A DNA stretch of 64,000 bases from Leptospira sp. (lineage in GTDB: Bacteria > Spirochaetota > Leptospiria > Leptospirales > Leptospiraceae), in NCBI GenBank assembly GCA_034439575.1, contig JAWXAQ010000015.1, positions 32,001-96,000 of the forward strand, given 5' to 3'. The notes below the pieces were generated by a model. That model had not been told where the DNA came from and did not search any database. It saw nothing but the letters and a program-made list of their open reading frames with translations. This document shows, piece after piece, positions 1 to 64,000 of the stretch. A program made the position numbers and the translations under genes. Within the stretch, counting starts at the first letter, position 1. Every line of letters begins with the position of its first letter.

Positions 1-354
1 ACTTTAATACCAAAGTATGAAAGACAAATTGGTGCTGATTCCTTTATCGTTGAATCTTCTACCAATGCTGGATTTCACTTATTAAGTTTAAATTTTGGAA
101 GTGGGACAGGTAGTATTTATTTGGATGGATCTACTTCTTTTACAGATGCATTCGCACCCATTTCACCATCTGTAATGCCATCATATTATGTTATTGGAGC
201 AAGGCCACCTGTGGGAGGATTCTATGGCCATACTGATTTTGCAGAAATTATCATTTATAGTGCGAAACTTATAAATAATGAAAGAGAAAGAATCGAATGT
301 TATCTTAAAGCAAAATACAATCTGACATCTGTGAACAATTCATTTTGTAATTAA
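1..354 (+). CDS. C-terminal part of a LamG/concanavalin A-like jellyroll protein (5' truncated by window edge)
   Basis: Frame 1 is open from base 1 (TLIPKYERQIG...) to the stop at 354; the ending IGARP..FYGHTDFAEIIIYSAKL..ERERIECYLKAKY resembles LamG C-termini. Confidence 0.6.
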   Translation, partial: TLIPKYERQIGADSFIVESSTNAGFHLLSLNFGSGTGSIYLDGSTSFTDAFAPISPSVMPSYYVIGARPPVGGFYGHTDFAEIIIYSAKLINNERERIECYLKAKYNLTSVNNSFCN

Positions 355-1373
355 TCGAAAGAATGAAATAAATATATATCCTTTGCGAATTTTTTTATCG
401 AAGACTCATAGAACAAAACCGGTTCGGTATTTTGCCGAATTGGATCTCTTGCAAATTGAATTAATTTTTTACTAGAAAGAAACCATATTCCCGTTAAATG
501 ATCATATTCACTTTGGTAAGTTAAAATGTTTACCAAATTAAGATTTTCATCAAATATCATAAACTTAGATTCAATAGCAGCTTCATCCCAATACGGAATT
601 ATACCAAAAGACAATATGGCAGGTATAAATGTTAATCCTTTCAGGCTTGGTTTTTGGCTATTACCACCTCTATCAAAGATACCATGAAAAAGCTCTCTAT
701 GTTCGGCAATGATCCAATAATCTGCATTTATATTTTTTAATTTGATACTTTTGATCTTACGAATTTTTTTCTTTTCATTATTACAATCACAGTCCTCAAA
801 GGAATATTCTATATCAAGGATAGATTCTATTTCTTTTAGTCCTGAATGTCTAACGGTCGTCAGATAAGTAATAAGAAACGATTTTAGATTTTCTTCTGAT
901 ATCTCTTTCTGATTTATATTATCCTTAATTCTTTTGATTTCGTTTCTAGCAGGAAAATATATGGAAGTTGTTGTCGAATAATTTAATGTAGCTGGAATCG
1001 TATAACTTGATTCATATCTGGTACCCGGAATTCGCATATGAAGTTTTTTATATAGATTAGGACTATTATTTTTATTCCCATCATTCAAATATTCTACTAT
1101 ACAATGATAAACTGCTAAATCTCGATCTATTTCTTTTAACGAATCATAATAAGAACAAGGAAATTTAGGTTCTTCGGTTTCGAAGATTCTTTGACTCTGC
1201 AAAGAAAAATGAAATGGGTAAAATCCTATTAAAGCAAATTTCTTTTTTCGAAATATATTTAGTTCTCTATCATTTAATTCATACTTGGATGTTTCCTTTA
1301 CCATATAATGTTGGCAATTTTGAAATAGGGTGACACCTGTTAAAAGAAGAAACGCGATTTTCATTTTGAACAT
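351..1373 (-). CDS. Leptospiral lipoprotein (Lp29-like family)
   Basis: Spirochaetal lipobox (LFQNC); IGFYPF and LSFGIIPYW segments recalled from this family. Confidence 0.6.
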   Translation of the reverse strand: MFKMKIAFLLLTGVTLFQNCQHYMVKETSKYELNDRELNIFRKKKFALIGFYPFHFSLQSQRIFETEEPKFPCSYYDSLKEIDRDLAVYHCIVEYLNDGNKNNSPNLYKKLHMRIPGTRYESSYTIPATLNYSTTTSIYFPARNEIKRIKDNINQKEISEENLKSFLITYLTTVRHSGLKEIESILDIEYSFEDCDCNNEKKKIRKIKSIKLKNINADYWIIAEHRELFHGIFDRGGNSQKPSLKGLTFIPAILSFGIIPYWDEAAIESKFMIFDENLNLVNILTYQSEYDHLTGIWFLSSKKLIQFARDPIRQNTEPVLFYESSIKKFAKDIYLFHSFD

Positions 1374-1713
1374 ATCGCATTCATTTTCTCATCGAATACC
1401 GATCACGACAATAGGTGAATGCCGAATCTGCGGGGATTACTTAGATGATAGTATCGACGATCTTCCAGTCGCAATGATTGTACAACAAATATTAAAGTAG
1501 CGGTCTTTCAAACCCTATATTTCAATAAGAATGTTTTATAATTTAAGGAATATCAGATTTAGCCGACGGCATTTAATAAATTAATACATTCTAATACTTG
1601 TCAGAAGCTTTAGTAAAGACCTAATTAATTTTTGAATTGAAATGGATTATATCATTTCATTAAACGAAATTAACTTACTCTAATATATGCAATAAACCAA
1701 ACAAAAACCAATT

Positions 1714-3570
1714 CTAATTCTTTAATCCATATACTTTCATTGAAAATTCTTTTCCTCTGATTTCCATTTCGCCCAATGGAGAAAGCGTCAATTTGTTCTC
1801 TTGCGAAAGTTTTTCATATGCCACTTCGCTCAGTAGAATTGGCGAATTTACCTCTTTCGTTTTCCCTTCTAACCTAGAAGCTGTATTTACTGTATCTCCG
1901 ATCAATGTTCCATCCATCCTAGACTCTTGGCCAATGGTTCCGATCAAAACTTTGCCATAATGAATTCCGATACCGATTTTTATTTCGGTTTCGCCTGCCT
2001 CTATTCTTTTTTTATTGAATTCACTCAATCCGATTAACATATCATTGGCGGCACTCAAAGCATTGTCCGAAGATTTTGGGAAAAATGCCATTATCGAATC
2101 ACCAATGTATTTATCGATGTATCCTGATTTTCTTTCAATGGATGGCGCAGTAAATCTCATAAACGCATTTAAAAAATCAAAAGTGAGCCGCGGTGTTAGT
2201 TTTTCTGAAATAGATGTAAATCCCCTAATGTCCAAAAACAAAACTGCCACTTCTCCATCCACTGCGTCACCTAACTGTACTTCCCTTACATCTGACTTGT
2301 TTAATAACGGAATGATTTGAGAAGGAAAAAATCTAGAAAACGAATCTGTTAAACTACGTTGTTCTTCCAAAGATTTAATTTGGAGTGCTGCTTTTTCTTT
2401 CTGAATGATATTGATTCGATCTGCCAAAGATAGGGATAAAAATATTGCTTCAAATACAGAACCAAATTGGAGTGAGTAGTTTGTAAAAAAGTGATATGGT
2501 AAAATTCCGAAATTTCTAAGTCCTACGATTACAGCCCCGATCAAAACAATGAATGAACCTAACAAAAAGAATCGAGCTTGTTCATATCCTTTTGTCCATG
2601 CGTATGATGAAATAAGAAATAAAGTTACTGACGAAACGAGCGTTAATATAAGTCCAATAGATATAGAAATTCTATAATAACCAAAAAATGCGGGAAGTAT
2701 AATCATTGCACTGAGTATAGCAATTGTTTTGAGATAAACATTTAATCTTGGCATTCGTTCTCTGGCTTCCACAAATTTGCCAGCAAACAATACGGCGAAT
2801 GTATTTACTAGACCGATTGAAATTGGAAACGAATAATCTGCTAACTTTGGATATTCGGGGAATATATATGCATGCGTATAACCCCATATACCTGATTGCA
2901 CAAAACTTAGGAAAAATATGTATAGAATATAATACAAATAACTTCTATCTCTAATACTTAAGTACAAAAATAAATTGTAAAAGAAAACGACTCCCATCAC
3001 TCCGAAATAAGCTCCGAAGAGAGTTGTTTTTAAACTCTCCTCCTCTAAGTAAGAATTCTTTTCCCAAAGTGTAAGTGGAAGCAATAAAGAACCTTGGCTT
3101 TCAAAACGAAAAATCAAAGTGTAAACTTTTTCTTTTTCCAAAGAAACATCAAAAATGAAATTTCTATGTTTCAAAAATCTTTCTGTAATAGCTAACTTTC
3201 TACCTGTAAACAATTTAGCGACGATTTGGTTATCTTTCAGAGTATAAAAATCTATAGAATCAATCAAAGAAACTAATTCCAACCAGAGGCTTTGGTCTTT
3301 GCCAGATTTGATTGTCCATTTCAACCAGAAGGCAGAACTAGAATATCCAAAGCCGATAGACTCACCTAAATTTTTTTTCCCTTCCCCATTCTCAAATTTT
3401 TTTAGTATAGTATCCAATGATTCTGATTTCGATTTGTCTTCTATGTATTCTACATAGGTCGCTAAATTGAGTTTTGATTCATTTCCAGTCCATTCGATAA
3501 TGGGATTCGCGATTAAATTATGAGAGTAAAGAATAAATAATGAAATAAAGTAAAAATAATTTTTCAACAT
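1714..3570 (-). CDS. 7TM-DISM sensor class III adenylate cyclase
   Basis: Signal peptide, DISM extracellular domain (GFGYSSSAFWL), 7 TM helices; cyclase motifs LFLDIRGFT, DKYIGDSIM, GDTVNTASRLE. Confidence 0.9.
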   Translation of the reverse strand: MLKNYFYFISLFILYSHNLIANPIIEWTGNESKLNLATYVEYIEDKSKSESLDTILKKFENGEGKKNLGESIGFGYSSSAFWLKWTIKSGKDQSLWLELVSLIDSIDFYTLKDNQIVAKLFTGRKLAITERFLKHRNFIFDVSLEKEKVYTLIFRFESQGSLLLPLTLWEKNSYLEEESLKTTLFGAYFGVMGVVFFYNLFLYLSIRDRSYLYYILYIFFLSFVQSGIWGYTHAYIFPEYPKLADYSFPISIGLVNTFAVLFAGKFVEARERMPRLNVYLKTIAILSAMIILPAFFGYYRISISIGLILTLVSSVTLFLISSYAWTKGYEQARFFLLGSFIVLIGAVIVGLRNFGILPYHFFTNYSLQFGSVFEAIFLSLSLADRINIIQKEKAALQIKSLEEQRSLTDSFSRFFPSQIIPLLNKSDVREVQLGDAVDGEVAVLFLDIRGFTSISEKLTPRLTFDFLNAFMRFTAPSIERKSGYIDKYIGDSIMAFFPKSSDNALSAANDMLIGLSEFNKKRIEAGETEIKIGIGIHYGKVLIGTIGQESRMDGTLIGDTVNTASRLEGKTKEVNSPILLSEVAYEKLSQENKLTLSPLGEMEIRGKEFSMKVYGLKN

Positions 3571-3637
3571 TTTATTTTGACCATTATATAAGTAAATTTA
3601 TTCATAAAAATTATTTTTAATATATATTTTTGAATAT

Positions 3638-4009
3638 TCATTTGTACTTATAGTAATGATTTGGATCATTCCATTTGGATTTTTCAAATTCTATATGGTT
3701 TTGAACTTTTTCTTTGTCTTTGGCCGCGAGTTCGTTTTCCCCTAAAATTTCATAAATTTTGGATCTTAATAAAAGTGCAGATTCAAAAAGATCCATAATC
3801 TCCAAACTTCGGTTTAATGAATTTAGGGATTTTTCATATTCCTTTTTTTCAAAATAATTTTCGGCGATAAATAAATGAAATGGATGAGTAAATGAAGGAT
3901 CAATCTTTGATAGATACATTTCCATTAGCTCTGTCGCTTCTTCAATTTCCCCATTTTTCCGAGCATCAAAAGCCAAATTCTTATATTTTTCTATATCTTT
4001 ATAATTCAA
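3638..4009 (-). CDS. Small tetratricopeptide repeat protein
   Basis: 123 aa helical ORF with TPR-like spacing (AENYFEKKEYEKSL..LNRSLEI). Confidence 0.7.
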   Translation of the reverse strand: MNYKDIEKYKNLAFDARKNGEIEEATELMEMYLSKIDPSFTHPFHLFIAENYFEKKEYEKSLNSLNRSLEIMDLFESALLLRSKIYEILGENELAAKDKEKVQNHIEFEKSKWNDPNHYYKYK

Positions 4010-4210
4010 AAACCACTCCTTTTCAATTGGATTTTGCAGATTGGTGGATAATTCGGATTACATCATGTTTAAATATTTTCCAACTATGCAATCATAAAAA
4101 TTTATAAAAATAAATTGACAAAGTATTGCAAAATTGTCTCATATTCCCCCGTGATTCATATCTTCTCGCGATTCTATAAAATTTGAAAATTAACAAATTT
4201 TCTGAAAAAT

Positions 4211-7024
4211 ATGTTAAAAAAAAGATATATTATGAAAGTGAAATATTTCCTTTTTATTACTTTCTTATATAACTCCATCATTTTTAGCCTCAATGGTGAA
4301 ACTCTTTCATCAAATAAAGTAAAAATCGGTTTATTTCTGCCCTTAAAAGGGACCAATGTCGATAAAGCTGGCGAAGAAAAACTAAGACAAACACTGACCT
4401 CCATTTTAGAAAAAGCAGGTTACAAAGTTAGTATTTCCAATGAAGATCACGATGTTGCCATCAACTCTGCTGATAATTATTTCATTGATGGATACTATGA
4501 AACTAGTCCGACATGGAATGTATATGGACAAATATACAAACCAGAATCGGGTGAAATCATAGATGCCCACAACCAAACAAATATTATATCAGATTTGGAA
4601 GGAGTTTCTATTGATCCCGAAGAAACTAAAACATCAAACGAATTTATTTGGAATGAATTTTCGAAAAAGATACTTTTACGCCTTCGCACAAACCAAAAGC
4701 GGATTAGAAAAATTCATAATATTCAAGAATTTGTCTTAAACTCACCCATAAAAGATTATAGAAAATTTACGATTGCAAAAGAAGAAGAAGAAAAAGCAAA
4801 AACTGAAGTTTTCCAATTATTAGCTGAACCTAAAATCACAGTCGCATCAAACGTCATTCGTGACGCAGATAAACAACCAGTTTCAGTAACAGTGATAAAC
4901 TCTAAACAAATTTTACTTTCAGGTGCGAGAACAGTTAACGACTTGCTCATGATCTATGTACCTGGTTATTTTAAAGTAGAAGACCAAGATGATTCGATAG
5001 CCGGATTTCGAGGATTAGCTCCTGATTCTAACTCAAAGGTTTTATTATTGTTAGATGGTGTAAATATGAATACGGAATGGCAGTTTGGTCCTCCTGATTC
5101 GATTATCAACAGTATGAATCTAGAATATATAGAACGGATTGAAGTGATTCGTGGTCCTGGTTCTGTAACGCTCGGCCAAGGTGCATTACTTGGTGTTATC
5201 AATATCATCACAAAAAATAGTCAATCAAATCCCAATACGTCTTTACAAGTGGGAACGGGAAAAGATGGATATCGCAGTTATAATATTCAATCTGGAAGTC
5301 ATGGCAAATTAGTTCCTGAATTAAAAACTTACTTTTATATTTCTAAAATGCAATACGACGGACAAAAAATTCGTAGTGAAGGTTGGGCAAAACAAAGGGC
5401 TTATGAAGGAGTTGAAATCAATGGTATCGAACAAATATATGATCCTCTCGAAAAACAAGCGTTAAAAACCAGTTCATTTTTAGGAGGTGACTTTTATACA
5501 AATATTGCTTCGGCAAGTGGTAATAAATTAGAAAGAAATCAAAATGAAACAATGCATGGCATCATTGAATACAAAGGTCTGAAAGTTAATACAATGTTTG
5601 CTGATCAAAAACGAGATCTCTATAATTTTTATAGAGATAGAAATGAAGTTACGAACAAAATCCGAAATGGAGCCTTATCTTATCAGCATCAATTTTCAAA
5701 TACTTTGAATTTGACACTTAAAACTTTTTATACCCAAGATGATTTTGGATTTCAATCACATAGAGGTGTAACCTTAGCTGGCACAAGAGAAAATCGATAC
5801 GGCGGTTCAGCCATACTAAATTGGAATATTACAAGTAAGAACAATTTGGCGCTAGGTATAGAATATAGAAAGTATGATCTAGGTCAACCGGATGCCAATG
5901 GTAATAATTTTATCGTCAATAGAGCTGAAGCATCTAGTTTTTACAAACTTGGGGAAGGGATTCCGTTACCTTACCAAGTGAACGAAACGAATAAATTCGT
6001 TTTTACAAATACGATCCCCGTTGCGAGTTTTTTTGTTGAGAATGCACATAAGTATTCGGACAAATTGGATTATTTTGCTGCCTTTCGATATGATAAACAT
6101 CCATACTGGGGTTCAAATATTTCGCCAAGAATAGGAACTATATTTTCACCTAACAAAGATCTCAAATTTCGATTTTCTTACCAAGAAGGATTTCGGGGTG
6201 CTGTAGGTGTATCTTATACCGGAGGGTATCAAAAAGATGGACTCCTAAGAAATGATAACTTTAATCAGGTGGAAGTTTCACAAATTCCAAATGTGGACAT
6301 CAATAACAAGCCGACAATTTTTCAAAATATCCCACAGGCAAAGCCTGAAAAAATGAGAAGTTTAGAATTTGCAACAAAATACAAACTCACATCAAAATTC
6401 AGCCTTGATGGAGTATTGTTTTATAATATGATACAAAATGTTATCGATGTAGGAGTCATTTACCCAAACCCAGATATCAACAAAACGCCTAACATAGGAA
6501 CAGACGAACCAGGTGATTGGAAAGGATATTTTTTCTTTCGAAATACTCCAGGTTTACTCAGACAAGGTGGCGCGGAAGTCACAGCATCTTATGATCATAA
6601 ATTTTTTCATATCGGTTTAAGTCATTCTGCCGTGAAAGTTTTAGGAGCCAGTACAGAACTGCATTCCTCACAGTATTTAACAAGTGATACTCGGCACAAA
6701 CATTTCAAAGCTTATCCTGAAAACATAACACGTGCCAATTTACAATTTTTCCCTTGGGAAAAGTTGGCCGTCGGTTTAAATCATTTGTACTATTATAATT
6801 GGTTTGCCCCGACTGGTTCTAATGTTCGCGGCATGCATATGTTAAATGGGGGCATTCAATATGCAATATCAGAATCAATTTCCATTATTTTGAATGTCAA
6901 AAATATATTAGATTCCAAAAACTTATATCCAATCAATAGTATTGCTGGAGATGTTTCTTTAGCTGCTGGAACTCCTTCTTATGAAGGAAGAACTTATTGG
7001 TTCCAATTGCGGGCTGTTTTTTAA
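4211..7024 (+). CDS. TonB-dependent receptor with extra N-terminal domain (start may be 4232)
   Basis: Plug motifs (PVSVTVI, VLLLLDGV, IERIEVIRGPGSVTLG), beta-barrel, NILD motif, terminal Phe. Confidence 0.9.
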   Translation: MLKKRYIMKVKYFLFITFLYNSIIFSLNGETLSSNKVKIGLFLPLKGTNVDKAGEEKLRQTLTSILEKAGYKVSISNEDHDVAINSADNYFIDGYYETSPTWNVYGQIYKPESGEIIDAHNQTNIISDLEGVSIDPEETKTSNEFIWNEFSKKILLRLRTNQKRIRKIHNIQEFVLNSPIKDYRKFTIAKEEEEKAKTEVFQLLAEPKITVASNVIRDADKQPVSVTVINSKQILLSGARTVNDLLMIYVPGYFKVEDQDDSIAGFRGLAPDSNSKVLLLLDGVNMNTEWQFGPPDSIINSMNLEYIERIEVIRGPGSVTLGQGALLGVINIITKNSQSNPNTSLQVGTGKDGYRSYNIQSGSHGKLVPELKTYFYISKMQYDGQKIRSEGWAKQRAYEGVEINGIEQIYDPLEKQALKTSSFLGGDFYTNIASASGNKLERNQNETMHGIIEYKGLKVNTMFADQKRDLYNFYRDRNEVTNKIRNGALSYQHQFSNTLNLTLKTFYTQDDFGFQSHRGVTLAGTRENRYGGSAILNWNITSKNNLALGIEYRKYDLGQPDANGNNFIVNRAEASSFYKLGEGIPLPYQVNETNKFVFTNTIPVASFFVENAHKYSDKLDYFAAFRYDKHPYWGSNISPRIGTIFSPNKDLKFRFSYQEGFRGAVGVSYTGGYQKDGLLRNDNFNQVEVSQIPNVDINNKPTIFQNIPQAKPEKMRSLEFATKYKLTSKFSLDGVLFYNMIQNVIDVGVIYPNPDINKTPNIGTDEPGDWKGYFFFRNTPGLLRQGGAEVTASYDHKFFHIGLSHSAVKVLGASTELHSSQYLTSDTRHKHFKAYPENITRANLQFFPWEKLAVGLNHLYYYNWFAPTGSNVRGMHMLNGGIQYAISESISIILNVKNILDSKNLYPINSIAGDVSLAAGTPSYEGRTYWFQLRAVF

Positions 7025-7073
7025 AAGAAACATTATGGATAACAATTAACCACACATATTTATTCATTTTGAA

Positions 7074-8036
7074 TTAATTCCATTTCGGAAAAAATCCTAT
7101 TTCTCCTTGAACATTTAAATCATGGGCTGGAACTACTTTCAATGTTTTATCTTTTTCCATTAATTGGTTCACACGACTGATTTCTTTTCCAACACTCATT
7201 GGATCATAATCAACTAACAAACGAGCCCCACGAGGTTTATGCGAAAGTGATTGAAATCCTCGCAAATCCCAGGTTACATCGCCAGTGAAAAAATAACGTC
7301 GGCCATCCTTAAGATTTAAAAATAAACCGAGTGATCCCGCACTATGTCCTTTCATATTTACCAAAACAATGGATCCATCACCAAACCAATCTGTACTTTC
7401 AGTATAAGATTCATATTGTATTGGATTCAATTTTATATAATTCCATTTGACCGCCTCACCATCAAATTGCGAAGGAACGTAACCCTTCAATATCGAAGTT
7501 TCTGATAATTCTTCTTTTAATGTAACAATTTCTGCCTTTGGGAAATCTTTAATAGCGCTTGCATGATCCCAGTGTAAATGGGATATGAAAATCGTTTTAA
7601 TCTGATCTGGCATAATGCCATTGGCAACTAACTTATCTACTGCGTTATCCTCTATTTCATAGGAAAGTAATAATTTTAAAAACCATGGAAATTCTTTAAA
7701 CTGTTCATCAATTTTCTTGCCAAGTCCCGTATCAAAAAGCACCATCCCCGAAGGATGTTTTATTAGTATCGCTGAATGAGAAATAGTATGAACATTAAAA
7801 ACATTTCCTCCTTCAAATACGAATGCTTCTGAAGTCTTTGCCTCGCCTGTTTTTATAATCGAAAAGGAAATATCAGTTTTTGGAACCGTTTGAACAAACT
7901 TGTTTTCGGTTTGATTCATTTCAATTTTAAGTTTCGGATAACCCAATAGGTAAAATGTGATAAATGTAAACAAACCTATTACACCTAACAATAACTTGAT
8001 TTTGAAATTCCTTTCTTTCATATATTTATCCTTCAT
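7074..8036 (-). CDS. MBL-fold metallo-hydrolase, AHL-lactonase-like, N-terminal signal/TM
   Basis: LFDTG, SHLHWDH, GHSAG, TGD, PAHD metal ligands. Confidence 0.85.
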   Translation of the reverse strand: MKDKYMKERNFKIKLLLGVIGLFTFITFYLLGYPKLKIEMNQTENKFVQTVPKTDISFSIIKTGEAKTSEAFVFEGGNVFNVHTISHSAILIKHPSGMVLFDTGLGKKIDEQFKEFPWFLKLLLSYEIEDNAVDKLVANGIMPDQIKTIFISHLHWDHASAIKDFPKAEIVTLKEELSETSILKGYVPSQFDGEAVKWNYIKLNPIQYESYTESTDWFGDGSIVLVNMKGHSAGSLGLFLNLKDGRRYFFTGDVTWDLRGFQSLSHKPRGARLLVDYDPMSVGKEISRVNQLMEKDKTLKVVPAHDLNVQGEIGFFPKWN

Positions 8037-8623
8037 TCATTAAATTCATTTTTTATTAGTAAATCCGCTGTTTTTTTAGCAAGCCTAAGTGGCTCCGCTG
8101 ATTTTTGCAATTTTGCAAGTAACAAGGCTCCCTCCCACAAGGAAAATAAGGATACAGCAATGGAATTTGCTTTTTTTAATGATGCACCATATAACATTAA
8201 ATAAGTTTCAAAACCCTTAATCCACTCATTATAAATCTTTAAACAAGTTTCCGACACAATACCTGGATGAGTTGTTGATTCAAGAGCTGTAATCGCTATT
8301 GGGCAACCTTTTTTAAAATTACTTTCTACAATTCTTTTTTCAAGAGCTTGAAATATTAAAGCCGCGGCTTTTGAAGGATTTTTATTATTTTTTAAAATTT
8401 CAGAGAAAACCAAACTCATTTCTTTTCCTGAGTGTTCTAATGCCAAAGCAGTTAATTCATCTTTTCCACCTGGAAAGTGAAAGTATAAAGAGCCTTTTGG
8501 AGACTTTGCTAATTTTGTAATATCATTCACACCAGTGGCGAGATAGCCATTTTCTTCCAAAGCTAAAGCGGTAGCTTCTATCATTTTTTGACGGGTATTT
8601 GTCCCTTTGTTGCCCACAATCAC
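8033..8623 (-). CDS. TetR family regulator (LmrA/YxaF-like)
   Basis: HTH KGSLYFHFPGGKDEL; GCPIA and WEGALLLAK in the C-terminal domain; 4-bp overlap with the downstream gene. Confidence 0.9.
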   Translation of the reverse strand: MIVGNKGTNTRQKMIEATALALEENGYLATGVNDITKLAKSPKGSLYFHFPGGKDELTALALEHSGKEMSLVFSEILKNNKNPSKAAALIFQALEKRIVESNFKKGCPIAITALESTTHPGIVSETCLKIYNEWIKGFETYLMLYGASLKKANSIAVSLFSLWEGALLLAKLQKSAEPLRLAKKTADLLIKNEFNE

Positions 8624-8634
8624 AAAACAAAATT

Positions 8635-8660
8635 AAAATATAGACCGGTCAACATATTTT
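8635..8660. promoter_or_regulatory. Putative TetR operator between the divergent genes
   Basis: AAAATATAGACCGGTCAACATATTTT with palindromic core GACCGGTC; resembles the B. subtilis LmrA/QdoR box. Confidence 0.6.
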
Positions 8661-8697
8661 TCTTGACCAAAGGATTTTAATTTCATTCAATGCTCAT

Positions 8698-9579
8698 ATG
8701 TTAGAAGATGTTACAGCATGGAAAGACAAAGGTTCTATATTCAAATTTAAAAGTTTTGATATTTTCTATTTCCAAGAAGGCCAAGGTGAAAATTTACTTA
8801 TCATACATGGTTATCCATTTAATAGTTTTGAATGGAAATCGGTGATTGATGATCTTAAAAAAAGTTATAGATTAACAATTATTGATCTATTGGGCATGGG
8901 GTTTTCTGATAAACCCGAAAATCACAATTACACTTTTCAAGAACATTGTGAAATTATAAATGAATTACTAAGTTTTCTTAATATTAAAGAAACCCATATT
9001 TTTTCTCATGATTTAGGTGTTAGTATTGTCCAAGAATTATTAGCTCGAGATCTTGAAAATAAAAACAAGTTTACAATAAAATCATCAGCCTTTATGAATG
9101 GAGGATTATTTTCGGATGTTTATCGACCAAGACTCATTCAAAAACTTTTATCGCAATCCCCGACCTTCATTGGAAAATTTTTAAGTAGAATCATTAGTAA
9201 AGAGAACGTTTTTAAATCAGTGCGCCAAGTCTTCGGCCCAAACACGCAACCAAACAATGATTTCATGGAAAAACAATGGGAGATTCTAAACTTCAAAGAA
9301 GGCAAAAATATAGCCTATCTAATCGGAAGAATGGTTTTTGCGAAAAAACATTTCCAATCTAGGTGGATTTATGCCATGCAAAATACAAAAATTCCGATAT
9401 GTTATATATGTGGCCCAGCCGATCCAAATTCGGGAAACCATATGGCAGAAAGATACAAAGAACTGATTCCGAATCCCCTTATTTTTCTATTAGGTGAACA
9501 AATAGGTCATTGGCCCCAAGTAGAAGATCCCAAAGGGACTTTATCCGCATATGAAACTTTCATCAAAAGAATTTCTTAA
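8698..9579 (+). CDS. Alpha/beta hydrolase, epoxide hydrolase/MEST-like
   Basis: HGYP oxyanion motif, DLLGMGFSDKP, Asp nucleophile SHDLG, GHWPQVE. Confidence 0.85.
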   Translation: MLEDVTAWKDKGSIFKFKSFDIFYFQEGQGENLLIIHGYPFNSFEWKSVIDDLKKSYRLTIIDLLGMGFSDKPENHNYTFQEHCEIINELLSFLNIKETHIFSHDLGVSIVQELLARDLENKNKFTIKSSAFMNGGLFSDVYRPRLIQKLLSQSPTFIGKFLSRIISKENVFKSVRQVFGPNTQPNNDFMEKQWEILNFKEGKNIAYLIGRMVFAKKHFQSRWIYAMQNTKIPICYICGPADPNSGNHMAERYKELIPNPLIFLLGEQIGHWPQVEDPKGTLSAYETFIKRIS

Positions 9580-9582
9580 TAA

Positions 9583-10629
9583 TTATAAATGTTTTTCCAT
9601 AATTTCAGAGACCTTTTTATGTCCGTCTTCATTTAAGTGCAAGGTATCATTTTCAGATAATCTAAACTTATATAATTCGTAATTTTTCAATTCGTCCAGA
9701 AGATCAAATACTTCTATATCTTGCTCGTTTAACGTAGACTTTACTTTATCATGGATCTCTTGAAAAAAATACTCTCCCCTATTTTCAAGGAAAGGCATAA
9801 TAAATACTTTAATTTTAAAATTATGTTTTTTTGATAAATCTTTTAATTCGAGAAAACTATCTTTAGTCTCATCAAAATATTCATCCATATGCATTGCATG
9901 AAAGTATGATTTGATTTTGTTTTTCTGAGCATATTTGATTTTATCCATTTCAATTTTTGTTTCCACCCAATCTTGGATTTTTTTGGTGAATAAGTATGTT
10001 TCGGTTAATTTCCAAATGTTGCTATATTTTCTAAGTTGTCCTATAAGAGTGATGTCCTCTACTTTCTTTTTGAATAACAACTGTTCTTTGCCAATTGCTG
10101 CGAATTCCCCTCCATCATAGCTAGCATCATTTAACACATAAAAAACCCAAACTTCATCTGGTTTAAATTCTAATCCATACGTTTTTAAATATTCAACTTC
10201 TTGCGAGGTGCTATACCCGCTAATTGACATATTAATAATTTCGAATTTAACGTTTCCTTTTGATGGAGCTTTGTTTTCTAAGATGGTCAAAAAGTTTTTT
10301 TCAACATTCAATGCTACGCCATAAGAAACAGAATCACCTAAGGCAATAATCCTTCTTGTTCCTGCCGATTTAATTTTAGAATAAATTTTATTTTCACGGA
10401 AACCTTGGGCACTTGTCTCGTTTGGAAAACTAGGTTTGAAAGTATAAACTAACTTAGGATTGTCGGACTTTAAAACAATGCCGTTTTCATTTATGTTCAT
10501 TACGTTATCGGTTGTTGCATTGCCAAAACCAAAAATTTTAAATATTACTTCTGATATGGCTAATGTAAAAAGAATCGAAAATAAGACCAAAGACACATTA
10601 ACCAAAATATTTTTGAATTTCATGTGCAT
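9583..10629 (-). CDS. Membrane-anchored SGNH/GDSL hydrolase
   Basis: N-terminal TM; ALGDSVSYG, SGYS, LND, DTLHLNEDGH blocks. Confidence 0.85.
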   Translation of the reverse strand: MHMKFKNILVNVSLVLFSILFTLAISEVIFKIFGFGNATTDNVMNINENGIVLKSDNPKLVYTFKPSFPNETSAQGFRENKIYSKIKSAGTRRIIALGDSVSYGVALNVEKNFLTILENKAPSKGNVKFEIINMSISGYSTSQEVEYLKTYGLEFKPDEVWVFYVLNDASYDGGEFAAIGKEQLLFKKKVEDITLIGQLRKYSNIWKLTETYLFTKKIQDWVETKIEMDKIKYAQKNKIKSYFHAMHMDEYFDETKDSFLELKDLSKKHNFKIKVFIMPFLENRGEYFFQEIHDKVKSTLNEQDIEVFDLLDELKNYELYKFRLSENDTLHLNEDGHKKVSEIMEKHL

Positions 10630-10706
10630 GATTTTAAAAGGTGTAAAAAAAAATAAAGAATTTCCTTTGAATGTATAAACTATTTAATGTTGATTCAGAG
10701 AAAAAA

Positions 10707-11030
10707 ATGAAATTCAATAGCATATACTTTATTATCATTCTATTTACTTTTTCATTTCAAAATTGTGCACTGACAGGATTATTCACGCCAGCAGGTTCTG
10801 CCTTTATAAAAATTGATTCGGACGCAGTGACCATCGGACCGGCTACCACTTTTGCAAAATTCGGCGAAGCCTGTAGTTACAATATAATGGGGATAGTTTC
10901 TTTTGGAGATACTTCAATTCGAAAAGCTATGGAAAATGGTGGTCTGAAAAAAGTGGGGATCATCGATCGATCTATACTGAGTCTATTTTTTTTATATGGA
11001 AAAGTATGTGTTGAAGTATACGGCGAATAA
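10707..11030 (+). CDS. TRL-like family lipoprotein
   Basis: Lipobox SFQNC; GEACSYNIMGIVSFGDTSI and terminal CVEVYG. Confidence 0.75.
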   Translation: MKFNSIYFIIILFTFSFQNCALTGLFTPAGSAFIKIDSDAVTIGPATTFAKFGEACSYNIMGIVSFGDTSIRKAMENGGLKKVGIIDRSILSLFFLYGKVCVEVYGE

Positions 11031-11357
11031 ATGTATCGCTTTATGCCTTTCACAATTTATTTTATTTCTCTTTTATTATGTTTTTCATGTGTTAGCACAG
11101 CCTCGTTTACAATCATCGGGTCTGCAAGAGCACATGCAACTTTGGAACCGATTGTTTCAGGGAAAAGTCTACCACCTTACTATAAACATGCGGAGTCCTG
11201 CAATTATAATCTATTTGGAATTTTTGCATTTGGAAATGCTTCCATTTTTGAAGTTATCACAAAAGGAAACATAACACAAATCGGTCAAGTGGACAGATTA
11301 TATTTAAAATATTCTGATCTTATTGGAGTTGTTTGTACAAAAATTTCAGGCAATTAA
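11031..11357 (+). CDS. TRL-like family lipoprotein (tandem paralogue)
   Basis: Lipobox CFSC; AESCNYNLFGIFAFGNASI and terminal CTKISG. Confidence 0.7.
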   Translation: MYRFMPFTIYFISLLLCFSCVSTASFTIIGSARAHATLEPIVSGKSLPPYYKHAESCNYNLFGIFAFGNASIFEVITKGNITQIGQVDRLYLKYSDLIGVVCTKISGN

Positions 11358-11444
11358 AGCCATTTCAATTCATAGAATTTCGGTCATTCTTCTTCCTTAA
11401 TCTCAATTTTTCAGATAATATACTTTACAGGATTAATACCTTCA

Positions 11445-11472
11445 TTCAATATACCCCTATGGGTATATTGAA
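11445..11472. promoter_or_regulatory. CsoR/RcnR/CstR-family operator-like inverted repeat
   Basis: Perfect 12-bp IR TTCAATATACCC-CTAT-GGGTATATTGAA, 24 bp upstream of the persulfide dioxygenase start. Confidence 0.7.
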
Positions 11473-11496
11473 CATTCAATTCCGAAGGAGGCTTGT

Positions 11497-12207
11497 ATGT
11501 TAACATTAGATCAAAAAGTGGAAATTAGACCACTATATGATTTGGAATCCGGAACTTGGACTTATTTGGTCATAGAGAGAGAGACAAAGCAGGCAATACT
11601 TATAGACCCAGTCATAGAAAATTTAGAAAGAGATATTAATTTGATAAATGAATTAAATTTAACTCTTGTTTATACAATGGAGACTCATATGCATGCAGAT
11701 CATGTCACATCCGCCGGTAAAATGAGAACCAGATTGAAATCGGAGTCTTTGGTTCCAGAATCAGCAGGCATACAATGTGCTTCAAACATTTTAACTAATG
11801 ATAGTATACTTACATTAGGTGACATTCATATAAAAGTAATACAAACACCAGGACATACACCTTGTTCAACATCATACCTTCTAAATAACTCTCACATTTT
11901 CACAGGAGATACTTTACTGATTCGAGGATGTGGTCGCACTGATTTTCAGGGAGGAAGTGCCGATGAACTTTATGATTCTGTTACAAATAAAATATTTACC
12001 CTAGATGATCATATCAGCGTATTGCCAGGTCATGATTATAAGGGTATGGTAACTTCTACCATTGGCGAAGAAAAAAAATTCAATCCACGCATTGCCAATA
12101 AAACCAAATCAGAATTCATCAATATTATGAATTCCTTAAATTTACCAAAACCAAAGAAGATTGACTTTGCAGTAATAGCGAATCAATCATGTGGGGAAAC
12201 TTTATGA
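11497..12207 (+). CDS. Persulfide dioxygenase (ETHE1/PDO-like MBL protein)
   Basis: ETHMHADHVT, TPGHT, TGDTLLIRGCGRTDFQGG, PGHDY, STIGEEKKFNPR; GGAGG RBS. Confidence 0.9.
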   Translation: MLTLDQKVEIRPLYDLESGTWTYLVIERETKQAILIDPVIENLERDINLINELNLTLVYTMETHMHADHVTSAGKMRTRLKSESLVPESAGIQCASNILTNDSILTLGDIHIKVIQTPGHTPCSTSYLLNNSHIFTGDTLLIRGCGRTDFQGGSADELYDSVTNKIFTLDDHISVLPGHDYKGMVTSTIGEEKKFNPRIANKTKSEFINIMNSLNLPKPKKIDFAVIANQSCGETL

Positions 12208-12569
12208 ACCTAATGATATTATTTTTAATTTTAGGGATGGGAGCTGGTGTGTTGGGAGGGCTTGTAGGAATCGGTGGTGGTATACTCCTTGTTCCTGCTC
12301 TCGTTTATTTATTTGATTTTTCGCAAAAAATGGCCCAAGGAACTACACTTTTAGCAATGGTCCCACCTATTGGAATTGTAGCAGCCTATATTTATTATTC
12401 GAGAGGTGAGACCAATATAATGGCCGCTATGCTAATTAGCTTTGGTTTTATTTTAGGAAGTGCATTCGGTGCTTTTTTTGCAGCTAAAATTGAAACCGAA
12501 TTGTTAACTAGACTTTTTGGAATTTTTACTGTGATCGTTGGTATTAAAATGGTATTCTACCCAAAATAG
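12204..12569 (+). CDS. TauE/SafE sulfite exporter family (half-size)
   Basis: GLVGIGGGILLVPAL, AQGTTL; ATGA overlap with the upstream gene. Confidence 0.85.
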   Translation: MNLMILFLILGMGAGVLGGLVGIGGGILLVPALVYLFDFSQKMAQGTTLLAMVPPIGIVAAYIYYSRGETNIMAAMLISFGFILGSAFGAFFAAKIETELLTRLFGIFTVIVGIKMVFYPK

Positions 12570-12973
12570 ATAATATCTATTTTATTTTAAAATGATATTC
12601 GCCTAATATATATTAGTATTATTAAAACAAAACAGAAAGAAAATAAATGTGGTTTAACTTTGTTTTGGTGAATCTTTAAAATGTAAGGAATAAATGCATA
12701 AAAAGTTATGAAGATGGCAAGATAGCTGAGATAAAGTTTAAAGTGGGTGGGCATGGGATACTATTATGAAAAGCATTTATTAATAATCGCTATTAGAAAT
12801 GAATGTCTTATAAAAATAAGCAATTGTTTTGTCAAAAAAAAAGATAAATTCGCAAACCAAGAATGGATTTAGATCAAATTATTATTTTAGCAAAACCTAA
12901 AATTGTCTGAACCTTGTGATAAATTTTGTGATAGATAATTGAAAATAACATTCACACATTCTAATTCATCAAA

Positions 12974-13342
12974 TCATTTCAAAACTTTGATCACTTTTTT
13001 AGGTTTCTTTTTTGCGGCGGCTCTTTTCGAGGCTTGAGTCGCCATAGCAAACCAAACTTTTAAATCCGATGCCTCTTTCCAAGCAGCCTTCGGGATAGTA
13101 AAATAATTCATTTCCACAGGTGCGCCAGGTTTTCCTAAATAAACGAAAGGTTTTTGCTTTTTACTTTTAAATTCATCTATCGTTTGTTTGTCGACCTTAA
13201 AATACAAAGTATCAAAAGCAAATAACGAAAACATTAGACCTTCAAAATAAATTCCATACCCACCAAACATTGGTTTAGCCACTACATCCCCAAAAATTGA
13301 TAACTTTTCCAAATAGGAATTTAACTTAACATTCTTAGTCAT
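12974..13342 (-). CDS. TfoX/Sxy N-terminal domain protein
   Basis: KPMFGGYGIY..LYFKVD..PFVY..MNYF. Confidence 0.85.
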   Translation of the reverse strand: MTKNVKLNSYLEKLSIFGDVVAKPMFGGYGIYFEGLMFSLFAFDTLYFKVDKQTIDEFKSKKQKPFVYLGKPGAPVEMNYFTIPKAAWKEASDLKVWFAMATQASKRAAAKKKPKKVIKVLK

Positions 13343-13448
13343 AAACTCTCCAAAATTAGTTTTCAAAATTAACTTCCGATTGACAATTCAATTAGAATAT
13401 GGCTTTATCTGCAAATCAGCATCAAATGTTTTTTTATAGGAGTCTCAA

Positions 13449-13829
13449 ATGGCAAAACTTATTGGAAGTTTATTTGGAATTATAGTTGTCTTAGCTCTCG
13501 TTCTTGTTGGATACACCTGGGTTGTCCTTAACTGGAGTTATTCTGTGGGTGACCGCGCAGGTTTTGTTCAAAAGCTATCAAAAAAAGGCTGGTTATGTAA
13601 AACTTGGGAAGGTGAAATCGCACTCGTCACTATGCCAGGCACTGTTGCGGAAAAATTTTATTTTACCGTGCGAGAAGATGCCATCGCAGATAAAATCAAC
13701 AAAGCCATCGGCCAACGCATTGTCCTCGAATACGAAGAACACATTGGTTTGCCCACAAGTTGTTTTGGTGAAACAGGATACTTTATCACGGGCGTAAAAA
13801 GCATCGACCCCTCTACTCCCGTCCAATAA
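13449..13829 (+). CDS. Conserved membrane-anchored hypothetical protein (KKGWLCKTWEG family)
   Basis: AGGAG RBS, N-terminal TM, motifs YSVGDRAGFVQKLSKKG and GETGYFI. Confidence 0.75.
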   Translation: MAKLIGSLFGIIVVLALVLVGYTWVVLNWSYSVGDRAGFVQKLSKKGWLCKTWEGEIALVTMPGTVAEKFYFTVREDAIADKINKAIGQRIVLEYEEHIGLPTSCFGETGYFITGVKSIDPSTPVQ

Positions 13830-13906
13830 TTAGAATCATTTTTAAAACGCCCTGGAGAAATCTTTGGGCGTCTCGACTTCCTTTCATAATAAAAATTAAT
13901 TTCAAA

Positions 13907-13962
13907 ACCGACCGCGCTTTACGCTCCAATCCTGCAGGGATTTCCGCTGCAATCGCTGACGC
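13907..13962. repeat. GC-rich REP-like intergenic element
   Basis: Direct repeats CGCTCCAATC / CGCTGCAATC around the hairpin AATCC-TGCAG-GGATT, in AT-rich DNA; only one copy in this window. Confidence 0.45.
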
Positions 13963-14258
13963 AAAAAAAAATGTAAGCTAACAAGAGTCATGTGATTTTT
14001 CTATATTTATACATTCAAACAACTCAAATTTTATTTTACAAAAACAATCCTCGTTCTTATCCTAATCGTCTCAATCATTTTCATGGCAACTATTTGTGAG
14101 ATTCACATAATCATCAATATCTATAAATTTTTATAATCAGATATTTCATTTTACTATAGGAAAATGATTGCATATTTTCAAATCGGGCTAAGATCAAAGT
14201 CCGATACAAAATAATTGCGAAAAAGTGTATTTCATAACTCGCAAAAAGAAGAGCAACA

Positions 14259-14981
14259 TTGGTAAAATTAACAGCAGAAATATTCATTCGTGAAGTAAGT
14301 TTTAAATCATTAGACCTTTCTGCGACCCCATCTCAAGATGGAACATTTCAATTGGAAATCAATGCGAAAGATTTGAAGGAATCAAATGCCGCAAATTTGG
14401 CTCCTGAAGTTTTGTCTATTGAATCCATCATCAAAGAAAATCTTCACAATATCCGTAAAAGTAATGTCACTGATCTACCGTTAGCTGAGATTATCGAGTC
14501 CGGTGATATCTCGATCAGATTGAAAGATGAATCGGGCAAACTTTACAAAATGGTTCAAGTTCTGGATATCAATTATGGACTCTTTCCAGAATATGTGGAT
14601 TTTTTTGAGTGTGATGCAGACATTTACGAATTTGAATTCTATCTTCTTTGCACCATTGTTCCACTCCAGGAAAAAGCATCTTTACTCATCACCTTTCAAA
14701 TCATTTCAGATCCTTTGGTAATCACAGCGGTTACGAATTATAGAAACAATCGAGACTTACGATTAATGGATATAGGTTCAGGGATATGTGTGAATGTATC
14801 AAGTCTTCCGCCTGATACTGAATCAGAAGAAGATAATTTTGAAATCGGCCAATTAATCCTATTGGAAAGGCTGATTTCAAAGATTCAAAGAAATCGTATT
14901 TCCAAAAAGCATAGAAAAAGATATTATATTTTGGGTGAAAAAATATTTAAAGAACTTCAAAAAAATGCGAGCAAACCATAG
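14259..14981 (+). CDS. Hypothetical cytoplasmic protein
   Basis: 240-aa open frame (TTG start) filling the gap; no motif recognised. Confidence 0.6.
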   Translation: MVKLTAEIFIREVSFKSLDLSATPSQDGTFQLEINAKDLKESNAANLAPEVLSIESIIKENLHNIRKSNVTDLPLAEIIESGDISIRLKDESGKLYKMVQVLDINYGLFPEYVDFFECDADIYEFEFYLLCTIVPLQEKASLLITFQIISDPLVITAVTNYRNNRDLRLMDIGSGICVNVSSLPPDTESEEDNFEIGQLILLERLISKIQRNRISKKHRKRYYILGEKIFKELQKNASKP

Positions 14982-14991
14982 ATAGGTGGAA

Positions 14992-15729
14992 TTACATTTT
15001 AGAATCTGAATTTTTAATAAATTCTTGGCGCAAAGTTTTTAGCTCTATAAGTAGGCGTTCTAAATCTCCCATACCTTTAGCTCTATAAATTCCACGTAAG
15101 TACATATTGGGATCCAATAAGAAAACATTTTCTGTATGTACAAAATCATTTAAATTGGCGGCACCTTTCAGTTCTGTGACATCGGCACCAAATTGTTCTC
15201 TAGCAATTGTATATGTAGACAATTTATCACCAGTTAAATGAGTCCATTTGTTTTCATTAATCTTGTAATTCTTTCTAAAATTCATTAATTCTTTTACAGT
15301 ATCAACTTCTGGATTCACAGAAATCGAAATTAATTGGACATCATTATCCTTTTGCCAATTGGGCAAAAACTTTTTCATGTTAGCAGTAATCATTGGACAA
15401 ATGCCATTGCATTTTGCATAAAAAAAAGTAACCAAAGTATATTTACCTTTCAATTCGCTCGGAGAAAAGGATGTACTGTTATGCGTTGTGAATGAAAATT
15501 CTGGCATTCTTTTTAAATCAGAAGGAAGTTCTTTATCTGTCACTTTCTTCCAGTAAGGATCCATATTTTCGCCTTTAAAAAATGGAAGTATGCCAGCAGT
15601 GGGACTAGATGTGAAAGTCAGTTCTTTCGGAAAGTTTGGTTCTTTTTCAGAACATTGAGAAAGGAAAATAAAAAATAAAATGAAAGTTATCCAGAGTAAT
15701 TGGATTTTATTATTTAAGAATGGGCTCAT
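14992..15729 (-). CDS. SCO1/SenC family lipoprotein
   Basis: Lipobox LSQC; FFYAKCNGICP, SVNPEVDT, FVHTE copper ligands. Confidence 0.9.
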   Translation of the reverse strand: MSPFLNNKIQLLWITFILFFIFLSQCSEKEPNFPKELTFTSSPTAGILPFFKGENMDPYWKKVTDKELPSDLKRMPEFSFTTHNSTSFSPSELKGKYTLVTFFYAKCNGICPMITANMKKFLPNWQKDNDVQLISISVNPEVDTVKELMNFRKNYKINENKWTHLTGDKLSTYTIAREQFGADVTELKGAANLNDFVHTENVFLLDPNMYLRGIYRAKGMGDLERLLIELKTLRQEFIKNSDSKM

Positions 15730-16297
15730 CTACACTCTTGATCGGTTTGCAATTTTTACTGCCAGGGAGTCCGACAGAACTACCATCTTCTGCAAAAACT
15801 TGGTTCATATAAATTTTACCATAACGATTCCATTTTTTTTCAACAAGTATCCTTCCTTCTTGATCAAATTTAGAATACACTGCAGGTTTACCATTCTCAA
15901 ACCACTCCCACCTATCACCTACATACTTCCCATCTTTAAATTCCGAATACACCCGGTCATTGCCATTTAAAAACCAAGAACGATGGATCCCAACTTTTAA
16001 ACCATCTTGATAGTATCGTTTTTCAAGAATTTGACCTTGCAAATTTTTCATGATAGATTCGCCATTTTCTAAACCATACTTATACTCTGTAATCTGTCTG
16101 ATTTCCATAGCGGGAATTTCTTCAATGTATCTGCCGGTAAACAATTTACCGTTATAGATCAGCCTTCCAGCTAACATCTGTATGCCAGCGTCTGTGGACT
16201 TGATTTCTTGCTTATGACAGGCCACAATGAATGTGGCCGTCAGAAGAAAATAAATTATCTTAATTTGATTAATTGGATACGGAACCTTTGTTTCCAT
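15710..16297 (-). CDS. MORN-variant repeat (YwqK-like) lipoprotein
   Basis: Lipobox IVAC; repeats YKYGLENG / YQDGLKVG / FKDGKYVG / WFENGK. Confidence 0.8.
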   Translation of the reverse strand: METKVPYPINQIKIIYFLLTATFIVACHKQEIKSTDAGIQMLAGRLIYNGKLFTGRYIEEIPAMEIRQITEYKYGLENGESIMKNLQGQILEKRYYQDGLKVGIHRSWFLNGNDRVYSEFKDGKYVGDRWEWFENGKPAVYSKFDQEGRILVEKKWNRYGKIYMNQVFAEDGSSVGLPGSKNCKPIKSVDEPILK

Positions 16298-17228
16298 AGA
16301 AAAAAGAACCCATCAAAGTATAGATAGTAGCTGTAGGGTCGCTAGTATAATGATAGTGATAGGTAGCTGTGCTAAAATGTTGAGTGACTGCTGTGTGACC
16401 ATGTAATGCATCTAGCGTAGGAGTAAAGTCGTCCGATGTAGTTGCAGTTCCATTATCACATTTTTGGCCATAAATCGCATAACCATCTAAAATGATCCCT
16501 ATGAGCGCAGAGTTACTACATGCGCCAGTATTACTTGTACTAGCTGCACTGTCGCATACTTTAGGCACTGCAGCATGGTGATGATAAACCCCTGTGTTTT
16601 GAGGGTGACCTTGGTAATTATCAAATGTACTAGCTTCAGCAGCAAGGGTATCCGGAGGAGCCGCCGCATTGTTAAAAATGGCTAAACCATTAACTGTGAT
16701 ACCGATAGACGCCAAACCAGCTTGCGTCCCATCTGTACCGCTGCCTTTCGTAGGTGAAGATGGAATTGTATAAACAAGTTTTTGACTTATCACCACATTT
16801 GATCCGGCTTTGGTATTACCTGATGGAAGGGCTTCATACAATGAGAATGAAGTGTTAGGTGTTTGTCCTGAATACGAAGTATAATAATAACTCTTTGTAT
16901 TAGGCACGTTTTGAGATTTAAAAACGTAACTACTTCCAGAAACATAGGCAGTAGCACATTTAAAATTGTCTTTAATCCAAGTTGGTAAAGCAGAATCCAT
17001 ACAAGTTGTAACGCCTGTTACGCAACCGGACGCAGTATTCAATGTCGCAGTTGAATTGGATACAGTGGTTCCTGTAGTTGTCGATGAGCTACAAGATGAA
17101 GAAGATGCTGAAGATGATGAGAGCAAAAGCAATGTAGCCAAAAGCTCGCTATTGTCATCTTTTTCATCCTTACATGAACTTAAAACCAAAGTGGCAGTAA
17201 GTAATATGGCGATTGATTTTTTTATCAT
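16269..17228 (-). CDS. YHYH domain lipoprotein
   Basis: Lipobox LSSC; IGITVNGLAIFN, GHPQNTGVYHHH, DGYAIYG, LDALHGH, TYHYH. Confidence 0.9.
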   Translation of the reverse strand: MIKKSIAILLTATLVLSSCKDEKDDNSELLATLLLLSSSSASSSSCSSSTTTGTTVSNSTATLNTASGCVTGVTTCMDSALPTWIKDNFKCATAYVSGSSYVFKSQNVPNTKSYYYTSYSGQTPNTSFSLYEALPSGNTKAGSNVVISQKLVYTIPSSPTKGSGTDGTQAGLASIGITVNGLAIFNNAAAPPDTLAAEASTFDNYQGHPQNTGVYHHHAAVPKVCDSAASTSNTGACSNSALIGIILDGYAIYGQKCDNGTATTSDDFTPTLDALHGHTAVTQHFSTATYHYHYTSDPTATIYTLMGSFFYGNKGSVSN

Positions 17229-17322
17229 ATAATTGTCCTAAATTTTCATTCCCTTAAACTAAGATTTTGTATTCGATTTTTGAAACTCTTCAAGCTAAAT
17301 ATTAACCCACAATGAAAAGACT

Positions 17323-17347
17323 GTCGTCCGAACCAATCGGGCGGGAC
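17323..17347. promoter_or_regulatory. Candidate AraC binding site upstream of the YHYH operon
   Basis: GC-rich imperfect IR CGTCCGA-ACCAA-TCGGGCG immediately after the AraC stop codon. Confidence 0.4.
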
Positions 17348-18481
17348 TTATTTTTTCTCGTTTTTTTCGGAAATATAAACAGAGGGTGTTCTGCCAGTAA
17401 TTCGTTTGAAGGCTTCATTAAAAGTCGATTTAGAATTAAAGCCAACTTGGTAGGCTAAGCTTAAAAAATTGGGTTTTTCCATGTCTAATGCCTCTAAATT
17501 GAGAATAAATTCTTTAATGCGAAATTCATTTACATAACTATAAAAATTCGTTCCCGCCACTTCATTCAAGGCTTGTGTGATATGGGCTCTGGGAATTTTT
17601 AAATGTTCAGCCAATTGGTCCAAAGTAAATTCGCTATTCAAGTATGGTTTTTTTGTTTCCATTAAATCTGATATAGCATGGATATAATTTGTTAATTTTC
17701 CAATTTCCAAACCGGATTTTTCATACTTCTTTTTTTTCGCCGGGGTCTGCGATATATGGGATTGCCCAAGTAACCAAGCAGAATGTAAATAACTTTGTCT
17801 CACTCCAAAGAGTGCGAATCCTATAGTGAAAATTAAAACATCAAATCCTTTGATCGATGGCAAATGAATAGAATACTGATTTGCAAAATGTTCATACAGG
17901 AAAAAGGAAAAACTATGATAGGCAACAAATAACAAAACTAAAATGATCAGAAAGATAAACCAATTAAACTCTATCGATTCAAAAACGGGATTCGAATTCC
18001 CTTTCTCTGCCACTTTGATCACCACATAACTTCGTATAGAGTAAAATGTTAGTGAAATCAAAGATACTATACTTAATACTAGCATAAAATTTCGACGCGA
18101 TTCAAAATCAAAAAATTCGAATCCATGTGAAAATTCGGCCCATAACAAAAACCAAAATACAAAGATAGCAAACACATATGGAATGAAGTGAATTCCATAG
18201 GCTCGCTTAAACCCAATCCCCAACAAATCTCGCAAATAAAAATAGAATAATGGACCTAACAATAGTTTAGAGATATGAAAAAATTCAAAATAACTCGGAC
18301 CAAACTTTTTACCCAAAATATGTCCGAGATGCAAACAGCTTAGGGCTGATAGAAATGCCAAAAACCAAAAATCAAATGAAAACCTGGGTCTCTTGACCCA
18401 AAGAATAAGTAAGGAAAAAACGGAAATCGTTAAGGCCACAACCGGAATCGGAAAAAAAGGCGGGGGTGGTGGATGGTGCAT
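17348..18481 (-). CDS. Membrane-bound (multi-TM) AraC family regulator
   Basis: 6-7 TM helices followed by KPYLNSEFTLDQLA, NFYSYVNEFRI, VGFNSKSTFNEAFKRITGRTPS. Confidence 0.9.
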   Translation of the reverse strand: MHHPPPPPFFPIPVVALTISVFSLLILWVKRPRFSFDFWFLAFLSALSCLHLGHILGKKFGPSYFEFFHISKLLLGPLFYFYLRDLLGIGFKRAYGIHFIPYVFAIFVFWFLLWAEFSHGFEFFDFESRRNFMLVLSIVSLISLTFYSIRSYVVIKVAEKGNSNPVFESIEFNWFIFLIILVLLFVAYHSFSFFLYEHFANQYSIHLPSIKGFDVLIFTIGFALFGVRQSYLHSAWLLGQSHISQTPAKKKKYEKSGLEIGKLTNYIHAISDLMETKKPYLNSEFTLDQLAEHLKIPRAHITQALNEVAGTNFYSYVNEFRIKEFILNLEALDMEKPNFLSLAYQVGFNSKSTFNEAFKRITGRTPSVYISEKNEKK

Positions 18482-18548
18482 ATAGAATTGGAAACCTTGA
18501 TTTGAAAAAAACTTTTCAAGTTATGTTAGCTAGTCTAAAAATATAACT

Positions 18549-19499
18549 ATGATGAAAAATTTTCTAATCCTAATCTTATTTTTCATATTTTATCAAAATA
18601 CTTTCGCTCTGGAAATTTCCAAAGCAAAGGATGCCAAAGAGACATTGTTTCACTTACTCTTAAAAAGGCAGACTTATCATTATATACCTTATGAATACAC
18701 GGCCCTCACGGATAAAAATGAATCCTTATATCCATCCAGAAAAAGTTCTGAACTAAAGGAAAATGGAAAAGTTCTTATCCCTTTTGTTTTTACGTATGAA
18801 AATTTAGCTAAGGCTTTAAAAGTCGAAGTCTCGTATTTTGAAATCGAAATCGTAAATGCAAATACATTGCTATTTGAGAATTCTCCTTCTCAAATCTCTG
18901 CGTCCAGATTTTATCTTTCACCTATGGCTCGATCAGAATTTGAAGGGAATGCTTATAAAATGTTCTATCTTGATCCACTCTGGAAAGTATCTCTCGGGGG
19001 AGGCATTCGCAATATCAACCGCTACTTATATGGAAATTATTTAAGCCAAGGTGCTTTCAAAGAATACTTTTTTACCTACGGCCCACAATTTTCAATTCAA
19101 TCGGAAGTCACTTTGCCTTATGATTTATATTGGAATCTAACTCTTGATATATTTTATACCCAAGGCACTCGTTTCCAAAGACAACCCCATTTAATAGAAA
19201 ATAAATTAACATATGCCTTTAACAATGCTGACACCGAAGGAGTTTTTAGAGGTTATGAATTTGATACTTCGCTCTCATATCAATTTCATTCAAATATGAG
19301 ATTATTTTTAGGTTTTAACCAAATCATTTCTAGATTTTCTTATCTAAATTTCAATGAACTGAGAGTGACATCAAATTCAAACAACTTAGGATCACCTAAT
19401 ATTTCGTTATCTGACGAGTTCAAATGGGAAAAACCAATTTGTAAGGAAAATTTTGATCGATTGCAGGGGATTTATTTTGGGCTTATGGTCACATTTTAA
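18549..19499 (+). CDS. Leptospiral outer membrane beta-barrel protein (LA_2444/LA_4059-like)
   Basis: Signal peptide (NTFA), amphipathic aromatic strands, C-terminal GIYFGLMVTF. Confidence 0.6.
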   Translation: MMKNFLILILFFIFYQNTFALEISKAKDAKETLFHLLLKRQTYHYIPYEYTALTDKNESLYPSRKSSELKENGKVLIPFVFTYENLAKALKVEVSYFEIEIVNANTLLFENSPSQISASRFYLSPMARSEFEGNAYKMFYLDPLWKVSLGGGIRNINRYLYGNYLSQGAFKEYFFTYGPQFSIQSEVTLPYDLYWNLTLDIFYTQGTRFQRQPHLIENKLTYAFNNADTEGVFRGYEFDTSLSYQFHSNMRLFLGFNQIISRFSYLNFNELRVTSNSNNLGSPNISLSDEFKWEKPICKENFDRLQGIYFGLMVTF

Positions 19500-19519
19500 A
19501 TCACTATTAATTACAATTA

Positions 19520-19547
19520 TTGACAAATGTATTTTTTTTGATATCGT
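19520..19547 (+). promoter_or_regulatory. Possible sigma70 promoter
   Basis: TTGACA-16 bp-TATCGT just upstream of the 19557 ORF. Confidence 0.4.
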
Positions 19548-19556
19548 TCGAGGGAA

Positions 19557-22034
19557 GTGATATCAATGATTCGTTTCATAAACTATATATATAATTTACC
19601 TTATCATTTATTGCTAATGATCCTTTTATTTTCTGCAGTAAAATGCTCCGTTCCCGAAGTTTCCAATGCTTGTGATCCAAACACAAAGAATTATCTTCTA
19701 ACAAATGTCTTCATTCAAACCTTCAAAATTCCGACTTTTTCAAACTCTTGTTTTCGTTCAGGGGCTCTACCTACGGGCTCCATTAAAGTCACCCCTCGGT
19801 ATGCTTTCGGGAAAATGCTGAAACGCACTGTCCCTTTGGAATTTACTTTCGACCAAGTGGTAAGTGCTGATCTCTGTACTTTTAATTTAGGGATTGCGAA
19901 TGATGCTTTTTCCAAAAGTTATGAAAAATTGTCAGACACTTCATCAAAACTCACACTGACACCCACCTCACTATGGTCTGTCGGTATCTTTCGAGATCTA
20001 TCTCTTGACTGCACTGCTGATAATGGATTTAAAACCATTGAACCCTATATTGCTCGTTATAGTTTTGCTGATAACTTTCGATTTGTCAGTTCCGCTGGTA
20101 GTAATTCAAATGATGGTCTGACAGAAACAAGCCCCCTGCTTACCATTCCCTATTCTATATCATCCTTATCTTCAGAATGTACCACTTCTGGGAAGGTATG
20201 CTATGTGTTAGTTGCCTCCGGGAATTATTCCACATCTTCATCCATTACGATCCAAAATCAAATTTCTTTGTATGGAAGTTACGATTCTACTTTCTTAAAT
20301 CGAAATGCAGACCCAAGTCTTTCCACATACGCACCGTCCACATTGACAGATTCCAGAGATTCAACAGGTGGCACAAATACATCTCCTATCTCTACTTTTT
20401 TAATCACTGGTTCCTTAGATAAAAGTAAAACCACTGTGGATGGATTCTATATCAAAGCTCCGACAGGCGGCACAGGTTTTTCAGCAGGCGCCCATTTCAC
20501 ATCCATCACTGGCTCGGGTATTTATTTTACTTACAATAAAATCGAAATCCAAAGTCCTTTAGACGGATATGGTATTTATTCAGATTCGACAAATAGCGGT
20601 GAATTACATTACAATCACATTGTACATACGGGAAATATTTCTGGCTCTTCCTTTTCTGGGATCGCCTTACAATCGACTGGCGTAGCATTTTCAAATATTC
20701 TATCCAACACGATTACACTAAACACTTGCTCTACGGCAGCATGTAACATGCGTGGGATTTTTTTTAATACTACGGCTGCGGCAAGTTTGATCACTAAAAA
20801 TAAGATCACACTCGGTGATGGCTCAGGAAATACGGCGGGAGTTACGGGTATTGATGGTTTTTGTTCTGTCACCACACCAAGTATGACTATTTCTGAAAAT
20901 TCTATCAGTGGAACAACATGCTCTGGTAACGGTTGTTTTGCGACAGGCATTCGATTGAATGTTTCAGCTCTGGCTTCAACTATTTCACTGAATGGCAATA
21001 CGATCCATCCTGGTAAATGTATTTTGGGAGGTTGTGAGACGATCGGGATTTTTATTACAGGTTCAAACCCATCGGCGGATGTACAAATTCTTTCAAATAC
21101 GATTTACGGAGGAGATTCATCGGCCTCAACAAGTGGCAATACCTATGGTTTAAAAATAAACACAGGTATTAGTTCCTTTATCAATGTCCAAAGCAATCGG
21201 ATTTATACAGGTAGTTCACATCCTGGTTTTGGAATTTCTGTAGGAATGCGCATTGGAGCTACAGGATCAAATAGCGGGAGTATTGCGGAAAATTATATAA
21301 GCGGTGGGAGCGGTAATTTAGTTTTCTCATTGTGGGGTTCACCGTCTTCCAATATACCCATTCAGCGCAATCGTTTTGAAGGTGGTAACTCCACATCATC
21401 GGGCAATGCAAATGTCGACATTAATCTTGGAAATGTTTTTTATTCCAATCTGATTATCGGTGGGAGTGAAACAAGTGGACCAAGTAATGCCATTCGAATC
21501 TCAGGTGGCTCAGGAAATTTTTTTCATAATACAATTATTGGACGTGGTACTGGATCAGAGACCAATGGAATTGTTTTTGGAGCCGCTAACACGATTAATA
21601 TGAGTCACAATCTGATCGTAACAGAATCTGGTGCAACAACAACAAGGAACTGTGTGAAAGAAGAGGCAGTAAATTATGGACCGGCAACTTTCGATAGTAA
21701 CGCATTATGGGATTGCCCCACAGCTTATTATTTTGATACAGATTCTGCTCCCAATCCCAAAACTTTCTGGTGTAGCACAAGTGGGGGAACTTTCGCTTCT
21801 GGTGTTGGCTGTTCTAGTCCTATGGCCACACCAGCAGGTGCAAACAATCTTGACCCTGTAAATCCAATGTTTTTTGATTCATCAAATAAAAAGTATTGTT
21901 TGAGTAGTACGACTCCGTCTTCGATCCAAACTGGAACTGGCACAAACGCCGTGACGACAGATATAACAGGCGCTATAAGGCCATCCGGCTCTCGTGCTTA
22001 TGGTGCATACGAGCCAGGCTCCACTTGCAATTAA
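19557..22034 (+). CDS. Large Ser/Thr/Gly-rich surface lipoprotein with parallel beta-helix repeats
   Basis: Lipobox AVKC, NACDP motif, G.NSNDGLT..SPLLTI start of pectin-lyase-like fold, repeated I..N.I..G rungs, C-terminal DITGAIRP..GAYE. Confidence 0.8.
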   Translation: MISMIRFINYIYNLPYHLLLMILLFSAVKCSVPEVSNACDPNTKNYLLTNVFIQTFKIPTFSNSCFRSGALPTGSIKVTPRYAFGKMLKRTVPLEFTFDQVVSADLCTFNLGIANDAFSKSYEKLSDTSSKLTLTPTSLWSVGIFRDLSLDCTADNGFKTIEPYIARYSFADNFRFVSSAGSNSNDGLTETSPLLTIPYSISSLSSECTTSGKVCYVLVASGNYSTSSSITIQNQISLYGSYDSTFLNRNADPSLSTYAPSTLTDSRDSTGGTNTSPISTFLITGSLDKSKTTVDGFYIKAPTGGTGFSAGAHFTSITGSGIYFTYNKIEIQSPLDGYGIYSDSTNSGELHYNHIVHTGNISGSSFSGIALQSTGVAFSNILSNTITLNTCSTAACNMRGIFFNTTAAASLITKNKITLGDGSGNTAGVTGIDGFCSVTTPSMTISENSISGTTCSGNGCFATGIRLNVSALASTISLNGNTIHPGKCILGGCETIGIFITGSNPSADVQILSNTIYGGDSSASTSGNTYGLKINTGISSFINVQSNRIYTGSSHPGFGISVGMRIGATGSNSGSIAENYISGGSGNLVFSLWGSPSSNIPIQRNRFEGGNSTSSGNANVDINLGNVFYSNLIIGGSETSGPSNAIRISGGSGNFFHNTIIGRGTGSETNGIVFGAANTINMSHNLIVTESGATTTRNCVKEEAVNYGPATFDSNALWDCPTAYYFDTDSAPNPKTFWCSTSGGTFASGVGCSSPMATPAGANNLDPVNPMFFDSSNKKYCLSSTTPSSIQTGTGTNAVTTDITGAIRPSGSRAYGAYEPGSTCN

Positions 22035-22729
22035 GTTTCGTTAGTTGCTTGGTACAAAAAATCTTTTAATTCATCAAGTCCTTTTGTAAAATAAACAGGT
22101 CGTGGCGAACGTGTATCTTTTAACAAAAAAGCTACACCTTGGTCATAAAAAACGATTTGATCCAGTTCATAAGATTGATACGTATAACTCGCATTACCCG
22201 AATAAAATACAAATTTGCCGTCTTCTTCTTTTAATTTGGCAGAACCGACTCGTTTAAAATTGCGAAGATCTTCTTCTGATCTTTCAGATATGGAGAGATC
22301 TTTTTCTCCAAAAGGAATTTTCCCTGAGTGATCTAAATACAAGGTCCCTTCCATTTGAAATTCATGAATTTTTGGTTCTTCTGCTTGAGGGATTTCTTTA
22401 AATCCCGCTTCGCTATCTTTCAAAACACTTGTTTTTTCTACCACGGAAGGCGGGGGAATGATTGGTGCCACCTGCTGTCTGTTTGGTTCCGAGAAAAACG
22501 GACTCACATTTGTAATTTCACGGTCTCTGCGTATCCTTTCATCAAGGCCTGGGTTTACCGAACTTTGAGGTTGGTGACGGAAATTGGCACCGTAACCTTG
22601 GAAATTGGGATTTCTATCTGTTGCGACACGCTTGGAACCAATGTTTTGTTTCGCTGAATTGGGACTTAAGGATACATAGAGGAAACAAAGTACCCCAACC
22701 AAAATCATTGCTAATGCCGCGTATAACAT
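22031..22729 (-). CDS. Leptospira-conserved membrane-anchored hypothetical protein
   Basis: N-terminal TM, disordered linker, globular C-terminal domain (EGTLYLDHSG). Confidence 0.75.
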   Translation of the reverse strand: MLYAALAMILVGVLCFLYVSLSPNSAKQNIGSKRVATDRNPNFQGYGANFRHQPQSSVNPGLDERIRRDREITNVSPFFSEPNRQQVAPIIPPPSVVEKTSVLKDSEAGFKEIPQAEEPKIHEFQMEGTLYLDHSGKIPFGEKDLSISERSEEDLRNFKRVGSAKLKEEDGKFVFYSGNASYTYQSYELDQIVFYDQGVAFLLKDTRSPRPVYFTKGLDELKDFLYQATNET

Positions 22730-22813
22730 ACCCCTCTTATTATCTATCCTTTTGCCAATTCCCTTGATTACTATTTTTCTTTACAGCCATAGGGAATTGG
22801 AAACCATTCCCTT

Positions 22814-24061
22814 ATGTTCGAAGAAGAAGCCACTACCTGGAAAGAAAAGCTCACTAGAGCCGTCGTAGGTTTGTTTTTATTTATACTCGTTGCTATGCTT
22901 GTCGTCACCTTTTTACCAGGAGATGCGGAACAAAGCTTTATGGGTGCCCTCACTGGCTCCTCATCTACTAAGGCGGGAAGCATAGCTGGTAGAGCCGTTC
23001 CCATTGATTATTTCAATGCGGCACGCAGAGAATGTTATTACCGTTACTCACAATATTCGAAAGAAATGGCTTCCAACCCGGAAATGATTCAATCTTGCGC
23101 CTTTTCAACTACGAAAGAACTGTTCATCGCCAATGATATTGCCAAGGCCATCGGATACCGCATTTCAGAAACCAGTATCAAACGTGACCTTTCCGTCCAA
23201 GCTCGCCAGATTCATAAAGAATCGGTTTCCCAAGCGGGATTCAGTGAAGAAGATACAAGGACTGTAGATCAAATTTACCAACAAATTCTCCGTTCCACTC
23301 CGATGAACTACCGCATTGATACAGCAACTGGTTATTCCATTTTCCAAGGCTTTCTGGATCAAAAATTAACACCTTCTCCAGCGGAAGGCTTAATTGAGTC
23401 AGAAGCAAAATCGGCAAAGGTATCCTTTCGCCTGGTAGCATTTACCGAAGTAAATCTACTCAATCAAATCGAAAACAAACTCCAAATTCCCGAAGTGGAA
23501 CTACTTGCCGAATATGAAAAAGAGAAAAAGGAAGGCAATCTCAGCAAAGATGCCAATGGGAAAGTCCCAAGTTTTGAGGAAAGAAAATCCATTCTTACTT
23601 CTAAACTCAAATTTGACAAAAAGAGAAAAGAATTAGAAGTTTGGAAAAAGAAAATCGAAAGTTTGGTTCTGGGTGAAAATGCTCTGGAAGCGATTGCCAA
23701 AGAAACTGCTCAATCTATAGAATCAATTTCTGCGACTCCCCTGTCCGAATTAAAATCTTTACGTTCCCCCAAAGGAACTACTTTCCGTTTGGCAAATGAT
23801 CCCAAGTTTTGGGAAGCCTTATCAGCCAATCCTTTTGGCAAAAAAAAGGTTCTCGGACCTTTCACTGATAACGACAAACAAATTTATGTAGAATTCGGGG
23901 ACTTAAGTTTTTCAAAAGTAACCGTAGCCGCACAAAAACCAGTACTTTCACCTACCGACTTTATGAAACAAAACCAATTGCTTGGCTTTTTTCTTGAAAT
24001 AAACAAGTCACTATCAGGAGAATACAACATCGAGAAACAAAAGGCACTGTCTTTAGAATAA
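22814..24061 (+). CDS. Membrane-anchored SurA N-terminal/PpiD-like protein
   Basis: Single TM, AGSIAGRAVP, AKAIGYRISETSI chaperone-like helical domain; no clear parvulin motif. Confidence 0.6.
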   Translation: MFEEEATTWKEKLTRAVVGLFLFILVAMLVVTFLPGDAEQSFMGALTGSSSTKAGSIAGRAVPIDYFNAARRECYYRYSQYSKEMASNPEMIQSCAFSTTKELFIANDIAKAIGYRISETSIKRDLSVQARQIHKESVSQAGFSEEDTRTVDQIYQQILRSTPMNYRIDTATGYSIFQGFLDQKLTPSPAEGLIESEAKSAKVSFRLVAFTEVNLLNQIENKLQIPEVELLAEYEKEKKEGNLSKDANGKVPSFEERKSILTSKLKFDKKRKELEVWKKKIESLVLGENALEAIAKETAQSIESISATPLSELKSLRSPKGTTFRLANDPKFWEALSANPFGKKKVLGPFTDNDKQIYVEFGDLSFSKVTVAAQKPVLSPTDFMKQNQLLGFFLEINKSLSGEYNIEKQKALSLE

Positions 24062-24525
24062 TGCAAATCAAAGCCGACTTTATCAATCCATTCCTCGAGG
24101 CCGCAACCATCGTGTTTCGCGATGTGTTAGGTCAAGATTTGATTCGGGGAAAAATTGGGATCAAAGACTCTCCAACGCCATCGCATGAAATTGCGATCAT
24201 AATAGGTGTTGTCGGATCTTTTAGTGGTGAAGTTGTTTATAGCATGAATTTTGATGCCGCTTACAAAATTTCAAAAAAATTAGTTCCTGGTTTATCAGAC
24301 GCTGATGTCCAAAACGAATACAAAGATATCCTCGGCGAAATTGCCAACATGACAACGGGTAATGCGATGAATATTTTTACATCTTCTGGCCAATCGGTAG
24401 AGATCACAACTCCCAATATCCAAGAATCAAAATCTACATCAGTAAAATTTAACAAAAAACCGACTCTATCTATCAATCTTTATTCAAAGTTTGGTAGAGT
24501 TGAAGTCAATGTAGCGATCGCCTAA
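24061..24525 (+). CDS. cheX: Chemotaxis phosphatase CheX
   Basis: FINPFLEA, IIIGVVG, GEIANMTTGNA (ExxN), ITTP. Confidence 0.92.
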   Translation: MQIKADFINPFLEAATIVFRDVLGQDLIRGKIGIKDSPTPSHEIAIIIGVVGSFSGEVVYSMNFDAAYKISKKLVPGLSDADVQNEYKDILGEIANMTTGNAMNIFTSSGQSVEITTPNIQESKSTSVKFNKKPTLSINLYSKFGRVEVNVAIA

Positions 24526-25559
24526 ATTCCCATAGGCGACTCAATCAATCGCCTTCTCTCCAGAGCATCCTTTCTAAAATTATCCCCTGGTGTTATTTCA
24601 ATACCATCAGAAGTTTTCAAATATAAATCATAATAATTTTTGGCTCTTTCTAGATCTCTATCTTTCCAAACACTTTCATAAATCCTACCCGCATAATAAT
24701 GTGCAGGCGAAAATTCTTTAGCGGATTTAAATTCTTTCATCAATTTTACAAGGTGGTGCAAAGCTGGGCGATATTCCTGTCTGCGAAACAATAAAACAGC
24801 TATCGCCAAATGTGTCCTAGGCGTTAATTCTGGATGCACAGGGAAGGAGGAGATTAATTTCAAATATTCCCTGTATGCTTTTTCTTCCGATTCAGGTTGG
24901 CCCATTCGATCTAGAGAGCGAGCCAGTTCAAATTGTGCCTTTATTTTCGCATCAGGATCTTCGATTTTTTCAACGAGCCCGCTAGCTTCCGTATTGCGAC
25001 CATCTAACCCAAACAAGTTGGCATTTTCTGTTCGCGAGGAGTTTGTTTTATTTCCTTCTTTGGATGCCGAATCAGTAAACTCGGTCTCTGCCGATTTTTT
25101 TTGATTCCTTGTTAATAAAGATTTTCCTCGAACAAAGGCGGGTTCACTTGGATCTACTTCATCCCCCTTACTTTTTTTCTTCTTCTTTGTTTCTGTTGCT
25201 TTTGGCGTATTAGAATTTAATAAATTTTTACTATTATTTTCTGCATTTTGAGTAGTTTGCTTATTGCTTTGAATGCTCGAAGGTTTATCATTTAAAGGAT
25301 CTTTGCCTAATGGATTTACATCTTTACCAATCGATGAAGTATCTTTGTTTGATGTAACCTTAGGATTTTGCTGTAAGGAATTTTCTGGATTTGCTGTTTT
25401 TTCAGAACCATTGGTGTCCAAAATCTCTAATTGTTTGGTTTCTGAATTTTCAATTGGAAATGGTAAATAAATCTCATTCGAAGGAGGAGTTTCTGCAATG
25501 ATTGAAAATGGAAGATTTAAGATCGCAAAAATTAAAAGAAAAATGATTCGAAATTTCAT
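24522..25559 (-). CDS. Exported TPR protein (BamD/CpoB-like repeats)
   Basis: Signal peptide, low-complexity linker, YLKLISSFPVHP and AHYYAGRIYE TPR segments. Confidence 0.75.
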   Translation of the reverse strand: MKFRIIFLLIFAILNLPFSIIAETPPSNEIYLPFPIENSETKQLEILDTNGSEKTANPENSLQQNPKVTSNKDTSSIGKDVNPLGKDPLNDKPSSIQSNKQTTQNAENNSKNLLNSNTPKATETKKKKKSKGDEVDPSEPAFVRGKSLLTRNQKKSAETEFTDSASKEGNKTNSSRTENANLFGLDGRNTEASGLVEKIEDPDAKIKAQFELARSLDRMGQPESEEKAYREYLKLISSFPVHPELTPRTHLAIAVLLFRRQEYRPALHHLVKLMKEFKSAKEFSPAHYYAGRIYESVWKDRDLERAKNYYDLYLKTSDGIEITPGDNFRKDALERRRLIESPMGI

Positions 25560-25562
25560 ACG

Positions 25563-26375
25563 TTAACGCGGGATACGTTCTAGTTCTCTGACTTTCTTTT
25601 GAGGACTTGTAAAGGTATCGGGTTCTTGGGATGGTAATTTATTTTCTTTCTGTTTTTTTTGTTCGGCCAATTTTTCTAATTTTGACAATTTAGAAATAAT
25701 TTTATTAAATCGATCATCATCTGCATTATTTTTTTCTTCTATCTCTGTCATGCGAGAAGGTGATACATTTTTTTCTTTTGGCTTGAGATTTATATCTTTG
25801 CGTTCCAATTCCTTTGGTTCATTTAATTCTTGCAAGGTGTTACTATTTTGCCACGACCCAATCTCTTCTATATCAATGGGAGAAGATATGAGACCTTCAC
25901 CTGAAGGAGTAGCCAGAGGTGGAGTTGTAGATTCATTTTTACGATTTCGGAAATCTCTCTCTTTACCTAAAAAATCTGCTTCTTCAGGCGCAGGCATTTG
26001 ATTTGGATTAATACTTTCTCGTTCACTTACAAATTCGAATTGCATACGATGATTGCTTTCATATTTGAAATCTTCTGGATCAGACATATGAACATCTTTT
26101 CTAGATCGATTGTATTCTTTTTCGATTTCGGTTACAAACAAAGACCGTGTATCAGATGCTAATTGCAATCCTTCTGGAGTTGCATTTTCCCAACCCTTTG
26201 ACCAACCAGAGTAAATTGCCATAAGCAAAAAAAAGACAAGCAAAGAAACTGCGATTTTTTTAAGTAAACTGGCAACTTGAGGCGGAATTTTATCAACTAA
26301 GCCGTCGGCCGCACCCAGCATTTTTTTGGGATCAACGTTTACCTTGGGAATGTTAATTTTTTTAAGGTCTACCAT
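25563..26375 (-). CDS. Leptospira-specific single-TM hypothetical protein
   Basis: TM at ~aa 41-58, then a charged periplasmic region; co-oriented with gaps of 3-5 bp. Confidence 0.75.
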   Translation of the reverse strand: MVDLKKINIPKVNVDPKKMLGAADGLVDKIPPQVASLLKKIAVSLLVFFLLMAIYSGWSKGWENATPEGLQLASDTRSLFVTEIEKEYNRSRKDVHMSDPEDFKYESNHRMQFEFVSERESINPNQMPAPEEADFLGKERDFRNRKNESTTPPLATPSGEGLISSPIDIEEIGSWQNSNTLQELNEPKELERKDINLKPKEKNVSPSRMTEIEEKNNADDDRFNKIISKLSKLEKLAEQKKQKENKLPSQEPDTFTSPQKKVRELERIPR

Positions 26376-26380
26376 ATCAT

Positions 26381-28237
26381 CTAGTCTTCCAAAATCTTAA
26401 ATACAACACGACGATTGCGAGCTCTACCTTCTTCAGATTTATTATCAGATACAGGCATCGTTTGACCTATTCCCTTTGTCGTAATTCTCATATCATCTAA
26501 TTGATGTTTTGTTTTCAAATAACTCGCAACGGACACGGCTCTTTCCACTGAAAGTTTTTTATTGGCAATGTCACCACCGACATTATCCGTATGACCTTCG
26601 ATAACAACTTTCAATCGAGGATTCTTTTTCAAAAGAGAGGCCAAGCGATCCAACTCTCCTTCCGATTCTTTCGCAATCTCAATGGATCGAAAAGCAAAAA
26701 ATAGATTGTTGAGAACCATTTCACTGCCCTTTTTGATTTTAGGTAAAACCAAAAGTACAGTTCTTTCTTCTTCTGCTTTTTCTTTCCCCACCAAATTTAG
26801 ATTTTGTGATGCTGGCAAATAACCTTCTTTTTCACCAAAAAATCCATAATTTTCTTCATATGGAAGGATGATAGAAAATTCACCTGTATTGGGATCTGAA
26901 ATTGTAGAACCTAGACTTTTTTTCTTTGTCAGAGATTCGTAAAGCACAGATGCCGCGAGAGGATTCCCATCTTCATCCACAACTTTTCCCTTGATCACTA
27001 CAACAGGTTCCGGTGAAAAAGATTTTGGAATGGAGGCCATATACAGCTCACCTTCGCGAGATACGTAAGCCCAATTTCCTTGTGCAGGAATGGAAAAAAA
27101 GTTTACACCACGAAGGTTTGGGGACAATTCTTGTGGCTCTGTCCAAGAATTCCACTGGTCATTTAACCTACGTGATACGAATATAGAAATCCCTTCTTTC
27201 CTTCCAGAGGAAGAAAAATATAAAGTTTTATCATCGGGTGCGAGAAAGGGAGCCATCTCTTCTTCACCAGTATTCACCGTCGAACCAAGATTAATGCCTT
27301 CTTCATAAACACCAGATTCGGATTGAAAGGTAACATATAAATCTAGTTTACCATAATTCTTTTTCTGTTGTGCCGAATAAACTATGGTTCTGCCAGTGGA
27401 AGATAGAGCTGATCCACCAAACACTTGTTGGTAAGGATTGTCTGCTTTTCTATACCAATTATAAAAACTCGGAAAATTGATAGGACTTGGACTTGAAAAT
27501 CCAGTTTCTTTTTTATATGATTTATAAAGGGGAGCGCGATTTTGAATTTTTTCACTTCTTTCGCGGTATTCATTTTCTAATTTTCCCAATCTAAAATGAA
27601 ATTCCTTTGGATTAGTTGCTTCCCTTGATGCTTCCTGCGAACGTAAAAGCATTTCTTTTTTCAATCCATCTAACATTTCATCTTCACCAAAATTACCAAA
27701 AACAAAAAGTTCATTACCGCCAGGCAAAGCAGAGATGACTGCCGACGGCAAACGATTGTTTAATGGTGCCTGGACTTGTTCTCCTGGCATCCAAAATCCG
27801 TATTGGTCTTTTTTGGATACCCAAATCTTTTGGGTAGAACGACTGCCTTCACGAATGAGAGCTGTCCAAAACAACATTTTTCCGTCAGGTGTAGATTGTG
27901 GGTTAAAGGAAAAATTGCCACCCGTGACATACCTTGGGATTTTTTTTAAAGTCCAATCGGGAGTTTTACTCGCTTCTAAGGGAGTCAATTCATAACGAAT
28001 TGGTGAACAAGATTCCCCACTTACGTCGCATAACATACGTATGTTTTTCCCAGTCAATAGTGCCAGTTCTTCTTGCAAAACCGTAGGGGAAAGGCGGAAA
28101 ATTTGTTTGTCTGTCTTCAACATATGGCCAGTGTTGATCAGTTCACCAAACAATATTTGGACACCATTTTGCGTGCTTTGGGAGCTAATGAGCCCTCCCC
28201 CGAAAACCATGAGTAGAATGATGAGAATCCGTGCCAT
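26381..28237 (-). CDS. OmpA family protein with PD40/WD40-like propeller and carboxypeptidase-regulatory-like domain
   Basis: APFLAPDDKTLYFSS, IKGKVVD, IEGHTDNVG..NKKLSVERA, EGRARNRRVVF. Confidence 0.9.
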   Translation of the reverse strand: MARILIILLMVFGGGLISSQSTQNGVQILFGELINTGHMLKTDKQIFRLSPTVLQEELALLTGKNIRMLCDVSGESCSPIRYELTPLEASKTPDWTLKKIPRYVTGGNFSFNPQSTPDGKMLFWTALIREGSRSTQKIWVSKKDQYGFWMPGEQVQAPLNNRLPSAVISALPGGNELFVFGNFGEDEMLDGLKKEMLLRSQEASREATNPKEFHFRLGKLENEYRERSEKIQNRAPLYKSYKKETGFSSPSPINFPSFYNWYRKADNPYQQVFGGSALSSTGRTIVYSAQQKKNYGKLDLYVTFQSESGVYEEGINLGSTVNTGEEEMAPFLAPDDKTLYFSSSGRKEGISIFVSRRLNDQWNSWTEPQELSPNLRGVNFFSIPAQGNWAYVSREGELYMASIPKSFSPEPVVVIKGKVVDEDGNPLAASVLYESLTKKKSLGSTISDPNTGEFSIILPYEENYGFFGEKEGYLPASQNLNLVGKEKAEEERTVLLVLPKIKKGSEMVLNNLFFAFRSIEIAKESEGELDRLASLLKKNPRLKVVIEGHTDNVGGDIANKKLSVERAVSVASYLKTKHQLDDMRITTKGIGQTMPVSDNKSEEGRARNRRVVFKILED

Positions 28238-28288
28238 ATCATACGAAATGTCGGTTGAAAAGAGAGTTTCCCTTAGAAAATTGACTGT

Positions 28289-29929
28289 ATGATCTCTGCA
28301 ACCGGCATTACCGTCTCCTTTGGCAAAAAACCACTCTTTGAAAACGTCTCCATTAAATTCAAACCTGGGTGCCGGTATGGGCTTATTGGGGCCAATGGCT
28401 CAGGTAAATCGACTTTTATGAAGGTTTTAGCGGGAATCATCCAACCGACCGCTGGTGCCGTCGCTATTGACAAGGACATCAAAGTTGGTTATTTGAAACA
28501 GGACCATTACGAATTCGAAAGTGAGACTGTTCTCGGAACTGTCCTACGCGGAAATCCTGAACTTTGGGAATTGATGCAAGAACGTGATGCCATTTATGCA
28601 AAAGACGAAATGACAGACGAAGAGGGTATTCGCATTTCCGAAATTGAAGATCGTTTTGCCGACCTCGGTGGCTATGAGGCAGAATCGATCGCAGGTGAAC
28701 TCTTAGAAGGACTCGCCATTCCCACAAATATCCATTCAAAACCATTGAACTTTCTCACAGGAGGTTTTAAATTAAGAGTCCTCCTTGCCCAAGTTCTTTT
28801 TCTAAAACCTGATGTTCTTTTGCTGGATGAACCAACAAACCATTTGGATATCAAAACCATACATTGGTTAGAAGAACTCCTTTTGGATTATGAGGGAGTG
28901 GTCATTGTAATCTCTCACGATAGGCATTTTATAAATTCTGTATCCACACATATTGCAGACTTAGACTATAATACGATTCGGATTTTTTCTGGTAATTATG
29001 ATGACTTTATGATTGCCGCTGAACAAACACAGACACAGCTTCAAAACGAAAACAAACGAGCTAAAGAAAAAATTAACGACTTACAGGAGTTTGTTTCCAG
29101 ATTTTCTGCCAATGCCAGTAAATCAAAACAAGCTACTTCTCGTGCTAAAATGATCGATAAGATCAAAGCGGAAATGGTTGATGTCAAACCATCATCGCGC
29201 GTGGCACCTTACATTCGTTTTAAACCAAGAAGAGTTCTAGGTAAAGATGTCTTTGAAGCTATTCAAATCAACAAATCTTATGACAATGTTTCTGTTATTA
29301 AAGATTTTAATATTAGTATCTCAAAAGGTGAAAAAGTCGGTATCGTTGGAACCAATGGTGTTGGAAAAACGACATTATTAAAAATGCTAATGAAAAAATT
29401 GAATCCTGATACAGGTGAAGTGAAATGGGGAGATTCTGTTGAACCATCATATTTTCCTCAGGACCAGAGAGAAGCAATTGAACCAGATGCAGATACACTC
29501 ATAGAATGGTTACTTAGAAATTCACCACAAGGTACAGAAGTTCAGGAAATTCGAGCCATTTTAGGAAGGATGTTATTTTCTGGAGATATGGCAAACAAAT
29601 CCACAAAAGTATTGTCAGGTGGTGAGAAGTCGAGAATGATCATCGGTAAAATGATACTTGCTGGGGACAATGTGATTGTTCTTGATGAACCGACAAATCA
29701 TTTGGATTTGGAAACCATTGAAGCATTAAATTATGCTTTATCTCTTTTTGAAGGAACAATCTTACTCGTTTCGCATGATAGAGAGTTTATCTCTTCGCTT
29801 TGCACGCGTATTGTGGAAGTGACTCCCGAAAGGATCAATGACTTCAAAGGAACTTACGAAGAGTTTCTGGAAAGAGAAGGTGCGGATTTTTACAAACGAC
29901 TTGCTGGTGGCCCTGTCGTTTCGGCTTAA
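28289..29929 (+). CDS. ABC-F family ATPase (YbiT-like)
   Basis: Two ABC domains (GANGSGKST, LDEPTNHLD twice, GTNGVGKTT, LSGGEK), no TM; RFSANASKSKQATSR linker. Confidence 0.92.
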   Translation: MISATGITVSFGKKPLFENVSIKFKPGCRYGLIGANGSGKSTFMKVLAGIIQPTAGAVAIDKDIKVGYLKQDHYEFESETVLGTVLRGNPELWELMQERDAIYAKDEMTDEEGIRISEIEDRFADLGGYEAESIAGELLEGLAIPTNIHSKPLNFLTGGFKLRVLLAQVLFLKPDVLLLDEPTNHLDIKTIHWLEELLLDYEGVVIVISHDRHFINSVSTHIADLDYNTIRIFSGNYDDFMIAAEQTQTQLQNENKRAKEKINDLQEFVSRFSANASKSKQATSRAKMIDKIKAEMVDVKPSSRVAPYIRFKPRRVLGKDVFEAIQINKSYDNVSVIKDFNISISKGEKVGIVGTNGVGKTTLLKMLMKKLNPDTGEVKWGDSVEPSYFPQDQREAIEPDADTLIEWLLRNSPQGTEVQEIRAILGRMLFSGDMANKSTKVLSGGEKSRMIIGKMILAGDNVIVLDEPTNHLDLETIEALNYALSLFEGTILLVSHDREFISSLCTRIVEVTPERINDFKGTYEEFLEREGADFYKRLAGGPVVSA

Positions 29930-30984
29930 AAATAATAATGAAGGCCTAAATTTAAAGATTCCGTATTTTGATTTCTTAAATATTCAACGGAGACCCCATA
30001 GTCTCTCCATTTGTATGATAGACCCAATATTCCAAAATAATTAGCTTCGCGGATTTTGATTCGCGAAGAAAGTTCTATATGAACACCGCTAGGAGTGGTC
30101 AAAAAATCATCGCGATTCAGATAGGAAGAAATCAGAGCAACTCTTTCTACATTGATTAGAGTTTCTCCATGATTGTACATACCACCTAATCCTCCGAATA
30201 TTCCAAAATTCGAAATGGTAAACATATACCGCAAATCTGTTGTTAAAGAATAAATTTTAGAATCATATTTTAAATCATTAATACCGATCCATTTTCGTCT
30301 ATCACCATCTACTTGGAATTGAGTAGGTCTTCGATCATAGGAATTTAACAAAATATTTTGATTTGTATAATACATTCCAAAACCAATGGAAAATCCATGT
30401 TTTATCAATGTTTCGTTTGGTGATGAGTCCGCAAAAGGAAAATACCTTACATTAAAACTTCCATTTGCAACACGGCCTCCTACATCTGTATTTCTAATCT
30501 TCAAAAAAGGTATATTATTCTCTGATAGATAAAATGGAAAAAATTGAATGAACACATTCCACTTTCTCCAATTTCCTGTTTTATCTAAAATGTGCCCTAA
30601 ATTTGTAGCATAACTTAGCGATGGTGAAGCGGCCAAACTCTCTTTTGGTAATTCTCTTAATTCTGTAGATTCAAAATAAAATTCTCTAGGTTTGATTTTA
30701 CTTCGCGATACAGAATAACCCATACTCATTCTATTTTTCTCAATGAAAGTGCCACCCATCATAGCAGAATTTATATTTTGCAAAACGGCACTCTCTGCCA
30801 TTGCATTCAGAAAGTCTTTTGTATAAATTTGCCCAAGAACAGGATCTACTAAATTCGCTAAGAGTAAGGATTGATCAGAGATAAAAGAACACTCCTGCCC
30901 CACGCAAACAGCTGTTGCATGAGATGACCTGACCAAAATAAAGAAGTTTAAAATAACAAAGAAAAATTTTATTTTTTGAGCCAC
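29926..30984 (-). CDS. Lsa36-like surface/outer membrane protein
   Basis: Signal peptide, CVGQEC N-terminal motif, beta-strand pattern, terminal YYF. Confidence 0.6.
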   Translation of the reverse strand: MAQKIKFFFVILNFFILVRSSHATAVCVGQECSFISDQSLLLANLVDPVLGQIYTKDFLNAMAESAVLQNINSAMMGGTFIEKNRMSMGYSVSRSKIKPREFYFESTELRELPKESLAASPSLSYATNLGHILDKTGNWRKWNVFIQFFPFYLSENNIPFLKIRNTDVGGRVANGSFNVRYFPFADSSPNETLIKHGFSIGFGMYYTNQNILLNSYDRRPTQFQVDGDRRKWIGINDLKYDSKIYSLTTDLRYMFTISNFGIFGGLGGMYNHGETLINVERVALISSYLNRDDFLTTPSGVHIELSSRIKIREANYFGILGLSYKWRDYGVSVEYLRNQNTESLNLGLHYYF

Positions 30985-31556
30985 ATTAAAAATTGATTCA
31001 TTGCGATCGCACGATGGGACACTTTGTTTTTTTCCGATTCACTCACTTCTGAAAACCTTTTTCCAAAAGGTGGATAATAGAAAATCGGATCATAACCAAA
31101 TCCATAAGAGCCCAAATCATCGTAGTCTTTTGCGATTTCTCCAAAAACCATTCCTTCAAATGATTCCTCTATACTTCCGCTAACATAGGTTATGACACAA
31201 GTATAATTTGCCTTACGATTCTTATTATTACCTAGTTCCCATAAAAGTTGAAGTGCCCGTTCCTTATCTGTAAATTCTGGTTTTCCATATCGCGCAGAAT
31301 AAACACCAGGTCGACCATCCATTGCCTCAACGCAGATCCCCGAATCGTCTGCAAATGAAGGGAGTCCCGTCAAACGATGTAATTCTCTGGATTTAATAAA
31401 GGAATTCCCTACAAAGGTAGGTTCAGTCTCTTCCGGTTGGAACTGAATTCCTAATTCCTTTGGAGAAATCACTAAAAAACCTAGAGGCTCAAGTAGTGAT
31501 CGGACTTCTTTTAGTTTGTGTAAACTACTGGAGGCAAAGGCAATCGTATTTGTCAT
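30969..31556 (-). CDS. rdgB: RdgB/HAM1 non-canonical purine NTP pyrophosphatase
   Basis: HKLKE, ADDSGICV, PGVYSARY, GFGYDPIF, KNKVSHRA. Confidence 0.95.
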   Translation of the reverse strand: MTNTIAFASSSLHKLKEVRSLLEPLGFLVISPKELGIQFQPEETEPTFVGNSFIKSRELHRLTGLPSFADDSGICVEAMDGRPGVYSARYGKPEFTDKERALQLLWELGNNKNRKANYTCVITYVSGSIEESFEGMVFGEIAKDYDDLGSYGFGYDPIFYYPPFGKRFSEVSESEKNKVSHRAIAMNQFLMWLKK

Positions 31557-31568
31557 TTGCGAAAAGGA

Positions 31569-31925
31569 TCACAAATCTTCCGCATCCAACTGAAAACCTT
31601 CAAGCGCAGAGGAAAGATCAGGAAAAATTTCAAATACTTTATCAAGCATAGTTATTTCGAATAATTGAATCAGATCTTCATCGACAACTATGACTTTAAT
31701 ATCACCACTCATCGGTTTTAACTTACGCTTGGTGGCAACAAATATGCCCAAGGCGGTAGAACAAATATGATGAACCTTTGTTAGGTCGAGGATAATTTTT
31801 TTAACTGAAGATTGTGTCAGTTTAGAGAGTTCCTTCTCTATCTCATCAGAATCGACTTTTAAAATCGCACCTGAAAACTTCACGATTCTAATATCATTTT
31901 TGATCTGAACTTCCATTCGATTCAA
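31569..31925 (-). CDS. STAS domain anti-sigma-factor antagonist
   Basis: IILDLTKVHHICSTALG, LFEITMLDKVFEIF. Confidence 0.9.
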   Translation of the reverse strand: MNRMEVQIKNDIRIVKFSGAILKVDSDEIEKELSKLTQSSVKKIILDLTKVHHICSTALGIFVATKRKLKPMSGDIKVIVVDEDLIQLFEITMLDKVFEIFPDLSSALEGFQLDAEDL

Positions 31926-32635
31926 TCACCTTCATTACTTAATAATACCATACAAGATACGCGCTCCGCCCCAGCGCCCAGAAGCATCCGTGCGACTTCA
32001 TTTAAAGATGCGCCTGTTGTAAAGATATCATCTATGATCAAGATATGAAGTCCGTTCCAGGTTCTATCCTTTTTTATCAATTGGAACGCCTTTTTTGCAT
32101 GTTGGAATCTTTCGAAGTAACTTTTGCCTGATTGTTTCTCTTGTGAGACCTTTTTGATCCCATTCATCTGCTTTATGTTCCATTTTTTGCAGAGTCGTCT
32201 TAGAATTGCATCTGCTGGATGGTAATCTCGCCCAATTTTTAAATCCTTGGAGGGAAGGAGAAAAATTATATCTGGCTGATTTTTGAATTCATGAATTTTT
32301 TTTGCGAAATCTAAGGCAAAGTACGTAGATAGAATCCGTTCATTTTGAAATTTGCAAAGTTGTAGCAATTTTCGCTCCCAACTCAAACGGATGCGCAAAG
32401 ACACAACTTGCGAAAAGAAAACAAAACGTGAGGAACAATACTCACATTTTTCCGCCTCTGCCGTCATTATCTGCGAACAAATTTCGCAAACATTGTCCAT
32501 GGTTTTTTCTTTTTGAACTTTTCTTTGTTTCCTAATACAAGGAAGACAAACACCAAATCGATGTGAGTGGGTATCAATTTTGGAACAGACTAAACATGGT
32601 TGGGAATAAAAAAAAGATAAAATTCGGAGAAACAT
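31922..32635 (-). CDS. comF: ComF family protein (double zinc ribbon + PRTase domain)
   Basis: Four CxxC pairs; ILIIDDIFTTGASL. Confidence 0.85.
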   Translation of the reverse strand: MFLRILSFFYSQPCLVCSKIDTHSHRFGVCLPCIRKQRKVQKEKTMDNVCEICSQIMTAEAEKCEYCSSRFVFFSQVVSLRIRLSWERKLLQLCKFQNERILSTYFALDFAKKIHEFKNQPDIIFLLPSKDLKIGRDYHPADAILRRLCKKWNIKQMNGIKKVSQEKQSGKSYFERFQHAKKAFQLIKKDRTWNGLHILIIDDIFTTGASLNEVARMLLGAGAERVSCMVLLSNEGD

Positions 32636-32695
32636 AGGTGCCTCTCCGAAAAAGGTCAGGAACCGATGGTTTCGGTTCCCTATATGTTTATAAAA

Positions 32696-33790
32696 CTATT
32701 CTGCTGGAGTGGTAGTCGTTGCAGGAGCTGGTTCAGTTTTTGTTGGCTCAGCCATTTTGTCTGATTTTTGAATGACAGAAGATGGAGGAGTCAAATCAAC
32801 ATTGAACTTAAGTTCTACGACATCAGATTGGTTTCCAACGTTATCAACTGCGATCGCGCGAAGAACGTGCTCACCTTGTGCTTCTACCGTAAGTCCCTCA
32901 ATGTAAGGTCTAAATTCTGCTTCTGCATCAAGTTTGATTAGTATTTTTTTAACACCAGATTCTTTGTCATAAGCATTCACATGAAAAACATTTCCACGTT
33001 TTGCGAAAGCCTTTCCATTGATATCTACTAATGGTAAAGAAGGAACGATTTCTACAGTCGGCTTCATATCGTCTACAGAAATGATAAGTGAAGATTCTGG
33101 AGAAGAATTTCCTGATTTATCAGTTGCAGTATATTTAATGATATTAGAACCACCTTTTTCAAGTTTGATGGGCTCTGCGTATTTTTTTCCCGCTTCTGAG
33201 TTGATGCTGTATTGAATGACTTCAACACCAGTTTGTTTGTCTTCGGCTACGATAGAATAAGTATTGTTTTTAGAAGTATAAGGAACTCCATCTAACACAA
33301 AAAATTGTTCAGAAGGAACCAAAGATACGTGAGGTGCAGAATTATCTACAAAGATGACAAGAACTTTTGGTGTCTCTGCGTTTCCAGCTTTGTCTACAGA
33401 ACGATAATGGATTTCAGTAGCACCTTCTTCTGATAAACGGATAGGTTGAGTGAATCTTCTGAACTCACCATTTTTTGGTTTCCATTCGATATAGTCAATT
33501 GATGAAGAATCATCTTTTGCTTCTAATGTAAAAGCAGTCTTACTTGTAATGAAAAGAGTTTCTTTATTTGCAGTAGCAACAGTTCCAGATTCTTTTTTAT
33601 TCCCAAGAAGGTCTTTAACAACCTCTTCCCCTTTATCTACATTTGTTTTGATGCCGTCAGATGTCGCTTCCGTCTTCTTCACTGCCGAGTCATTCGTAGA
33701 TGTATTCGCTTCTGGTTCAGCCGATTGTGCTGAAAGTTGGCCAACTAATAATAGTGTTAAAATGGCCAAAGTATATTTGTGCGCCTGCAT
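32696..33790 (-). CDS. OmpL47-type repeat protein
   Basis: Signal peptide; three repeats of Y.A.D..GN.E...D...P; AAGGAG RBS. Confidence 0.8.
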   Translation of the reverse strand: MQAHKYTLAILTLLLVGQLSAQSAEPEANTSTNDSAVKKTEATSDGIKTNVDKGEEVVKDLLGNKKESGTVATANKETLFITSKTAFTLEAKDDSSSIDYIEWKPKNGEFRRFTQPIRLSEEGATEIHYRSVDKAGNAETPKVLVIFVDNSAPHVSLVPSEQFFVLDGVPYTSKNNTYSIVAEDKQTGVEVIQYSINSEAGKKYAEPIKLEKGGSNIIKYTATDKSGNSSPESSLIISVDDMKPTVEIVPSLPLVDINGKAFAKRGNVFHVNAYDKESGVKKILIKLDAEAEFRPYIEGLTVEAQGEHVLRAIAVDNVGNQSDVVELKFNVDLTPPSSVIQKSDKMAEPTKTEPAPATTTTPAE

Positions 33791-33854
33791 TATTTAGATT
33801 CTCCTTTTTACCGATAAAACATATATATCCTCTCTGTAAGGATTTATTGTCAAC

Positions 33855-34490
33855 TTGATTGCACTTAGAAACATTACTTTCCTGAGCATTTTTCTCATTC
33901 AAATCCACTTTCTGCGAGCGGAGGTGATTGTTTGGAAAGAGATCTCCTTAGAAAATTTTGAAGAGGTTACCTTTTCAAAAGCGAACGTTCATACGAAATT
34001 AGAAAAGGATACACCTCTGCCTGATTTATCCCTTTCCAAAAATTTCACGGCACCAATCCCCGCATCCAAACAAGCATTGGTCCTGAGAGTGCCAAAACAG
34101 GCAAATTTCCCTTTCGCAGTTTATTTTCCAAACCCTATCAAATTACAGGGATTTGTAAAAGAAATTCGCATTCCCATTTATTCTTCCCAATCTATTGGAA
34201 ACCTAACATTGATTGTAGAAAACCAGGACTATGAAACTAGACAATTGGCGGTTACTTCCCTAAATTATCGGGGGTGGAAAAATTGTGTTGTACCATTTGC
34301 GCGAGCTTTTGATCAGAATGACCGCATTTTTTTGCAAGGCTCAAATATTCGTTTAATTGGCTTCTTTTATTTACCAAATGAAAACAATGCGAGTAGCCAA
34401 GAAGTTCTACTTGCGATCGACGATATAACTGCTATAGTACGGGACAAATATAGACCCCTCAGAAATAAAGAAATCTTGTTAGAGGATTGA
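33855..34490 (+). CDS. FlaA (flagellar filament outer layer) domain protein
   Basis: Signal peptide; LENFE, PIKLQGFVKEI, LNYRGWKN, LLAIDDITA. Confidence 0.65.
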   Translation: MIALRNITFLSIFLIQIHFLRAEVIVWKEISLENFEEVTFSKANVHTKLEKDTPLPDLSLSKNFTAPIPASKQALVLRVPKQANFPFAVYFPNPIKLQGFVKEIRIPIYSSQSIGNLTLIVENQDYETRQLAVTSLNYRGWKNCVVPFARAFDQNDRIFLQGSNIRLIGFFYLPNENNASSQEVLLAIDDITAIVRDKYRPLRNKEILLED

Positions 34491-34569
34491 TGTTTTTAAG
34501 ATCTTTTCTCAAAAATTCATTCTAAAAATCTCTTTTCATTACAACCTAGCCCTTAATCCTGATCTATAA

Positions 34570-35025
34570 ATGAATCTTGAACTATCCCTTGAGCAATACG
34601 AAACTCTGCTAAAACTAGTCTACATGGGGGATTGGGTTATTTCCACTTTACAGGCCAAAGAAAGAGCCGAAGAAGATTCAGATAATGATTCCAGATACGC
34701 AGAAGTTGTTAGGCATATATTTAATCATGCCGAGGCGGCAGGCCTTGGCAATATTGTTCAGATTGATCAAAACAATGGTGAACCTTACTTAACTCGTGAA
34801 TTCGAAGAAGAAAGCGGACTCGTCGATATTTTAGAAGATTATGAAGATGAAGTGTTTTGGCAGTCATTAATCGAAAGACTCGCTCATAGAGATTTTATTC
34901 GCCACTTTGGGGAATCCGCGATTTCTGAAATGGCAATCGAAGAACGCATCGAAAAGGAAACTCCTTTCCATGATACTTGGGCAACAGAATTTCACGACAA
35001 TGGTATGGAAAATTTAAAAGTCTGA
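34570..35025 (+). CDS. Conserved acidic hypothetical protein
   Basis: 151-aa ORF; QYETLLKLVYMGDWV, DEVFWQSLIERLAHRD. Confidence 0.75.
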   Translation: MNLELSLEQYETLLKLVYMGDWVISTLQAKERAEEDSDNDSRYAEVVRHIFNHAEAAGLGNIVQIDQNNGEPYLTREFEEESGLVDILEDYEDEVFWQSLIERLAHRDFIRHFGESAISEMAIEERIEKETPFHDTWATEFHDNGMENLKV

Positions 35026-35166
35026 ATGAGTTTTAAATTCCATAGCCAATTTCTTAAATAATTAACTACTTTTTCAATTTGCAATAGATCAATAGAAGAC
35101 TCTATTCGATTTGTGAATACGAATAAAGTCTATTGAAAATGTTAAGACAAATTCTCAATTAAAAGT

Positions 35167-35706
35167 CTATTGTTCACCTAATTCTTGCAAAATGTATGTT
35201 GCGACTCTAGTTCCAGCAGCATCCCCAACATCTCTCGTTGTACCAGCAAAAGCAGAACCGCCAGATGAAACTTCTTCAAGATTGAATTCTGCGACCACTG
35301 CTTTCGATTTGATTTCAATAATTCTACCAACACCTTCTAATTTTGCTCTTCCAGCCATGGCACCAATTGCCTGTCTATTGAATGCGCTAACTTCAACGAT
35401 TTTAGTAAATTCGATTTCAATGTTATATTTACAAGCAGGGCTACATTTTTCATCAGATTTGAAAAATTTTGTCTTAACTGCTGTTCTGAGTTTTTCAAAA
35501 AGTTTAGATTCAAATAAATTCAAAGCTGTTTGCGTTTCAGATGAGCCAGCCAATTTTGTTGAGATTAAAAAAACCTGAAGGTTTTCGGTATTCGTTGGTT
35601 TTAGAGTATTCGCTTTTACTTGCGTGATAGTGCCACTGCCAGAGCAGTTAAATAAAGCGGAAATTAATACTAAGGTAAAGACACTTATCTTTATTTTTTT
35701 TATCAT
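35167..35706 (-). CDS. Lipoprotein, DUF4410-like
   Basis: Lipobox LFNC; RQAIGAMAGRAKL segment. Confidence 0.6.
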   Translation of the reverse strand: MIKKIKISVFTLVLISALFNCSGSGTITQVKANTLKPTNTENLQVFLISTKLAGSSETQTALNLFESKLFEKLRTAVKTKFFKSDEKCSPACKYNIEIEFTKIVEVSAFNRQAIGAMAGRAKLEGVGRIIEIKSKAVVAEFNLEEVSSGGSAFAGTTRDVGDAAGTRVATYILQELGEQ

Positions 35707-35851
35707 TTTTTGTTCCTTTGCAATATTTGGATTATTTGCCAAATAGTTAGTCATAAATTTATATTTCCATGTTCATATGCAACGAAATAACAGTTATAAG
35801 TTGGTTTTTGTAAAAAAAAATAAATGACGGAAGGACTGATCAAGTCGGCCC

Positions 35852-37405
35852 CTAGTTTCCCTTAATTACTTTAGGCCAAAGAAGTTTATCTTCTCTTAGT
35901 TTTTTCTTTTCTAAAATTTCCGACAACCGATACCGAATCACCATATCAATTCTTTCCTTAGCGATGGGTGAAAGATTACCAAAAGAATCTCGAAGTCCCC
36001 CATCTAACATCGCAATCAAGAGTGAATCATAGGTCTTACTCGCCAGAAATTCACCATCATCTTTTTTCAAAGATTTAATTTTTGACCATTCGGCAATAGC
36101 CTCATTGAGCAATTTTTCATCACCTCGATACATTCCAGATTCCCAAAGGATTCTCCCTTTTTCAAAGTAAGCATCACTAAGTCTATACCCGCCAGGAGTA
36201 TTCGCGATCAATGTATCCATCATTTGCAAACGTTTGGTGGCATACGCGCGCTCTACATCTTTTGCATTTCGAATTTGTTTTTGTTTTAAAATGGGTTTAT
36301 ATTTTTCAACAACACGACGAATCGTCTCATATCGAATCGTTTTTTTCTGTTCATCGGTCGCCGCATTGAGTAATGCCAAACTTTTGAAATATTCATTTAA
36401 AGCCCTTGCTTGAATATCGTAAATATTCTCGAGAGTGAATAAAATTTCAGTACCGACTTTGGTTCCCAAATTTTGAGAAAGCAAAGCCATCATTTGTTTT
36501 AGAAAATCTTCCTTATTTAGATTTTCTTGAAAATAATCGATAACAAAGTAACTTGGATCACCACTGAAATTATAGGCTAATCTTTGTAAGTTTTCATAAT
36601 ATAGATCTCTTACAAAGGAAGAAAGATCCCCTTTGTTTGGATCATAACCCATAAATTTTGAAATAAATTCCTCTAGTTGTTTTTCTTTCTTATATTTTAA
36701 AGTTTTATCAAGATACTGACTTCTGTCAGGTTTTCCCATCTGCAAGGGATTTCTTGGTGGCCTTTCGCCTTCTAGAGATAACTTCATTGTGATAGGTGGA
36801 GACTCGTCGTCTCCTTTACGAAATTCTTCTATGATCCGATTTCTTTCTTTATGAACTGCTAAATTGTCTTCTGCTTCTTCTAAATCAACTTTGAATGGAT
36901 CACGAATTGTTGGTAAGGTGGGAAAAACTTCTTTAACTATGATATCTTCATATTCGCGATTTCTACGAATGTAGGAATCAGTAACACCCGAATTTGGAAA
37001 TATATTTTCGAAATCATTTTTGAAATTTTTTCTTAAATCAGATGTGGATTCTAAATCTTTTACAAGTTTATCCCAAGTTCCGCCCTCGTATTTTCCTTTG
37101 GCAAAACCATCTGTTTTTCCTTTTTCACCTTGGCCTTCTTCTTTCCCCTCTTCTCCTTCACTATCCTTTCCAAAAGAATCTCCGTCTCCTTTTGATTTGG
37201 AAAACTCAAAGCTCAGTTCAGATTCAGATTCTTCCTCTGTCTCATAAATCCAAGGAGGACCGCAATACAAAGTTCGATACATCGAGTCCGAAGAATTAAA
37301 CGAATAAATTAAAAATGAAGTGTGGAATGCTAACGAAAGATAAATGGCAATCGCTAACCGATATTGAAAAATAATTTTAGCGAGATTTCCAAACATAAAT
37401 ACCAA
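35852..37405 (-). CDS. Membrane-anchored helical hypothetical protein coupled to lnt
   Basis: TM with SLAFH, acidic/Gly linker, helical body with TPR-like DAYFEKGRILW; overlaps the lnt 3' end. Confidence 0.75.
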   Translation of the reverse strand: MVFMFGNLAKIIFQYRLAIAIYLSLAFHTSFLIYSFNSSDSMYRTLYCGPPWIYETEEESESELSFEFSKSKGDGDSFGKDSEGEEGKEEGQGEKGKTDGFAKGKYEGGTWDKLVKDLESTSDLRKNFKNDFENIFPNSGVTDSYIRRNREYEDIIVKEVFPTLPTIRDPFKVDLEEAEDNLAVHKERNRIIEEFRKGDDESPPITMKLSLEGERPPRNPLQMGKPDRSQYLDKTLKYKKEKQLEEFISKFMGYDPNKGDLSSFVRDLYYENLQRLAYNFSGDPSYFVIDYFQENLNKEDFLKQMMALLSQNLGTKVGTEILFTLENIYDIQARALNEYFKSLALLNAATDEQKKTIRYETIRRVVEKYKPILKQKQIRNAKDVERAYATKRLQMMDTLIANTPGGYRLSDAYFEKGRILWESGMYRGDEKLLNEAIAEWSKIKSLKKDDGEFLASKTYDSLLIAMLDGGLRDSFGNLSPIAKERIDMVIRYRLSEILEKKKLREDKLLWPKVIKGN

Positions 37406-39161
37406 AAACGATCGCAGATAAAATTAAAAAACTCCAAGGCAACAAATTTCCAAAACGACGATAGAATGTTTGATAGCCTGGAATAATAGCAACTGTTCCG
37501 TGAAGAATCGCACTACTTTCTAAAGGAGTAAATTCATTATTAATATTTCTTCCCAAATGATCAGTAAAAACGGATGTGCCAGAATTTGTGGATCGAACTA
37601 GCCATTTACGAAATTCAATAGCTCTCATCCTACCCAAAGTATGGTGTTGGTATGATTCAAGGGTATCACCATACCACTTATCGTTTGTTACATTGACAAT
37701 GAAATCTGGATCCCCTTGAAATAACCTAACAAATTCAGGAATGATCACTTCATAACAAATCAAAGGCAAAAAAGTACCGCTTTGCTTTTCTTCTGTTTTG
37801 TGAGATAAATAATATTCTGATACCGATGTGGGATTGAAATATTCTAAATCATTCCAATGCAGTGGACTCACAGAATCAGGTTTCGAATGGTCTGTATCAA
37901 AATATTTGATCAATTCTAAGGAAGTTCCCGGTGCGAACTTTCCCGTCTGGCCGCTCAAAGCATACATCCATTCAAATGGCATATACTCACCAAAAATTAA
38001 TAAAAAAACTTTTTGGTAACTTCCTCGCCTTTCGCCATTCGGGTTTAAAAGCGCAGAGGAATTATAAGTTACAAGATTTGATCTGGATTTAAAACTATTT
38101 TCAAAACCCATATCCAATTCGTTAAAATAGACATTAGCTTTGTGACGCAAAGCAAGAACTTTCATGAAAGTTTCAAATTTTTCCCAATATACCCCTGCAT
38201 ATTTCGTAGCTTCATGGTTATGCGTAGAAAAAAATGGAACGCCTGATTCTGGTAAGACGATTAAATCAAGTTTATGATCTTTGCCACCGCGAGTTGTCAA
38301 GTCATCAATACGAAGCATCAAATTGTTAATTTCTTCGGCCACACTACGACCATCTCGAAATTCTAAGGGGGCATTTGGTTGAACGATTAATACTTCCTTA
38401 GTCCCAATTGGTTTGACGCTATCCCATTTCTGAAAAAGATAAAATCCATTCACCCAATAAAATAAAAATATTACTAATACACTCGAAATTCCAAACATAA
38501 CTTTTCGATTTCGATAGATCTTCACTTTTCGTTCGTGATTCGATTTAACTCTTTTGAACCTACGAATAAGTATTTGTATTCTTTTTGGATTTCGAAACTG
38601 AAATAATAAGTAGGAAAATAAAAATAATAGAAACGTTAAACCATATGCACTCGCATATTCAGCGTTTTGTGCAAGAATAGGATTTTCTGCAACCACACTA
38701 CCAAAATACCAAGGAAACACTTGGGGAGTAAAAAATTCTGCGAATAATATAGAGAAACTAGCAAGCCATGGAAAGTATTTACCAACGCGAATTGCCAAAA
38801 AAGAAAATGTTAATAAAAATAAAGGAAATTTTAAATTTAGAAATATAGCAGATAATCCAAAAATCGGGGCTGCCAAGTACCAATCAAAGCCACCAAACAC
38901 AGTCACCATATAATAAATCCAGTGAAAGGAAATAGTATAAAAAAGAATGGCAAATCCAAATCCGTGATAGATAAGTTTTTTCCATTCTCCACGGTATTTT
39001 TTTTCTATATAAAAAAGACCTAATGGAGACAACCAAACAAAATAGGAGAGAGAATATGGAGCAAATGCTAACTGTGCAAAAACAGCCGTGCTCGTATAAC
39101 AGAGTATGGCGACGAATCCTTCCTTTGAAAATAAAAAACGAAAGAGGTTTTTCATACGCAC
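37377..39161 (-). CDS. lnt: Apolipoprotein N-acyltransferase
   Basis: Multi-TM N-terminus, VQPN, LPES, YQKVFLLIFGEYMP, LICYE, VTNDKWY, RSTNSGTS. Confidence 0.92.
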   Translation of the reverse strand: MRMKNLFRFLFSKEGFVAILCYTSTAVFAQLAFAPYSLSYFVWLSPLGLFYIEKKYRGEWKKLIYHGFGFAILFYTISFHWIYYMVTVFGGFDWYLAAPIFGLSAIFLNLKFPLFLLTFSFLAIRVGKYFPWLASFSILFAEFFTPQVFPWYFGSVVAENPILAQNAEYASAYGLTFLLFLFSYLLFQFRNPKRIQILIRRFKRVKSNHERKVKIYRNRKVMFGISSVLVIFLFYWVNGFYLFQKWDSVKPIGTKEVLIVQPNAPLEFRDGRSVAEEINNLMLRIDDLTTRGGKDHKLDLIVLPESGVPFFSTHNHEATKYAGVYWEKFETFMKVLALRHKANVYFNELDMGFENSFKSRSNLVTYNSSALLNPNGERRGSYQKVFLLIFGEYMPFEWMYALSGQTGKFAPGTSLELIKYFDTDHSKPDSVSPLHWNDLEYFNPTSVSEYYLSHKTEEKQSGTFLPLICYEVIIPEFVRLFQGDPDFIVNVTNDKWYGDTLESYQHHTLGRMRAIEFRKWLVRSTNSGTSVFTDHLGRNINNEFTPLESSAILHGTVAIIPGYQTFYRRFGNLLPWSFLILSAIVFGIYVWKSR

Positions 39162-39180
39162 ATACCCTAAATCAAAATCA

Positions 39181-40218
39181 TTACGATTTGTTGTAGTTAT
39201 TGTTACCGTTTTGTACTTTTGTAAAAATCATTTTTCCAGCAGCTGTTTGGATGATAGAAGTTACGACAACTCGTACTTCTTTGCTTACCAAATGCCCACC
39301 GTTTTCAATGACTACCATAGTGCCATCTTCCAAATAACCGATTCCTTGGTTTTCATCCTTTCCTTCTTTGATGACGGAAATAGGAAATTCTTCCCCAGGA
39401 AGTACGACAGGTTTCAATGCATTCGCTAAATTATTTAAATTTAATACGCGAACACCTTGTAACTCAGCCACCTTATTTAAGTTAAAGTCATTTGTCACTA
39501 CAGCCGCACCCGTATCACGTGCCAATTTTACTAACTTAGCATCGACTTCACGAGTATCAGAATAATCTGTATAAGTAATTTTTACTTCAATCGAACCTTT
39601 TCTTTGGAGTTTGTTTAACATTTCCAAACCACGTCGCCCGCGGGCTCGTTTGATAGGATCTGAGGAATCAGAGATTAACTGGATTTCACGTAACACAAAG
39701 TTTGGTAAAATCAAAGGACCATCCAAAAAATGCGTATCTGCAATATCTAAAATCCGTCCATCGATCACGACAGATGTATCTAGAATTTTTTCTTTGATAT
39801 GGCTATTTGGAGTGTCAATGCCAGGTAAGGAAAATGCAGATCCCGGAGCACCTGACCCACCACCAAAAATGGCAAGACCTGGGCGCACAGCAAAGCTAAC
39901 TCCCGTTTTCACACCTGTCACAAAAAATAAGAATATGAGAGTGATCCCATAAGCTCGGTATCCGTATTCAGAAAGTAAACTAGCAGGATAACCCGCGATC
40001 GCAATTCCCAACAAACCAAAAAGTGCTCCAAGGAGGATTACATCTGCTTTGAGTTCTGGAAAAAGTTTTTTTTCTCCAAATGCGAGAAATATCGCATAGA
40101 GAAGGACAATACCCGACAGGGAAAGCGCAAGAATTAGATTCTGGGATTCCGAGTAGAGAAAGAAAAATGACGCCAAACCGACTACAATCGAGCCGATGGC
40201 TGCAAGGAGGTGTTTCAT
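39181..40218 (-). CDS. PIN/TRAM domain membrane protein (YacL family)
   Basis: [51 protein letters not shown]. Confidence 0.92.
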
Positions 40219-40262
40219 GACTCAAACCTTTTTAGCCAAAAATTTGAGTAACTACGGAAGAT

Positions 40263-40841
40263 CTATTCTAGATCAAGATCATCAACTTCTTTAGGAGGAG
40301 GCGGAGGTGCAAGGCCCTGAACAGAAGCCGCTAATACGTCGGAAACGATGTTTCCTGCTTCTTCCTGGGGAACGCCTTTGCTAAGTGCAATTTCCATCTT
40401 TACTAAATTATATGCGCTCTCATAGAGCTTCCTCTCCATAATGGAGAGTTCTTTGCCATAGGCACGTTTGTAAAGATTTCGGCAAACATCTGCTACCTCA
40501 AAAATAGAACCAGATTTGATCTTGTTCATATTGTTCTGATAGCGAACCTTCCAATCTTCTTCCGTATCGATTTCATCCTTTTTGAGGAGAGTGAGAACTT
40601 TTTTGATCTCTTTTTTATCAATAATCGACCGGATGCCAACATCAATCGCACGTCCTACTGGGATGGAAACCTTCATCTTGGAACCTTGAATTTCCATGAT
40701 GTAACAATCCATTTTCTTTCCCAGAATCAACTTTTTGCCGACTTCTGTGACTTCGCCTACTCCATGGATGGGATAGACTACATAGTCTCCCACCTTGAAT
40801 TTAGGCCCTGTACCTTTTTCAGTTAATTTTTTTATAGCCAA
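40263..40841 (-). CDS. carD: CarD family transcriptional regulator
   Basis: [37 protein letters not shown]. Confidence 0.93.
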
Positions 40842-40877
40842 TTAAGTATAATAACTTCCGTAAATACTCTTAACTAG

Positions 40878-40906
40878 AGTATAACCCAGAAAATTGCGAA
40901 TGTCAA
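40878..40906 (-). promoter_or_regulatory. Sigma70 promoter of carD
   Basis: TTGACA (40906-40901), 17-bp spacer, TATACT (40883-40878) on the minus strand. Confidence 0.75.
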
Positions 40907-40925
40907 GGCAATAGGGAAAAATAGT

Positions 40926-41561
40926 TTAGAATCGAATTGTTTTTACCATCGCATCGCCTGCGTTTGGTAACTTTGTAGCTATTTTATCTAGGGCTTCTCT
41001 TGCATCTTCCATGCGGTAGAAATAACCAGCATACAATTTGCCAGCTGAAGTTCTAAAGATCCTTCCTTGTAAGCTTGGTTCTGTTTGTATCAATTGTTTA
41101 CCGACTTGAACTGCTTCTTCTGGGGAAAAATTTCCGATTTGGACCATATAATTAATTTGATCACTTTTGGGAGGGAACTTGAGTGTGGAAGGAAAAGGTG
41201 ATGCATCCGAACTCGCAGAATAACCACTATTATTCGTAGTTTGTGAATTAGAACTTTCTAAAGGACTATTTTGCGGTTCGAATTTTTGTGAACCAAGGCG
41301 AGAGGTTTTTCCAAGATTCGAAAATGATTTTTCTTGGTTCGTCTCAAATGCTTTTTCTTTTTGGTTTAATTGGATGCCGACGACCATTCCAGATGTAAAA
41401 AGTAAAATTGCACCAATCAGCAATATGAATGCAGACTTTGGTTTTTGGTTGGTTCTGTCAAAGACAGGTGACTGGTAATTTCCAGACTCAAATGATTCAG
41501 ACGGGTTCGGGGAATAACCTGAATTACCGCGGAGTCTACGTGAATAATCTATATTTTGCAT
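40926..41561 (-). CDS. Single-TM protein with C-terminal SPOR-like domain
   Basis: TM, Ser-rich linker, YMVQIGNFS..LYAGYF..EDAREAL. Confidence 0.7.
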   Translation of the reverse strand: MQNIDYSRRLRGNSGYSPNPSESFESGNYQSPVFDRTNQKPKSAFILLIGAILLFTSGMVVGIQLNQKEKAFETNQEKSFSNLGKTSRLGSQKFEPQNSPLESSNSQTTNNSGYSASSDASPFPSTLKFPPKSDQINYMVQIGNFSPEEAVQVGKQLIQTEPSLQGRIFRTSAGKLYAGYFYRMEDAREALDKIATKLPNAGDAMVKTIRF

Positions 41562-41627
41562 GGACTTTCAGAATCTCTTTTCTTAAAAGATCGGTTCAAA
41601 AAGTCCAAAAAACGAATGGTTTTTTTA

Positions 41628-41810
41628 TTATTTACCCGAAATGACCTCAGTTTGTCCTTCCGGGAGGATATAATAGGATTCGCCATCCTTACCTATTTCC
41701 GTTCTCTCTGGTTTCGAACTTTTGATTGCTTGTTCTACAGTCGAGATCGGTAAAACTTTTGAAAATCCTAATCTTTTACCCGATTGCAAGTGGATTTTCC
41801 AAACTGCCAT
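41628..41810 (-). CDS. Small hypothetical protein
   Basis: 60-aa ATG ORF, co-oriented with neighbours, protein-like composition. Confidence 0.4.
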   Translation of the reverse strand: MAVWKIHLQSGKRLGFSKVLPISTVEQAIKSSKPERTEIGKDGESYYILPEGQTEVISGK

Positions 41811-42144
41811 TATAAAGAGTTAATTTCTCTCGAAGATGAAAATTAGCAATGAGATCCTAACTTTGAGCACTAGATGTTATCTTCAATATAACTTCCGTTC
41901 CTTGATACCTATGAATTCTTCATCCACTTCCCAAACTACATTCAAAGGTAAATCGGATTTTGATTTTCCATTTTCAATTCTTTGAGTACTTTCATTCATC
42001 TGTTATATGTGATAAGTATAACAAAGAAACACCGACACATTTCGATTTGGAACCATCCAATCATCCATGCAAGTACAAACACGAATTTTGTGGGAAAATT
42101 TTGTCTGAAAATAGAAAAATTTAGAAAATATCCATCGATTTGCA

Positions 42145-42180
42145 ATAAAAAACCCGCTCAGTTTTTACTGAAGCGGGTTC
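42145..42180 (-). terminator. Rho-independent terminator of the cox operon
   Basis: Minus strand AACCCGCTTCAGT-AAAA-ACTGAGCGGGTT followed by a T tract, ~35 bp after the last gene. Confidence 0.8.
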
Positions 42181-42214
42181 ATAATCCTAATAGATTTTAA
42201 CTTAATTTTGATTT

Positions 42215-42817
42215 TTAGAAATACTTTACGCCTTCAAACCCGAGTTCTGGGAGAATTCGTGTAACAATGTCACCCATTGTAAAAGCAAAAAGTAGAGCCA
42301 AAAATCCAAAAGCGGATAGGAAAATCACACGATTGAGCATGTTATCATACTTTAAGTGCATAAAGTAAGCTAATACGAAAAATGCTTTAACGGATGCAAC
42401 TGCCATAGCTACGACCATATTTAGTTTCCCTAAGTCCACATAAGAAACTAACACAGTGATTACGGTTCCAACAAAAAGGATTCCTAAAATGACAGCGTAA
42501 GTAAAAATAGAAATCACATGATGATCATGTTCCTCTTCTTCTTCACCGTCACCATCTTCCACCCACATCGAAGCAGAAGCATGGTCTTCTTTATGATCTT
42601 CTTCACCTAAAACAAACTTCAGGACTTTATTGTCTTTGTTTTGTTCTTTGAATTGGTTGAACCTGTCTGTTTGGAAGAATTGAGAAACCCAGTTCCAAAT
42701 AAATCCACCAATGGTGGCAGTCGCAATACCGGGAGCAAAAATCCCAAATCCCAAAATGGGAGTGAACACTGCCACTAGGGCAATAAAATAAAGTCCGTAA
42801 TTGATAACGTATTCCAT
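42215..42817 (-). CDS. ctaF: Cytochrome c oxidase subunit IV family with N-terminal extension
   Basis: ASVKAFFVLAYFMHLKYD; last gene of the cox operon. Confidence 0.8.
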   Translation of the reverse strand: MEYVINYGLYFIALVAVFTPILGFGIFAPGIATATIGGFIWNWVSQFFQTDRFNQFKEQNKDNKVLKFVLGEEDHKEDHASASMWVEDGDGEEEEEHDHHVISIFTYAVILGILFVGTVITVLVSYVDLGKLNMVVAMAVASVKAFFVLAYFMHLKYDNMLNRVIFLSAFGFLALLFAFTMGDIVTRILPELGFEGVKYF

Positions 42818-42829
42818 AATACTTTCCTT

Positions 42830-43603
42830 TTAACCGACCAAATAAAGTAGAGGGAAGAGGTAAATCCACACAAGGTCGACCACGTGCCAGAATAGACCGA
42901 CACCTTCGACAACTGTATAGTATTCTGGTCCCACTTTTCTTCTAAGTGTTTTGATAAAGATCCAGAAGATCAAAATAATTCCCGCAACCACGTGGACTCC
43001 GTGAAGACCTGTCATTACGAAATAAAAACCGTAGAACATTTCCCATTTTGGTCTGGAAATGATGGCTTTTAGTTTTACAGCTTCTTCCGGTGAAACATGA
43101 TTTGCTTCCATCGCCTTTGGATCTTTTAATAAAGCTGCGATTTTTGTTTCGCAAGTATCTCTTTTTCCACCAGCGGCACAAGACGGATCAACGAGCGAAA
43201 ATTTTCCAGGAATCGTTCCTACGTGAATTTTGTGTGAATATTCAAAGTATTTAATAACCATGAACACACTGGCACAAGCAATCGTTAACGCTAACATAAT
43301 GGCCGCTATTTTGTGCAGTCCTCTTTGGACGTAACTAATCGCAGCTGCCATAGTAAATGAACTGATAAGTAAAACGACTGTGTTTACTGCGCCGAACACC
43401 TTGTTCAATGATTCCGAACCATTTTTGAAAACGGAAGGGTAAAGAGAATGATAAATAAGGTAACCTACGAATAGACCACCAAACATAAGTATCTCTGTGC
43501 AAAGGAATAGCCAAATCCCTTGTTTGGAAGAGGCATATTGATGTTCAGCACTCTTAAAATGGTGCTCGTGGTGAAATTCACTTGTAGAACTAACGGAAGT
43601 CAT
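42830..43603 (-). CDS. ctaE: Cytochrome c oxidase subunit III
   Basis: GIWLFLCTEILMFGGLF, MTGLHGVHV, FWHVVDLVWIYLFPLLY. Confidence 0.93.
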   Translation of the reverse strand: MTSVSSTSEFHHEHHFKSAEHQYASSKQGIWLFLCTEILMFGGLFVGYLIYHSLYPSVFKNGSESLNKVFGAVNTVVLLISSFTMAAAISYVQRGLHKIAAIMLALTIACASVFMVIKYFEYSHKIHVGTIPGKFSLVDPSCAAGGKRDTCETKIAALLKDPKAMEANHVSPEEAVKLKAIISRPKWEMFYGFYFVMTGLHGVHVVAGIILIFWIFIKTLRRKVGPEYYTVVEGVGLFWHVVDLVWIYLFPLLYLVG

Positions 43604-45212
43604 ATGGGCCTGCAGTAACTTTTGGTGTTTCTAGAAAATTTTCATGAGGAGGAGGAGAAGCGGTCTGCCATTCGAGCGTTTTTGCACCCCAAGGGTTCGC
43701 AGATGCTTTTTCGCCAGCAATCATTCCGTGAATGATTGTCACAAGACCTACTAAAAAACCAAGTCCGATCAACCAAGATCCAACTGTGGAGATTTGATTT
43801 AAGTTTGTGTATTCAGGTAAGTAATCAAAGTATCTTCTTGGCATTCCCATCGCACCGAGTATGAATTGTGGGAAAAAGGTAACATTAAATCCAGTGAAAA
43901 TCAATACCCAAGAAATTCGTCCACCAAGGTCAGATGTCATACGTCCAAACATCTTTGGGAACCAATAATAAATACCACCCATAAGGGCCATTAGAGTTCC
44001 ACCTACCATTACGTAATGGAAGTGAGCTACAACAAAGTAAGTGTCATGAAAATGAACATCCATACCAGTAGATGCTAGCATAACGCCTGTCAAACCACCG
44101 ATAGTAAAGAGGAACATAAATCCTATGGCGAATAACATGGGTGCTTCAAAAGAAACCGTTCCACGATACATGGTTGATATCCAATTGAAAAGTTTGATCG
44201 CTGTTGGAACACCCACTAACATCGTGATTACCGAAAATAGAATGCCCGCAAAAGTAGATTGTCCAGAAACAAACATGTGGTGTCCCCAAACAAGAAACGA
44301 TACTGCGGCAATGGCTACAGATGAATAAGCAATCGCTCGGTAGCCGAAAATTGTTTTCTTAGAGAAAGCAGTGATAAGTTCCGAAATCACACCCATCGCA
44401 GGAAGGATCATAATATAAACCGCAGGGTGAGAATAAAACCAGAAGAAATGTTGGAAAAGAACTGGGTCTCCGCCTAGATCTGGATCAAAAATTCCAATGC
44501 CTAAAGTTTTTTCCATCGCAAGTAAAAGTAGAGTAATCGCAAGGATAGGAGTCGCAAGGATTTGGATGATAGAAGTGGAGTAAAGTGCCCAAATCATTAA
44601 GGGAATTCGATCCATTGTCATACCAGGTGCTCGTAATTTGTGAGTCGTTACGATAAAGTTTAGCCCAGTTAAAATTGAGGAAAAGCCCATAGTAAAGGCT
44701 CCCATCACAAGTAGGATAACTCCATTTCCCGTTTTCGCCGTGGAATATGGGGTATAAAAAGTCCAGCCAGTATCTACTTGGTTGAAATACATTGAGGAAG
44801 CCGCTAATGCCGCACCAGCAATAAAGATATAATAGGAAAAAAGATTCAATCGCGGGAACGCTACATCTTTAGCACCTAGTTGAAGGGGAAGGATAAAGTT
44901 TCCTAAAAACGCGGGTATTCCTGGAATAATTACCATAAATACCATGATGGCACCGTGAAATGTCATGAATTTATTATAAGTATCTGGTTCCAACAGCGGG
45001 GTAGAACCAAATTTTGCCAGGTGCAAACGAATGCCCAAGGCAAAAAATCCACCTATCAAGAACAAAGTGGCTACTGTTGCAAAATACATAAGACCTATTC
45101 GTTTGTGGTCACGTGTGGTAAGCCAAGACCAAATACCCGGAGTATGATTCAGGTAGTTGTCGCCATGAGTCGCATGACCATGAGCAGTTTTTGTGTTTGC
45201 TGAACTCATCAA
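43590..45212 (-). CDS. ctaD: Cytochrome c oxidase subunit I (A2-type)
   Basis: DHKRIG, GWTFYTP, WFYSHPAVY, VWGHHMF, VVAHFHYV, GMPRRY. Confidence 0.97.
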   Translation of the reverse strand: MMSSANTKTAHGHATHGDNYLNHTPGIWSWLTTRDHKRIGLMYFATVATLFLIGGFFALGIRLHLAKFGSTPLLEPDTYNKFMTFHGAIMVFMVIIPGIPAFLGNFILPLQLGAKDVAFPRLNLFSYYIFIAGAALAASSMYFNQVDTGWTFYTPYSTAKTGNGVILLVMGAFTMGFSSILTGLNFIVTTHKLRAPGMTMDRIPLMIWALYSTSIIQILATPILAITLLLLAMEKTLGIGIFDPDLGGDPVLFQHFFWFYSHPAVYIMILPAMGVISELITAFSKKTIFGYRAIAYSSVAIAAVSFLVWGHHMFVSGQSTFAGILFSVITMLVGVPTAIKLFNWISTMYRGTVSFEAPMLFAIGFMFLFTIGGLTGVMLASTGMDVHFHDTYFVVAHFHYVMVGGTLMALMGGIYYWFPKMFGRMTSDLGGRISWVLIFTGFNVTFFPQFILGAMGMPRRYFDYLPEYTNLNQISTVGSWLIGLGFLVGLVTIIHGMIAGEKASANPWGAKTLEWQTASPPPHENFLETPKVTAGPYDFR

Positions 45213-45220
45213 ATTCTCCT

Positions 45221-46183
45221 CTATTTTATAGTTTTGATATATTCGATTAAATTTTCTATTTCTTCGTCATTTAACTGACCTTGAAATAATGGCATAGCTG
45301 GTGGAAAACCTTCTACAATTTTTGCCGATGAAACTAAGATGGATTCACGAAGGTAATTATCATCTGCCTTTGCAGTTGATCCGTCTGCGAACTTACGATT
45401 GTTTCCATAAAGACCTTTCATTGTTGGACCAACAATTTTTGAACCGTCAATGGAATGACAACTAGCGCAGGCTCTTTGTGCAAAGATCACCTTGCCCTTG
45501 TCAGCAGGCGTATCCGCACCTTTTTTCTCTGCATGATACCAAGCAGCATATTCCTCAGATGGAATCGCTTTGATTTTTATCATCATACCAGAGTGTTTTG
45601 TGCCACAATATTCAGTGCAAAAAACAATGAATTCGCCTGGATGAGTTGGTTCAAACCAAAGTTCCGTGTAACGACCAGGAACAGCGTCTTGTTTCGCACG
45701 GAAAGCAGGGACAAAAAAACTATGAATGACATCTTTGGATGTTAATATCAGTTTGGTGGCTTTTCCAGCGGGTACGATGAGTGGATCGTTTCCTGAGCTG
45801 TAGAATTCTTTACCATTGGCATATTTATAAGTCCATGCCCACTGTTCGCCTGTTACATGAATCTCAGCAGCAATGTCTGTTGGGGGAACTCTTAATTTTT
45901 CAAAAATCACCATGCCCCAATAAAAAATCACCATCATGATGACTAAGGGGATAAATGACCATAAAAACTCAGCAAAGTTGTTGTGAGTGATATAGGCTGA
46001 TTTTTGATCTGCTGTGTTTCGTTTGAATTTAATGAGGAACCATGTCATTCCTCCAATTAAAATCACAAACGAAATTAAACTCGAAATGATAAGAAAGGCG
46101 TAGAGAAGATCTACCTCTTTCGCGATTTCAGTTGCCTGAATCGGCATAAATGTGGTCGCCGGGTAGCTAGTAATCCAAGACAT
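45221..46183 (-). CDS. coxB: Cytochrome c oxidase subunit II with fused cytochrome c (caa3 type)
   Basis: DVIHSF, CuA motif CTEYCGTKHSGM, C-terminal CASCH. Confidence 0.95.
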   Translation of the reverse strand: MSWITSYPATTFMPIQATEIAKEVDLLYAFLIISSLISFVILIGGMTWFLIKFKRNTADQKSAYITHNNFAEFLWSFIPLVIMMVIFYWGMVIFEKLRVPPTDIAAEIHVTGEQWAWTYKYANGKEFYSSGNDPLIVPAGKATKLILTSKDVIHSFFVPAFRAKQDAVPGRYTELWFEPTHPGEFIVFCTEYCGTKHSGMMIKIKAIPSEEYAAWYHAEKKGADTPADKGKVIFAQRACASCHSIDGSKIVGPTMKGLYGNNRKFADGSTAKADDNYLRESILVSSAKIVEGFPPAMPLFQGQLNDEEIENLIEYIKTIK

Positions 46184-47029
46184 CTACAAGACTCCTTGAT
46201 GGTTATTCTTTGAACTTTTTCGCCAGTTAATAAATAAAAACGAGGCAAGTGCAAGGAGAGTAAACCCTGCGCCCATTTGCATTATTCTGTATGCGTATAT
46301 CGTATATTTATTTTTTCGTGGATCAAATTGAAAGCAAAATAAAGCAAAGCGGTCTACAAAACTTCCAATCTTGCCTTCACTTGCTTCCATAAAGGCCAAA
46401 CGTAAATCTCTTTCTCCAAATTGTATGCCTTGAAAGATTCTAGAAACAAATCCATCTGGGGTTAATACGTAGATACCGCTTGCGTGGATGTATTGCTTAG
46501 AAGGTTCATCCCAACGATAACGAAATTCCAATTGTTTTAAAAGCAAATCTATGGATTCGTCTGTACCTGTTAATAAATGAAACCCAGTCTCAGCGCCTGC
46601 CCTGCCATACTCTTTTAAGTAAGCCAGTTTTTTAGGATGAGAAACTTCTTTGGTTTCATTTGGATTAAAGGAAACGGCAATATAAATGAATTCTTTTCCG
46701 GCTGTCCAATCGAGTGCTTTTAATGTTTTCATCACACCGTTCATATGATAATTGCAAAGAGTGGGACATTTGAAATAAACAGGCGAAAGTAAGATTGGTT
46801 TGCCTTTGACAGCGAAATCTTTGAGGTTTACAGGATTTCCATGATCATCAAAAAAATCAATATCCAGATTTACCTTTTTTCCTGTAACATCGGCAAATCC
46901 AATTTCCTTTAAATCTTTAGGAAGTTTGTTGTCTTTGGTTAAATTCTCATGTGGGTCATAAGCAAAAGTTACCATCGGGAATATTAAGAAAATCGAATAT
47001 AGCCACGATCTTGAAAATTTAAATTTCAC
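46184..47029 (-). CDS. SCO family protein of the cox operon
   Basis: YFKCPTLC, VSFNPNE, YIHAS, FCFQFDP, C-terminal TM. Confidence 0.9.
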   Translation of the reverse strand: MKFKFSRSWLYSIFLIFPMVTFAYDPHENLTKDNKLPKDLKEIGFADVTGKKVNLDIDFFDDHGNPVNLKDFAVKGKPILLSPVYFKCPTLCNYHMNGVMKTLKALDWTAGKEFIYIAVSFNPNETKEVSHPKKLAYLKEYGRAGAETGFHLLTGTDESIDLLLKQLEFRYRWDEPSKQYIHASGIYVLTPDGFVSRIFQGIQFGERDLRLAFMEASEGKIGSFVDRFALFCFQFDPRKNKYTIYAYRIMQMGAGFTLLALASFLFINWRKSSKNNHQGVL

Positions 47030-47052
47030 AGTAAAGGTGTAAGTAGTATTTT

Positions 47053-47205
47053 CTATTTACTTTGTGCAGATGGATCGCCAAAGCCAGGGTTTTCGGGAGT
47101 TCCTGGATGAACGAAAGAAATATAAGCAAAAAATAGGATATTGAATGCGAGAGTGATTAAAAAAGTCCAGTATCCACTTTTAATATATAGATCTTGTTTT
47201 GACAT
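47053..47205 (-). CDS. 50-aa single-TM small protein heading the cox operon (absent from the ORF track)
   Basis: Translated by hand: MSKQDLYIKSGYWTFLITLAFNILFFAYISFVHPGTPENPGFGDPSAQSK; GAAGGG upstream; ends 23 bp before the SCO start. Confidence 0.65.
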   Translation of the reverse strand: MSKQDLYIKSGYWTFLITLAFNILFFAYISFVHPGTPENPGFGDPSAQSK

Positions 47206-47337
47206 AATGATGCGCCCTTCTCTTTTTTTAGTCTATGTTATAAGTCCTCCCAAATCTCCAACAATTTTTAGCTTTGTCTAGATTAAAATTATTTTCGCAG
47301 GGCTCACCTCGAGAATTCTAGTGGAAACAGATAAAAG

Positions 47338-48216
47338 ATGAAAATCCAAAGAATCTATTTTATTCTCACAGGCTTAGTTTTATTCAATATGATATTTGGC
47401 CCGCTCGTTCGGGCAACAGATTCTGGTTTGGCATGTCCGGATTGGCCACTTTGCCACGGTAAATTCGTGCCAGAATGGACATTTCATATCTTTATGGAAG
47501 TGGGACATAGATATTATTCAGGGATCTTGGGATTACTTATCCTGGGTGGATTTATAATCATATATAAAGACAAAGAAGCCTCCAAGCAATTGCTGGTTCC
47601 TGGAGTAATTAGCCTACTTTTCCTAATTTCTCAAGTCATACTTGGTGGACTTACCGTCACAAAGTTACTTCACCCAACAACAGTTAATCTTCATTTATTA
47701 AATGCGATATTACTTTTAATCACATGTCTAACGATAGCCCTTATGGCAAAAGAAAATGGCGATTCTAGTTTCGATTCAAAACCCAGAGCAAGGTTTTTAT
47801 TTTTGTTTCTAATTCTATCTATTGTTTACCAAATATTTTTAGGGGGAAAAGTGAGTTCCAATTATGCAGGACTTGCTTGTCCTGATTTTCCTACTTGTTA
47901 CGGATCATGGTTACCTGAGATGGTGGGAACAATTCGGTTTCAAATGGAACACAGATTATTTGGATATATATTGGCACTCATAGTTTTCGGAACTACCACC
48001 TATGCGATTTTTGAACTAAAGAACGAGAAGGTTAAGACTTTTTTAAAAATTGGTTGTTATCTGATTTCTATTCAAATATTACTCGGTGCTTTTAATGTAA
48101 TTTATAAATTACCAAAGCTTTTAACAGGTGTTCATACTCTCAATGCTGTCCTCACTTTACTTGCTTGTTATATCGCAAGTTTTTACCATTTTCGAAAAAT
48201 CAGGACTGAAAAGTAA
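47338..48216 (+). CDS. ctaA: Heme A synthase (COX15/CtaA)
   Basis: GLACPDWPLCHG, EVGHR, ACPDFPTC, MEHR. Confidence 0.92.
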   Translation: MKIQRIYFILTGLVLFNMIFGPLVRATDSGLACPDWPLCHGKFVPEWTFHIFMEVGHRYYSGILGLLILGGFIIIYKDKEASKQLLVPGVISLLFLISQVILGGLTVTKLLHPTTVNLHLLNAILLLITCLTIALMAKENGDSSFDSKPRARFLFLFLILSIVYQIFLGGKVSSNYAGLACPDFPTCYGSWLPEMVGTIRFQMEHRLFGYILALIVFGTTTYAIFELKNEKVKTFLKIGCYLISIQILLGAFNVIYKLPKLLTGVHTLNAVLTLLACYIASFYHFRKIRTEK

Positions 48217-48224
48217 AATCAATC

Positions 48225-49079
48225 ATGTTTAAAACTTGGAACCAGCTAACAAAACCTAGAGTAACGGTGCTCGTTCTTGCAACAGTGTTTCCTGGTTTAT
48301 ATCTAGGTATGTTAGAGACTCCGTCTTTAGCTCTGACACTCATCACTTTATTTGGAACTTATCTCATGAGTTCAGCATCCTTTATTCTAAATCAATACAT
48401 TGAATGGGAAAAAGATTCTGTCATGTACAGAACCAAAAAAAGACCAATACCTGCGGGCATAGTTTCCCCCAAACAAGCATTAATACTTGGTATATTTACG
48501 ATGTTTGCTGCTTTTGGCATATTATTTTATTTTGTAAATTTACTGACAGCACTTGCCGCATGGTCTGCCCTCTTGCTTTATGTATTTTTATATACTATTT
48601 GGTTAAAACCAAGAACCGAACAAAATATAGTCATAGGTGGAATCTCTGGTTGTATCGGACCTTTAATTGGTTATGCGGCCGCGGCGAATGAATTACCTCT
48701 ACCTGCATGGATTTTATTTTTAATGATTTTTCTATGGACTCCCGCGCATTTTTGGGCACTCGCTATCTTTTTAAAAGAGGACTATGAATTTGCAGGGATT
48801 CCTATGATGCCAGTGGTTTCCGGTGTTGACAAAACTGTGCGCCAAATCTTTTTATATTCTCTCGCTTATTCGGCCACTGTGATCGGATTTTATTTTACAG
48901 ACAACCGCATGGGGATCATTTACCTTTCCACATCGATACTATTGACCTTTCTTATTATCGCTTTTGCCTTGAAACTCTTAGTATCCAAAGAACCTATCCT
49001 CGCAAAAAAGTTTTTTTTCTTTAGCATTTTGCATCTTTTTCTAATTAGTATAGTCATCGTAATCGATACCAAAGTATAA
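48225..49079 (+). CDS. cyoE: Heme O synthase (protoheme IX farnesyltransferase)
   Basis: LTKPRV, DSVMYRTKKRPIPAG, YTIWLKPRT, WTPAHFWALA. Confidence 0.93.
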   Translation: MFKTWNQLTKPRVTVLVLATVFPGLYLGMLETPSLALTLITLFGTYLMSSASFILNQYIEWEKDSVMYRTKKRPIPAGIVSPKQALILGIFTMFAAFGILFYFVNLLTALAAWSALLLYVFLYTIWLKPRTEQNIVIGGISGCIGPLIGYAAAANELPLPAWILFLMIFLWTPAHFWALAIFLKEDYEFAGIPMMPVVSGVDKTVRQIFLYSLAYSATVIGFYFTDNRMGIIYLSTSILLTFLIIAFALKLLVSKEPILAKKFFFFSILHLFLISIVIVIDTKV

Positions 49080-49125
49080 AGTTTTTTTGATTGCCTAACA
49101 TGAAAGGTCGTTCACTCTTTCGGAC

Positions 49126-49791
49126 ATGGGCATACTTTCAAAATATTTTTCTCAAACTGATCTCTCAGAAATCAAACAAGCAGTAAAAGATGCGGAATCA
49201 AAAACCTCAGGTGAAATCGTTCCTTTTTTCGCAGAAGCCTCACATCATTATAAAGAGTTTTCTTGGTATGGATCATTTATCGGTGGTGGCATCAGTGGAT
49301 TTATATTGATTGGAATGGAATCATTGGGATTCCATTCTTGGTCGGATTCAAAAACCCTCACTGTAACTTACGTTTGGTTAGGTGCTATGATTGGACTGTT
49401 GATACCTTATTTTTCACCTATGATACGAAGGTTTATCATACCACTTTCAACAAAATCCTTCTTCGTCAATTTGAGAGCCAAAGAGGCTTTTCTAGATGAA
49501 GAAATATTTCTTACCCAAGATAGAACGGGTATATTGATTTATATTTCTCTCTACGAAAGAATCGTCCGTGTTTTACCTGATTTAGGGATATCAAAAATCG
49601 TTCCGCAGTCTGATTGGGACACGGCCGTGAATCTCATAGTCCAAGGTATGAAATCAGGTAAAAAAAAGGAAGGTATCATCGCCTCCATTTTGTTCTGTGG
49701 CACCTTACTCGAAAAATATGGAATCCATATTAAAAAAGATGATAAAAACGAAATCTCAGATGAAATCCGTGATGGTGGAACTCAGCTTTAA
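49126..49791 (+). CDS. TPM domain membrane protein
   Basis: AESKTSGEIV, TQDRTGILIYISLYER, DKNEISD. Confidence 0.85.
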   Translation: MGILSKYFSQTDLSEIKQAVKDAESKTSGEIVPFFAEASHHYKEFSWYGSFIGGGISGFILIGMESLGFHSWSDSKTLTVTYVWLGAMIGLLIPYFSPMIRRFIIPLSTKSFFVNLRAKEAFLDEEIFLTQDRTGILIYISLYERIVRVLPDLGISKIVPQSDWDTAVNLIVQGMKSGKKKEGIIASILFCGTLLEKYGIHIKKDDKNEISDEIRDGGTQL

Positions 49792-49806
49792 GAACAAACA
49801 TCGATT

Positions 49807-50685
49807 ATGAGAAATACTTTTACAACTTTTATACTTTTCACTCTCACGGGGCTAACTACTGGACTTTTGTCTATTCCAGTTCCTGAACTTTCCAGAAGAG
49901 TCACAGATACGGCAAATATTCTTTCCGAACAAACAATCGTTAGTATCGAAACCAAACTCAAAGCACATGAAGAACAAACTTCAAATCAGATAGCAGTATT
50001 GACCATACCATCGTTGGAAGGTGAGAGCATAGAAGAAGTCGCTGTGCAAGTTTTTGAAACTTGGAAGTTGGGTCAAAAGACAAAAAGAAATGGTGTATTG
50101 TTACTCATTGCACCTAACGAAAGGAAAATGAGAATCGAGGTGGGATACGGTTTAGAAGGTGCCCTCACCGATTTGCAATCATCACATATTATTAAAAGAG
50201 TGATCCGACCCAAATTCAAAGCTGGTGATATGAATGCAGGCGTCGAAGAGGGAGTAAATGCTATCATCGGAACCATTCAAGGCGAATACAAAGCCGATGA
50301 ATCAGATGTTCAAACGACAACTCAGATTTTTAAAGATGAAAATCCATTGAGTCCCTTTCTCGGTCCTATATTTATTATCTTAGGAATTTTCATTCCAGGT
50401 ATCGTTGGCTTTATCTTAATCGTGCTTGGTATTCCAGCATTGAAAATGGCTCTGGCATTATTTCTCGCCAAAGGTCTTGTTAGTTTTTTGGTACCGATCA
50501 TTGTGATCATTGCACTTATCATTAAGGTATTTGTGGTAAAAAATCGCTCAGGTGGCAGTGGTTCAGGGGGTGGGTTTTTTGGTGGTGGATTTGGTTCTTC
50601 CTCTTCTGATTCATGGTCTTCGTCGGATAGTTGGGGTGGTGGCGGTGGTGACTCTGGTGGTGGTGGATCTTCAGGAGACTGGTAA
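49807..50685 (+). CDS. TPM domain protein (YgcG-like) with Gly/Ser tail
   Basis: RVTDTANIL, NGVLLLIA, RIEVGYGLEG, GGGDSGGGGSSGDW. Confidence 0.9.
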   Translation: MRNTFTTFILFTLTGLTTGLLSIPVPELSRRVTDTANILSEQTIVSIETKLKAHEEQTSNQIAVLTIPSLEGESIEEVAVQVFETWKLGQKTKRNGVLLLIAPNERKMRIEVGYGLEGALTDLQSSHIIKRVIRPKFKAGDMNAGVEEGVNAIIGTIQGEYKADESDVQTTTQIFKDENPLSPFLGPIFIILGIFIPGIVGFILIVLGIPALKMALALFLAKGLVSFLVPIIVIIALIIKVFVVKNRSGGSGSGGGFFGGGFGSSSSDSWSSSDSWGGGGGDSGGGGSSGDW

Positions 50686-50702
50686 AGAAAAGAATAAGGA
50701 TT

Positions 50703-52802
50703 TTATCGCAAGTAGGATCCTACTTCTAACACGATCAAGGTGACATCGTCTTTCCACTGATGTTTGTTCATCTTTGTAAACAATCCCTCGCTTATAAATT
50801 GGATAATTTCATCTAATGGTAAATTCCGGGATTTTGTTATAAGCTCCATTAACTCTTGCAATGCGGCACTACCATCCATTTCATTGAGTTCTTCAAATAT
50901 TCCATCCGAAAAAAGGAATACACGATCGTTTGTTTCAATTTTCACTTCTTGAAAACCAAATCGAAATTGTTCCAAAATCCCGATAATCGGTCCTGTATTT
51001 TCAAGCAGAATCACTTCTCCACCAGCTTTCTGTAAAACCTGATTTTGCATACCTGCTGCCGCAAAACGCATGATAGATTGAGAAAAATCAAAATCTACAG
51101 CAATGGCAGGAAAATAAATTTGTAAATCTGAATTTTTATCATAAAAATGTTGGTTTAGATAATACAAAAGATCATTTGGTTTTGTAGCGACCATATTCAA
51201 TCTTTCAAATTCTGATTGTATCATCATTGTATATAATGCGGCTTGTAATCCATGCCCAGTCGCATCACAAAGAAACACACGAACATATCCGTCTTGTATT
51301 TTTTTAATAAAAAAGATGTCACCACCTACATCTGCAAGTGGCTGAAACAATGTCCGAATTTCTAAATGGGGATTTAAATGAGGAACCGTCATTAAACCAT
51401 TCACTATACTCTTTGCTAGGCGAAGGTCTTTATTGATCTGATCTAATTTTCCTTGTAATTCGATAGTTTTATCTTTTACCTTCTCTTCCAATTTTTCGTT
51501 TAGATTTGTGAGTTCGTTTCGAACACCTTCCAAATCTGAATTTCTGTCGGATAGTTCTAATGCTAAATTTTCCGCATCGACAAACCCTTTTGAAAAATTA
51601 CGAGCAATCGAAATTGATTGAAAGAAAAACATCGTAAATATTCCATAATGCGCGAGTAAAGGACCAATGATTACAATATTATTCACTAACACGTCATTGA
51701 CAAAAGTAGCAAAAAAGATCAGAAAACTGGATAGAAAAAAAACAGAACCAGGGTGGCCACCACGAATCGCACGAACGACTATGATAAGACAAAATATAGC
51801 GCACGTTAAAGTAAATATTTGATATGGTAACATCAAATAAGTATAAAAAGATGTGCGAGTTAGTATTACGATTGTCGACATTGCAATGCCAAGATTAAAT
51901 ATCAATTTATAAACTAACTTGGGGAAATACGGCTGAAACATTAAATACATGTAACGACAAAAAACTGGCGTAACGAGAAAGAAGGTAAGATAACTTAATT
52001 TAACATGAATTTCAAATTGTAATTGGGGTATAAACATTGTTAGATATTTATTTCCAGTGATAAATACCCGGGAACTTATAAGAATACATGCCAATGCAAA
52101 CCAATAAGTATAAGGATCCTTTTTTCGCTTAAAAAACAAAAAAAGATGATAAACACCCATAAACAAAATGCTACCGACGAGGAGCATGTCTTGAAGGATT
52201 TCTTTTTCAAATTTTGAATGTATAATTTCTGTTCTGCCTACACTAATGATTTGAGCAGGACCACCTTTTCTATGATGGTAATTTGAAATTTGTAATAAAA
52301 GTTCTGATTCATTATTTTCGGGAACAAAATCTACGATGACAGGTCTATATCCAGGTCTCGCATTATTTTCTATAGGCGATACAACTCCATTTTTTGAAAC
52401 AAGTTTTACATCAATAAACAGATTGTAGGCGGTCTCCATTTCTGGAACCTTAAACGAGAGAGGTTGGTTTTTTAAATTATGAATCAGTTTTAATCGAAAT
52501 GTGGCAAATCCATCGGCGGATAAAAATCCACGTTCTAAAAACGGCTTTGACCAAACGCCCGGTATACGAAAGTATTCTGTATTTCCAATGGATTCGATAA
52601 GACTAACATCATTTGGGAATACAATCAATCGGGGATAATAAATCCAATCCCCTTTCAATAAAAGAACAGCCCCTTTATCTTTAAGATAATTGGAGGCATC
52701 TAAATTTCCAGTAATGGCCTCAGGAGGTAAAACTAATTTACCACAAGATAAGAAGATAAAAAGAAACGAAAGAGTAGATATCAGCCTTTTGAATAATACC
52801 AT
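50703..52802 (-). CDS. 7TM-DISM sensor PP2C/SpoIIE (RsbU-like) phosphatase
   Basis: Extracellular domain (QISNYHHRKGG), 7TM, coiled coil; VGGDIF, CDATGHG, FSDG, DDVTL intact. Confidence 0.9.
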   Translation of the reverse strand: MVLFKRLISTLSFLFIFLSCGKLVLPPEAITGNLDASNYLKDKGAVLLLKGDWIYYPRLIVFPNDVSLIESIGNTEYFRIPGVWSKPFLERGFLSADGFATFRLKLIHNLKNQPLSFKVPEMETAYNLFIDVKLVSKNGVVSPIENNARPGYRPVIVDFVPENNESELLLQISNYHHRKGGPAQIISVGRTEIIHSKFEKEILQDMLLVGSILFMGVYHLFLFFKRKKDPYTYWFALACILISSRVFITGNKYLTMFIPQLQFEIHVKLSYLTFFLVTPVFCRYMYLMFQPYFPKLVYKLIFNLGIAMSTIVILTRTSFYTYLMLPYQIFTLTCAIFCLIIVVRAIRGGHPGSVFFLSSFLIFFATFVNDVLVNNIVIIGPLLAHYGIFTMFFFQSISIARNFSKGFVDAENLALELSDRNSDLEGVRNELTNLNEKLEEKVKDKTIELQGKLDQINKDLRLAKSIVNGLMTVPHLNPHLEIRTLFQPLADVGGDIFFIKKIQDGYVRVFLCDATGHGLQAALYTMMIQSEFERLNMVATKPNDLLYYLNQHFYDKNSDLQIYFPAIAVDFDFSQSIMRFAAAGMQNQVLQKAGGEVILLENTGPIIGILEQFRFGFQEVKIETNDRVFLFSDGIFEELNEMDGSAALQELMELITKSRNLPLDEIIQFISEGLFTKMNKHQWKDDVTLIVLEVGSYLR

Positions 52803-52822
52803 ACTCTTCCTTTTCGTTTTAT

Positions 52823-54103
52823 TTAAATACGACTTTGCATCGGAATGTATTTACGTTGGTTTTCGCCTACGTATATCTGCTTCGGTCTTACTTTACTAAA
52901 ATCACCTTTTTTTCTTTGTTCTTTCCAATGAGCAAGCCAACCAGGCAATCGTCCTATCACTTGCATGACCGAAAACATAGTCTTCGGAATCCCTAAAGTA
53001 TGGAAGGCCAAACCCGAATAGTATTCTAAATTTGGATAGAGAAGATTATCAATAAAATATTGATCATTCCAAACAAGTTCATCAATTTTTAAAGCTGTTT
53101 CTTCTATCGCATCCAATTTTCTATTTTTGTAGAATTCTTGTACGATACCTCGTGCTACTTTTGCCCTAGGACTCACCACATCGTACGCTTTTTGACCAAA
53201 TCCATTGGATGATAATTTGGCTTCGCCGGTTTTAAATCTTTCGAAGTAATCTTTAACGGGTGTTTTTGATCGAATGATGTCTTCTATCAATTCAATGGCG
53301 GCTGTAGGTCTACCACCTTCTCTCGCACCCCATTGTGCCATAATACCAGCAGAAATACAGGCAAACAAATTTGCTTTTGTAGAACCTACCACCTGTACGG
53401 CGGTATTGGATACGTTTTGTTCGTGGTCGGCATGAAGAATCCAAAATTGATTTAATAATTTATCGAAGCCGTCTGGTACATCATACTGTTTGGCGGGAAC
53501 TGAATGCATCATATGTAAAAAATTTGTACAATAAGGATTTTTATCCAATGGATAAACAAAAGGATGGCCAACAGAATGTTTATAAGTAAATGCGGCGATG
53601 GTCCTTATCTTTGCAAGTAATCGTGCAATGAGATCAACGCCCATATCCAATTTTTCTTCGTAATCTTCTTGGTAATAACTGGAGAGCGATGTTACCATAA
53701 CAGAGAGTACAGCAAGTGGATTGGCAACACCAGGAAATCCATCAAATAAATTTAACATATCTTCGTGAATCATTGAATGTTTTGAAAGGCGGCCAGAAAA
53801 ATCACTTAGCTCTTTTTTATTTGGAAGATCACCATAAATTAAAAGGTAAGATGTTTCTACAAATGTAGATTGGTGTGCAAGCTCTATTACGTCATATCCG
53901 CGATAGGTGAGCTCACCTTTATCAGGATCTCGCCTTGATACTTTTGATAATCCTAAGGCAGTATTGAATAATCCTTGGTCTATGGTAACTAAACCCGTTT
54001 TTCTATAAAAGTCAGTGAGATCGATTCCTTCTTTTCCATCTGTTCCAATAACAATGGGAAACTGGTATGCCTTACCTTTGATGTGGATATCCACTTGGTT
54101 CAT
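52823..54103 (-). CDS. Citrate synthase (GltA type II) paralogue with substituted catalytic residues
   Basis: GELTYRGY, LHADHEQN, GWLAHW and RPKQIY conserved; WGAREGG, GFGQKAY and YPNLEYYSG replace the canonical HGG, GFGH and NVDF motifs. Confidence 0.85.
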   Translation of the reverse strand: MNQVDIHIKGKAYQFPIVIGTDGKEGIDLTDFYRKTGLVTIDQGLFNTALGLSKVSRRDPDKGELTYRGYDVIELAHQSTFVETSYLLIYGDLPNKKELSDFSGRLSKHSMIHEDMLNLFDGFPGVANPLAVLSVMVTSLSSYYQEDYEEKLDMGVDLIARLLAKIRTIAAFTYKHSVGHPFVYPLDKNPYCTNFLHMMHSVPAKQYDVPDGFDKLLNQFWILHADHEQNVSNTAVQVVGSTKANLFACISAGIMAQWGAREGGRPTAAIELIEDIIRSKTPVKDYFERFKTGEAKLSSNGFGQKAYDVVSPRAKVARGIVQEFYKNRKLDAIEETALKIDELVWNDQYFIDNLLYPNLEYYSGLAFHTLGIPKTMFSVMQVIGRLPGWLAHWKEQRKKGDFSKVRPKQIYVGENQRKYIPMQSRI

Positions 54104-54158
54104 TCGAAAACCTCTCTACCACAATACTCAGGAAGGGAAGTTAAGAATCTAGAAGAAT

Positions 54159-54509
54159 TTAAGATTGGGTGATAGCAGAATCGAGAGAATCGTGAATCAA
54201 AACAAAGTCAGTGAGTCCCACAATATCCATAACTTTACGGAAATGATTGTTTAGGCCTGCGAATTCGATTTTGCCATGACTTTCAGATGATTTTGTAATC
54301 AAACTGATAAGAGTAGCTATGCCCGCAGAATTGATATAAGAAGTGTCTGTGAAATTCAAGATGACACGAGATTTTTTATCCGTAGGAATCGATTCGTAAG
54401 ACTGTACGATTTCATCTTCGGCTTCGGATGTGATCTCACCAGCAATATGAATCACAGGAAGAGCTCCTCCATTTTCAAATCCAAGACGAATTTTAAATTC
54501 CTCGATCAT
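54159..54509 (-). CDS. STAS domain anti-sigma-factor antagonist (RsbV-like)
   Basis: VILNFTDTSYINSAGIATL with phosphoacceptor Ser; VMDIVGL. Confidence 0.9.
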   Translation of the reverse strand: MIEEFKIRLGFENGGALPVIHIAGEITSEAEDEIVQSYESIPTDKKSRVILNFTDTSYINSAGIATLISLITKSSESHGKIEFAGLNNHFRKVMDIVGLTDFVLIHDSLDSAITQS

Positions 54510-54551
54510 TTGCTTCCAGGGAAATCGTTCAGAGAGAGGGGTCAATCAAAA

Positions 54552-54773
54552 TTAGCCCTTACTTTTTCTTTCTTCTTTCGAAAGTCTTCCAAAGGGTTGT
54601 TTGCAAGTGCGACATACATAATATATATCAATTGGTGAAGCAGAGATACCAATCAATCCCATCGCAATCATTCCCCAAGTAGAGTATTTCACTACTTTTC
54701 TGGCATTTTCAGAATCACGTGTAGTGCCACAGTCACAGGATACTCGATCGGCTTTTTTTAATTGGGAGGTCAT
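54552..54773 (-). CDS. Small Cys-rich protein with hydrophobic insert (zinc-ribbon-like)
   Basis: CDCG..WGMIAMGLIGIS..CRTC. Confidence 0.65.
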   Translation of the reverse strand: MTSQLKKADRVSCDCGTTRDSENARKVVKYSTWGMIAMGLIGISASPIDIYYVCRTCKQPFGRLSKEERKSKG

Positions 54774-54830
54774 AAAGTCAGCTTCCGATCCCACTCGAAA
54801 AAAACGAGTAAGATCGGATAGAAAGAAAAT

Positions 54831-55232
54831 TTAATTTTTTCCGAGATGTTCTACGTATTTTGCTAAAACAGGAATATCATTTCCTAAGTGTTTGTAAGCA
54901 ACCATAGGAGATCCTTTGATCCCTTCATTAAGTGTTTTTGTAATACCTGCAATGGTGTTTCCATTTTTCCATTCTGAAGAAGGAGCTTTGAAATTTCTAG
55001 GTTTTGGGTTGAGGGCAGCTGCAGCAGCACCGTCTCCACCACCTTTTTCACCGTGGCAAGATGCACAATTTTGTAAAAAGATTTCTTCGCCGCGAGCGAG
55101 TTCAGGATCTACAGTAACTGCAGGTGCAGTTTCAGTTGTAGTAGTTTCAGCAGGTTTGTCACCGCCACATGCAATCATAGTGAGTGCAAGTGCAACAACA
55201 GATATAGAAATTAAGAGTTTGTTCAATTTCAT
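54831..55232 (-). CDS. Monoheme cytochrome c lipoprotein
   Basis: GGAG RBS, lipobox MIAC, NCASCHG, PKPRNF, GSPM axial Met. Confidence 0.9.
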   Translation of the reverse strand: MKLNKLLISISVVALALTMIACGGDKPAETTTTETAPAVTVDPELARGEEIFLQNCASCHGEKGGGDGAAAAALNPKPRNFKAPSSEWKNGNTIAGITKTLNEGIKGSPMVAYKHLGNDIPVLAKYVEHLGKN

Positions 55233-55296
55233 TTCTCTCTCCAAAGTAATGGTTACTTCCAATGAATTGTCACAGAAGTGTTTTGGCGAGAAGATT

Positions 55297-56211
55297 TCAG
55301 GATTTGCCCAAGAGATTTCGTAAGGCTTCACTGAGATTTTGAAACTGAAACTCATAACCTTCTTCTAGAAGTCTCTTAGGTGCAATGTATTGGCCTTCCG
55401 TAATCACTTGAGCTCCCTCTCCATATAATGCTTGTATAGCGATCGCAGGGATTTTGAAAATGGCTGGGCGAAAAAGTGTTTGTGCAAGTTGTTTAGAGAA
55501 TTCAAAATTACTGCAAGGATTTGGAGATACAATATTATAAGATCCTTCGGCAGATCTCTTGGTTAACAAATACAAGGTGGAAGATACAAAATCTCCGATA
55601 TGTATCCAACTAATTCCTTGTTCGCCTGTGGCAATTGGTCCACCTACACCAAATTGAAACGGAGGAATCATCTTTTCTAAGGCACCACCCTTTGGTGATA
55701 GGACGATGCCTGTGCGTAATACTATGACTCTGATGCCTTTTTCTTTGAGGGGCTCGACTTCTTTTTCCCAATCTACACAAATGGAAGCTAAAAAATCCGA
55801 GCCAGGGACTTGGGTTTCATCATATGGTGCATGTCTTGAAGCAGACATACCGTAATATCCTACGGCGGATCCTTGCAAAAAAACTTTTGGTGGGTTTTTA
55901 CAATCGCGGATCCTTGCAACTAGACCCCGAGTAAAATCTATTCGTGAAATACGAATTAAATGTTTTCTTTCATTTGTCCACCGAACACCCGCTATTGGTT
56001 CACCAACTAAATTGATCATGGCATCTAGTCCTTCCAATTGTTGGGAAGTGGGAATTGTCGTGGTGACCAGTTCGATTTCTGAAAATTGTTTTAAATCATT
56101 TGGTAGTTCTGTTCTGCGTGAAAAAACTCTAAATTGGTGACCACGTTTAATCCAATACGGGATAAGCTCACTACCGATTAAACCTGTGCCACCGAGTATG
56201 CCAATTTTCAT
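55297..56211 (-). CDS. TIGR01777/YfcH family NAD-dependent epimerase-like oxidoreductase
   Basis: GGTGLIG, INLVGEPIA..RWT, SAVGYYG, RTGIVL, SWIHI. Confidence 0.92.
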   Translation of the reverse strand: MKIGILGGTGLIGSELIPYWIKRGHQFRVFSRRTELPNDLKQFSEIELVTTTIPTSQQLEGLDAMINLVGEPIAGVRWTNERKHLIRISRIDFTRGLVARIRDCKNPPKVFLQGSAVGYYGMSASRHAPYDETQVPGSDFLASICVDWEKEVEPLKEKGIRVIVLRTGIVLSPKGGALEKMIPPFQFGVGGPIATGEQGISWIHIGDFVSSTLYLLTKRSAEGSYNIVSPNPCSNFEFSKQLAQTLFRPAIFKIPAIAIQALYGEGAQVITEGQYIAPKRLLEEGYEFQFQNLSEALRNLLGKS

Positions 56212-56282
56212 ATGTCTAGTTTCCAATCAGAAAGAAAAAAGAAGTAGAACTTTTTAGGAGAGAATCAATATTTTTAGAATTC

Positions 56283-56864
56283 ATGCGGATCGCTACAATT
56301 ATCCCACTCATTGTTTGGACATTGGCCATAATACTTGGCAATTATCATTTGGTTTCTTCAACGAATCAAAAAATAGAAACATATCATAACTCCCCACCTT
56401 TTCGAATCGGTGCCTTGTTCCATGGAAAAGATTTATCCAATCTGTTAGACTCTGATCCCAATACGATTTGGGAAAGAAAAGAAAAACAAGAAGGCCAAGC
56501 CGATTTTTTTCTCGAACTCAAACTCACACATTTTTGGTCGGGAAATGAATTCAGTCCCTTTCCAGTAAAAGAAATAGTATGGGTTTCATGTAACGGACGT
56601 ACAATCCCTGAATTTACTGCCAAATTGATTTTAAGAGAAGCAATCAATGTGGATAAAGAACTCCGTCTACCAATTGACACCTTCATCCAAACTTTTGTTT
56701 CAAAAGATAAAAATCAAACTTATATCACGAAACCCATCCTTAACACACAACCTTTAAAAAAAGAATCCGTTTACCCCAATGGAATCTATATTTATACATT
56801 GGAAATGAGTTTACCAAAACCAATTTCACCTAACGATTGCTTTTCGGAAATAAGGATAAACTAA
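56283..56864 (+). CDS. Exported/anchored hypothetical protein (discoidin-like motif)
   Basis: N-terminal hydrophobic helix; LLDSDPNTIW; 7 bp upstream of the AAA gene. Confidence 0.65.
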   Translation: MRIATIIPLIVWTLAIILGNYHLVSSTNQKIETYHNSPPFRIGALFHGKDLSNLLDSDPNTIWERKEKQEGQADFFLELKLTHFWSGNEFSPFPVKEIVWVSCNGRTIPEFTAKLILREAINVDKELRLPIDTFIQTFVSKDKNQTYITKPILNTQPLKKESVYPNGIYIYTLEMSLPKPISPNDCFSEIRIN

Positions 56865-56871
56865 GAATACT

Positions 56872-58455
56872 ATGGAATTAAAAAATTCTTCAAAAAAAGT
56901 ATCTCAATCACCTACCATTCCTCAAAAAAAAGAAGGAACAAAAAAATTTGATATTGAAAGCCTTTTAGAAGAAGGACCTCTTCCCATTCATTCATCTATG
57001 GATGAAACCTTGGGCTTAGATGAAAAACTCAGAAAGGCTTATTTCTGGATTATAAATAATGCTATCATAAATCCATTTTATGACATCGAATACAATGGTA
57101 AATCTCCAGTTCAATTTATCATCGGTGATTTAAAAACAAAAATTGTTCTGCCATCTAATCAAAGTTATTCTAGTTTTGTCTTGTTACCACTTTTGACACT
57201 GGTGGTTCGAGGGAAATGTTTACTTGTCGGTGGACCTGGTCGGGGAAAAACAGCATCAGCTATTCTTATGGGAGTGATCGCAGGTTATTCTTTAAAAGAT
57301 ATCAAACGAGCCATACAACACGGTCAACCTCAAATGACGATCACTGATTTACTAGGTAACCCATTACCTTCCGATTTGATGAATGCCAAAAGTATGGATG
57401 AAATTAAAATCTCTTGGAGAAAATGGCTCGGGATGCGGGTCAAAGTCATAGATGAATACAATCGTATCCCTACTCGTACACAATCTGCCTTATTAACTGT
57501 TCTAGGTGACAACTATGCCGAGTTATATGATCAGGTTTTTGATTGCCCTGAAGCCGCATGGTATCTAACAGCTAACGATGATGCAGGTGGCGGAACATAC
57601 CAAGTTATAGAAGCATTAAAAGATAGGATTGATATTGTAGTTAAGGCATTACATTTCAACACACGCTTTATAAAAGAATTATTACAACGAGTGGAAGAAA
57701 ATTTTAAACCAGAAGCAATGGTTCCAAAGGAAATTATTTTTTCTGAAGAAGAAATTCAAAAGATCAATGATCAAATTCGAATGATTGAATTTCCAGAACC
57801 ACTTAGACGGCGTATGGAATTCTTTGCCGCTCAGTTCGAATTTTTTGAAACTGGCGGGGAACAGATAGAATACAAAACTAAAGATACAGTCAAGTTATCA
57901 ATGGCGGATTTTTCGAGCCTTGCGGCTCTTGACCAGGGCAAAGACAAAAAAAAAGATTTAGGATCACAAACAAAAAACGGTCTTTCTGTTAGAGCCATTT
58001 TTACTTGTTTGAATTATGCTAAGGCATTAGCTTATTTTAGGGGATTAACGGCTGTCACACTGGATGATTTAGCTCATGTTTTACCTTTTGTATTACATGA
58101 TAAATTAGTTCAAAATTCTGATTCTCCATTTTTTGAAGATTCTGGTCATGCAGTATACCGAAGTGATAAAGTTAGCTGGATACGAAAATTATTTGAACTT
58201 TCTTGTGCTGAATATGATCGACTAGGCTTGGACAAAAATGATCCAGTCGCTAATCTTTCCTCACTCTTTGAAGGCGGGCTCGAAGGTTTAAGTCTTTCCC
58301 AAACAAAAGAACGCATCGTCGCAATAGAAAAAGAAGTCGAGACAATCAGTAAACAGAGAAAAATTTACGGTCATGTATATGATGATCTTCTAAAACTTAA
58401 ATACCTTCACCAAAGATATACAAACTACGAACGTTGGTTAGAGGAAAACGGATGA
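56872..58455 (+). CDS. MoxR-like AAA+ ATPase
   Basis: Walker A GGPGRGKT, Walker B VIDEYNR, TQSALL, sensor-I TAN, ALKDRID Arg finger, SVRA sensor II. Confidence 0.9.
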   Translation: MELKNSSKKVSQSPTIPQKKEGTKKFDIESLLEEGPLPIHSSMDETLGLDEKLRKAYFWIINNAIINPFYDIEYNGKSPVQFIIGDLKTKIVLPSNQSYSSFVLLPLLTLVVRGKCLLVGGPGRGKTASAILMGVIAGYSLKDIKRAIQHGQPQMTITDLLGNPLPSDLMNAKSMDEIKISWRKWLGMRVKVIDEYNRIPTRTQSALLTVLGDNYAELYDQVFDCPEAAWYLTANDDAGGGTYQVIEALKDRIDIVVKALHFNTRFIKELLQRVEENFKPEAMVPKEIIFSEEEIQKINDQIRMIEFPEPLRRRMEFFAAQFEFFETGGEQIEYKTKDTVKLSMADFSSLAALDQGKDKKKDLGSQTKNGLSVRAIFTCLNYAKALAYFRGLTAVTLDDLAHVLPFVLHDKLVQNSDSPFFEDSGHAVYRSDKVSWIRKLFELSCAEYDRLGLDKNDPVANLSSLFEGGLEGLSLSQTKERIVAIEKEVETISKQRKIYGHVYDDLLKLKYLHQRYTNYERWLEENG

Positions 58456-59402
58456 TACCAACAGTTTGGAAAGAATTCTTAAAACAAGAAAAGAATCTAT
58501 TAAACCAAATTGTAATTTTTTATAAACAAAATCATTCTAATTTTCAAACCGAATTAGTTGGTGAATTTTTAATTCCATACTATACGGCTCTAGGAAAATC
58601 CATTCCAGAACCAAAATCTTTTGAGGAAGTACAAGAAAGTTTTGAAATGTTGATCAAACTGATTCAAAAAGGATATCTCCGAGATCCTAAAGGTCAAAAA
58701 GAAATCCTCTTTTTTAAATTGATAGAATCAATGAGTAAACCGCTCACCGAGAACTTTTTGTTATCTATTAGTTATTTGATAAATGTTTCATCTAAATTAA
58801 AAGGAGTTTCAGAAGAAAAATTCTTAAACCAACTTTTATTATTAAGACAGCATATCGATACATTAGAAATTTTTAAACTAACTTTGATTACATTGATTTG
58901 GGTGGATGGTCATCCAGAATACCGCATTGAAGCTTTAAATGTTTATAAAAAATTACCAAAACCCATTCAAATAGAATTCTCAAAATCATTTTATGATTCC
59001 CCAGAAGAATTTCATCAAACACTCACAAAAAATCCTTTTGGTATCAAAGATATTAAACAGGAAATAGATATTAAATATAAAATAATATCATCTCATCCAT
59101 TACTCGGTGGTGAATTTAAAATCCAACCTTTGTTAAATGAATTTGAAAATAATTTTTACGCAATTGTGGGAACTGAATCCTACCAAATTCATTTTGATTT
59201 ATTTGGATCCACGGTTCATCCTGTAGGTTTAAATTTAAAAAGCAAGCTAGGAAAACTTTCCACCCCATTTTGGAAAAATATCATTATCAAATTTTTTAAT
59301 GAAAATCAAATCACTTCCGTTATTGAAACGGAAAATTTTGCACTTATCACTTTAAACGAATCCTATTCAGTTTATCTTTTCTATAGAGCTGCAAAAAAAT
59401 GA
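58452..59402 (+). CDS. Hypothetical protein of the AAA/vWA operon
   Basis: ATGA overlaps at both ends; helical N-terminal half, beta-rich C-terminal half (LGGEF..QP, DLFG). Confidence 0.75.
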   Translation: MIPTVWKEFLKQEKNLLNQIVIFYKQNHSNFQTELVGEFLIPYYTALGKSIPEPKSFEEVQESFEMLIKLIQKGYLRDPKGQKEILFFKLIESMSKPLTENFLLSISYLINVSSKLKGVSEEKFLNQLLLLRQHIDTLEIFKLTLITLIWVDGHPEYRIEALNVYKKLPKPIQIEFSKSFYDSPEEFHQTLTKNPFGIKDIKQEIDIKYKIISSHPLLGGEFKIQPLLNEFENNFYAIVGTESYQIHFDLFGSTVHPVGLNLKSKLGKLSTPFWKNIIIKFFNENQITSVIETENFALITLNESYSVYLFYRAAKK

Positions 59403-61102
59403 ATGTCGTTGAACAGTGGCAGGCGAAATGGGAAGAATCCTTATCCCTTTGGAGTGATTTTGTAAAATTATCCGATCCAAAATTTTTAGTCACAGCAAAA
59501 GATGAAAAAGAAGAAGGCGATTTTGGAAGTTTCGCTGCAATTCGGTTAGCTGATCATAAAATTATACTTTCTGTTCCCAAAATACAAAAATACAACTTAG
59601 AAGATTATCCTTTAGAAATCATGGGGCATGAGATTGGTCATCATGTTTATTGTCCGGGCGATTTAGCAGATCATGGAAAATTAATTTATTTAATTCGCAC
59701 TGCGATGCCAAGGTACGAACATTTGGCTCCTATGATTGTCAACATTTATGAAGACCTATTTATCAATGATAAACTTAAAAGACAACATAACTTGCGTATG
59801 GAAGAAGTTTACCAAAAGATTGGCAAACAAAATGATCCTTTTTGGAATTTTTATATGCGGACTTACGAAATTTTGTGGGCATTGCCAGAAGATACACTCA
59901 CGAGTGGGAAATTAGAATCTAACATCATGTCTGATGCCATTTTGGTAAATCGTATAGTTCGGAATTATTCAAACGACTGGATCATAGGGGCTTTCGATTT
60001 TGGAAACATTTGTTTTCCCTATTTTATCGGAAATCAAACTAATTCATCTGTTTCGCCGATGAATATTTTTCATGATACGAAAGATATAGGTCGCGGTAGT
60101 GAAATTCCAAGTGGGATTACCAATGTAGATATAGAATCCGTGTTAAATGAAGGATTAGATGCATCCCTAGGAAGGGATAAAACATCAGAGAAAAAAGATT
60201 CCAACTTAAAGCCAAATCAAAACATAACACCTGCTCAATATTCTGCTATCGGAGAGGCTCTTGGCATAAAGGCAAGTATTTCCGAAATGGCATATAAATA
60301 TTATAAAGAACGCGCACTTCCCTATCTCGTTACATATCCAAGCCTAATCACACCTGGCGCACCTGAAAAAATATTAGAGGGAACTGATTTATGGGACATT
60401 GGCTCCCCCATTGAAAATATAAATTGGTTTGAATCCCTGCTAAAGGGACCTGCCGTAATTCCTGGTTATACGACAGTAGAAAATTTTTACGGTGAAATGC
60501 CTTCTTTCGAAATAGAATCAAACCCTATAGATTTGGATCTCTTTGTTGACTGCTCGGGTTCTATGCCGAATCCACAAACCGAATTATCTTATCTTACACT
60601 TGCGGGAACCATCATTGCTTTATCAGCCTTACGTGTTGGATCAAATGTTCGGGTTACCTTATGGTCAGGAGAAAATGAATATTTTACGACTGATGCCTTT
60701 ACTAAAAATGAAAAGTCCATTTTAGAAATTTTAACTGGATATATTGGCGGTGCCACTTGTTTTCCTTTGGACCTTTTGAAAAAAGCATATGCTAATACAA
60801 CTCCAACGAAAAGAAAAACACATATACTGATCATATCTGATGAAGGCATTGATACTATGTACAATCAAAAATATCCTGTCGAAACTCGAAGTTTCGTAAA
60901 ATCAATGTTAGAGAATGCCGGTGGAGGTGGATCAATGGTTTTAAATTTATATTCGCCGACGTATCATAAAGAAATTCAAGAAATGAATGAATCAGGTTGG
61001 AATATCTTTCGCATTTCAAACTGGGAAGAACTTGTGGAATTCAGTAGAAACTTTGTTAAAAAAACTTATGAAAGAAATCAGACACTACATCAAACGCGTT
61101 AA
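59399..61102 (+). CDS. HEXXH metallopeptidase-like + vWA domain protein
   Basis: GHEIGHH..NIYEDLFIN; MIDAS VDCSGSM, GGAT, IISDEG. Confidence 0.88.
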   Translation: MNVVEQWQAKWEESLSLWSDFVKLSDPKFLVTAKDEKEEGDFGSFAAIRLADHKIILSVPKIQKYNLEDYPLEIMGHEIGHHVYCPGDLADHGKLIYLIRTAMPRYEHLAPMIVNIYEDLFINDKLKRQHNLRMEEVYQKIGKQNDPFWNFYMRTYEILWALPEDTLTSGKLESNIMSDAILVNRIVRNYSNDWIIGAFDFGNICFPYFIGNQTNSSVSPMNIFHDTKDIGRGSEIPSGITNVDIESVLNEGLDASLGRDKTSEKKDSNLKPNQNITPAQYSAIGEALGIKASISEMAYKYYKERALPYLVTYPSLITPGAPEKILEGTDLWDIGSPIENINWFESLLKGPAVIPGYTTVENFYGEMPSFEIESNPIDLDLFVDCSGSMPNPQTELSYLTLAGTIIALSALRVGSNVRVTLWSGENEYFTTDAFTKNEKSILEILTGYIGGATCFPLDLLKKAYANTTPTKRKTHILIISDEGIDTMYNQKYPVETRSFVKSMLENAGGGGSMVLNLYSPTYHKEIQEMNESGWNIFRISNWEELVEFSRNFVKKTYERNQTLHQTR

Positions 61103-61628
61103 CGACTTCCCAGTGTATCAGGTTGATTTGAATACGATCTCTGCTCAAAGTTTATGGAATGATGTATTGATTCGAACCAAAAACCAAATCAAGTTTTATA
61201 ACATTTTGAATGTCATTGAATGGGATAAAGTTAAAAAACAACCAAATTTGCTTGGACTTCATTTAGTGTTATGTTATTTCTTTGCCGATCCAAATTGGAA
61301 AGAAGAGAATATAGACGTTGAAAAATTGATAGCCTATCTTAAAGATAAATTACCAATTCTTGCAACCAATGTAAGTCCCTATACAGAATGGATTAGCGAT
61401 GGTGAAAGATCAGAAGAATTAGTGCGATCACTGTTAAACGGATTAGATTTACTTCCAGCCAACGAAACAGAAAAATATTTCAAAGATAGACTTAGATCCA
61501 TAGATACTTTAGAACGTATTCGAATATTAGAAGAATCTAAAAAAGCCCAGGAACGCGCACAAGAATTACTTAGAAAAATCAAACAGGCTGAGGAAGAAGA
61601 AGCCGCATCAAAATACAATAGAGAATAA
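61068..61628 (+). CDS. Hypothetical helical protein with C-terminal coiled coil
   Basis: Overlaps the vWA gene end; DGERSEELVR, ends EEEAASKYNRE. Confidence 0.75.
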   Translation: MKEIRHYIKRVNDFPVYQVDLNTISAQSLWNDVLIRTKNQIKFYNILNVIEWDKVKKQPNLLGLHLVLCYFFADPNWKEENIDVEKLIAYLKDKLPILATNVSPYTEWISDGERSEELVRSLLNGLDLLPANETEKYFKDRLRSIDTLERIRILEESKKAQERAQELLRKIKQAEEEEAASKYNRE

Positions 61629-61629
61629 A

Positions 61630-63006
61630 GTGGACCCGGCTCCTTATTTTAAAAATACCCCACTCATGAAAGCGGAATGGTTTGATTCGCTTTCAAAAAC
61701 CATTCTTTCTGAATTTGCACCAAAATGGAATACGGTCATTGGGGATCGAATCACAGCTAGCGATTATACATTTGTAAAAAATTACGAAGAGGAACTGTAT
61801 GCAAAGAGATCGTTTCATACCCATCATCCAAATGAATTTATAATTAATTTTATCAGATCACTTCGGTTTTATTCCGCATATTTTTATGATCGACTGAAGG
61901 ATATTTCTTTACCAAAAGAGTTTTCAAAAATTCCTTTTATGACAAGGGAAGATTTACAATTTAAAATCACTGAAATTCTTCCCACAAAGGATAGCCTGAA
62001 CCGACTCATAGTAAATCCAACATCTGGAACCACAGGCACTCCCATATTAGCACCAAACCACCCTAAGTCTATAGGATGTTATGTGCCATTTATTGAATAT
62101 TCCCTCAATGCACATGGAGTATCTACGGTTCATAATTTTAAAACCACAACAGGAATCCAATTGTGTTATCAAAATCAAACAATTGTATATGGAACTTGTC
62201 ACTCGCTAGCCGAAGGTGCCAAGTTTGCTAAAATAAATTTGAAAGCCTCTGAATGGAAGTCTACTTCTGACATAAATAATTTCATAAATGAACAATCACC
62301 TATCTTTCTTTCTGGTGATCCGTATTCTTTTGAAGAAGCTTTGCGCATGAAAATAAATTTTAAACCAAAAGCGATTCATTCTACGGCTCTTGAATTAACA
62401 CCAGCACTGCGATCAGCATTGGAAAATTTTTTCAAATGCTCAGTTATCAACTTCTATTCGTTAAACGAAACTGGGCCGATCGCCTATTCATGTCCAAAGA
62501 ATCCAGAATGGATGCATATATTACCTCATGATATTTTTATAGAACTCATTGATACTGAAGGCGAGAATTCCGATTTCGGCGAGATAACCATCACAGGTGG
62601 AAGAAATCCATATTTACCCTTACTTCGTTATAAAACTGGGGATTGGGGAAATTTAAAATTTGGTGCTTGTGATTGCGGAGAAAAATCTCCAAAATTAAAA
62701 TTATTACAAGGTAGAAAGCCAATTTCATTTACTGATACTCTGGGCAATAAAATCAATCCAGTCGATGTCTCTCGAATTCTCCGGATGGAATCCAATATTT
62801 TACGTCACCAATTCATTCAAAAGAAAAAAAAGCATTATCAGATCAATTTATCTATCATGGTTCCGTTTAACACCTTACATATTCAAGAGTTAAAGAATAA
62901 ATTCTATGAATTGTTAGGATTTGATGCCGAAATTTTATTAAATTTTGATTTACCAAATGATGGAACAAAACTTCCAGTCTTTATAAATGAGTTAGAGACT
63001 ATATGA
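61630..63006 (+). CDS. Phenylacetate-CoA ligase/CapK-like adenylate-forming enzyme
   Basis: PTSGTTGTP, FYSLNETG, LLRYKTGD, QGRK ANL motifs. Confidence 0.85.
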   Translation: MDPAPYFKNTPLMKAEWFDSLSKTILSEFAPKWNTVIGDRITASDYTFVKNYEEELYAKRSFHTHHPNEFIINFIRSLRFYSAYFYDRLKDISLPKEFSKIPFMTREDLQFKITEILPTKDSLNRLIVNPTSGTTGTPILAPNHPKSIGCYVPFIEYSLNAHGVSTVHNFKTTTGIQLCYQNQTIVYGTCHSLAEGAKFAKINLKASEWKSTSDINNFINEQSPIFLSGDPYSFEEALRMKINFKPKAIHSTALELTPALRSALENFFKCSVINFYSLNETGPIAYSCPKNPEWMHILPHDIFIELIDTEGENSDFGEITITGGRNPYLPLLRYKTGDWGNLKFGACDCGEKSPKLKLLQGRKPISFTDTLGNKINPVDVSRILRMESNILRHQFIQKKKKHYQINLSIMVPFNTLHIQELKNKFYELLGFDAEILLNFDLPNDGTKLPVFINELETI

Positions 63007-64000
63007 GATTCAACCATGGATTTATATTAGGAAAATTTTATCCGCCGCATAAAGGACACCTACATTTAATAAATGAAAGTAAAAAATTATGCAATCGCCT
63101 AACGGTTGCCATCTCTAGTTTGAGATCAGAATTGATACCAGGCGAATTAAGGTATTTATGGTTAAAGGACTTAGTTAAAAATGAAAATATAGAAATCAAA
63201 TGGATCCAAGATGAAAATCCACAGTTCCCAGAAGAAGATATTCATTTTTGGGATATTTGGAGAAGTTCCATATTACAATCCTTAGATGCACCTATAGATG
63301 TTTTATTTTCATCCGAAAATTATGGCGAGAAACTGAGCGAAGTTCTTGGAGTAAAACATAGGTGTATAGATTTAGAAAGGAATCAAGTTCCTATATCTGC
63401 TACGCAAATTAGAAATCATCCCACAAAATATTGGGAATACATTCCTGAAAAAATAAGACCTTACTTTTTAAAACGAATTGTATTAACAGGCCCAGAATCA
63501 ACAGGCAAATCTACTCTATCAAAAATCCTTGCCAGTCATTTTGAAACAGAATTTGTTCCGGAATTTGCGAGAACCTACTTAGACAAAATGGGAAGATATG
63601 TCATAAAGGATGATATTTTACAAATTGGCATTGGTCATTTAGAATCAGAATTAGAAAAGGCGACCAAGGCAAATCGTATTCTTTTTCTGGATACAGACCA
63701 TTTAACAACACTTATATATTCAAATTTTTATTTTAAATCTTGTCCGGATTGGGTAATCAAACGAGCTAAAGGATTAAAGTATGATGTTTCTTTATTTATG
63801 GATATTGATATCCCTTGGGTCGCAGACCCGCAAAGAGAGTTAGAAAATAGTCGCGATGAAATGAAAGAGATATTCACTCATGAAATGGAAAAAGTAGCTA
63901 GAGAATTTCATATGATAAGCGGGACTTTTGCGGAAAGAGAAAATCAAGCAATAGAAATTGTAAACCAAGTTCTAAATCAGCCGATGAATGTTTGTTATTT
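63003..64000 (+). CDS. nadR: NadR-type NMN adenylyltransferase/ribosylnicotinamide kinase without HTH (3' truncated by window; absent from the ORF track)
   Basis: Translated by hand: MRFNHGFILGKFYPPHKGH (HxGH), FSSENYG, ISATQIR, VLTGPESTGKST, FLDTD; ATGA overlap with the upstream gene. Confidence 0.85.
   Translation, partial: MRFNHGFILGKFYPPHKGHLHLINESKKLCNRLTVAISSLRSELIPGELRYLWLKDLVKNENIEIKWIQDENPQFPEEDIHFWDIWRSSILQSLDAPIDVLFSSENYGEKLSEVLGVKHRCIDLERNQVPISATQIRNHPTKYWEYIPEKIRPYFLKRIVLTGPESTGKSTLSKILASHFETEFVPEFARTYLDKMGRYVIKDDILQIGIGHLESELEKATKANRILFLDTDHLTTLIYSNFYFKSCPDWVIKRAKGLKYDVSLFMDIDIPWVADPQRELENSRDEMKEIFTHEMEKVAREFHMISGTFAERENQAIEIVNQVLNQPMNVCY

Follow-up and report, generated by a model that had tools for sequence, protein, structure and literature searches.

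Partner-switching modules are exemplified by RsbU-RsbV-RsbW and SpoIIE-SpoIIAA-SpoIIAB, and also by the SiaABC pathway of P. aeruginosa. The 7TMR-DISM receptors, a large class about which little is understood, occur in very high numbers in Leptospira. A citrate synthase with a regulatory function has been described in Caulobacter crescentus, where CitA is reported to govern the passage from G1 to S without need of its catalytic activity, a catalytically dead variant of CitA to retain regulation, and a second paralogue to provide the enzyme activity (PMC7083601). The locus analyzed here, from a Leptospira genome whose genus is designated g1 (g13 being its sister genus), harbors a citrate synthase-like (CS-like) paralogue between the genes for a STAS protein and a membrane phosphatase. 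Gene context was evaluated in a 64-kb window, i.e., the whole stretch of DNA analyzed, and residues are numbered by E. coli literature positions unless said otherwise.

The citrate synthase-like protein and its catalytic positions

The CS-like gene (52823..54103, minus strand) encodes a 426-aa protein with a type II citrate synthase fold. In the ORF listing, it lies 55 bp after the STAS ORF and 20 bp before the phosphatase gene, all on a single strand as an earlier sequence-only reading had given, and it contains no frameshifts or internal stops. The Pfam scan matched Citrate_synt (PF00285) over profile positions 1-356 of 357 with 335.1 bits, a full-length significant match that places the protein in the citrate synthase superfamily, and a profile search of solved structures retrieved PDB 7e8n with E = 1e-109. 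For residue mapping, the protein was aligned with citrate synthases of solved structure and with GltA of E. coli K-12. The segments WGAREGG, GFGQKAY, and YPNLEY aligned on the canonical WGPAHGG, GFGHRVY, and YPNVDF, respectively, with Glu, Gln, and Glu in place of His264, His305, and Asp362 (Glu262, Gln304, and Glu360 in window numbering). The catalytic triad of the citrate synthase enzyme is therefore absent, and Glu/Gln/Glu was found in 25/25 g1 loci. The alignment agrees with the sequence-only reading, which had described a full-length homologue of 426 aa changed at all three catalytic positions, and the motifs LHADHEQN, SPRA, IGR, and RPKQ that it listed are present; His226, included by it among the unchanged positions, is replaced by Tyr in all the other aligned paralogue sequences.

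Sources that name the protein use "citrate synthase" or "citrate/2-methylcitrate synthase." It scored below the cut-off for all 19 NCBIfam models listed, the best reaching 421 bits against 505. This applies to the citrate synthase equivalogs NF004126 (421 vs. 505 bits) and TIGR01798 (373 vs. 485 bits) as well as to the 2-methylcitrate synthase models TIGR01800 (241.9 vs. 421.3 bits) and NF009006 (201.3 vs. 550 bits), and the catalytic triad of 2-methylcitrate synthase is also absent.

Glu264 was present in all 24 aligned paralogue sequences, which represent 15 genera. Among the best 120 database matches, position 264 was Glu in 93 and Asp in 2, the remaining 25 being fully canonical. The check on conservation of the three substitutions was borne out in part: His264 to Glu is clade-wide, but His305 to Gln is limited to g1 and g13, with Glu at this position in g15 and His305 still present in most clade members, and position 362 alternates between Glu and Asp within the clade. 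In E. coli, substitution of the His numbered 306 in the gene (His305 of the literature) impairs activity, and CitA of Caulobacter carrying H303A/W, the equivalent of His305, fails to complement a gltA-deleted E. coli strain (PMC7083601). No description of a citrate synthase family member with such a residue set was found in the literature searched.

Distribution, selection, and binding pocket of the paralogue

The paralogue was found in 114/114 genomes of the family and 16/16 of the sister family, and in every one of these genomes it is accompanied by a canonical gltA, the separate copy that had been proposed as a check. The substitutions are not private to the strain, as decay or sequencing error would be, since the paralogue is order-wide and Glu264 occurs throughout the clade. 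The median pairwise dN/dS in 21 shared genomes was 0.017 for the paralogue (64/210 pairs usable) and 0.021 for canonical gltA (113/210), indicating strong purifying selection on the paralogue. In a quick tree, the paralogue formed one clade (SH-aLRT 100, stem of 0.82 changes per site) with a branching that mirrors that of canonical gltA, and the sequences indicate vertical inheritance since before the split of the two sampled Leptospirales families. Two origins, duplication within the order and transfer, were compared on the quick unrooted tree, in which the clade stood beside non-Leptospirales canonical sequences with 83% support only. The sequences P0121 and P0124, which share Tyr226, Arg383, and Lys387, fell inside the sister-family part of the clade on long branches. 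A search of 50%-identity representatives gave a best match of 41% identity, with most of the 150 matches canonical and no close clade representative in that set.

Canonical enzymes are conserved at 155 alignment columns; the paralogue clade retains 87 of these and is changed at 29. The changed set includes H226Y, H264E, F383Q/R, and R387K, and R299, R306, R355, and K356 have turned variable; R314, R407, H229, and N232 are retained. The now-variable basic residues are presumably acetyl-CoA ligands in the canonical enzyme, and the retained arginines are taken to be carboxylate-binding. The replacements are themselves conserved among 21 sampled clade sequences (Glu264 in 21, Tyr226 in 20, and Ala307 in 19). 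Arg406 of the window protein, equivalent to Arg407, does not vary among the 33 rows of alignment A1; in citrate synthases, this residue presumably reaches into the active site of the partner subunit. The block LSKHSMIHE, corresponding to E. coli residues 109-115, which we take to be a regulatory and oligomer interface, is nearly invariant. Residue and selection data are thus in line with the earlier claim of a pseudoenzyme, i.e., a conserved and selected paralogue that probably cannot carry out the textbook citrate synthase reaction.

Signaling genes around the paralogue

The STAS protein (54159..54509, minus strand) is a SpoIIAA/RsbV-type protein of 116 aa counted from a conserved Met. At its full extent, the ORF spans 54159-54545 (minus strand, 128 aa); stop codons occur within the first 12 codons of this frame in three of the 25 g1 loci (L004, L005, and L007), and hence translation probably begins at 54509, the position of the conserved Met. 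The protein matched PF01740 with 46.7 bits, whereas for TIGR00377, which has a cut-off of 53.45 bits, the score was lower at 45.3. Its STAS profile matches included 4hyl, TM1442, and SpoIIAA, and its INSAG segment aligned on the MDSAG of TM1442, so that, besides the STAS domain, the protein has the serine of the conserved phosphorylation segment. This serine is presumably the phosphosite, and the surrounding segment YINSAGIATL is invariant.

A single STAS orthologue (61-92% identity) is present in 111/114 family genomes, and the best matches in five sister-family genomes were 49, 41, and 38% identical in three and ∼30% in the other two. It adjoins the paralogue only in g1 (41/41 genomes) and g13 (5/5), with tight spacing over these 46 genomes (a gap of 55 bp in the window and of 7-10 bp in g13), and the sequence comparisons point to a single evolutionary event in the g1/g13 ancestor; outside these genera, the distance between the two genes ranges from tens of kb to Mb. 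The family-wide neighbor of the STAS gene is cytochrome c, found at 10/11 unlinked loci. In the window, the cytochrome c ORF (54831..55355, minus strand) has 174 aa; translation probably begins at the Met of MKLNKLL near 55232, after which comes a lipoprotein-like signal. Between it and the STAS gene lies a small Cys-rich protein (54552..54773, minus strand; ∼73 aa from a conserved Met) without a Pfam family, having C-x-C and C-x-x-C pairs on either side of a hydrophobic stretch. Its ORF, 54552-54794 on the minus strand at full extent, is conserved in 25/25 g1 loci, and weak homologues occur between cytochrome c and STAS in 3/11 unlinked loci. The sequence-only reading had ended its span at 54773, which is the likely ATG of this separate ORF and lies outside the STAS gene.

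The phosphatase (50703..52802, minus strand, 699 aa) comprises an extracellular N-terminal region, a 7TMR-DISM 7TM block, and a SpoIIE/PP2C domain (residues 504-694). The 7TMR-DISM_7TM family (PF07695) matched residues 205-400 with 74.2 bits, identifying a receptor of this class, and SpoIIE (PF07228) matched with 123.7 bits. In a segment-level comparison, GGD, D-x-x-GHG (DATGHG), SDG, and DD-x-T (DDVT) aligned with 3eq2 and 6k4e. No DISMED ectodomain family was detected by Pfam at E ≤ 0.1. Among the 40 other g1 genomes, 39 have an orthologue with 56-66% identity, in each case adjoining the CS-like gene, so that the phosphatase is adjacent to the paralogue in 40/41 g1 genomes; the best matches outside g1 reach at most 33% identity, and a dN/dS of 0.063 indicates fast evolution. 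The linkage proposed earlier therefore holds genus-wide, but STAS adjacency is confined to g1/g13 and that of the phosphatase to g1.

Two further pairings of the citrate synthase fold with 7TMR-DISM proteins were observed. Canonical gltA in g1 is followed by its own 7TMR-DISM PP2C phosphatase. In the sister family, an array of a 7TMR-DISM/HATPase_c protein, a 7TMR-DISM-like protein, and the paralogue was found in 10/16 genomes (5/9 genera), and the paralogue has no signaling neighbor in the other 6/16 and in most genera of the family. The source genome gave 31 matches to 7TMR-DISM and ∼57 preliminary candidates when the entire phosphatase was the query, numbers that raise the odds of chance adjacency. 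In one 7TMR-DISM group, the ectodomain resembled a GH2 sugar-binding domain in the profile search of solved structures. The middle sister-family protein had been hinted to be a histidine kinase by its consensus; this was confirmed neither by Pfam (E ≤ 0.1) nor by the solved-structure profile search, in which its ectodomain alone matched. Segmental duplication of a gltA-phosphatase pair was also rejected, as the two phosphatases are 28% identical over the PP2C domain alone and neither adjoins a citrate synthase gene outside g1.

No RsbW-type STAS kinase, anti-sigma factor, or sigma factor was detected among 56 further ORFs of the 64-kb window (E ≤ 1e-6), so the window holds no partner-switching module with an HATPase_c_2-type kinase/anti-sigma factor and a sigma factor. 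No terminator-like site was found in the 55-bp or 20-bp gaps, and the promoter scan gave 14 sigma-70-like sites against a mean of 19.9 in shuffled sequence. Eight RNA runs had shares of at most 0.18 of the stretch; four of these yielded nothing longer than short contigs of close relatives, and no contig spanned the STAS/CS-like or the CS-like/phosphatase junction. Docking of STAS on the paralogue dimer, done with custom alignments and a 2+1 chain layout unlike the calibration, scored 0.57 (runs 0.57, 0.31, and 0.58) against 0.01 for the best of three controls, the runs sharing at least 86% of contacts with a partner pLDDT of at least 82. The docking mark is reached by 116/157 solved complexes and 2/215 mismatched pairs, and scores of 0.60 or under while passing came from 18/157 solved complexes and both passing mismatches; by this calibration, a pass in this band is wrong in the majority of cases, unless the pairing was already likely a priori. 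The structure-prediction check proposed for the STAS partner thus yielded a weak predicted pass.

Possible role and comparison with known systems

It is possible, though somewhat short of an even chance, that the paralogue is a non-catalytic descendant of a GltA-type enzyme serving as a carboxylate-binding subunit tied to membrane signaling. Its residues suggest that it would have lost acetyl-CoA binding and may still bind a di- or tricarboxylate of the oxaloacetate or citrate class, possibly also NADH, and with the ligand bound it could report metabolic state to signaling proteins. In g1, where it is probably co-transcribed with the conserved, phosphorylatable STAS and the 7TMR-DISM PP2C phosphatase, it may bind STAS, the phosphorylation state of which would be set by the phosphatase. 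In the sister family, it would instead be coupled to the 7TMR-DISM pair, one member of which has a histidine-kinase ATPase domain. Nothing found here indicates a sigma-factor output, and the sigma-factor control suggested by the sequence-only reading is not supported, no RsbW-type kinase or sigma factor having been detected in the window. Its view of STAS and PP2C as the core context of the gene is likewise not supported in that form, the paralogue being order-wide and cytochrome c the family-wide STAS neighbor; a signaling role as such gains from the separate 7TMR-DISM adjacencies and the weak docking pass, but not as the partner switch stated.

The paralogue could otherwise be non-catalytic with a job unrelated to its neighbors, tuning or inhibiting GltA in mixed dimers or hexamers or acting as a scaffold, the adjacency being an accident. 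Its order-wide presence beside neighbors that vary by genus, none family-wide, the conserved Arg407 and LSKHSMIHE block with their presumed interface roles, and the gltA in every paralogue-bearing genome are all consistent with this. We nevertheless consider it rather unlikely, as three separate adjacencies between a citrate synthase fold and 7TMR-DISM (g1 paralogue, g1 gltA, and sister-family array) are unlikely by chance, and the STAS spacing kept in 46 genomes and the docking pass also speak against it. A neofunctionalized enzyme, with a remodeled pocket and another reaction on a carboxylate substrate without acetyl-CoA, would account for replacements that are themselves conserved (Glu264, Tyr226, and Ala307), for a dN/dS as low as that of the core enzyme, and for the kept carboxylate-binding arginines; the invariant Glu264 together with Tyr226 could just as well be the sign of a new active site. 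Yet a dispensable His305 and a position 362 flipping between Glu and Asp are unusual for a fixed catalytic set, conserved metabolic neighbors are absent, and no family member with such residues was found in the literature searched, making this explanation unlikely. An ordinary citrate or 2-methylcitrate synthase, weak or specialized, is what the database names, the carboxylate retained by Asp362 to Glu, and His305 in most clade members would suggest, but it is highly improbable given the loss of His264 in every clade member and of all three catalytic positions in g1, the sub-cut-off equivalog scores, the gltA in every genome, and the complementation abolished by loss of the His305 equivalent alone in CitA (PMC7083601).

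The signaling-subunit reading can be extended, doubtfully, to the whole order: dead citrate synthases would be the cytoplasmic subunit of 7TMR-DISM receptors sensing oxaloacetate/citrate, perhaps NADH, with lineage-specific outputs. In saprophytic Leptospira, these would be the PP2C phosphatase and cytochrome-c-linked STAS, and in the sister family the histidine-kinase-type pair. The receptors would thereby integrate an extracellular signal with the TCA and redox state, and in g1 a separate 7TMR-DISM phosphatase would be linked even to the active GltA. The literature searched contained no description of 7TMR-DISM receptors partnered by a cytoplasmic homologue of a metabolic enzyme. The repeated pairing offers a testable handle on what these receptors sense inside the cell, and the finding could also shed light on the numerous STAS and PP2C genes that are orphans in Leptospira. 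Owing to the annotation as citrate (or 2-methylcitrate) synthase, metabolic reconstructions of Leptospira, pathogens included, may count a probable non-enzyme. If true, a dead citrate synthase that is naturally fixed, ancient, and under strong selection would represent a clear pseudoenzyme of bacterial central metabolism, a step further than Caulobacter CitA, of which the dead form was engineered.

Compared with type II hexameric, NADH-regulated GltA (E. coli GltA; PDB 7e8n, 4tvm, and 1nxg), the paralogue is homologous over its full length without large indels and keeps R314, R407, H229, N232, and the 109-115 block; it lacks His264 clade-wide and here also His305 and Asp362, is changed or relaxed at positions 226, 299, 306, 355, 356, and 383, and forms a separate long-stemmed clade. 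It resembles CitA in the proposed use of a citrate synthase fold in regulation with a second paralogue as the enzyme (PMC7083601). CitA, however, is a working moonlighting enzyme whose dead forms were engineered, whereas the loss in the paralogue is natural, ancient, and fixed order-wide, and the context of CitA is the CtrA cell-cycle circuit rather than STAS, PP2C, and 7TMR-DISM genes. The likeness to partner-switching modules lies in a SpoIIAA-type single-domain STAS with a conserved serine segment and a SpoIIE-family membrane PP2C in one cluster; unlike those modules, there is no serine kinase, anti-sigma, or sigma factor nearby, a citrate synthase homologue stands between STAS and phosphatase, and the conserved partner gene of the Leptospira STAS is cytochrome c. 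With the 7TMR-DISM receptors (PF07695/PF07696), the locus shares the 7TM block, which is present in both g1 phosphatases and in the sister-family proteins upstream of the paralogue.

Catalytic residues and conservation of the citrate synthase paralogue

The gene at 52823-54103 (minus strand) encodes a 426-aa citrate synthase homologue that matches Pfam Citrate_synt with 335 bits over profile positions 1-356 of 357. Alignment to GltA of E. coli K-12, in which the literature numbering was confirmed to be the gene position minus one, placed Glu at His264, Gln at His305 and Glu at Asp362, and the same three replacements were seen in alignments to the solved citrate synthases 7e8n and 4tvm. None of the NCBIfam cut-offs for citrate synthase or methylcitrate synthase was reached by this protein (best 421 vs 505 bits). 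A second copy, located on another contig of the same genome, scored 464 bits with fully canonical motifs, and a separate canonical gltA was likewise present in the 24/24 other genomes of the genus (g1) that were first sampled. The sequence-only reading, which had reported altered catalytic residues and an apparently inactive enzyme, was right in its observation, and the change proved broader than it could know. The sequence comparisons give good support to the paralogue being a putative pseudoenzyme.

The substitutions were not private to one strain, as the Glu/Gln/Glu triad was unchanged in 25/25 g1 loci. Orthologues were found in 24/24 other g1 genomes first sampled (83-92% identity; canonical copy ∼43% in each), in 114/114 genomes of the family, f1 (14 genera, 53-92% identity), and in 16/16 genomes of the sister family f2 (44-50% identity). 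One of the 114 family copies stops at residue 274, apparently at a contig end. Nei-Gojobori dN/dS was calculated for 21 g1 genomes (210 pairs), using only pairs with dS of 0.05-1.5; the remaining 4 of the 25 genomes, whose canonical gltA was not in the set, were left out. The median for the paralogue was 0.017 (64/210 pairs usable) vs 0.021 for canonical gltA (113 pairs), with 0.022 for the neighboring STAS gene (92 pairs), 0.063 for the first 492 codons of the adjacent phosphatase (27 pairs) and 0.052 for a small ORF of the cluster (108 pairs), all being approximate ratios since the median dS was ∼0.86. The paralogue is plainly under strong constraint and not decaying.

Residue signature and descent of the clade

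Signature residues were compared among 24 paralogue sequences from 15 genera, along with E. coli GltA and the canonical enzyme of this genome. Glu264 was present in all 24, as were Arg314, Arg407 and His229, while Asn232 was found in 23/24 (Ser in one f2 sequence). At position 305, His persists in most members; Gln replaces it only in g1 and in g13, the sister genus of g1, and Glu in genus g15. Position 362 usually carries Glu and sometimes Asp, and position 306 varies. Phe383 is replaced by Gln in f1 and by Arg in f2, and Arg387 by Lys save in g1 and g13. Position 226 is Tyr throughout the clade except in g1, where His stands. This His226 (window residue 224) looks like a reversion, one that falls in the lineage from which His305 has disappeared. 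Among the best 120 database matches, position 264 was Glu in 93 and Asp in 2, and the named proteins among these 95 were from Leptospira, Leptospiraceae, Leptonema or unclassified spirochaetes only; the other 25 were fully canonical enzymes with ∼45-49% identity.

A column comparison of 26 canonical and 21 clade sequences, from which 12 near-identical g1 rows had been dropped, showed that of 155 columns conserved in the canonical enzymes, 87 were retained in the clade and 29 were altered in almost every member. Besides the positions given above, the altered columns include R299, N310, R355 and K356, now variable in the clade. Several of these basic residues are presumably ligands of the CoA phosphates, and R314, R387 and R407 are taken by us to be ligands of substrate carboxylates. 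If these residue roles are right, the acetyl-CoA site would have been given up and the carboxylate site retained. Conservation in the clade extends to the block at E. coli residues 109-115 and to R163 and K167, in a region which in type II enzymes presumably contributes to the NADH site.

A quick maximum-likelihood tree of 62 rows (25 clade members, 14 canonical Leptospirales sequences, E. coli and 22 full-length database proteins selected by hand) placed the clade on a single branch of length 0.82 with an SH-aLRT of 100, and the branching inside it mirrored that of canonical gltA. Two distant database proteins of 40-41% identity, P0121 and P0124, share Tyr226, Arg383 and Lys387 and carry Arg or Asp at position 264. 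As both are placed, with long branches, among the f2 members of the clade, the clade may extend beyond the present sampling.

Genomic organization and signaling neighbors

The paralogue is the fourth of five genes on the minus strand. In transcription order, these are a cytochrome c gene (54831-55355), a small Cys-rich ORF (54552-54794; ∼73 aa from a conserved Met at 54773), a STAS gene (ORF 54159-54545; Pfam STAS), the paralogue, and a gene for a 699-aa membrane phosphatase (50703-52802; Pfam 7TMR-DISM_7TM plus SpoIIE) whose PP2C segments align with solved phosphatases. The previously noted spacings of 55 bp (STAS/paralogue) and 20 bp (paralogue/phosphatase) match the ORF coordinates, and neither gap contained a terminator-like site. 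In 3/25 g1 loci (L004, L005, and L007), the 128-aa STAS frame is interrupted by stops within its initial 12 codons; the true start is therefore probably the conserved Met at 54509, giving a product of 116 aa. The small ORF, without any Pfam family, was kept in 25/25 g1 loci and was weakly detected in genera g21 and g22, between cytochrome c and STAS; it carries C-x-C and C-x-x-C pairs on either side of a hydrophobic stretch. The surroundings are respiratory, with SCO1, COX2, COX1, COX3, COX4, CtaA and heme O synthase across 42218-49076. A second, unrelated STAS gene lies at 31572-31925 (minus strand), between phosphoribosyltransferase-like and Ham1-family genes.

The STAS protein, presumably phosphorylatable, is highly conserved (mean column identity 80%). 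A profile search with it matched SpoIIAA-type antagonists, its invariant INSAG falling on MDSAG of TM1442. One orthologue per genome (61-92% identity, against ≤37% for the remaining STAS paralogues) was found in 111/114 family genomes, the exceptions (G041, G057, and G059) being among the less complete assemblies of the set. Based on fetched loci and coordinate comparison, the proposed linkage of STAS and the paralogue held in 41/41 g1 and 5/5 g13 genomes and failed in the other genera, where the two genes are far apart. In 11 such unlinked loci (L074-L084), STAS was adjoined by cytochrome c in 10, and a NAD-epimerase gene and a homologue of the small Cys protein were near it in 4 and 3, respectively. 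In this genome, the genes for NAD-epimerase/DUF1731, cytochrome c, the small Cys protein and STAS are grouped at 54159-56226. Because cytochrome c stays with STAS where the paralogue is elsewhere, the ancestral, family-wide unit is epimerase, cytochrome c, (small protein) and STAS, and the paralogue was attached to the end of this unit a single time, in the ancestor of g1 and g13.

A complex of one STAS (26-row alignment) with a pair of paralogue chains (33-row alignment) was modeled. The score was 0.57 (runs 0.57, 0.31, and 0.58) against 0.01 for the best of three controls, and the runs shared at least 86% of contacts with a partner pLDDT of at least 82. The pass mark was met by 116/157 solved complexes and 2/215 mismatched pairs; passes at ≤0.60 comprised only 18 of the 157 solved complexes yet both passing mismatches, and the chain layout and alignments of the present prediction differ from those of the calibration. 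To our knowledge, no structure of a citrate synthase bound to a STAS protein has been solved, which makes it improbable that the pass reproduces a memorized complex. The model lends weak support to binding of STAS by the paralogue, which is taken as a lead.

No family-wide conserved neighbor of the paralogue was found. Orthologues of the window phosphatase were present in 39/40 other g1 genomes (56-66% identity), always adjoining the paralogue; outside g1, the best matches were ≤33% identical, the level of this genome's own phosphatase paralogues. In f2, the paralogue is preceded on one strand by a 7TMR-DISM + HATPase_c protein and a second 7TMR-DISM-like protein. This array was observed in 10/16 genomes and 5/9 genera (L048, L049, L051, L052, L101, L104, and L106-L109), being directly adjacent to the paralogue in g2 (4/4), g9 and g10, separated by one gene in g4 and by 0.7-1.7 kb in g5 (3/3), and was absent from g3 (three genomes), g6, g7 and g8. 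The middle protein has an ectodomain resembling a GH2 sugar-binding domain and no recognized output domain, its consensus containing a kinase-like LDDILELSRLE helix. Since it is only 25-55% identical across the array genera, the array is judged from this divergence to be old.

Canonical gltA of this genome is likewise followed, on the same strand, by a 7TMR-DISMED2/7TM/SpoIIE phosphatase gene (L085:4009-6030, contig C33), only 28% identical to the window phosphatase. This second phosphatase was found in 38/40 other g1 genomes and adjoined canonical gltA in 24/25 genomes with both coordinates listed; in the exception, G022, each gene is on a short contig of its own. Outside g1, the gene following canonical gltA (13 loci) was a PUA/SAM methyltransferase in seven and other genes in six. 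Single 7TMR-DISM adjacencies are not rare, as this genome has 31 matches to 7TMR-DISM; three separate adjacencies of such receptors to genes of the citrate synthase fold are notable. Two further signaling genes were observed: a 7TMR-DISMED2/7TM receptor with an adenylate/guanylate cyclase output domain at 1717-3570 (minus strand) and, in genus g16, a 691-aa multi-PAS-domain protein (L039:2900-4975) 23 bp downstream of the citrate synthase-like gene on the same strand.

Comparison with known systems

A partner-switch system linking TCA status to sigma-factor control had been proposed for this locus, and this specific model is supported only in part. In certain lineages the paralogue is truly associated with a conserved STAS, and in one genus with a phosphatase peculiar to it. 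A scan of the 56 other ORFs of the window revealed neither an RsbW-type kinase nor a sigma factor. Of greater interest as a lead is the wider association with 7TMR-DISM receptors.

Full-text literature searches turned up no account of a bacterial citrate synthase clade that is inactive by nature, of the paralogue in Leptospira or of any connection between citrate synthase and 7TMR-DISM. In a Leptospira interrogans biofilm transcriptome study, one "citrate synthase," which could be either paralogue, is down-regulated (PMC11442865). The nearest precedent is Caulobacter CitA, whose paralogue CitC is reported to have failed in complementation of an E. coli gltA mutant (PMC7083601). CitA is described there as an active enzyme, and its engineered dead H303A/W variants keep a cell-cycle function (PMC7083601).

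Follow-up and report, generated by a model that had tools for sequence, protein, structure and literature searches.

A Leptospira operon that appears to represent a widespread, so far undescribed bacterial system of MoxR, vWA, ligase and NadR proteins

The seven-gene cluster

The window, that is, the whole 64,000-nucleotide stretch of Leptospira DNA analyzed here, ends in a cluster of seven + strand ORFs (g1 to g7) that runs from position 56283 to the window end and, as given in the preliminary description, is co-oriented and tightly packed. That description also listed the junctions as overlaps or gaps of at most 7 nt. Five of them conform: g1 and g2 are separated by 7 nt, g5 and g6 by 1 nt, and g2/g3, g3/g4 and g6/g7 share ATGA overlaps at 58452, 59399 and 63003, respectively. 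The exception is g4/g5, where the genes overlap by 35 nt if g5 starts at the ATG at 61068; a GTG start at 61113, with a 10-nt gap to g4, is disfavored. We placed the start at 61068 because R10 and P15 (numbered from this ATG) are conserved across phyla. No terminator-like sites were found on the + strand within the cluster, promoter-like matches in it are no more frequent than in shuffles, and a convergent gene follows g7 outside the window. With one junction corrected, the seven-gene arrangement and its domain content support a single tight operon.

The first gene, g1 (56283..56864, 193 aa), matches no Pfam, NCBIfam or PADLOC family; its hydrophobic N-terminus, read from the sequence, is the sole basis of its earlier designation as an exported protein. 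A jackhmmer search of 59 loci recovered homologues in five Leptospira loci only, so that g1 is a lineage-specific addition outside the conserved core.

The following three genes make up what we call module A. The product of g2 (56872..58455, 527 aa) is a MoxR-type AAA+ ATPase with N- and C-terminal extensions, which matches AAA_3 (PF07726; 27.7 bits, cut-off 27), AAA_lid_2 (PF17863; 32.6 bits, cut-off 22.7) and PDB 2r44 (E = 2e-7), and is 46–67% identical to its counterparts in other phyla. In g4 (59399..61102), an N-terminal zincin-like HExxH domain is combined with a C-terminal vWA domain that carries a complete MIDAS motif (DxSxS...T...D) and scores 18.1 bits against VWA_2, under the cut-off of 27. 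Among 7999 candidates scored, 1182 are g4 homologues at E ≤ 1e-3; in an alignment of 12 homologues, the HEIGHH (H77, E78, H81, H82) and DCSGSM (D384, S386, S388) motifs are invariant, and so are T453 and D481, which complete the MIDAS. Between these two genes lies g3 (58452..59402, 316 aa), an orphan whose N-terminal part is a helical repeat and whose C-terminal part is a beta domain; its fast-evolving family was detected by HMM in 53 of the 59 loci.

Module B starts with another orphan, g5 (61068..61628), a helical protein of 186 aa. The two orphans had been left as unknowns in the preliminary description; both AF2 models are confident (pLDDT 95.2 for g3 and 93.7 for g5), and neither has a convincing fold match in the PDB. 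For the g3 model, Foldseek returned no match at E ≤ 0.001, and the best VIA Z, 5.5, was to WD40 blades and covered residues ~200–315 only; for g5, the fold search produced only generic single-helix matches.

The conspicuous feature of g5 is its end. The terminal helix of ~40 residues closes in ...SKYNRE-COOH, and the terminal Glu is nearly invariant in an alignment of 43 sequences. Among 150 representatives, the last residue is Glu in 144 and Asp in one, and the last two are Arg-Glu in 126; Glu is also the last residue in 74 of the 78 complete metagenomic copies. A clade with a ...R-E-W end accounts for three representatives and four metagenomic copies, with the ligase still present in three of four loci, and in three actinobacterial copies the tail is ...QV or ...YV instead.

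The next gene, g6 (61630..63006, 458 aa), encodes a PaaK-type adenylate-forming ligase that scores under the cut-offs of the PaaK models and of NF045666 (94.3 bits, cut-off 300) and matches PaaK chains in the PDB with E = 7.8e-16 as a single sequence and 1.6e-25 as a profile. Among solved structures, those closest to it are small-molecule phenylacetate-CoA ligases and PaaK-like ligases that form esters or amides. Across 38 sequences, the core residues G133, G136, E280, Y334, D338, G361 and R362 are invariant, and T336 and K447 are conserved in at least 90%. Of the 48 loci with both genes, 32 place the g5 stop within -15 to +25 nt of the ligase start; the distance is negative in 12 more, solely an effect of listing the ligase ORF from its first possible start codon, one locus has a gap of 93 nt, and in three the genes are 1.5–4.5 kb apart. 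The pair is co-duplicated in two loci (L030 and L034). In Leptospira, we read g6 as probably translationally coupled to g5.

The last gene, g7 (63003..64000), overruns the window by 34 nt, to 64034, with a full ORF of 343 aa. It encodes a NadR with NMN adenylyltransferase and ribosylnicotinamide kinase domains, which scores 223.9 bits against TIGR01526 (cut-off 341), 162.9 against a second NadR equivalog (cut-off 201) and 108 against AAA_28. The match to the 411-position full-length NadR model starts at position 65, so that g7 lacks the HTH. Profile matches and motifs thus uphold the domain assignments made at the outset, namely, MoxR AAA+, HExxH plus vWA/MIDAS, PaaK-type ligase and HTH-less NadR.

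Distribution, module split and co-inheritance with NadR

The core AAA-g3-vWA-g5-ligase is syntenic in loci of at least 12 phyla (by record titles), far outside the close relatives of Leptospira, to which synteny might have been confined, and 23 of the 27 non-Leptospira loci with full flanks carry the complete set of five core genes. No match to a characterized pathway was found in the literature. The operon thus appears to be the Leptospira copy of a widespread, so far undescribed bacterial system. Its distribution is patchy: the system is present in 15 of 21 genomes of the same genus, in 0/21 and 0/21 genomes of two other large genera of the family, and in 5 of 101 genomes of a betaproteobacterial family (that of G041). 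A divergent myxobacterial variant (L061, L063) has no recognizable g3, and NadR was found neither in these two loci nor in the L063 genome, the one searched.

The suggestion that NAD+ salvage is attached to the operon gained strong support. The sole NadR-type gene of its genome, g7 belongs to a pattern in which, among 41 related genomes, NadR and the vWA gene occur in exactly the same 22, always 3–5.5 kb apart. In the betaproteobacterial family, a two-domain NadR is encoded in all five genomes with the system compared with three of the 96 others. Of the 27 full-flank non-Leptospira loci, 18 carry NadR next to the other genes; for eight of the remaining nine, it lies elsewhere in the genome, and in all eight unlinked regions fetched and scanned, it sits beside PnuC. 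NadR is, accordingly, a co-inherited component, not a passenger. The PnuC ahead of NadR in other phyla passes TIGR01528 (106 bits, cut-off 42). In Leptospira, PnuC is unlinked and present in 24/24 genomes of the genus, including six that lack the system. G000 also carries NadA and a NadD-like gene, which gives it a way to NAD besides NadR.

In two genomes (L028 and L024), g5-ligase is placed away from AAA-g3-vWA and next to PnuC/NadR. The system therefore splits into two modules, AAA-g3-vWA (A) and g5-ligase-PnuC-NadR (B). That g5-ligase travels with PnuC-NadR suggests that the ligase may work with g5 and nicotinamide riboside salvage, rather than being simply a client of the AAA+/vWA pair, which, with two partners, was proposed in the preliminary description to activate it. 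In some loci, the gene immediately ahead of g5 encodes a SPASM-type radical SAM enzyme, a neighbor that would suit g5 as an enzyme substrate. The AAA gene of L023 is immediately preceded by the gene for NrtR, an NAD regulator, and the same locus has a GmrSD-type gene downstream; L018 and L019 have trypsin-FHA genes on their downstream side. The flanking genes are mostly housekeeping.

Relation to known systems

NorQ-NorD, CbbQ-CbbO, CoxD-CoxE and RavA-ViaA are pairs of a MoxR AAA+ and a vWA protein. Like these, the Leptospira operon encodes AAA_3 plus AAA_lid_2 next to a vWA domain with an intact MIDAS; unlike them, its vWA protein has an HExxH domain that is invariant, it comes with two obligatory orphan proteins, and its conserved partners, in place of a metalloenzyme client, are an adenylating ligase and NadR/PnuC. 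DUF2201-type proteins (PF13203 putative metallopeptidase, then VWA-like), which are encoded next to AAA+ ATPases, share with g4 an HExxH domain N-terminal to vWA and, after HExxH, a second motif, N..D..IN, that hhalign places in register; in three of four spirochaete examples, an ORF of 379–393 aa lies directly upstream. In G000, however, g4 has no PF13203 match, the two profiles align weakly (E = 0.021, probability 2.3%, 80 columns), and DUF2201-type proteins are ~100 aa shorter.

C-terminal carrier-templated biosynthesis is known from the LysW amino-group carrier proteins. It is also known from the pearlins (TglA/PEARL; PMC9016710, PMC11117183). Shared with both is a dedicated small protein of conserved C-terminus encoded with a ligase and a peptidase-like domain, to which some loci add a SPASM radical SAM enzyme; but the ligase here is PaaK-type, neither LanB-like/tRNA-dependent nor ATP-grasp, g5 is folded and ~190 aa long, and the MoxR/vWA machine and NadR have no counterpart. 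Salvage III of nicotinamide riboside, through PnuC and NadR (PMC2330246), shares with module B the NMNAT and kinase domains with their motifs and the order of PnuC ahead of NadR in other phyla, whereas g7 stays under the equivalog cut-offs, has no HTH and is inherited with the MoxR/vWA/ligase genes, not on its own. The ternary vWA-MoxR conflict systems with VMAPs (Kaur et al. 2020, PMC7159879) are built on the same core pair, with a metallopeptidase domain occasionally attached, whereas the system described here has no VMAP, effector or NTPase sensor.

A possible mechanism and its alternatives

The system joins an ATP-driven remodeling machine, an adenylating ligase, a Glu-ended partner and salvage of vitamin B3 (nicotinamide riboside). 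The reading we favor, to which we give a probability of roughly one in three, is ligase chemistry on the g5 tail, tied to nucleotides derived from nicotinamide riboside and serviced by the MoxR/vWA-zincin machine. The ligase would adenylate a carboxylate on g5, most likely that of the C-terminal Glu, and the activated carboxylate would be joined to a partner dependent on nicotinamide riboside that the cell imports and NadR processes, possibly into NMN, NAD or a derivative, with g5 as carrier or handle. Module A, as an ATP-driven remodeling or processing machine of the MoxR-vWA kind, might then use its MIDAS site to engage an acidic residue of g5 and spend ATP on repositioning or unfolding g5, and the zincin domain might trim or release, resetting it. 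Synteny of the core, the adjacent, co-duplicated and co-moving g5-ligase pair, the conserved Glu and Arg-Glu tail, the conserved adenylation core including K447, the invariant MIDAS and HExxH, co-inheritance of NadR (with PnuC where unlinked) and the radical SAM and NrtR neighbors are all consistent with these steps, each of which we infer. However, the reading has to assume contact of g5 with the ligase or the vWA domain, no specific chemistry joins NMN or NAD to a Glu carboxylate, and no PaaK-type ligase is known to act on a protein C-terminus. The ...R-E-W clade implies that, short of trimming of the Trp, not every g5 has a free Glu alpha-carboxylate; the ...QV and ...YV ends, the Leptospira PnuC, unlinked and kept without the system, and the myxobacterial variant fit poorly as well.

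It is possible, if rather doubtful, that the operon is instead a classical maturation chaperone of the NorQ/NorD, CbbQ/CbbO or CoxD/CoxE type, with g3 and g5 as assembly factors for metal or cofactor insertion into, or reactivation of, the ligase or NadR, the ligase acting on a small aromatic or pyridine carboxylate, e.g., of the nicotinate type, in NAD salvage. The MoxR type of g2, the complete MIDAS, the small-molecule relatives of the ligase, the link to NAD genes including NrtR, and AAA+ identities that fit a housekeeping-like enzyme system all agree with this, but it leaves unexplained the nearly invariant Arg-Glu of g5, the strict coupling and co-duplication of g5 with the ligase, the invariant HExxH and the separation of module B from module A in some genomes. 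The g5 tail also invites an analogy of g5 and ligase with Pup and PafA. In such a Pup-PafA-Mpa-like scheme of tagging and ATP-dependent proteolysis, which we consider unlikely, the ligase would attach the C-terminal Glu of g5 to target lysines, the tag would be received by the vWA domain, unfolding would fall to MoxR, and the zincin domain would serve as protease or de-tagging enzyme. The Glu after a long solitary helix, the ligase coupled to g5 and the joint encoding of AAA+ and HExxH speak for it; yet g5 is folded and, at 186 aa, larger than known bacterial tags, the searches run gave no sequence or fold likeness to Pup, PafA/Dop or Mpa, and NadR, PnuC and the radical SAM enzyme are left without a role. 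MoxR proteins are not known to act as unfoldases for proteolysis.

Similarly improbable is an NAD-centered conflict, defense or stress system, as the preliminary description had proposed, in which the MoxR-vWA-peptidase would sense an invader and trigger a ligase effector while nicotinamide riboside salvage buffers NAD. The patchy distribution and the GmrSD-type and trypsin-FHA genes downstream are in line with it, and vWA-MoxR conflict systems exist (PMC7159879). However, PADLOC found no defense family in the seven genes beyond two weak P-loop matches to NadR, a known effector domain is absent, the core proteins are much more conserved than usual for defense genes, the flanks are mostly housekeeping, and PMC7159879 nowhere mentions NadR, PnuC, PaaK or 'adenylat'. 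Finally, NadR could be ordinary housekeeping NAD salvage, by chance the last gene in a MoxR/vWA/ligase operon to which it is unrelated, as the unlinked Leptospira PnuC, shared by all genomes of the genus, might suggest. This we regard as very improbable, contradicted by the co-occurrence counts: presence and absence agree exactly in the 41 genomes, the association repeats in a second lineage, NadR is adjacent or elsewhere in the genome in nearly all full-flank loci, and g5-ligase stays with PnuC-NadR where the modules are apart.

Operon layout and distribution

Window positions 56283-64000 are filled by seven plus-strand ORFs that encode, in this order, a protein with a hydrophobic N-terminus (g1), a predicted MoxR-type AAA+ ATPase (g2), an orphan protein (g3), a protein with HExxH and vWA/MIDAS motifs (g4), a second orphan protein (g5), a predicted PaaK-type ligase (g6), and a predicted HTH-less NadR (g7). 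The g1/g2 gap is 7 nt and the g5/g6 gap is 1 nt, ATGA overlaps are located at 58452, 59399 and 63003, and no terminator-like sites were detected on the plus strand inside the cluster. For the 7.7-kb stretch as a whole, no RNA entry was listed. The ORFs and junctions confirm the seven co-oriented genes and the three ATGA overlaps reported in the preliminary description; the g4/g5 junction departs from that description. Because R10 and P15 of g5 (numbered from the ATG at 61068) are kept in homologues from other phyla, the g5 start is placed at 61068, where the gene overlaps g4 by 35 nt; a start at GTG 61113 instead would leave a 10-nt gap. The NadR gene ends at 64034, 34 nt past the window, and is followed by a convergent gene. 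The divergent gene upstream of the cluster (55297-56226, minus strand) encodes an NAD-dependent epimerase/DUF1731 (SDR-type) protein, and its position is conserved in the five Leptospira loci (cluster c26). In the genome under study, G000, the window corresponds to C15:32001-96000.

Of 7999 candidates scored against the vWA protein, 1182 are homologues at E ≤ 1e-3, and the close ones carry the names of Leptospira species. Scanning one genome per species gave 59 loci. By the titles of their records, which we take as given, these loci come from at least 12 phyla: Spirochaetota, Acidobacteriota, Actinomycetota, Chloroflexota, Cyanobacteria, Pseudomonadota, Planctomycetota, Verrucomicrobiota/Kiritimatiellae, Myxococcota, Bacteroidota, Gemmatimonadota and Riflebacteria. 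In most of the loci, tblastn recovers g2, g4, g5 and g6 in order, and clustering and HMMs show that the gene between the AAA and vWA genes is homologous to g3 and evolves fast. Outside Leptospira, 27 loci have full flanks; they contain the vWA gene in all cases, AAA and g3 in 26 each, g5 and the ligase in 25 each, NadR in 18, PnuC in 15, and a radical SAM gene in 7. The complete five-gene core, which includes two orphan families and an ATPase with 46-67% identity across phyla, is present in 23 of these 27 loci (the exceptions are L026, L028, L031 and L063), so that the AAA-hyp-vWA-hyp-CapK arrangement singled out in the preliminary description is syntenic far outside the close relatives of Leptospira. 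Full-text literature searches found no description of this gene set. The operon represents a variation on the MoxR-vWA theme that is widespread and as yet undescribed.

Predicted proteins of the system

The g2 product matches AAA_lid_2 (PF17863; 32.6 bits, cut-off 22.7) and, by a small margin, AAA_3 (PF07726; 27.7 bits, cut-off 27). Its translation contains the Walker A motif GGPGRGKT and the Walker B acidic pair in VIDEYN, and the protein is by sequence a MoxR-type AAA+ ATPase. In g4, the vWA profile PF13519 scores 18.1 bits, under the cut-off of 27, and matches 7 of 12 homologues at E ≤ 1 (best, 7.6e-4). The MIDAS motif DxSxS...T...D is complete (DCSGSM), with D384, S386, S388, T453 and D481 invariant in 12 sequences, and the HExxH motif (HEIGHH) is likewise intact, with H77, E78, H81 and H82 invariant in 12 homologues. 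No Pfam family matched the N-terminal domain of g4. The Atlas feature-similarity hits for this part, CobT and DUF2201_N, all score below 0.9 (0.85-0.89) and count as leads only. The A1 profile, run against PDB sequences, gave no matches at E ≤ 1.

The nearest known kinds of systems are the MoxR-vWA chaperone pairs and the DUF2201-type zincin-vWA proteins. In profile-profile comparison, the HExxH and the following N..D..IN motif of g4 align, weakly, with those of DUF2201 proteins (hhalign against four of these: E 0.021, probability 2.3%); unlike in those proteins, PF13203 (DUF2201_N) finds no match in g4 of the Leptospira genome under study (G000), nor in any of the 12 homologues at E ≤ 1.

Scans of Pfam, NCBIfam and PADLOC assigned no family to g1, g3 or g5. 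Homologues of g1 are present only in the five Leptospira loci and were not found in any other of the 59 loci. The profile and structure searches proposed in the preliminary description for the two unknowns, g3 and g5, produced confident models, no family, and no convincing fold match. The AF2 model of g3 (pLDDT 95.2, pTM 0.90) comprises a helical repeat and a beta domain; the best Foldseek match in the PDB has E 0.018, and the best match in the VIA wide fold search (Z 5.5, rmsd 3.7 over 98 residues) is to WD40 blades and covers residues ~200-315 only. The g5 model (pLDDT 93.7) consists of a helical domain and a terminal helix of about 40 residues; Foldseek gave a best E of 0.62, and in the whole-chain VIA wide search only the terminal helix (146-186) matched, to generic coiled coils (Z ≤ 5.6). 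In these searches, neither protein has a convincing solved relative.

The Atlas feature search for g5 returned unnamed clusters only. When 1.84 billion proteins were searched with a profile of 43 g5 sequences, 745 representatives reached E ≤ 1e-3. The best 150 of these 745 are stand-alone proteins of 184-245 aa; the last residue is Glu in 144 of them and Asp in 1, another 3 finish with ...R-E-W, the remaining 2 have other ends, and Arg-Glu is the terminal pair in 126. A loop glutamate, E133 in a P-x-G-E motif, is invariant. In three copies from actinobacteria, the ending is ...QV or ...YV. From 80 fetched metagenomic loci, 74 of the 78 complete g5 copies end in Glu and 4 in REW, in a sample that is biased to the REW clade because the loci were fetched with the alignment of that clade. 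The REW clade, whose members share 42-46% mutual identity, comprises the proteins P0167, P0176 and P0243 and the g5 genes of L075 (1069-1671), L076 (2785-3387), L079 (7947-8570) and L107 (4362-4949). The possibility that the encoded Trp replaces the ligase was rejected because a ligase still follows g5 in 3 of the 4 REW loci; in L079, there is no ligase HMM match in the ~8 kb of downstream sequence. We also rejected the idea that residue -3 is always aromatic, as it would be in a PQQ-like crosslink: only 81 of the 150 representatives have Y or W at this position, and 43 have M, V or A.

The g6 protein matches PaaK chains, that is, phenylacetate-CoA ligases, in the PDB with E 7.8e-16 for the single sequence and 1.6e-25 for the profile. 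The PaaK/ANL core features assessed were TSGTTG, the E of ETG, YxTGD, GR, and the catalytic Lys; in the adenylation core of 38 sequences, G133, G136, E280, Y334, D338, G361 and R362 are invariant, and at least 90% of the sequences keep T336 and K447. On this similarity and these residues, g6 is a predicted PaaK-type adenylate-forming ligase, and it falls below all curated equivalog cut-offs (94.3 bits against 300 for NF045666, the DVU_1553 family ligase; 59.7 against 700 and 30.4 against 646 for the phenylacetate-CoA ligases). The Pfam scan of g6 yielded no family at E ≤ 0.01. Prediction of a complex of g6 with g5 (alignments A4, A3) gave a score of 0.02, mark 0.32, values that speak neither for nor against an interaction. 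In g7, TIGR01526 spans positions 2-318 of 325, AAA_28 scores 108 bits, CTP_transf_like is also matched, and the translation contains an HxGH-type motif and the P-loop GPESTGKS. The protein scores under the NadR equivalog cut-offs (223.9 bits against 341 for TIGR01526; 162.9 against 201) and lacks the HTH, given that the match to the full-length NadR model begins at position 65 of 411; it is predicted to be a two-domain, HTH-less NadR (NMNAT + RNK).

Co-inheritance with NadR and possible mode of action

One of the readings in the preliminary description had NAD+ salvage attached, and gene content bears this part out. In 41 related genomes, g4 and NadR occur in exactly the same 22 (18 of the 24 genomes of the genus, 3 of the 16 from the neighbouring family, and G000), always 3-5.5 kb apart on one contig. 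Because kin are not independent, the test was repeated in the family of the betaproteobacterium Paucimonas lemoignei (locus L023), where the system is present in 5 of 101 genomes; a NadR match over both domains was found in 8 of the 101, namely, all 5 with the system and 3 of the other 96 (one of the 96, G125, carries an unpublished flag). In 4 of the 5 genomes with the system, NadR shares its contig and lies no more than ~5 kb away. The link to NAD belongs to the system, and a chance neighbourhood of NadR and the core genes is contradicted by these counts. Nine full-flank loci lack an adjacent NadR, and in 8 of them, a two-domain NadR is encoded elsewhere in the genome, the one exception being the divergent L063, where none was found in the genome. 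The unlinked NadR adjoins PnuC in all nine regions retrieved (genomes of L015, L026, L028, L031, L033, L040, L042, L051 and L036), and the PnuC proteins of other phyla pass the curated cut-off. The core is inherited along with a dedicated NadR/PnuC pair; in Leptospira, however, the only PnuC gene of G000 (G000:C16:314202-314759; L069) is unlinked to the operon, and PnuC is present in all 24 genomes of the genus that were searched, including the 6 that yielded neither NadR nor the system, which speaks against strict linkage. G000 carries a single NadR-type gene; as it also has NadA and a NadD-like gene, it does not rely solely on NadR to obtain NAD. PnuC-NadR is the known salvage III pathway (PMC2330246).

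The system splits into two modules, AAA-g3-vWA and g5-ligase-(PnuC)-NadR, because the g5-ligase pair separates from the rest, duplicates, and travels together. Two genomes, those of L028 and L024, have only AAA-g3-vWA at the locus, and their g5 and ligase genes belong to a PnuC/NadR operon elsewhere; in the L031 genome, g5-ligase is found on a third contig. The pair is duplicated in L030 and L034. Both genes are present in 48 loci, and in 32 of these the g5 stop lies between -15 and +25 nt from the start of the ligase gene; the distance is negative in 12 more, solely through ORF over-extension, and the genes are 93 nt apart in 1 and 1.5-4.5 kb apart in 3. The radical SAM gene is positioned directly upstream of g5, and in the L036 genome, a radical SAM gene of the type seen in this system adjoins PnuC-NadR. 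The enzyme is of the SPASM/twitch kind, with every score under the cut-offs. Such enzymes usually are peptide, protein or cofactor maturases.

The reading we prefer, to which we give roughly one chance in three, is that the ligase would act on g5, most likely at the terminal Glu carboxylate, in a reaction that would depend on NR-derived NMN or NAD from PnuC-NadR. The MoxR/vWA-zincin machine would bind an acidic residue of g5 at the MIDAS site and remodel, trim or reset the protein. What the sequences show is the gene set and its order, the co-inheritance, the intact catalytic and MIDAS motifs, and the terminal Arg-Glu; any mechanism is an inference from these. The main rival, only somewhat less likely, is that the MoxR-vWA pair would serve as a maturation chaperone of the ordinary type, with the ligase or NadR as its client, and that the substrate of the ligase would be a small aromatic or pyridine acid. 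Rather improbable is the more elaborate scheme in which g5 is a reusable carrier: the PaaK-type ligase would load a building block onto the C-terminal Glu, NadR-dependent NR/nucleotide chemistry and, where present, the SPASM radical SAM enzyme would elaborate it, and the MoxR and zincin-vWA machine would release the product and reset g5. The carrier-templated pathways are functional analogies only, namely the pearlins (PMC9016710 and PMC11117183) and LysW. If the carrier scheme is true, it would represent a protein-templated route, in at least 12 phyla, to a pyridine-nucleotide-related metabolite, cofactor or protein modification.

A Pup-like tagging pathway appears unlikely. Pup/PafA/Mpa shares only the C-terminal Glu with g5, and the Pup, PafA/Dop and Mpa families are absent from our general Pfam/NCBIfam scans and fold searches. 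We consider a conflict system equally unlikely. The preliminary description had raised a defence module, and no component of a known anti-phage system was matched: PADLOC-DB 2.0 finds no families for g1-g6 and, for g7, two weak P-loop matches (E 2e-4 and 2e-3), and the conflict-systems paper (PMC7159879) contains no NadR, PnuC, PaaK or 'adenylat'. The earlier interpretation is, overall, partly supported, its NAD+ salvage component holding and its defence component finding no support in PADLOC, and the underlying observation is confirmed. Should the link between the core and NadR/PnuC be biochemical, it would point to a so far overlooked role for nicotinamide riboside, NMN or NAD, or to a class of MoxR-vWA clients that has gone unrecognised, and hundreds of 'VWA domain-containing' and 'hypothetical' annotations would gain a function. 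Saprophytic Leptospira carrying the system are non-pathogenic and genetically tractable, and the question is therefore directly testable.

Accessory genes and locus variants

Several loci show local variations. The tandem g5-ligase pairs are located at 11804-13782 and 14829-16960 in L030 and at 11725-13758 and 14586-16735 in L034, loci that, by record title, come from one Verrucomicrobia and one Acidobacteria MAG. Two ligase genes in a row are present in L025 (2057-4732), and in the MAG contig of L164 (2076-3312), the ligase beside g5 is broken up into ORFs of 312 and 192 aa, through either a frameshift or an assembly error. Genes for asparagine-synthase-type amidotransferases follow NadR in L030 (17473-19251) and the ligase in L061 (13526-15439), the divergent variant from myxobacteria, whose locus yielded no g3 and no NadR. 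In Paucimonas lemoignei (L023), the AAA gene is directly preceded by a gene for an NrtR-type regulator (Nudix + NrtR winged helix; 6601-7287), and downstream of NadR there is a restriction gene of the GmrSD type (17682-19361). In two Blastocatellia MAGs, L018 and L019, the cluster is followed by a gene for a trypsin-like peptidase fused to an FHA domain, and a subtilase gene lies inside the L018 cluster (these peptidase genes are at 4917-6545 and 11223-13010 in L018 and at 16353-18194 in L019). In a Planctomycetaceae MAG (L036), a gene inserted between the AAA gene and g3 (7892-8914) encodes a protein of 340 aa that weakly matches the nucleoside 2-deoxyribosyltransferase-like family PF05014 (29.8 bits).
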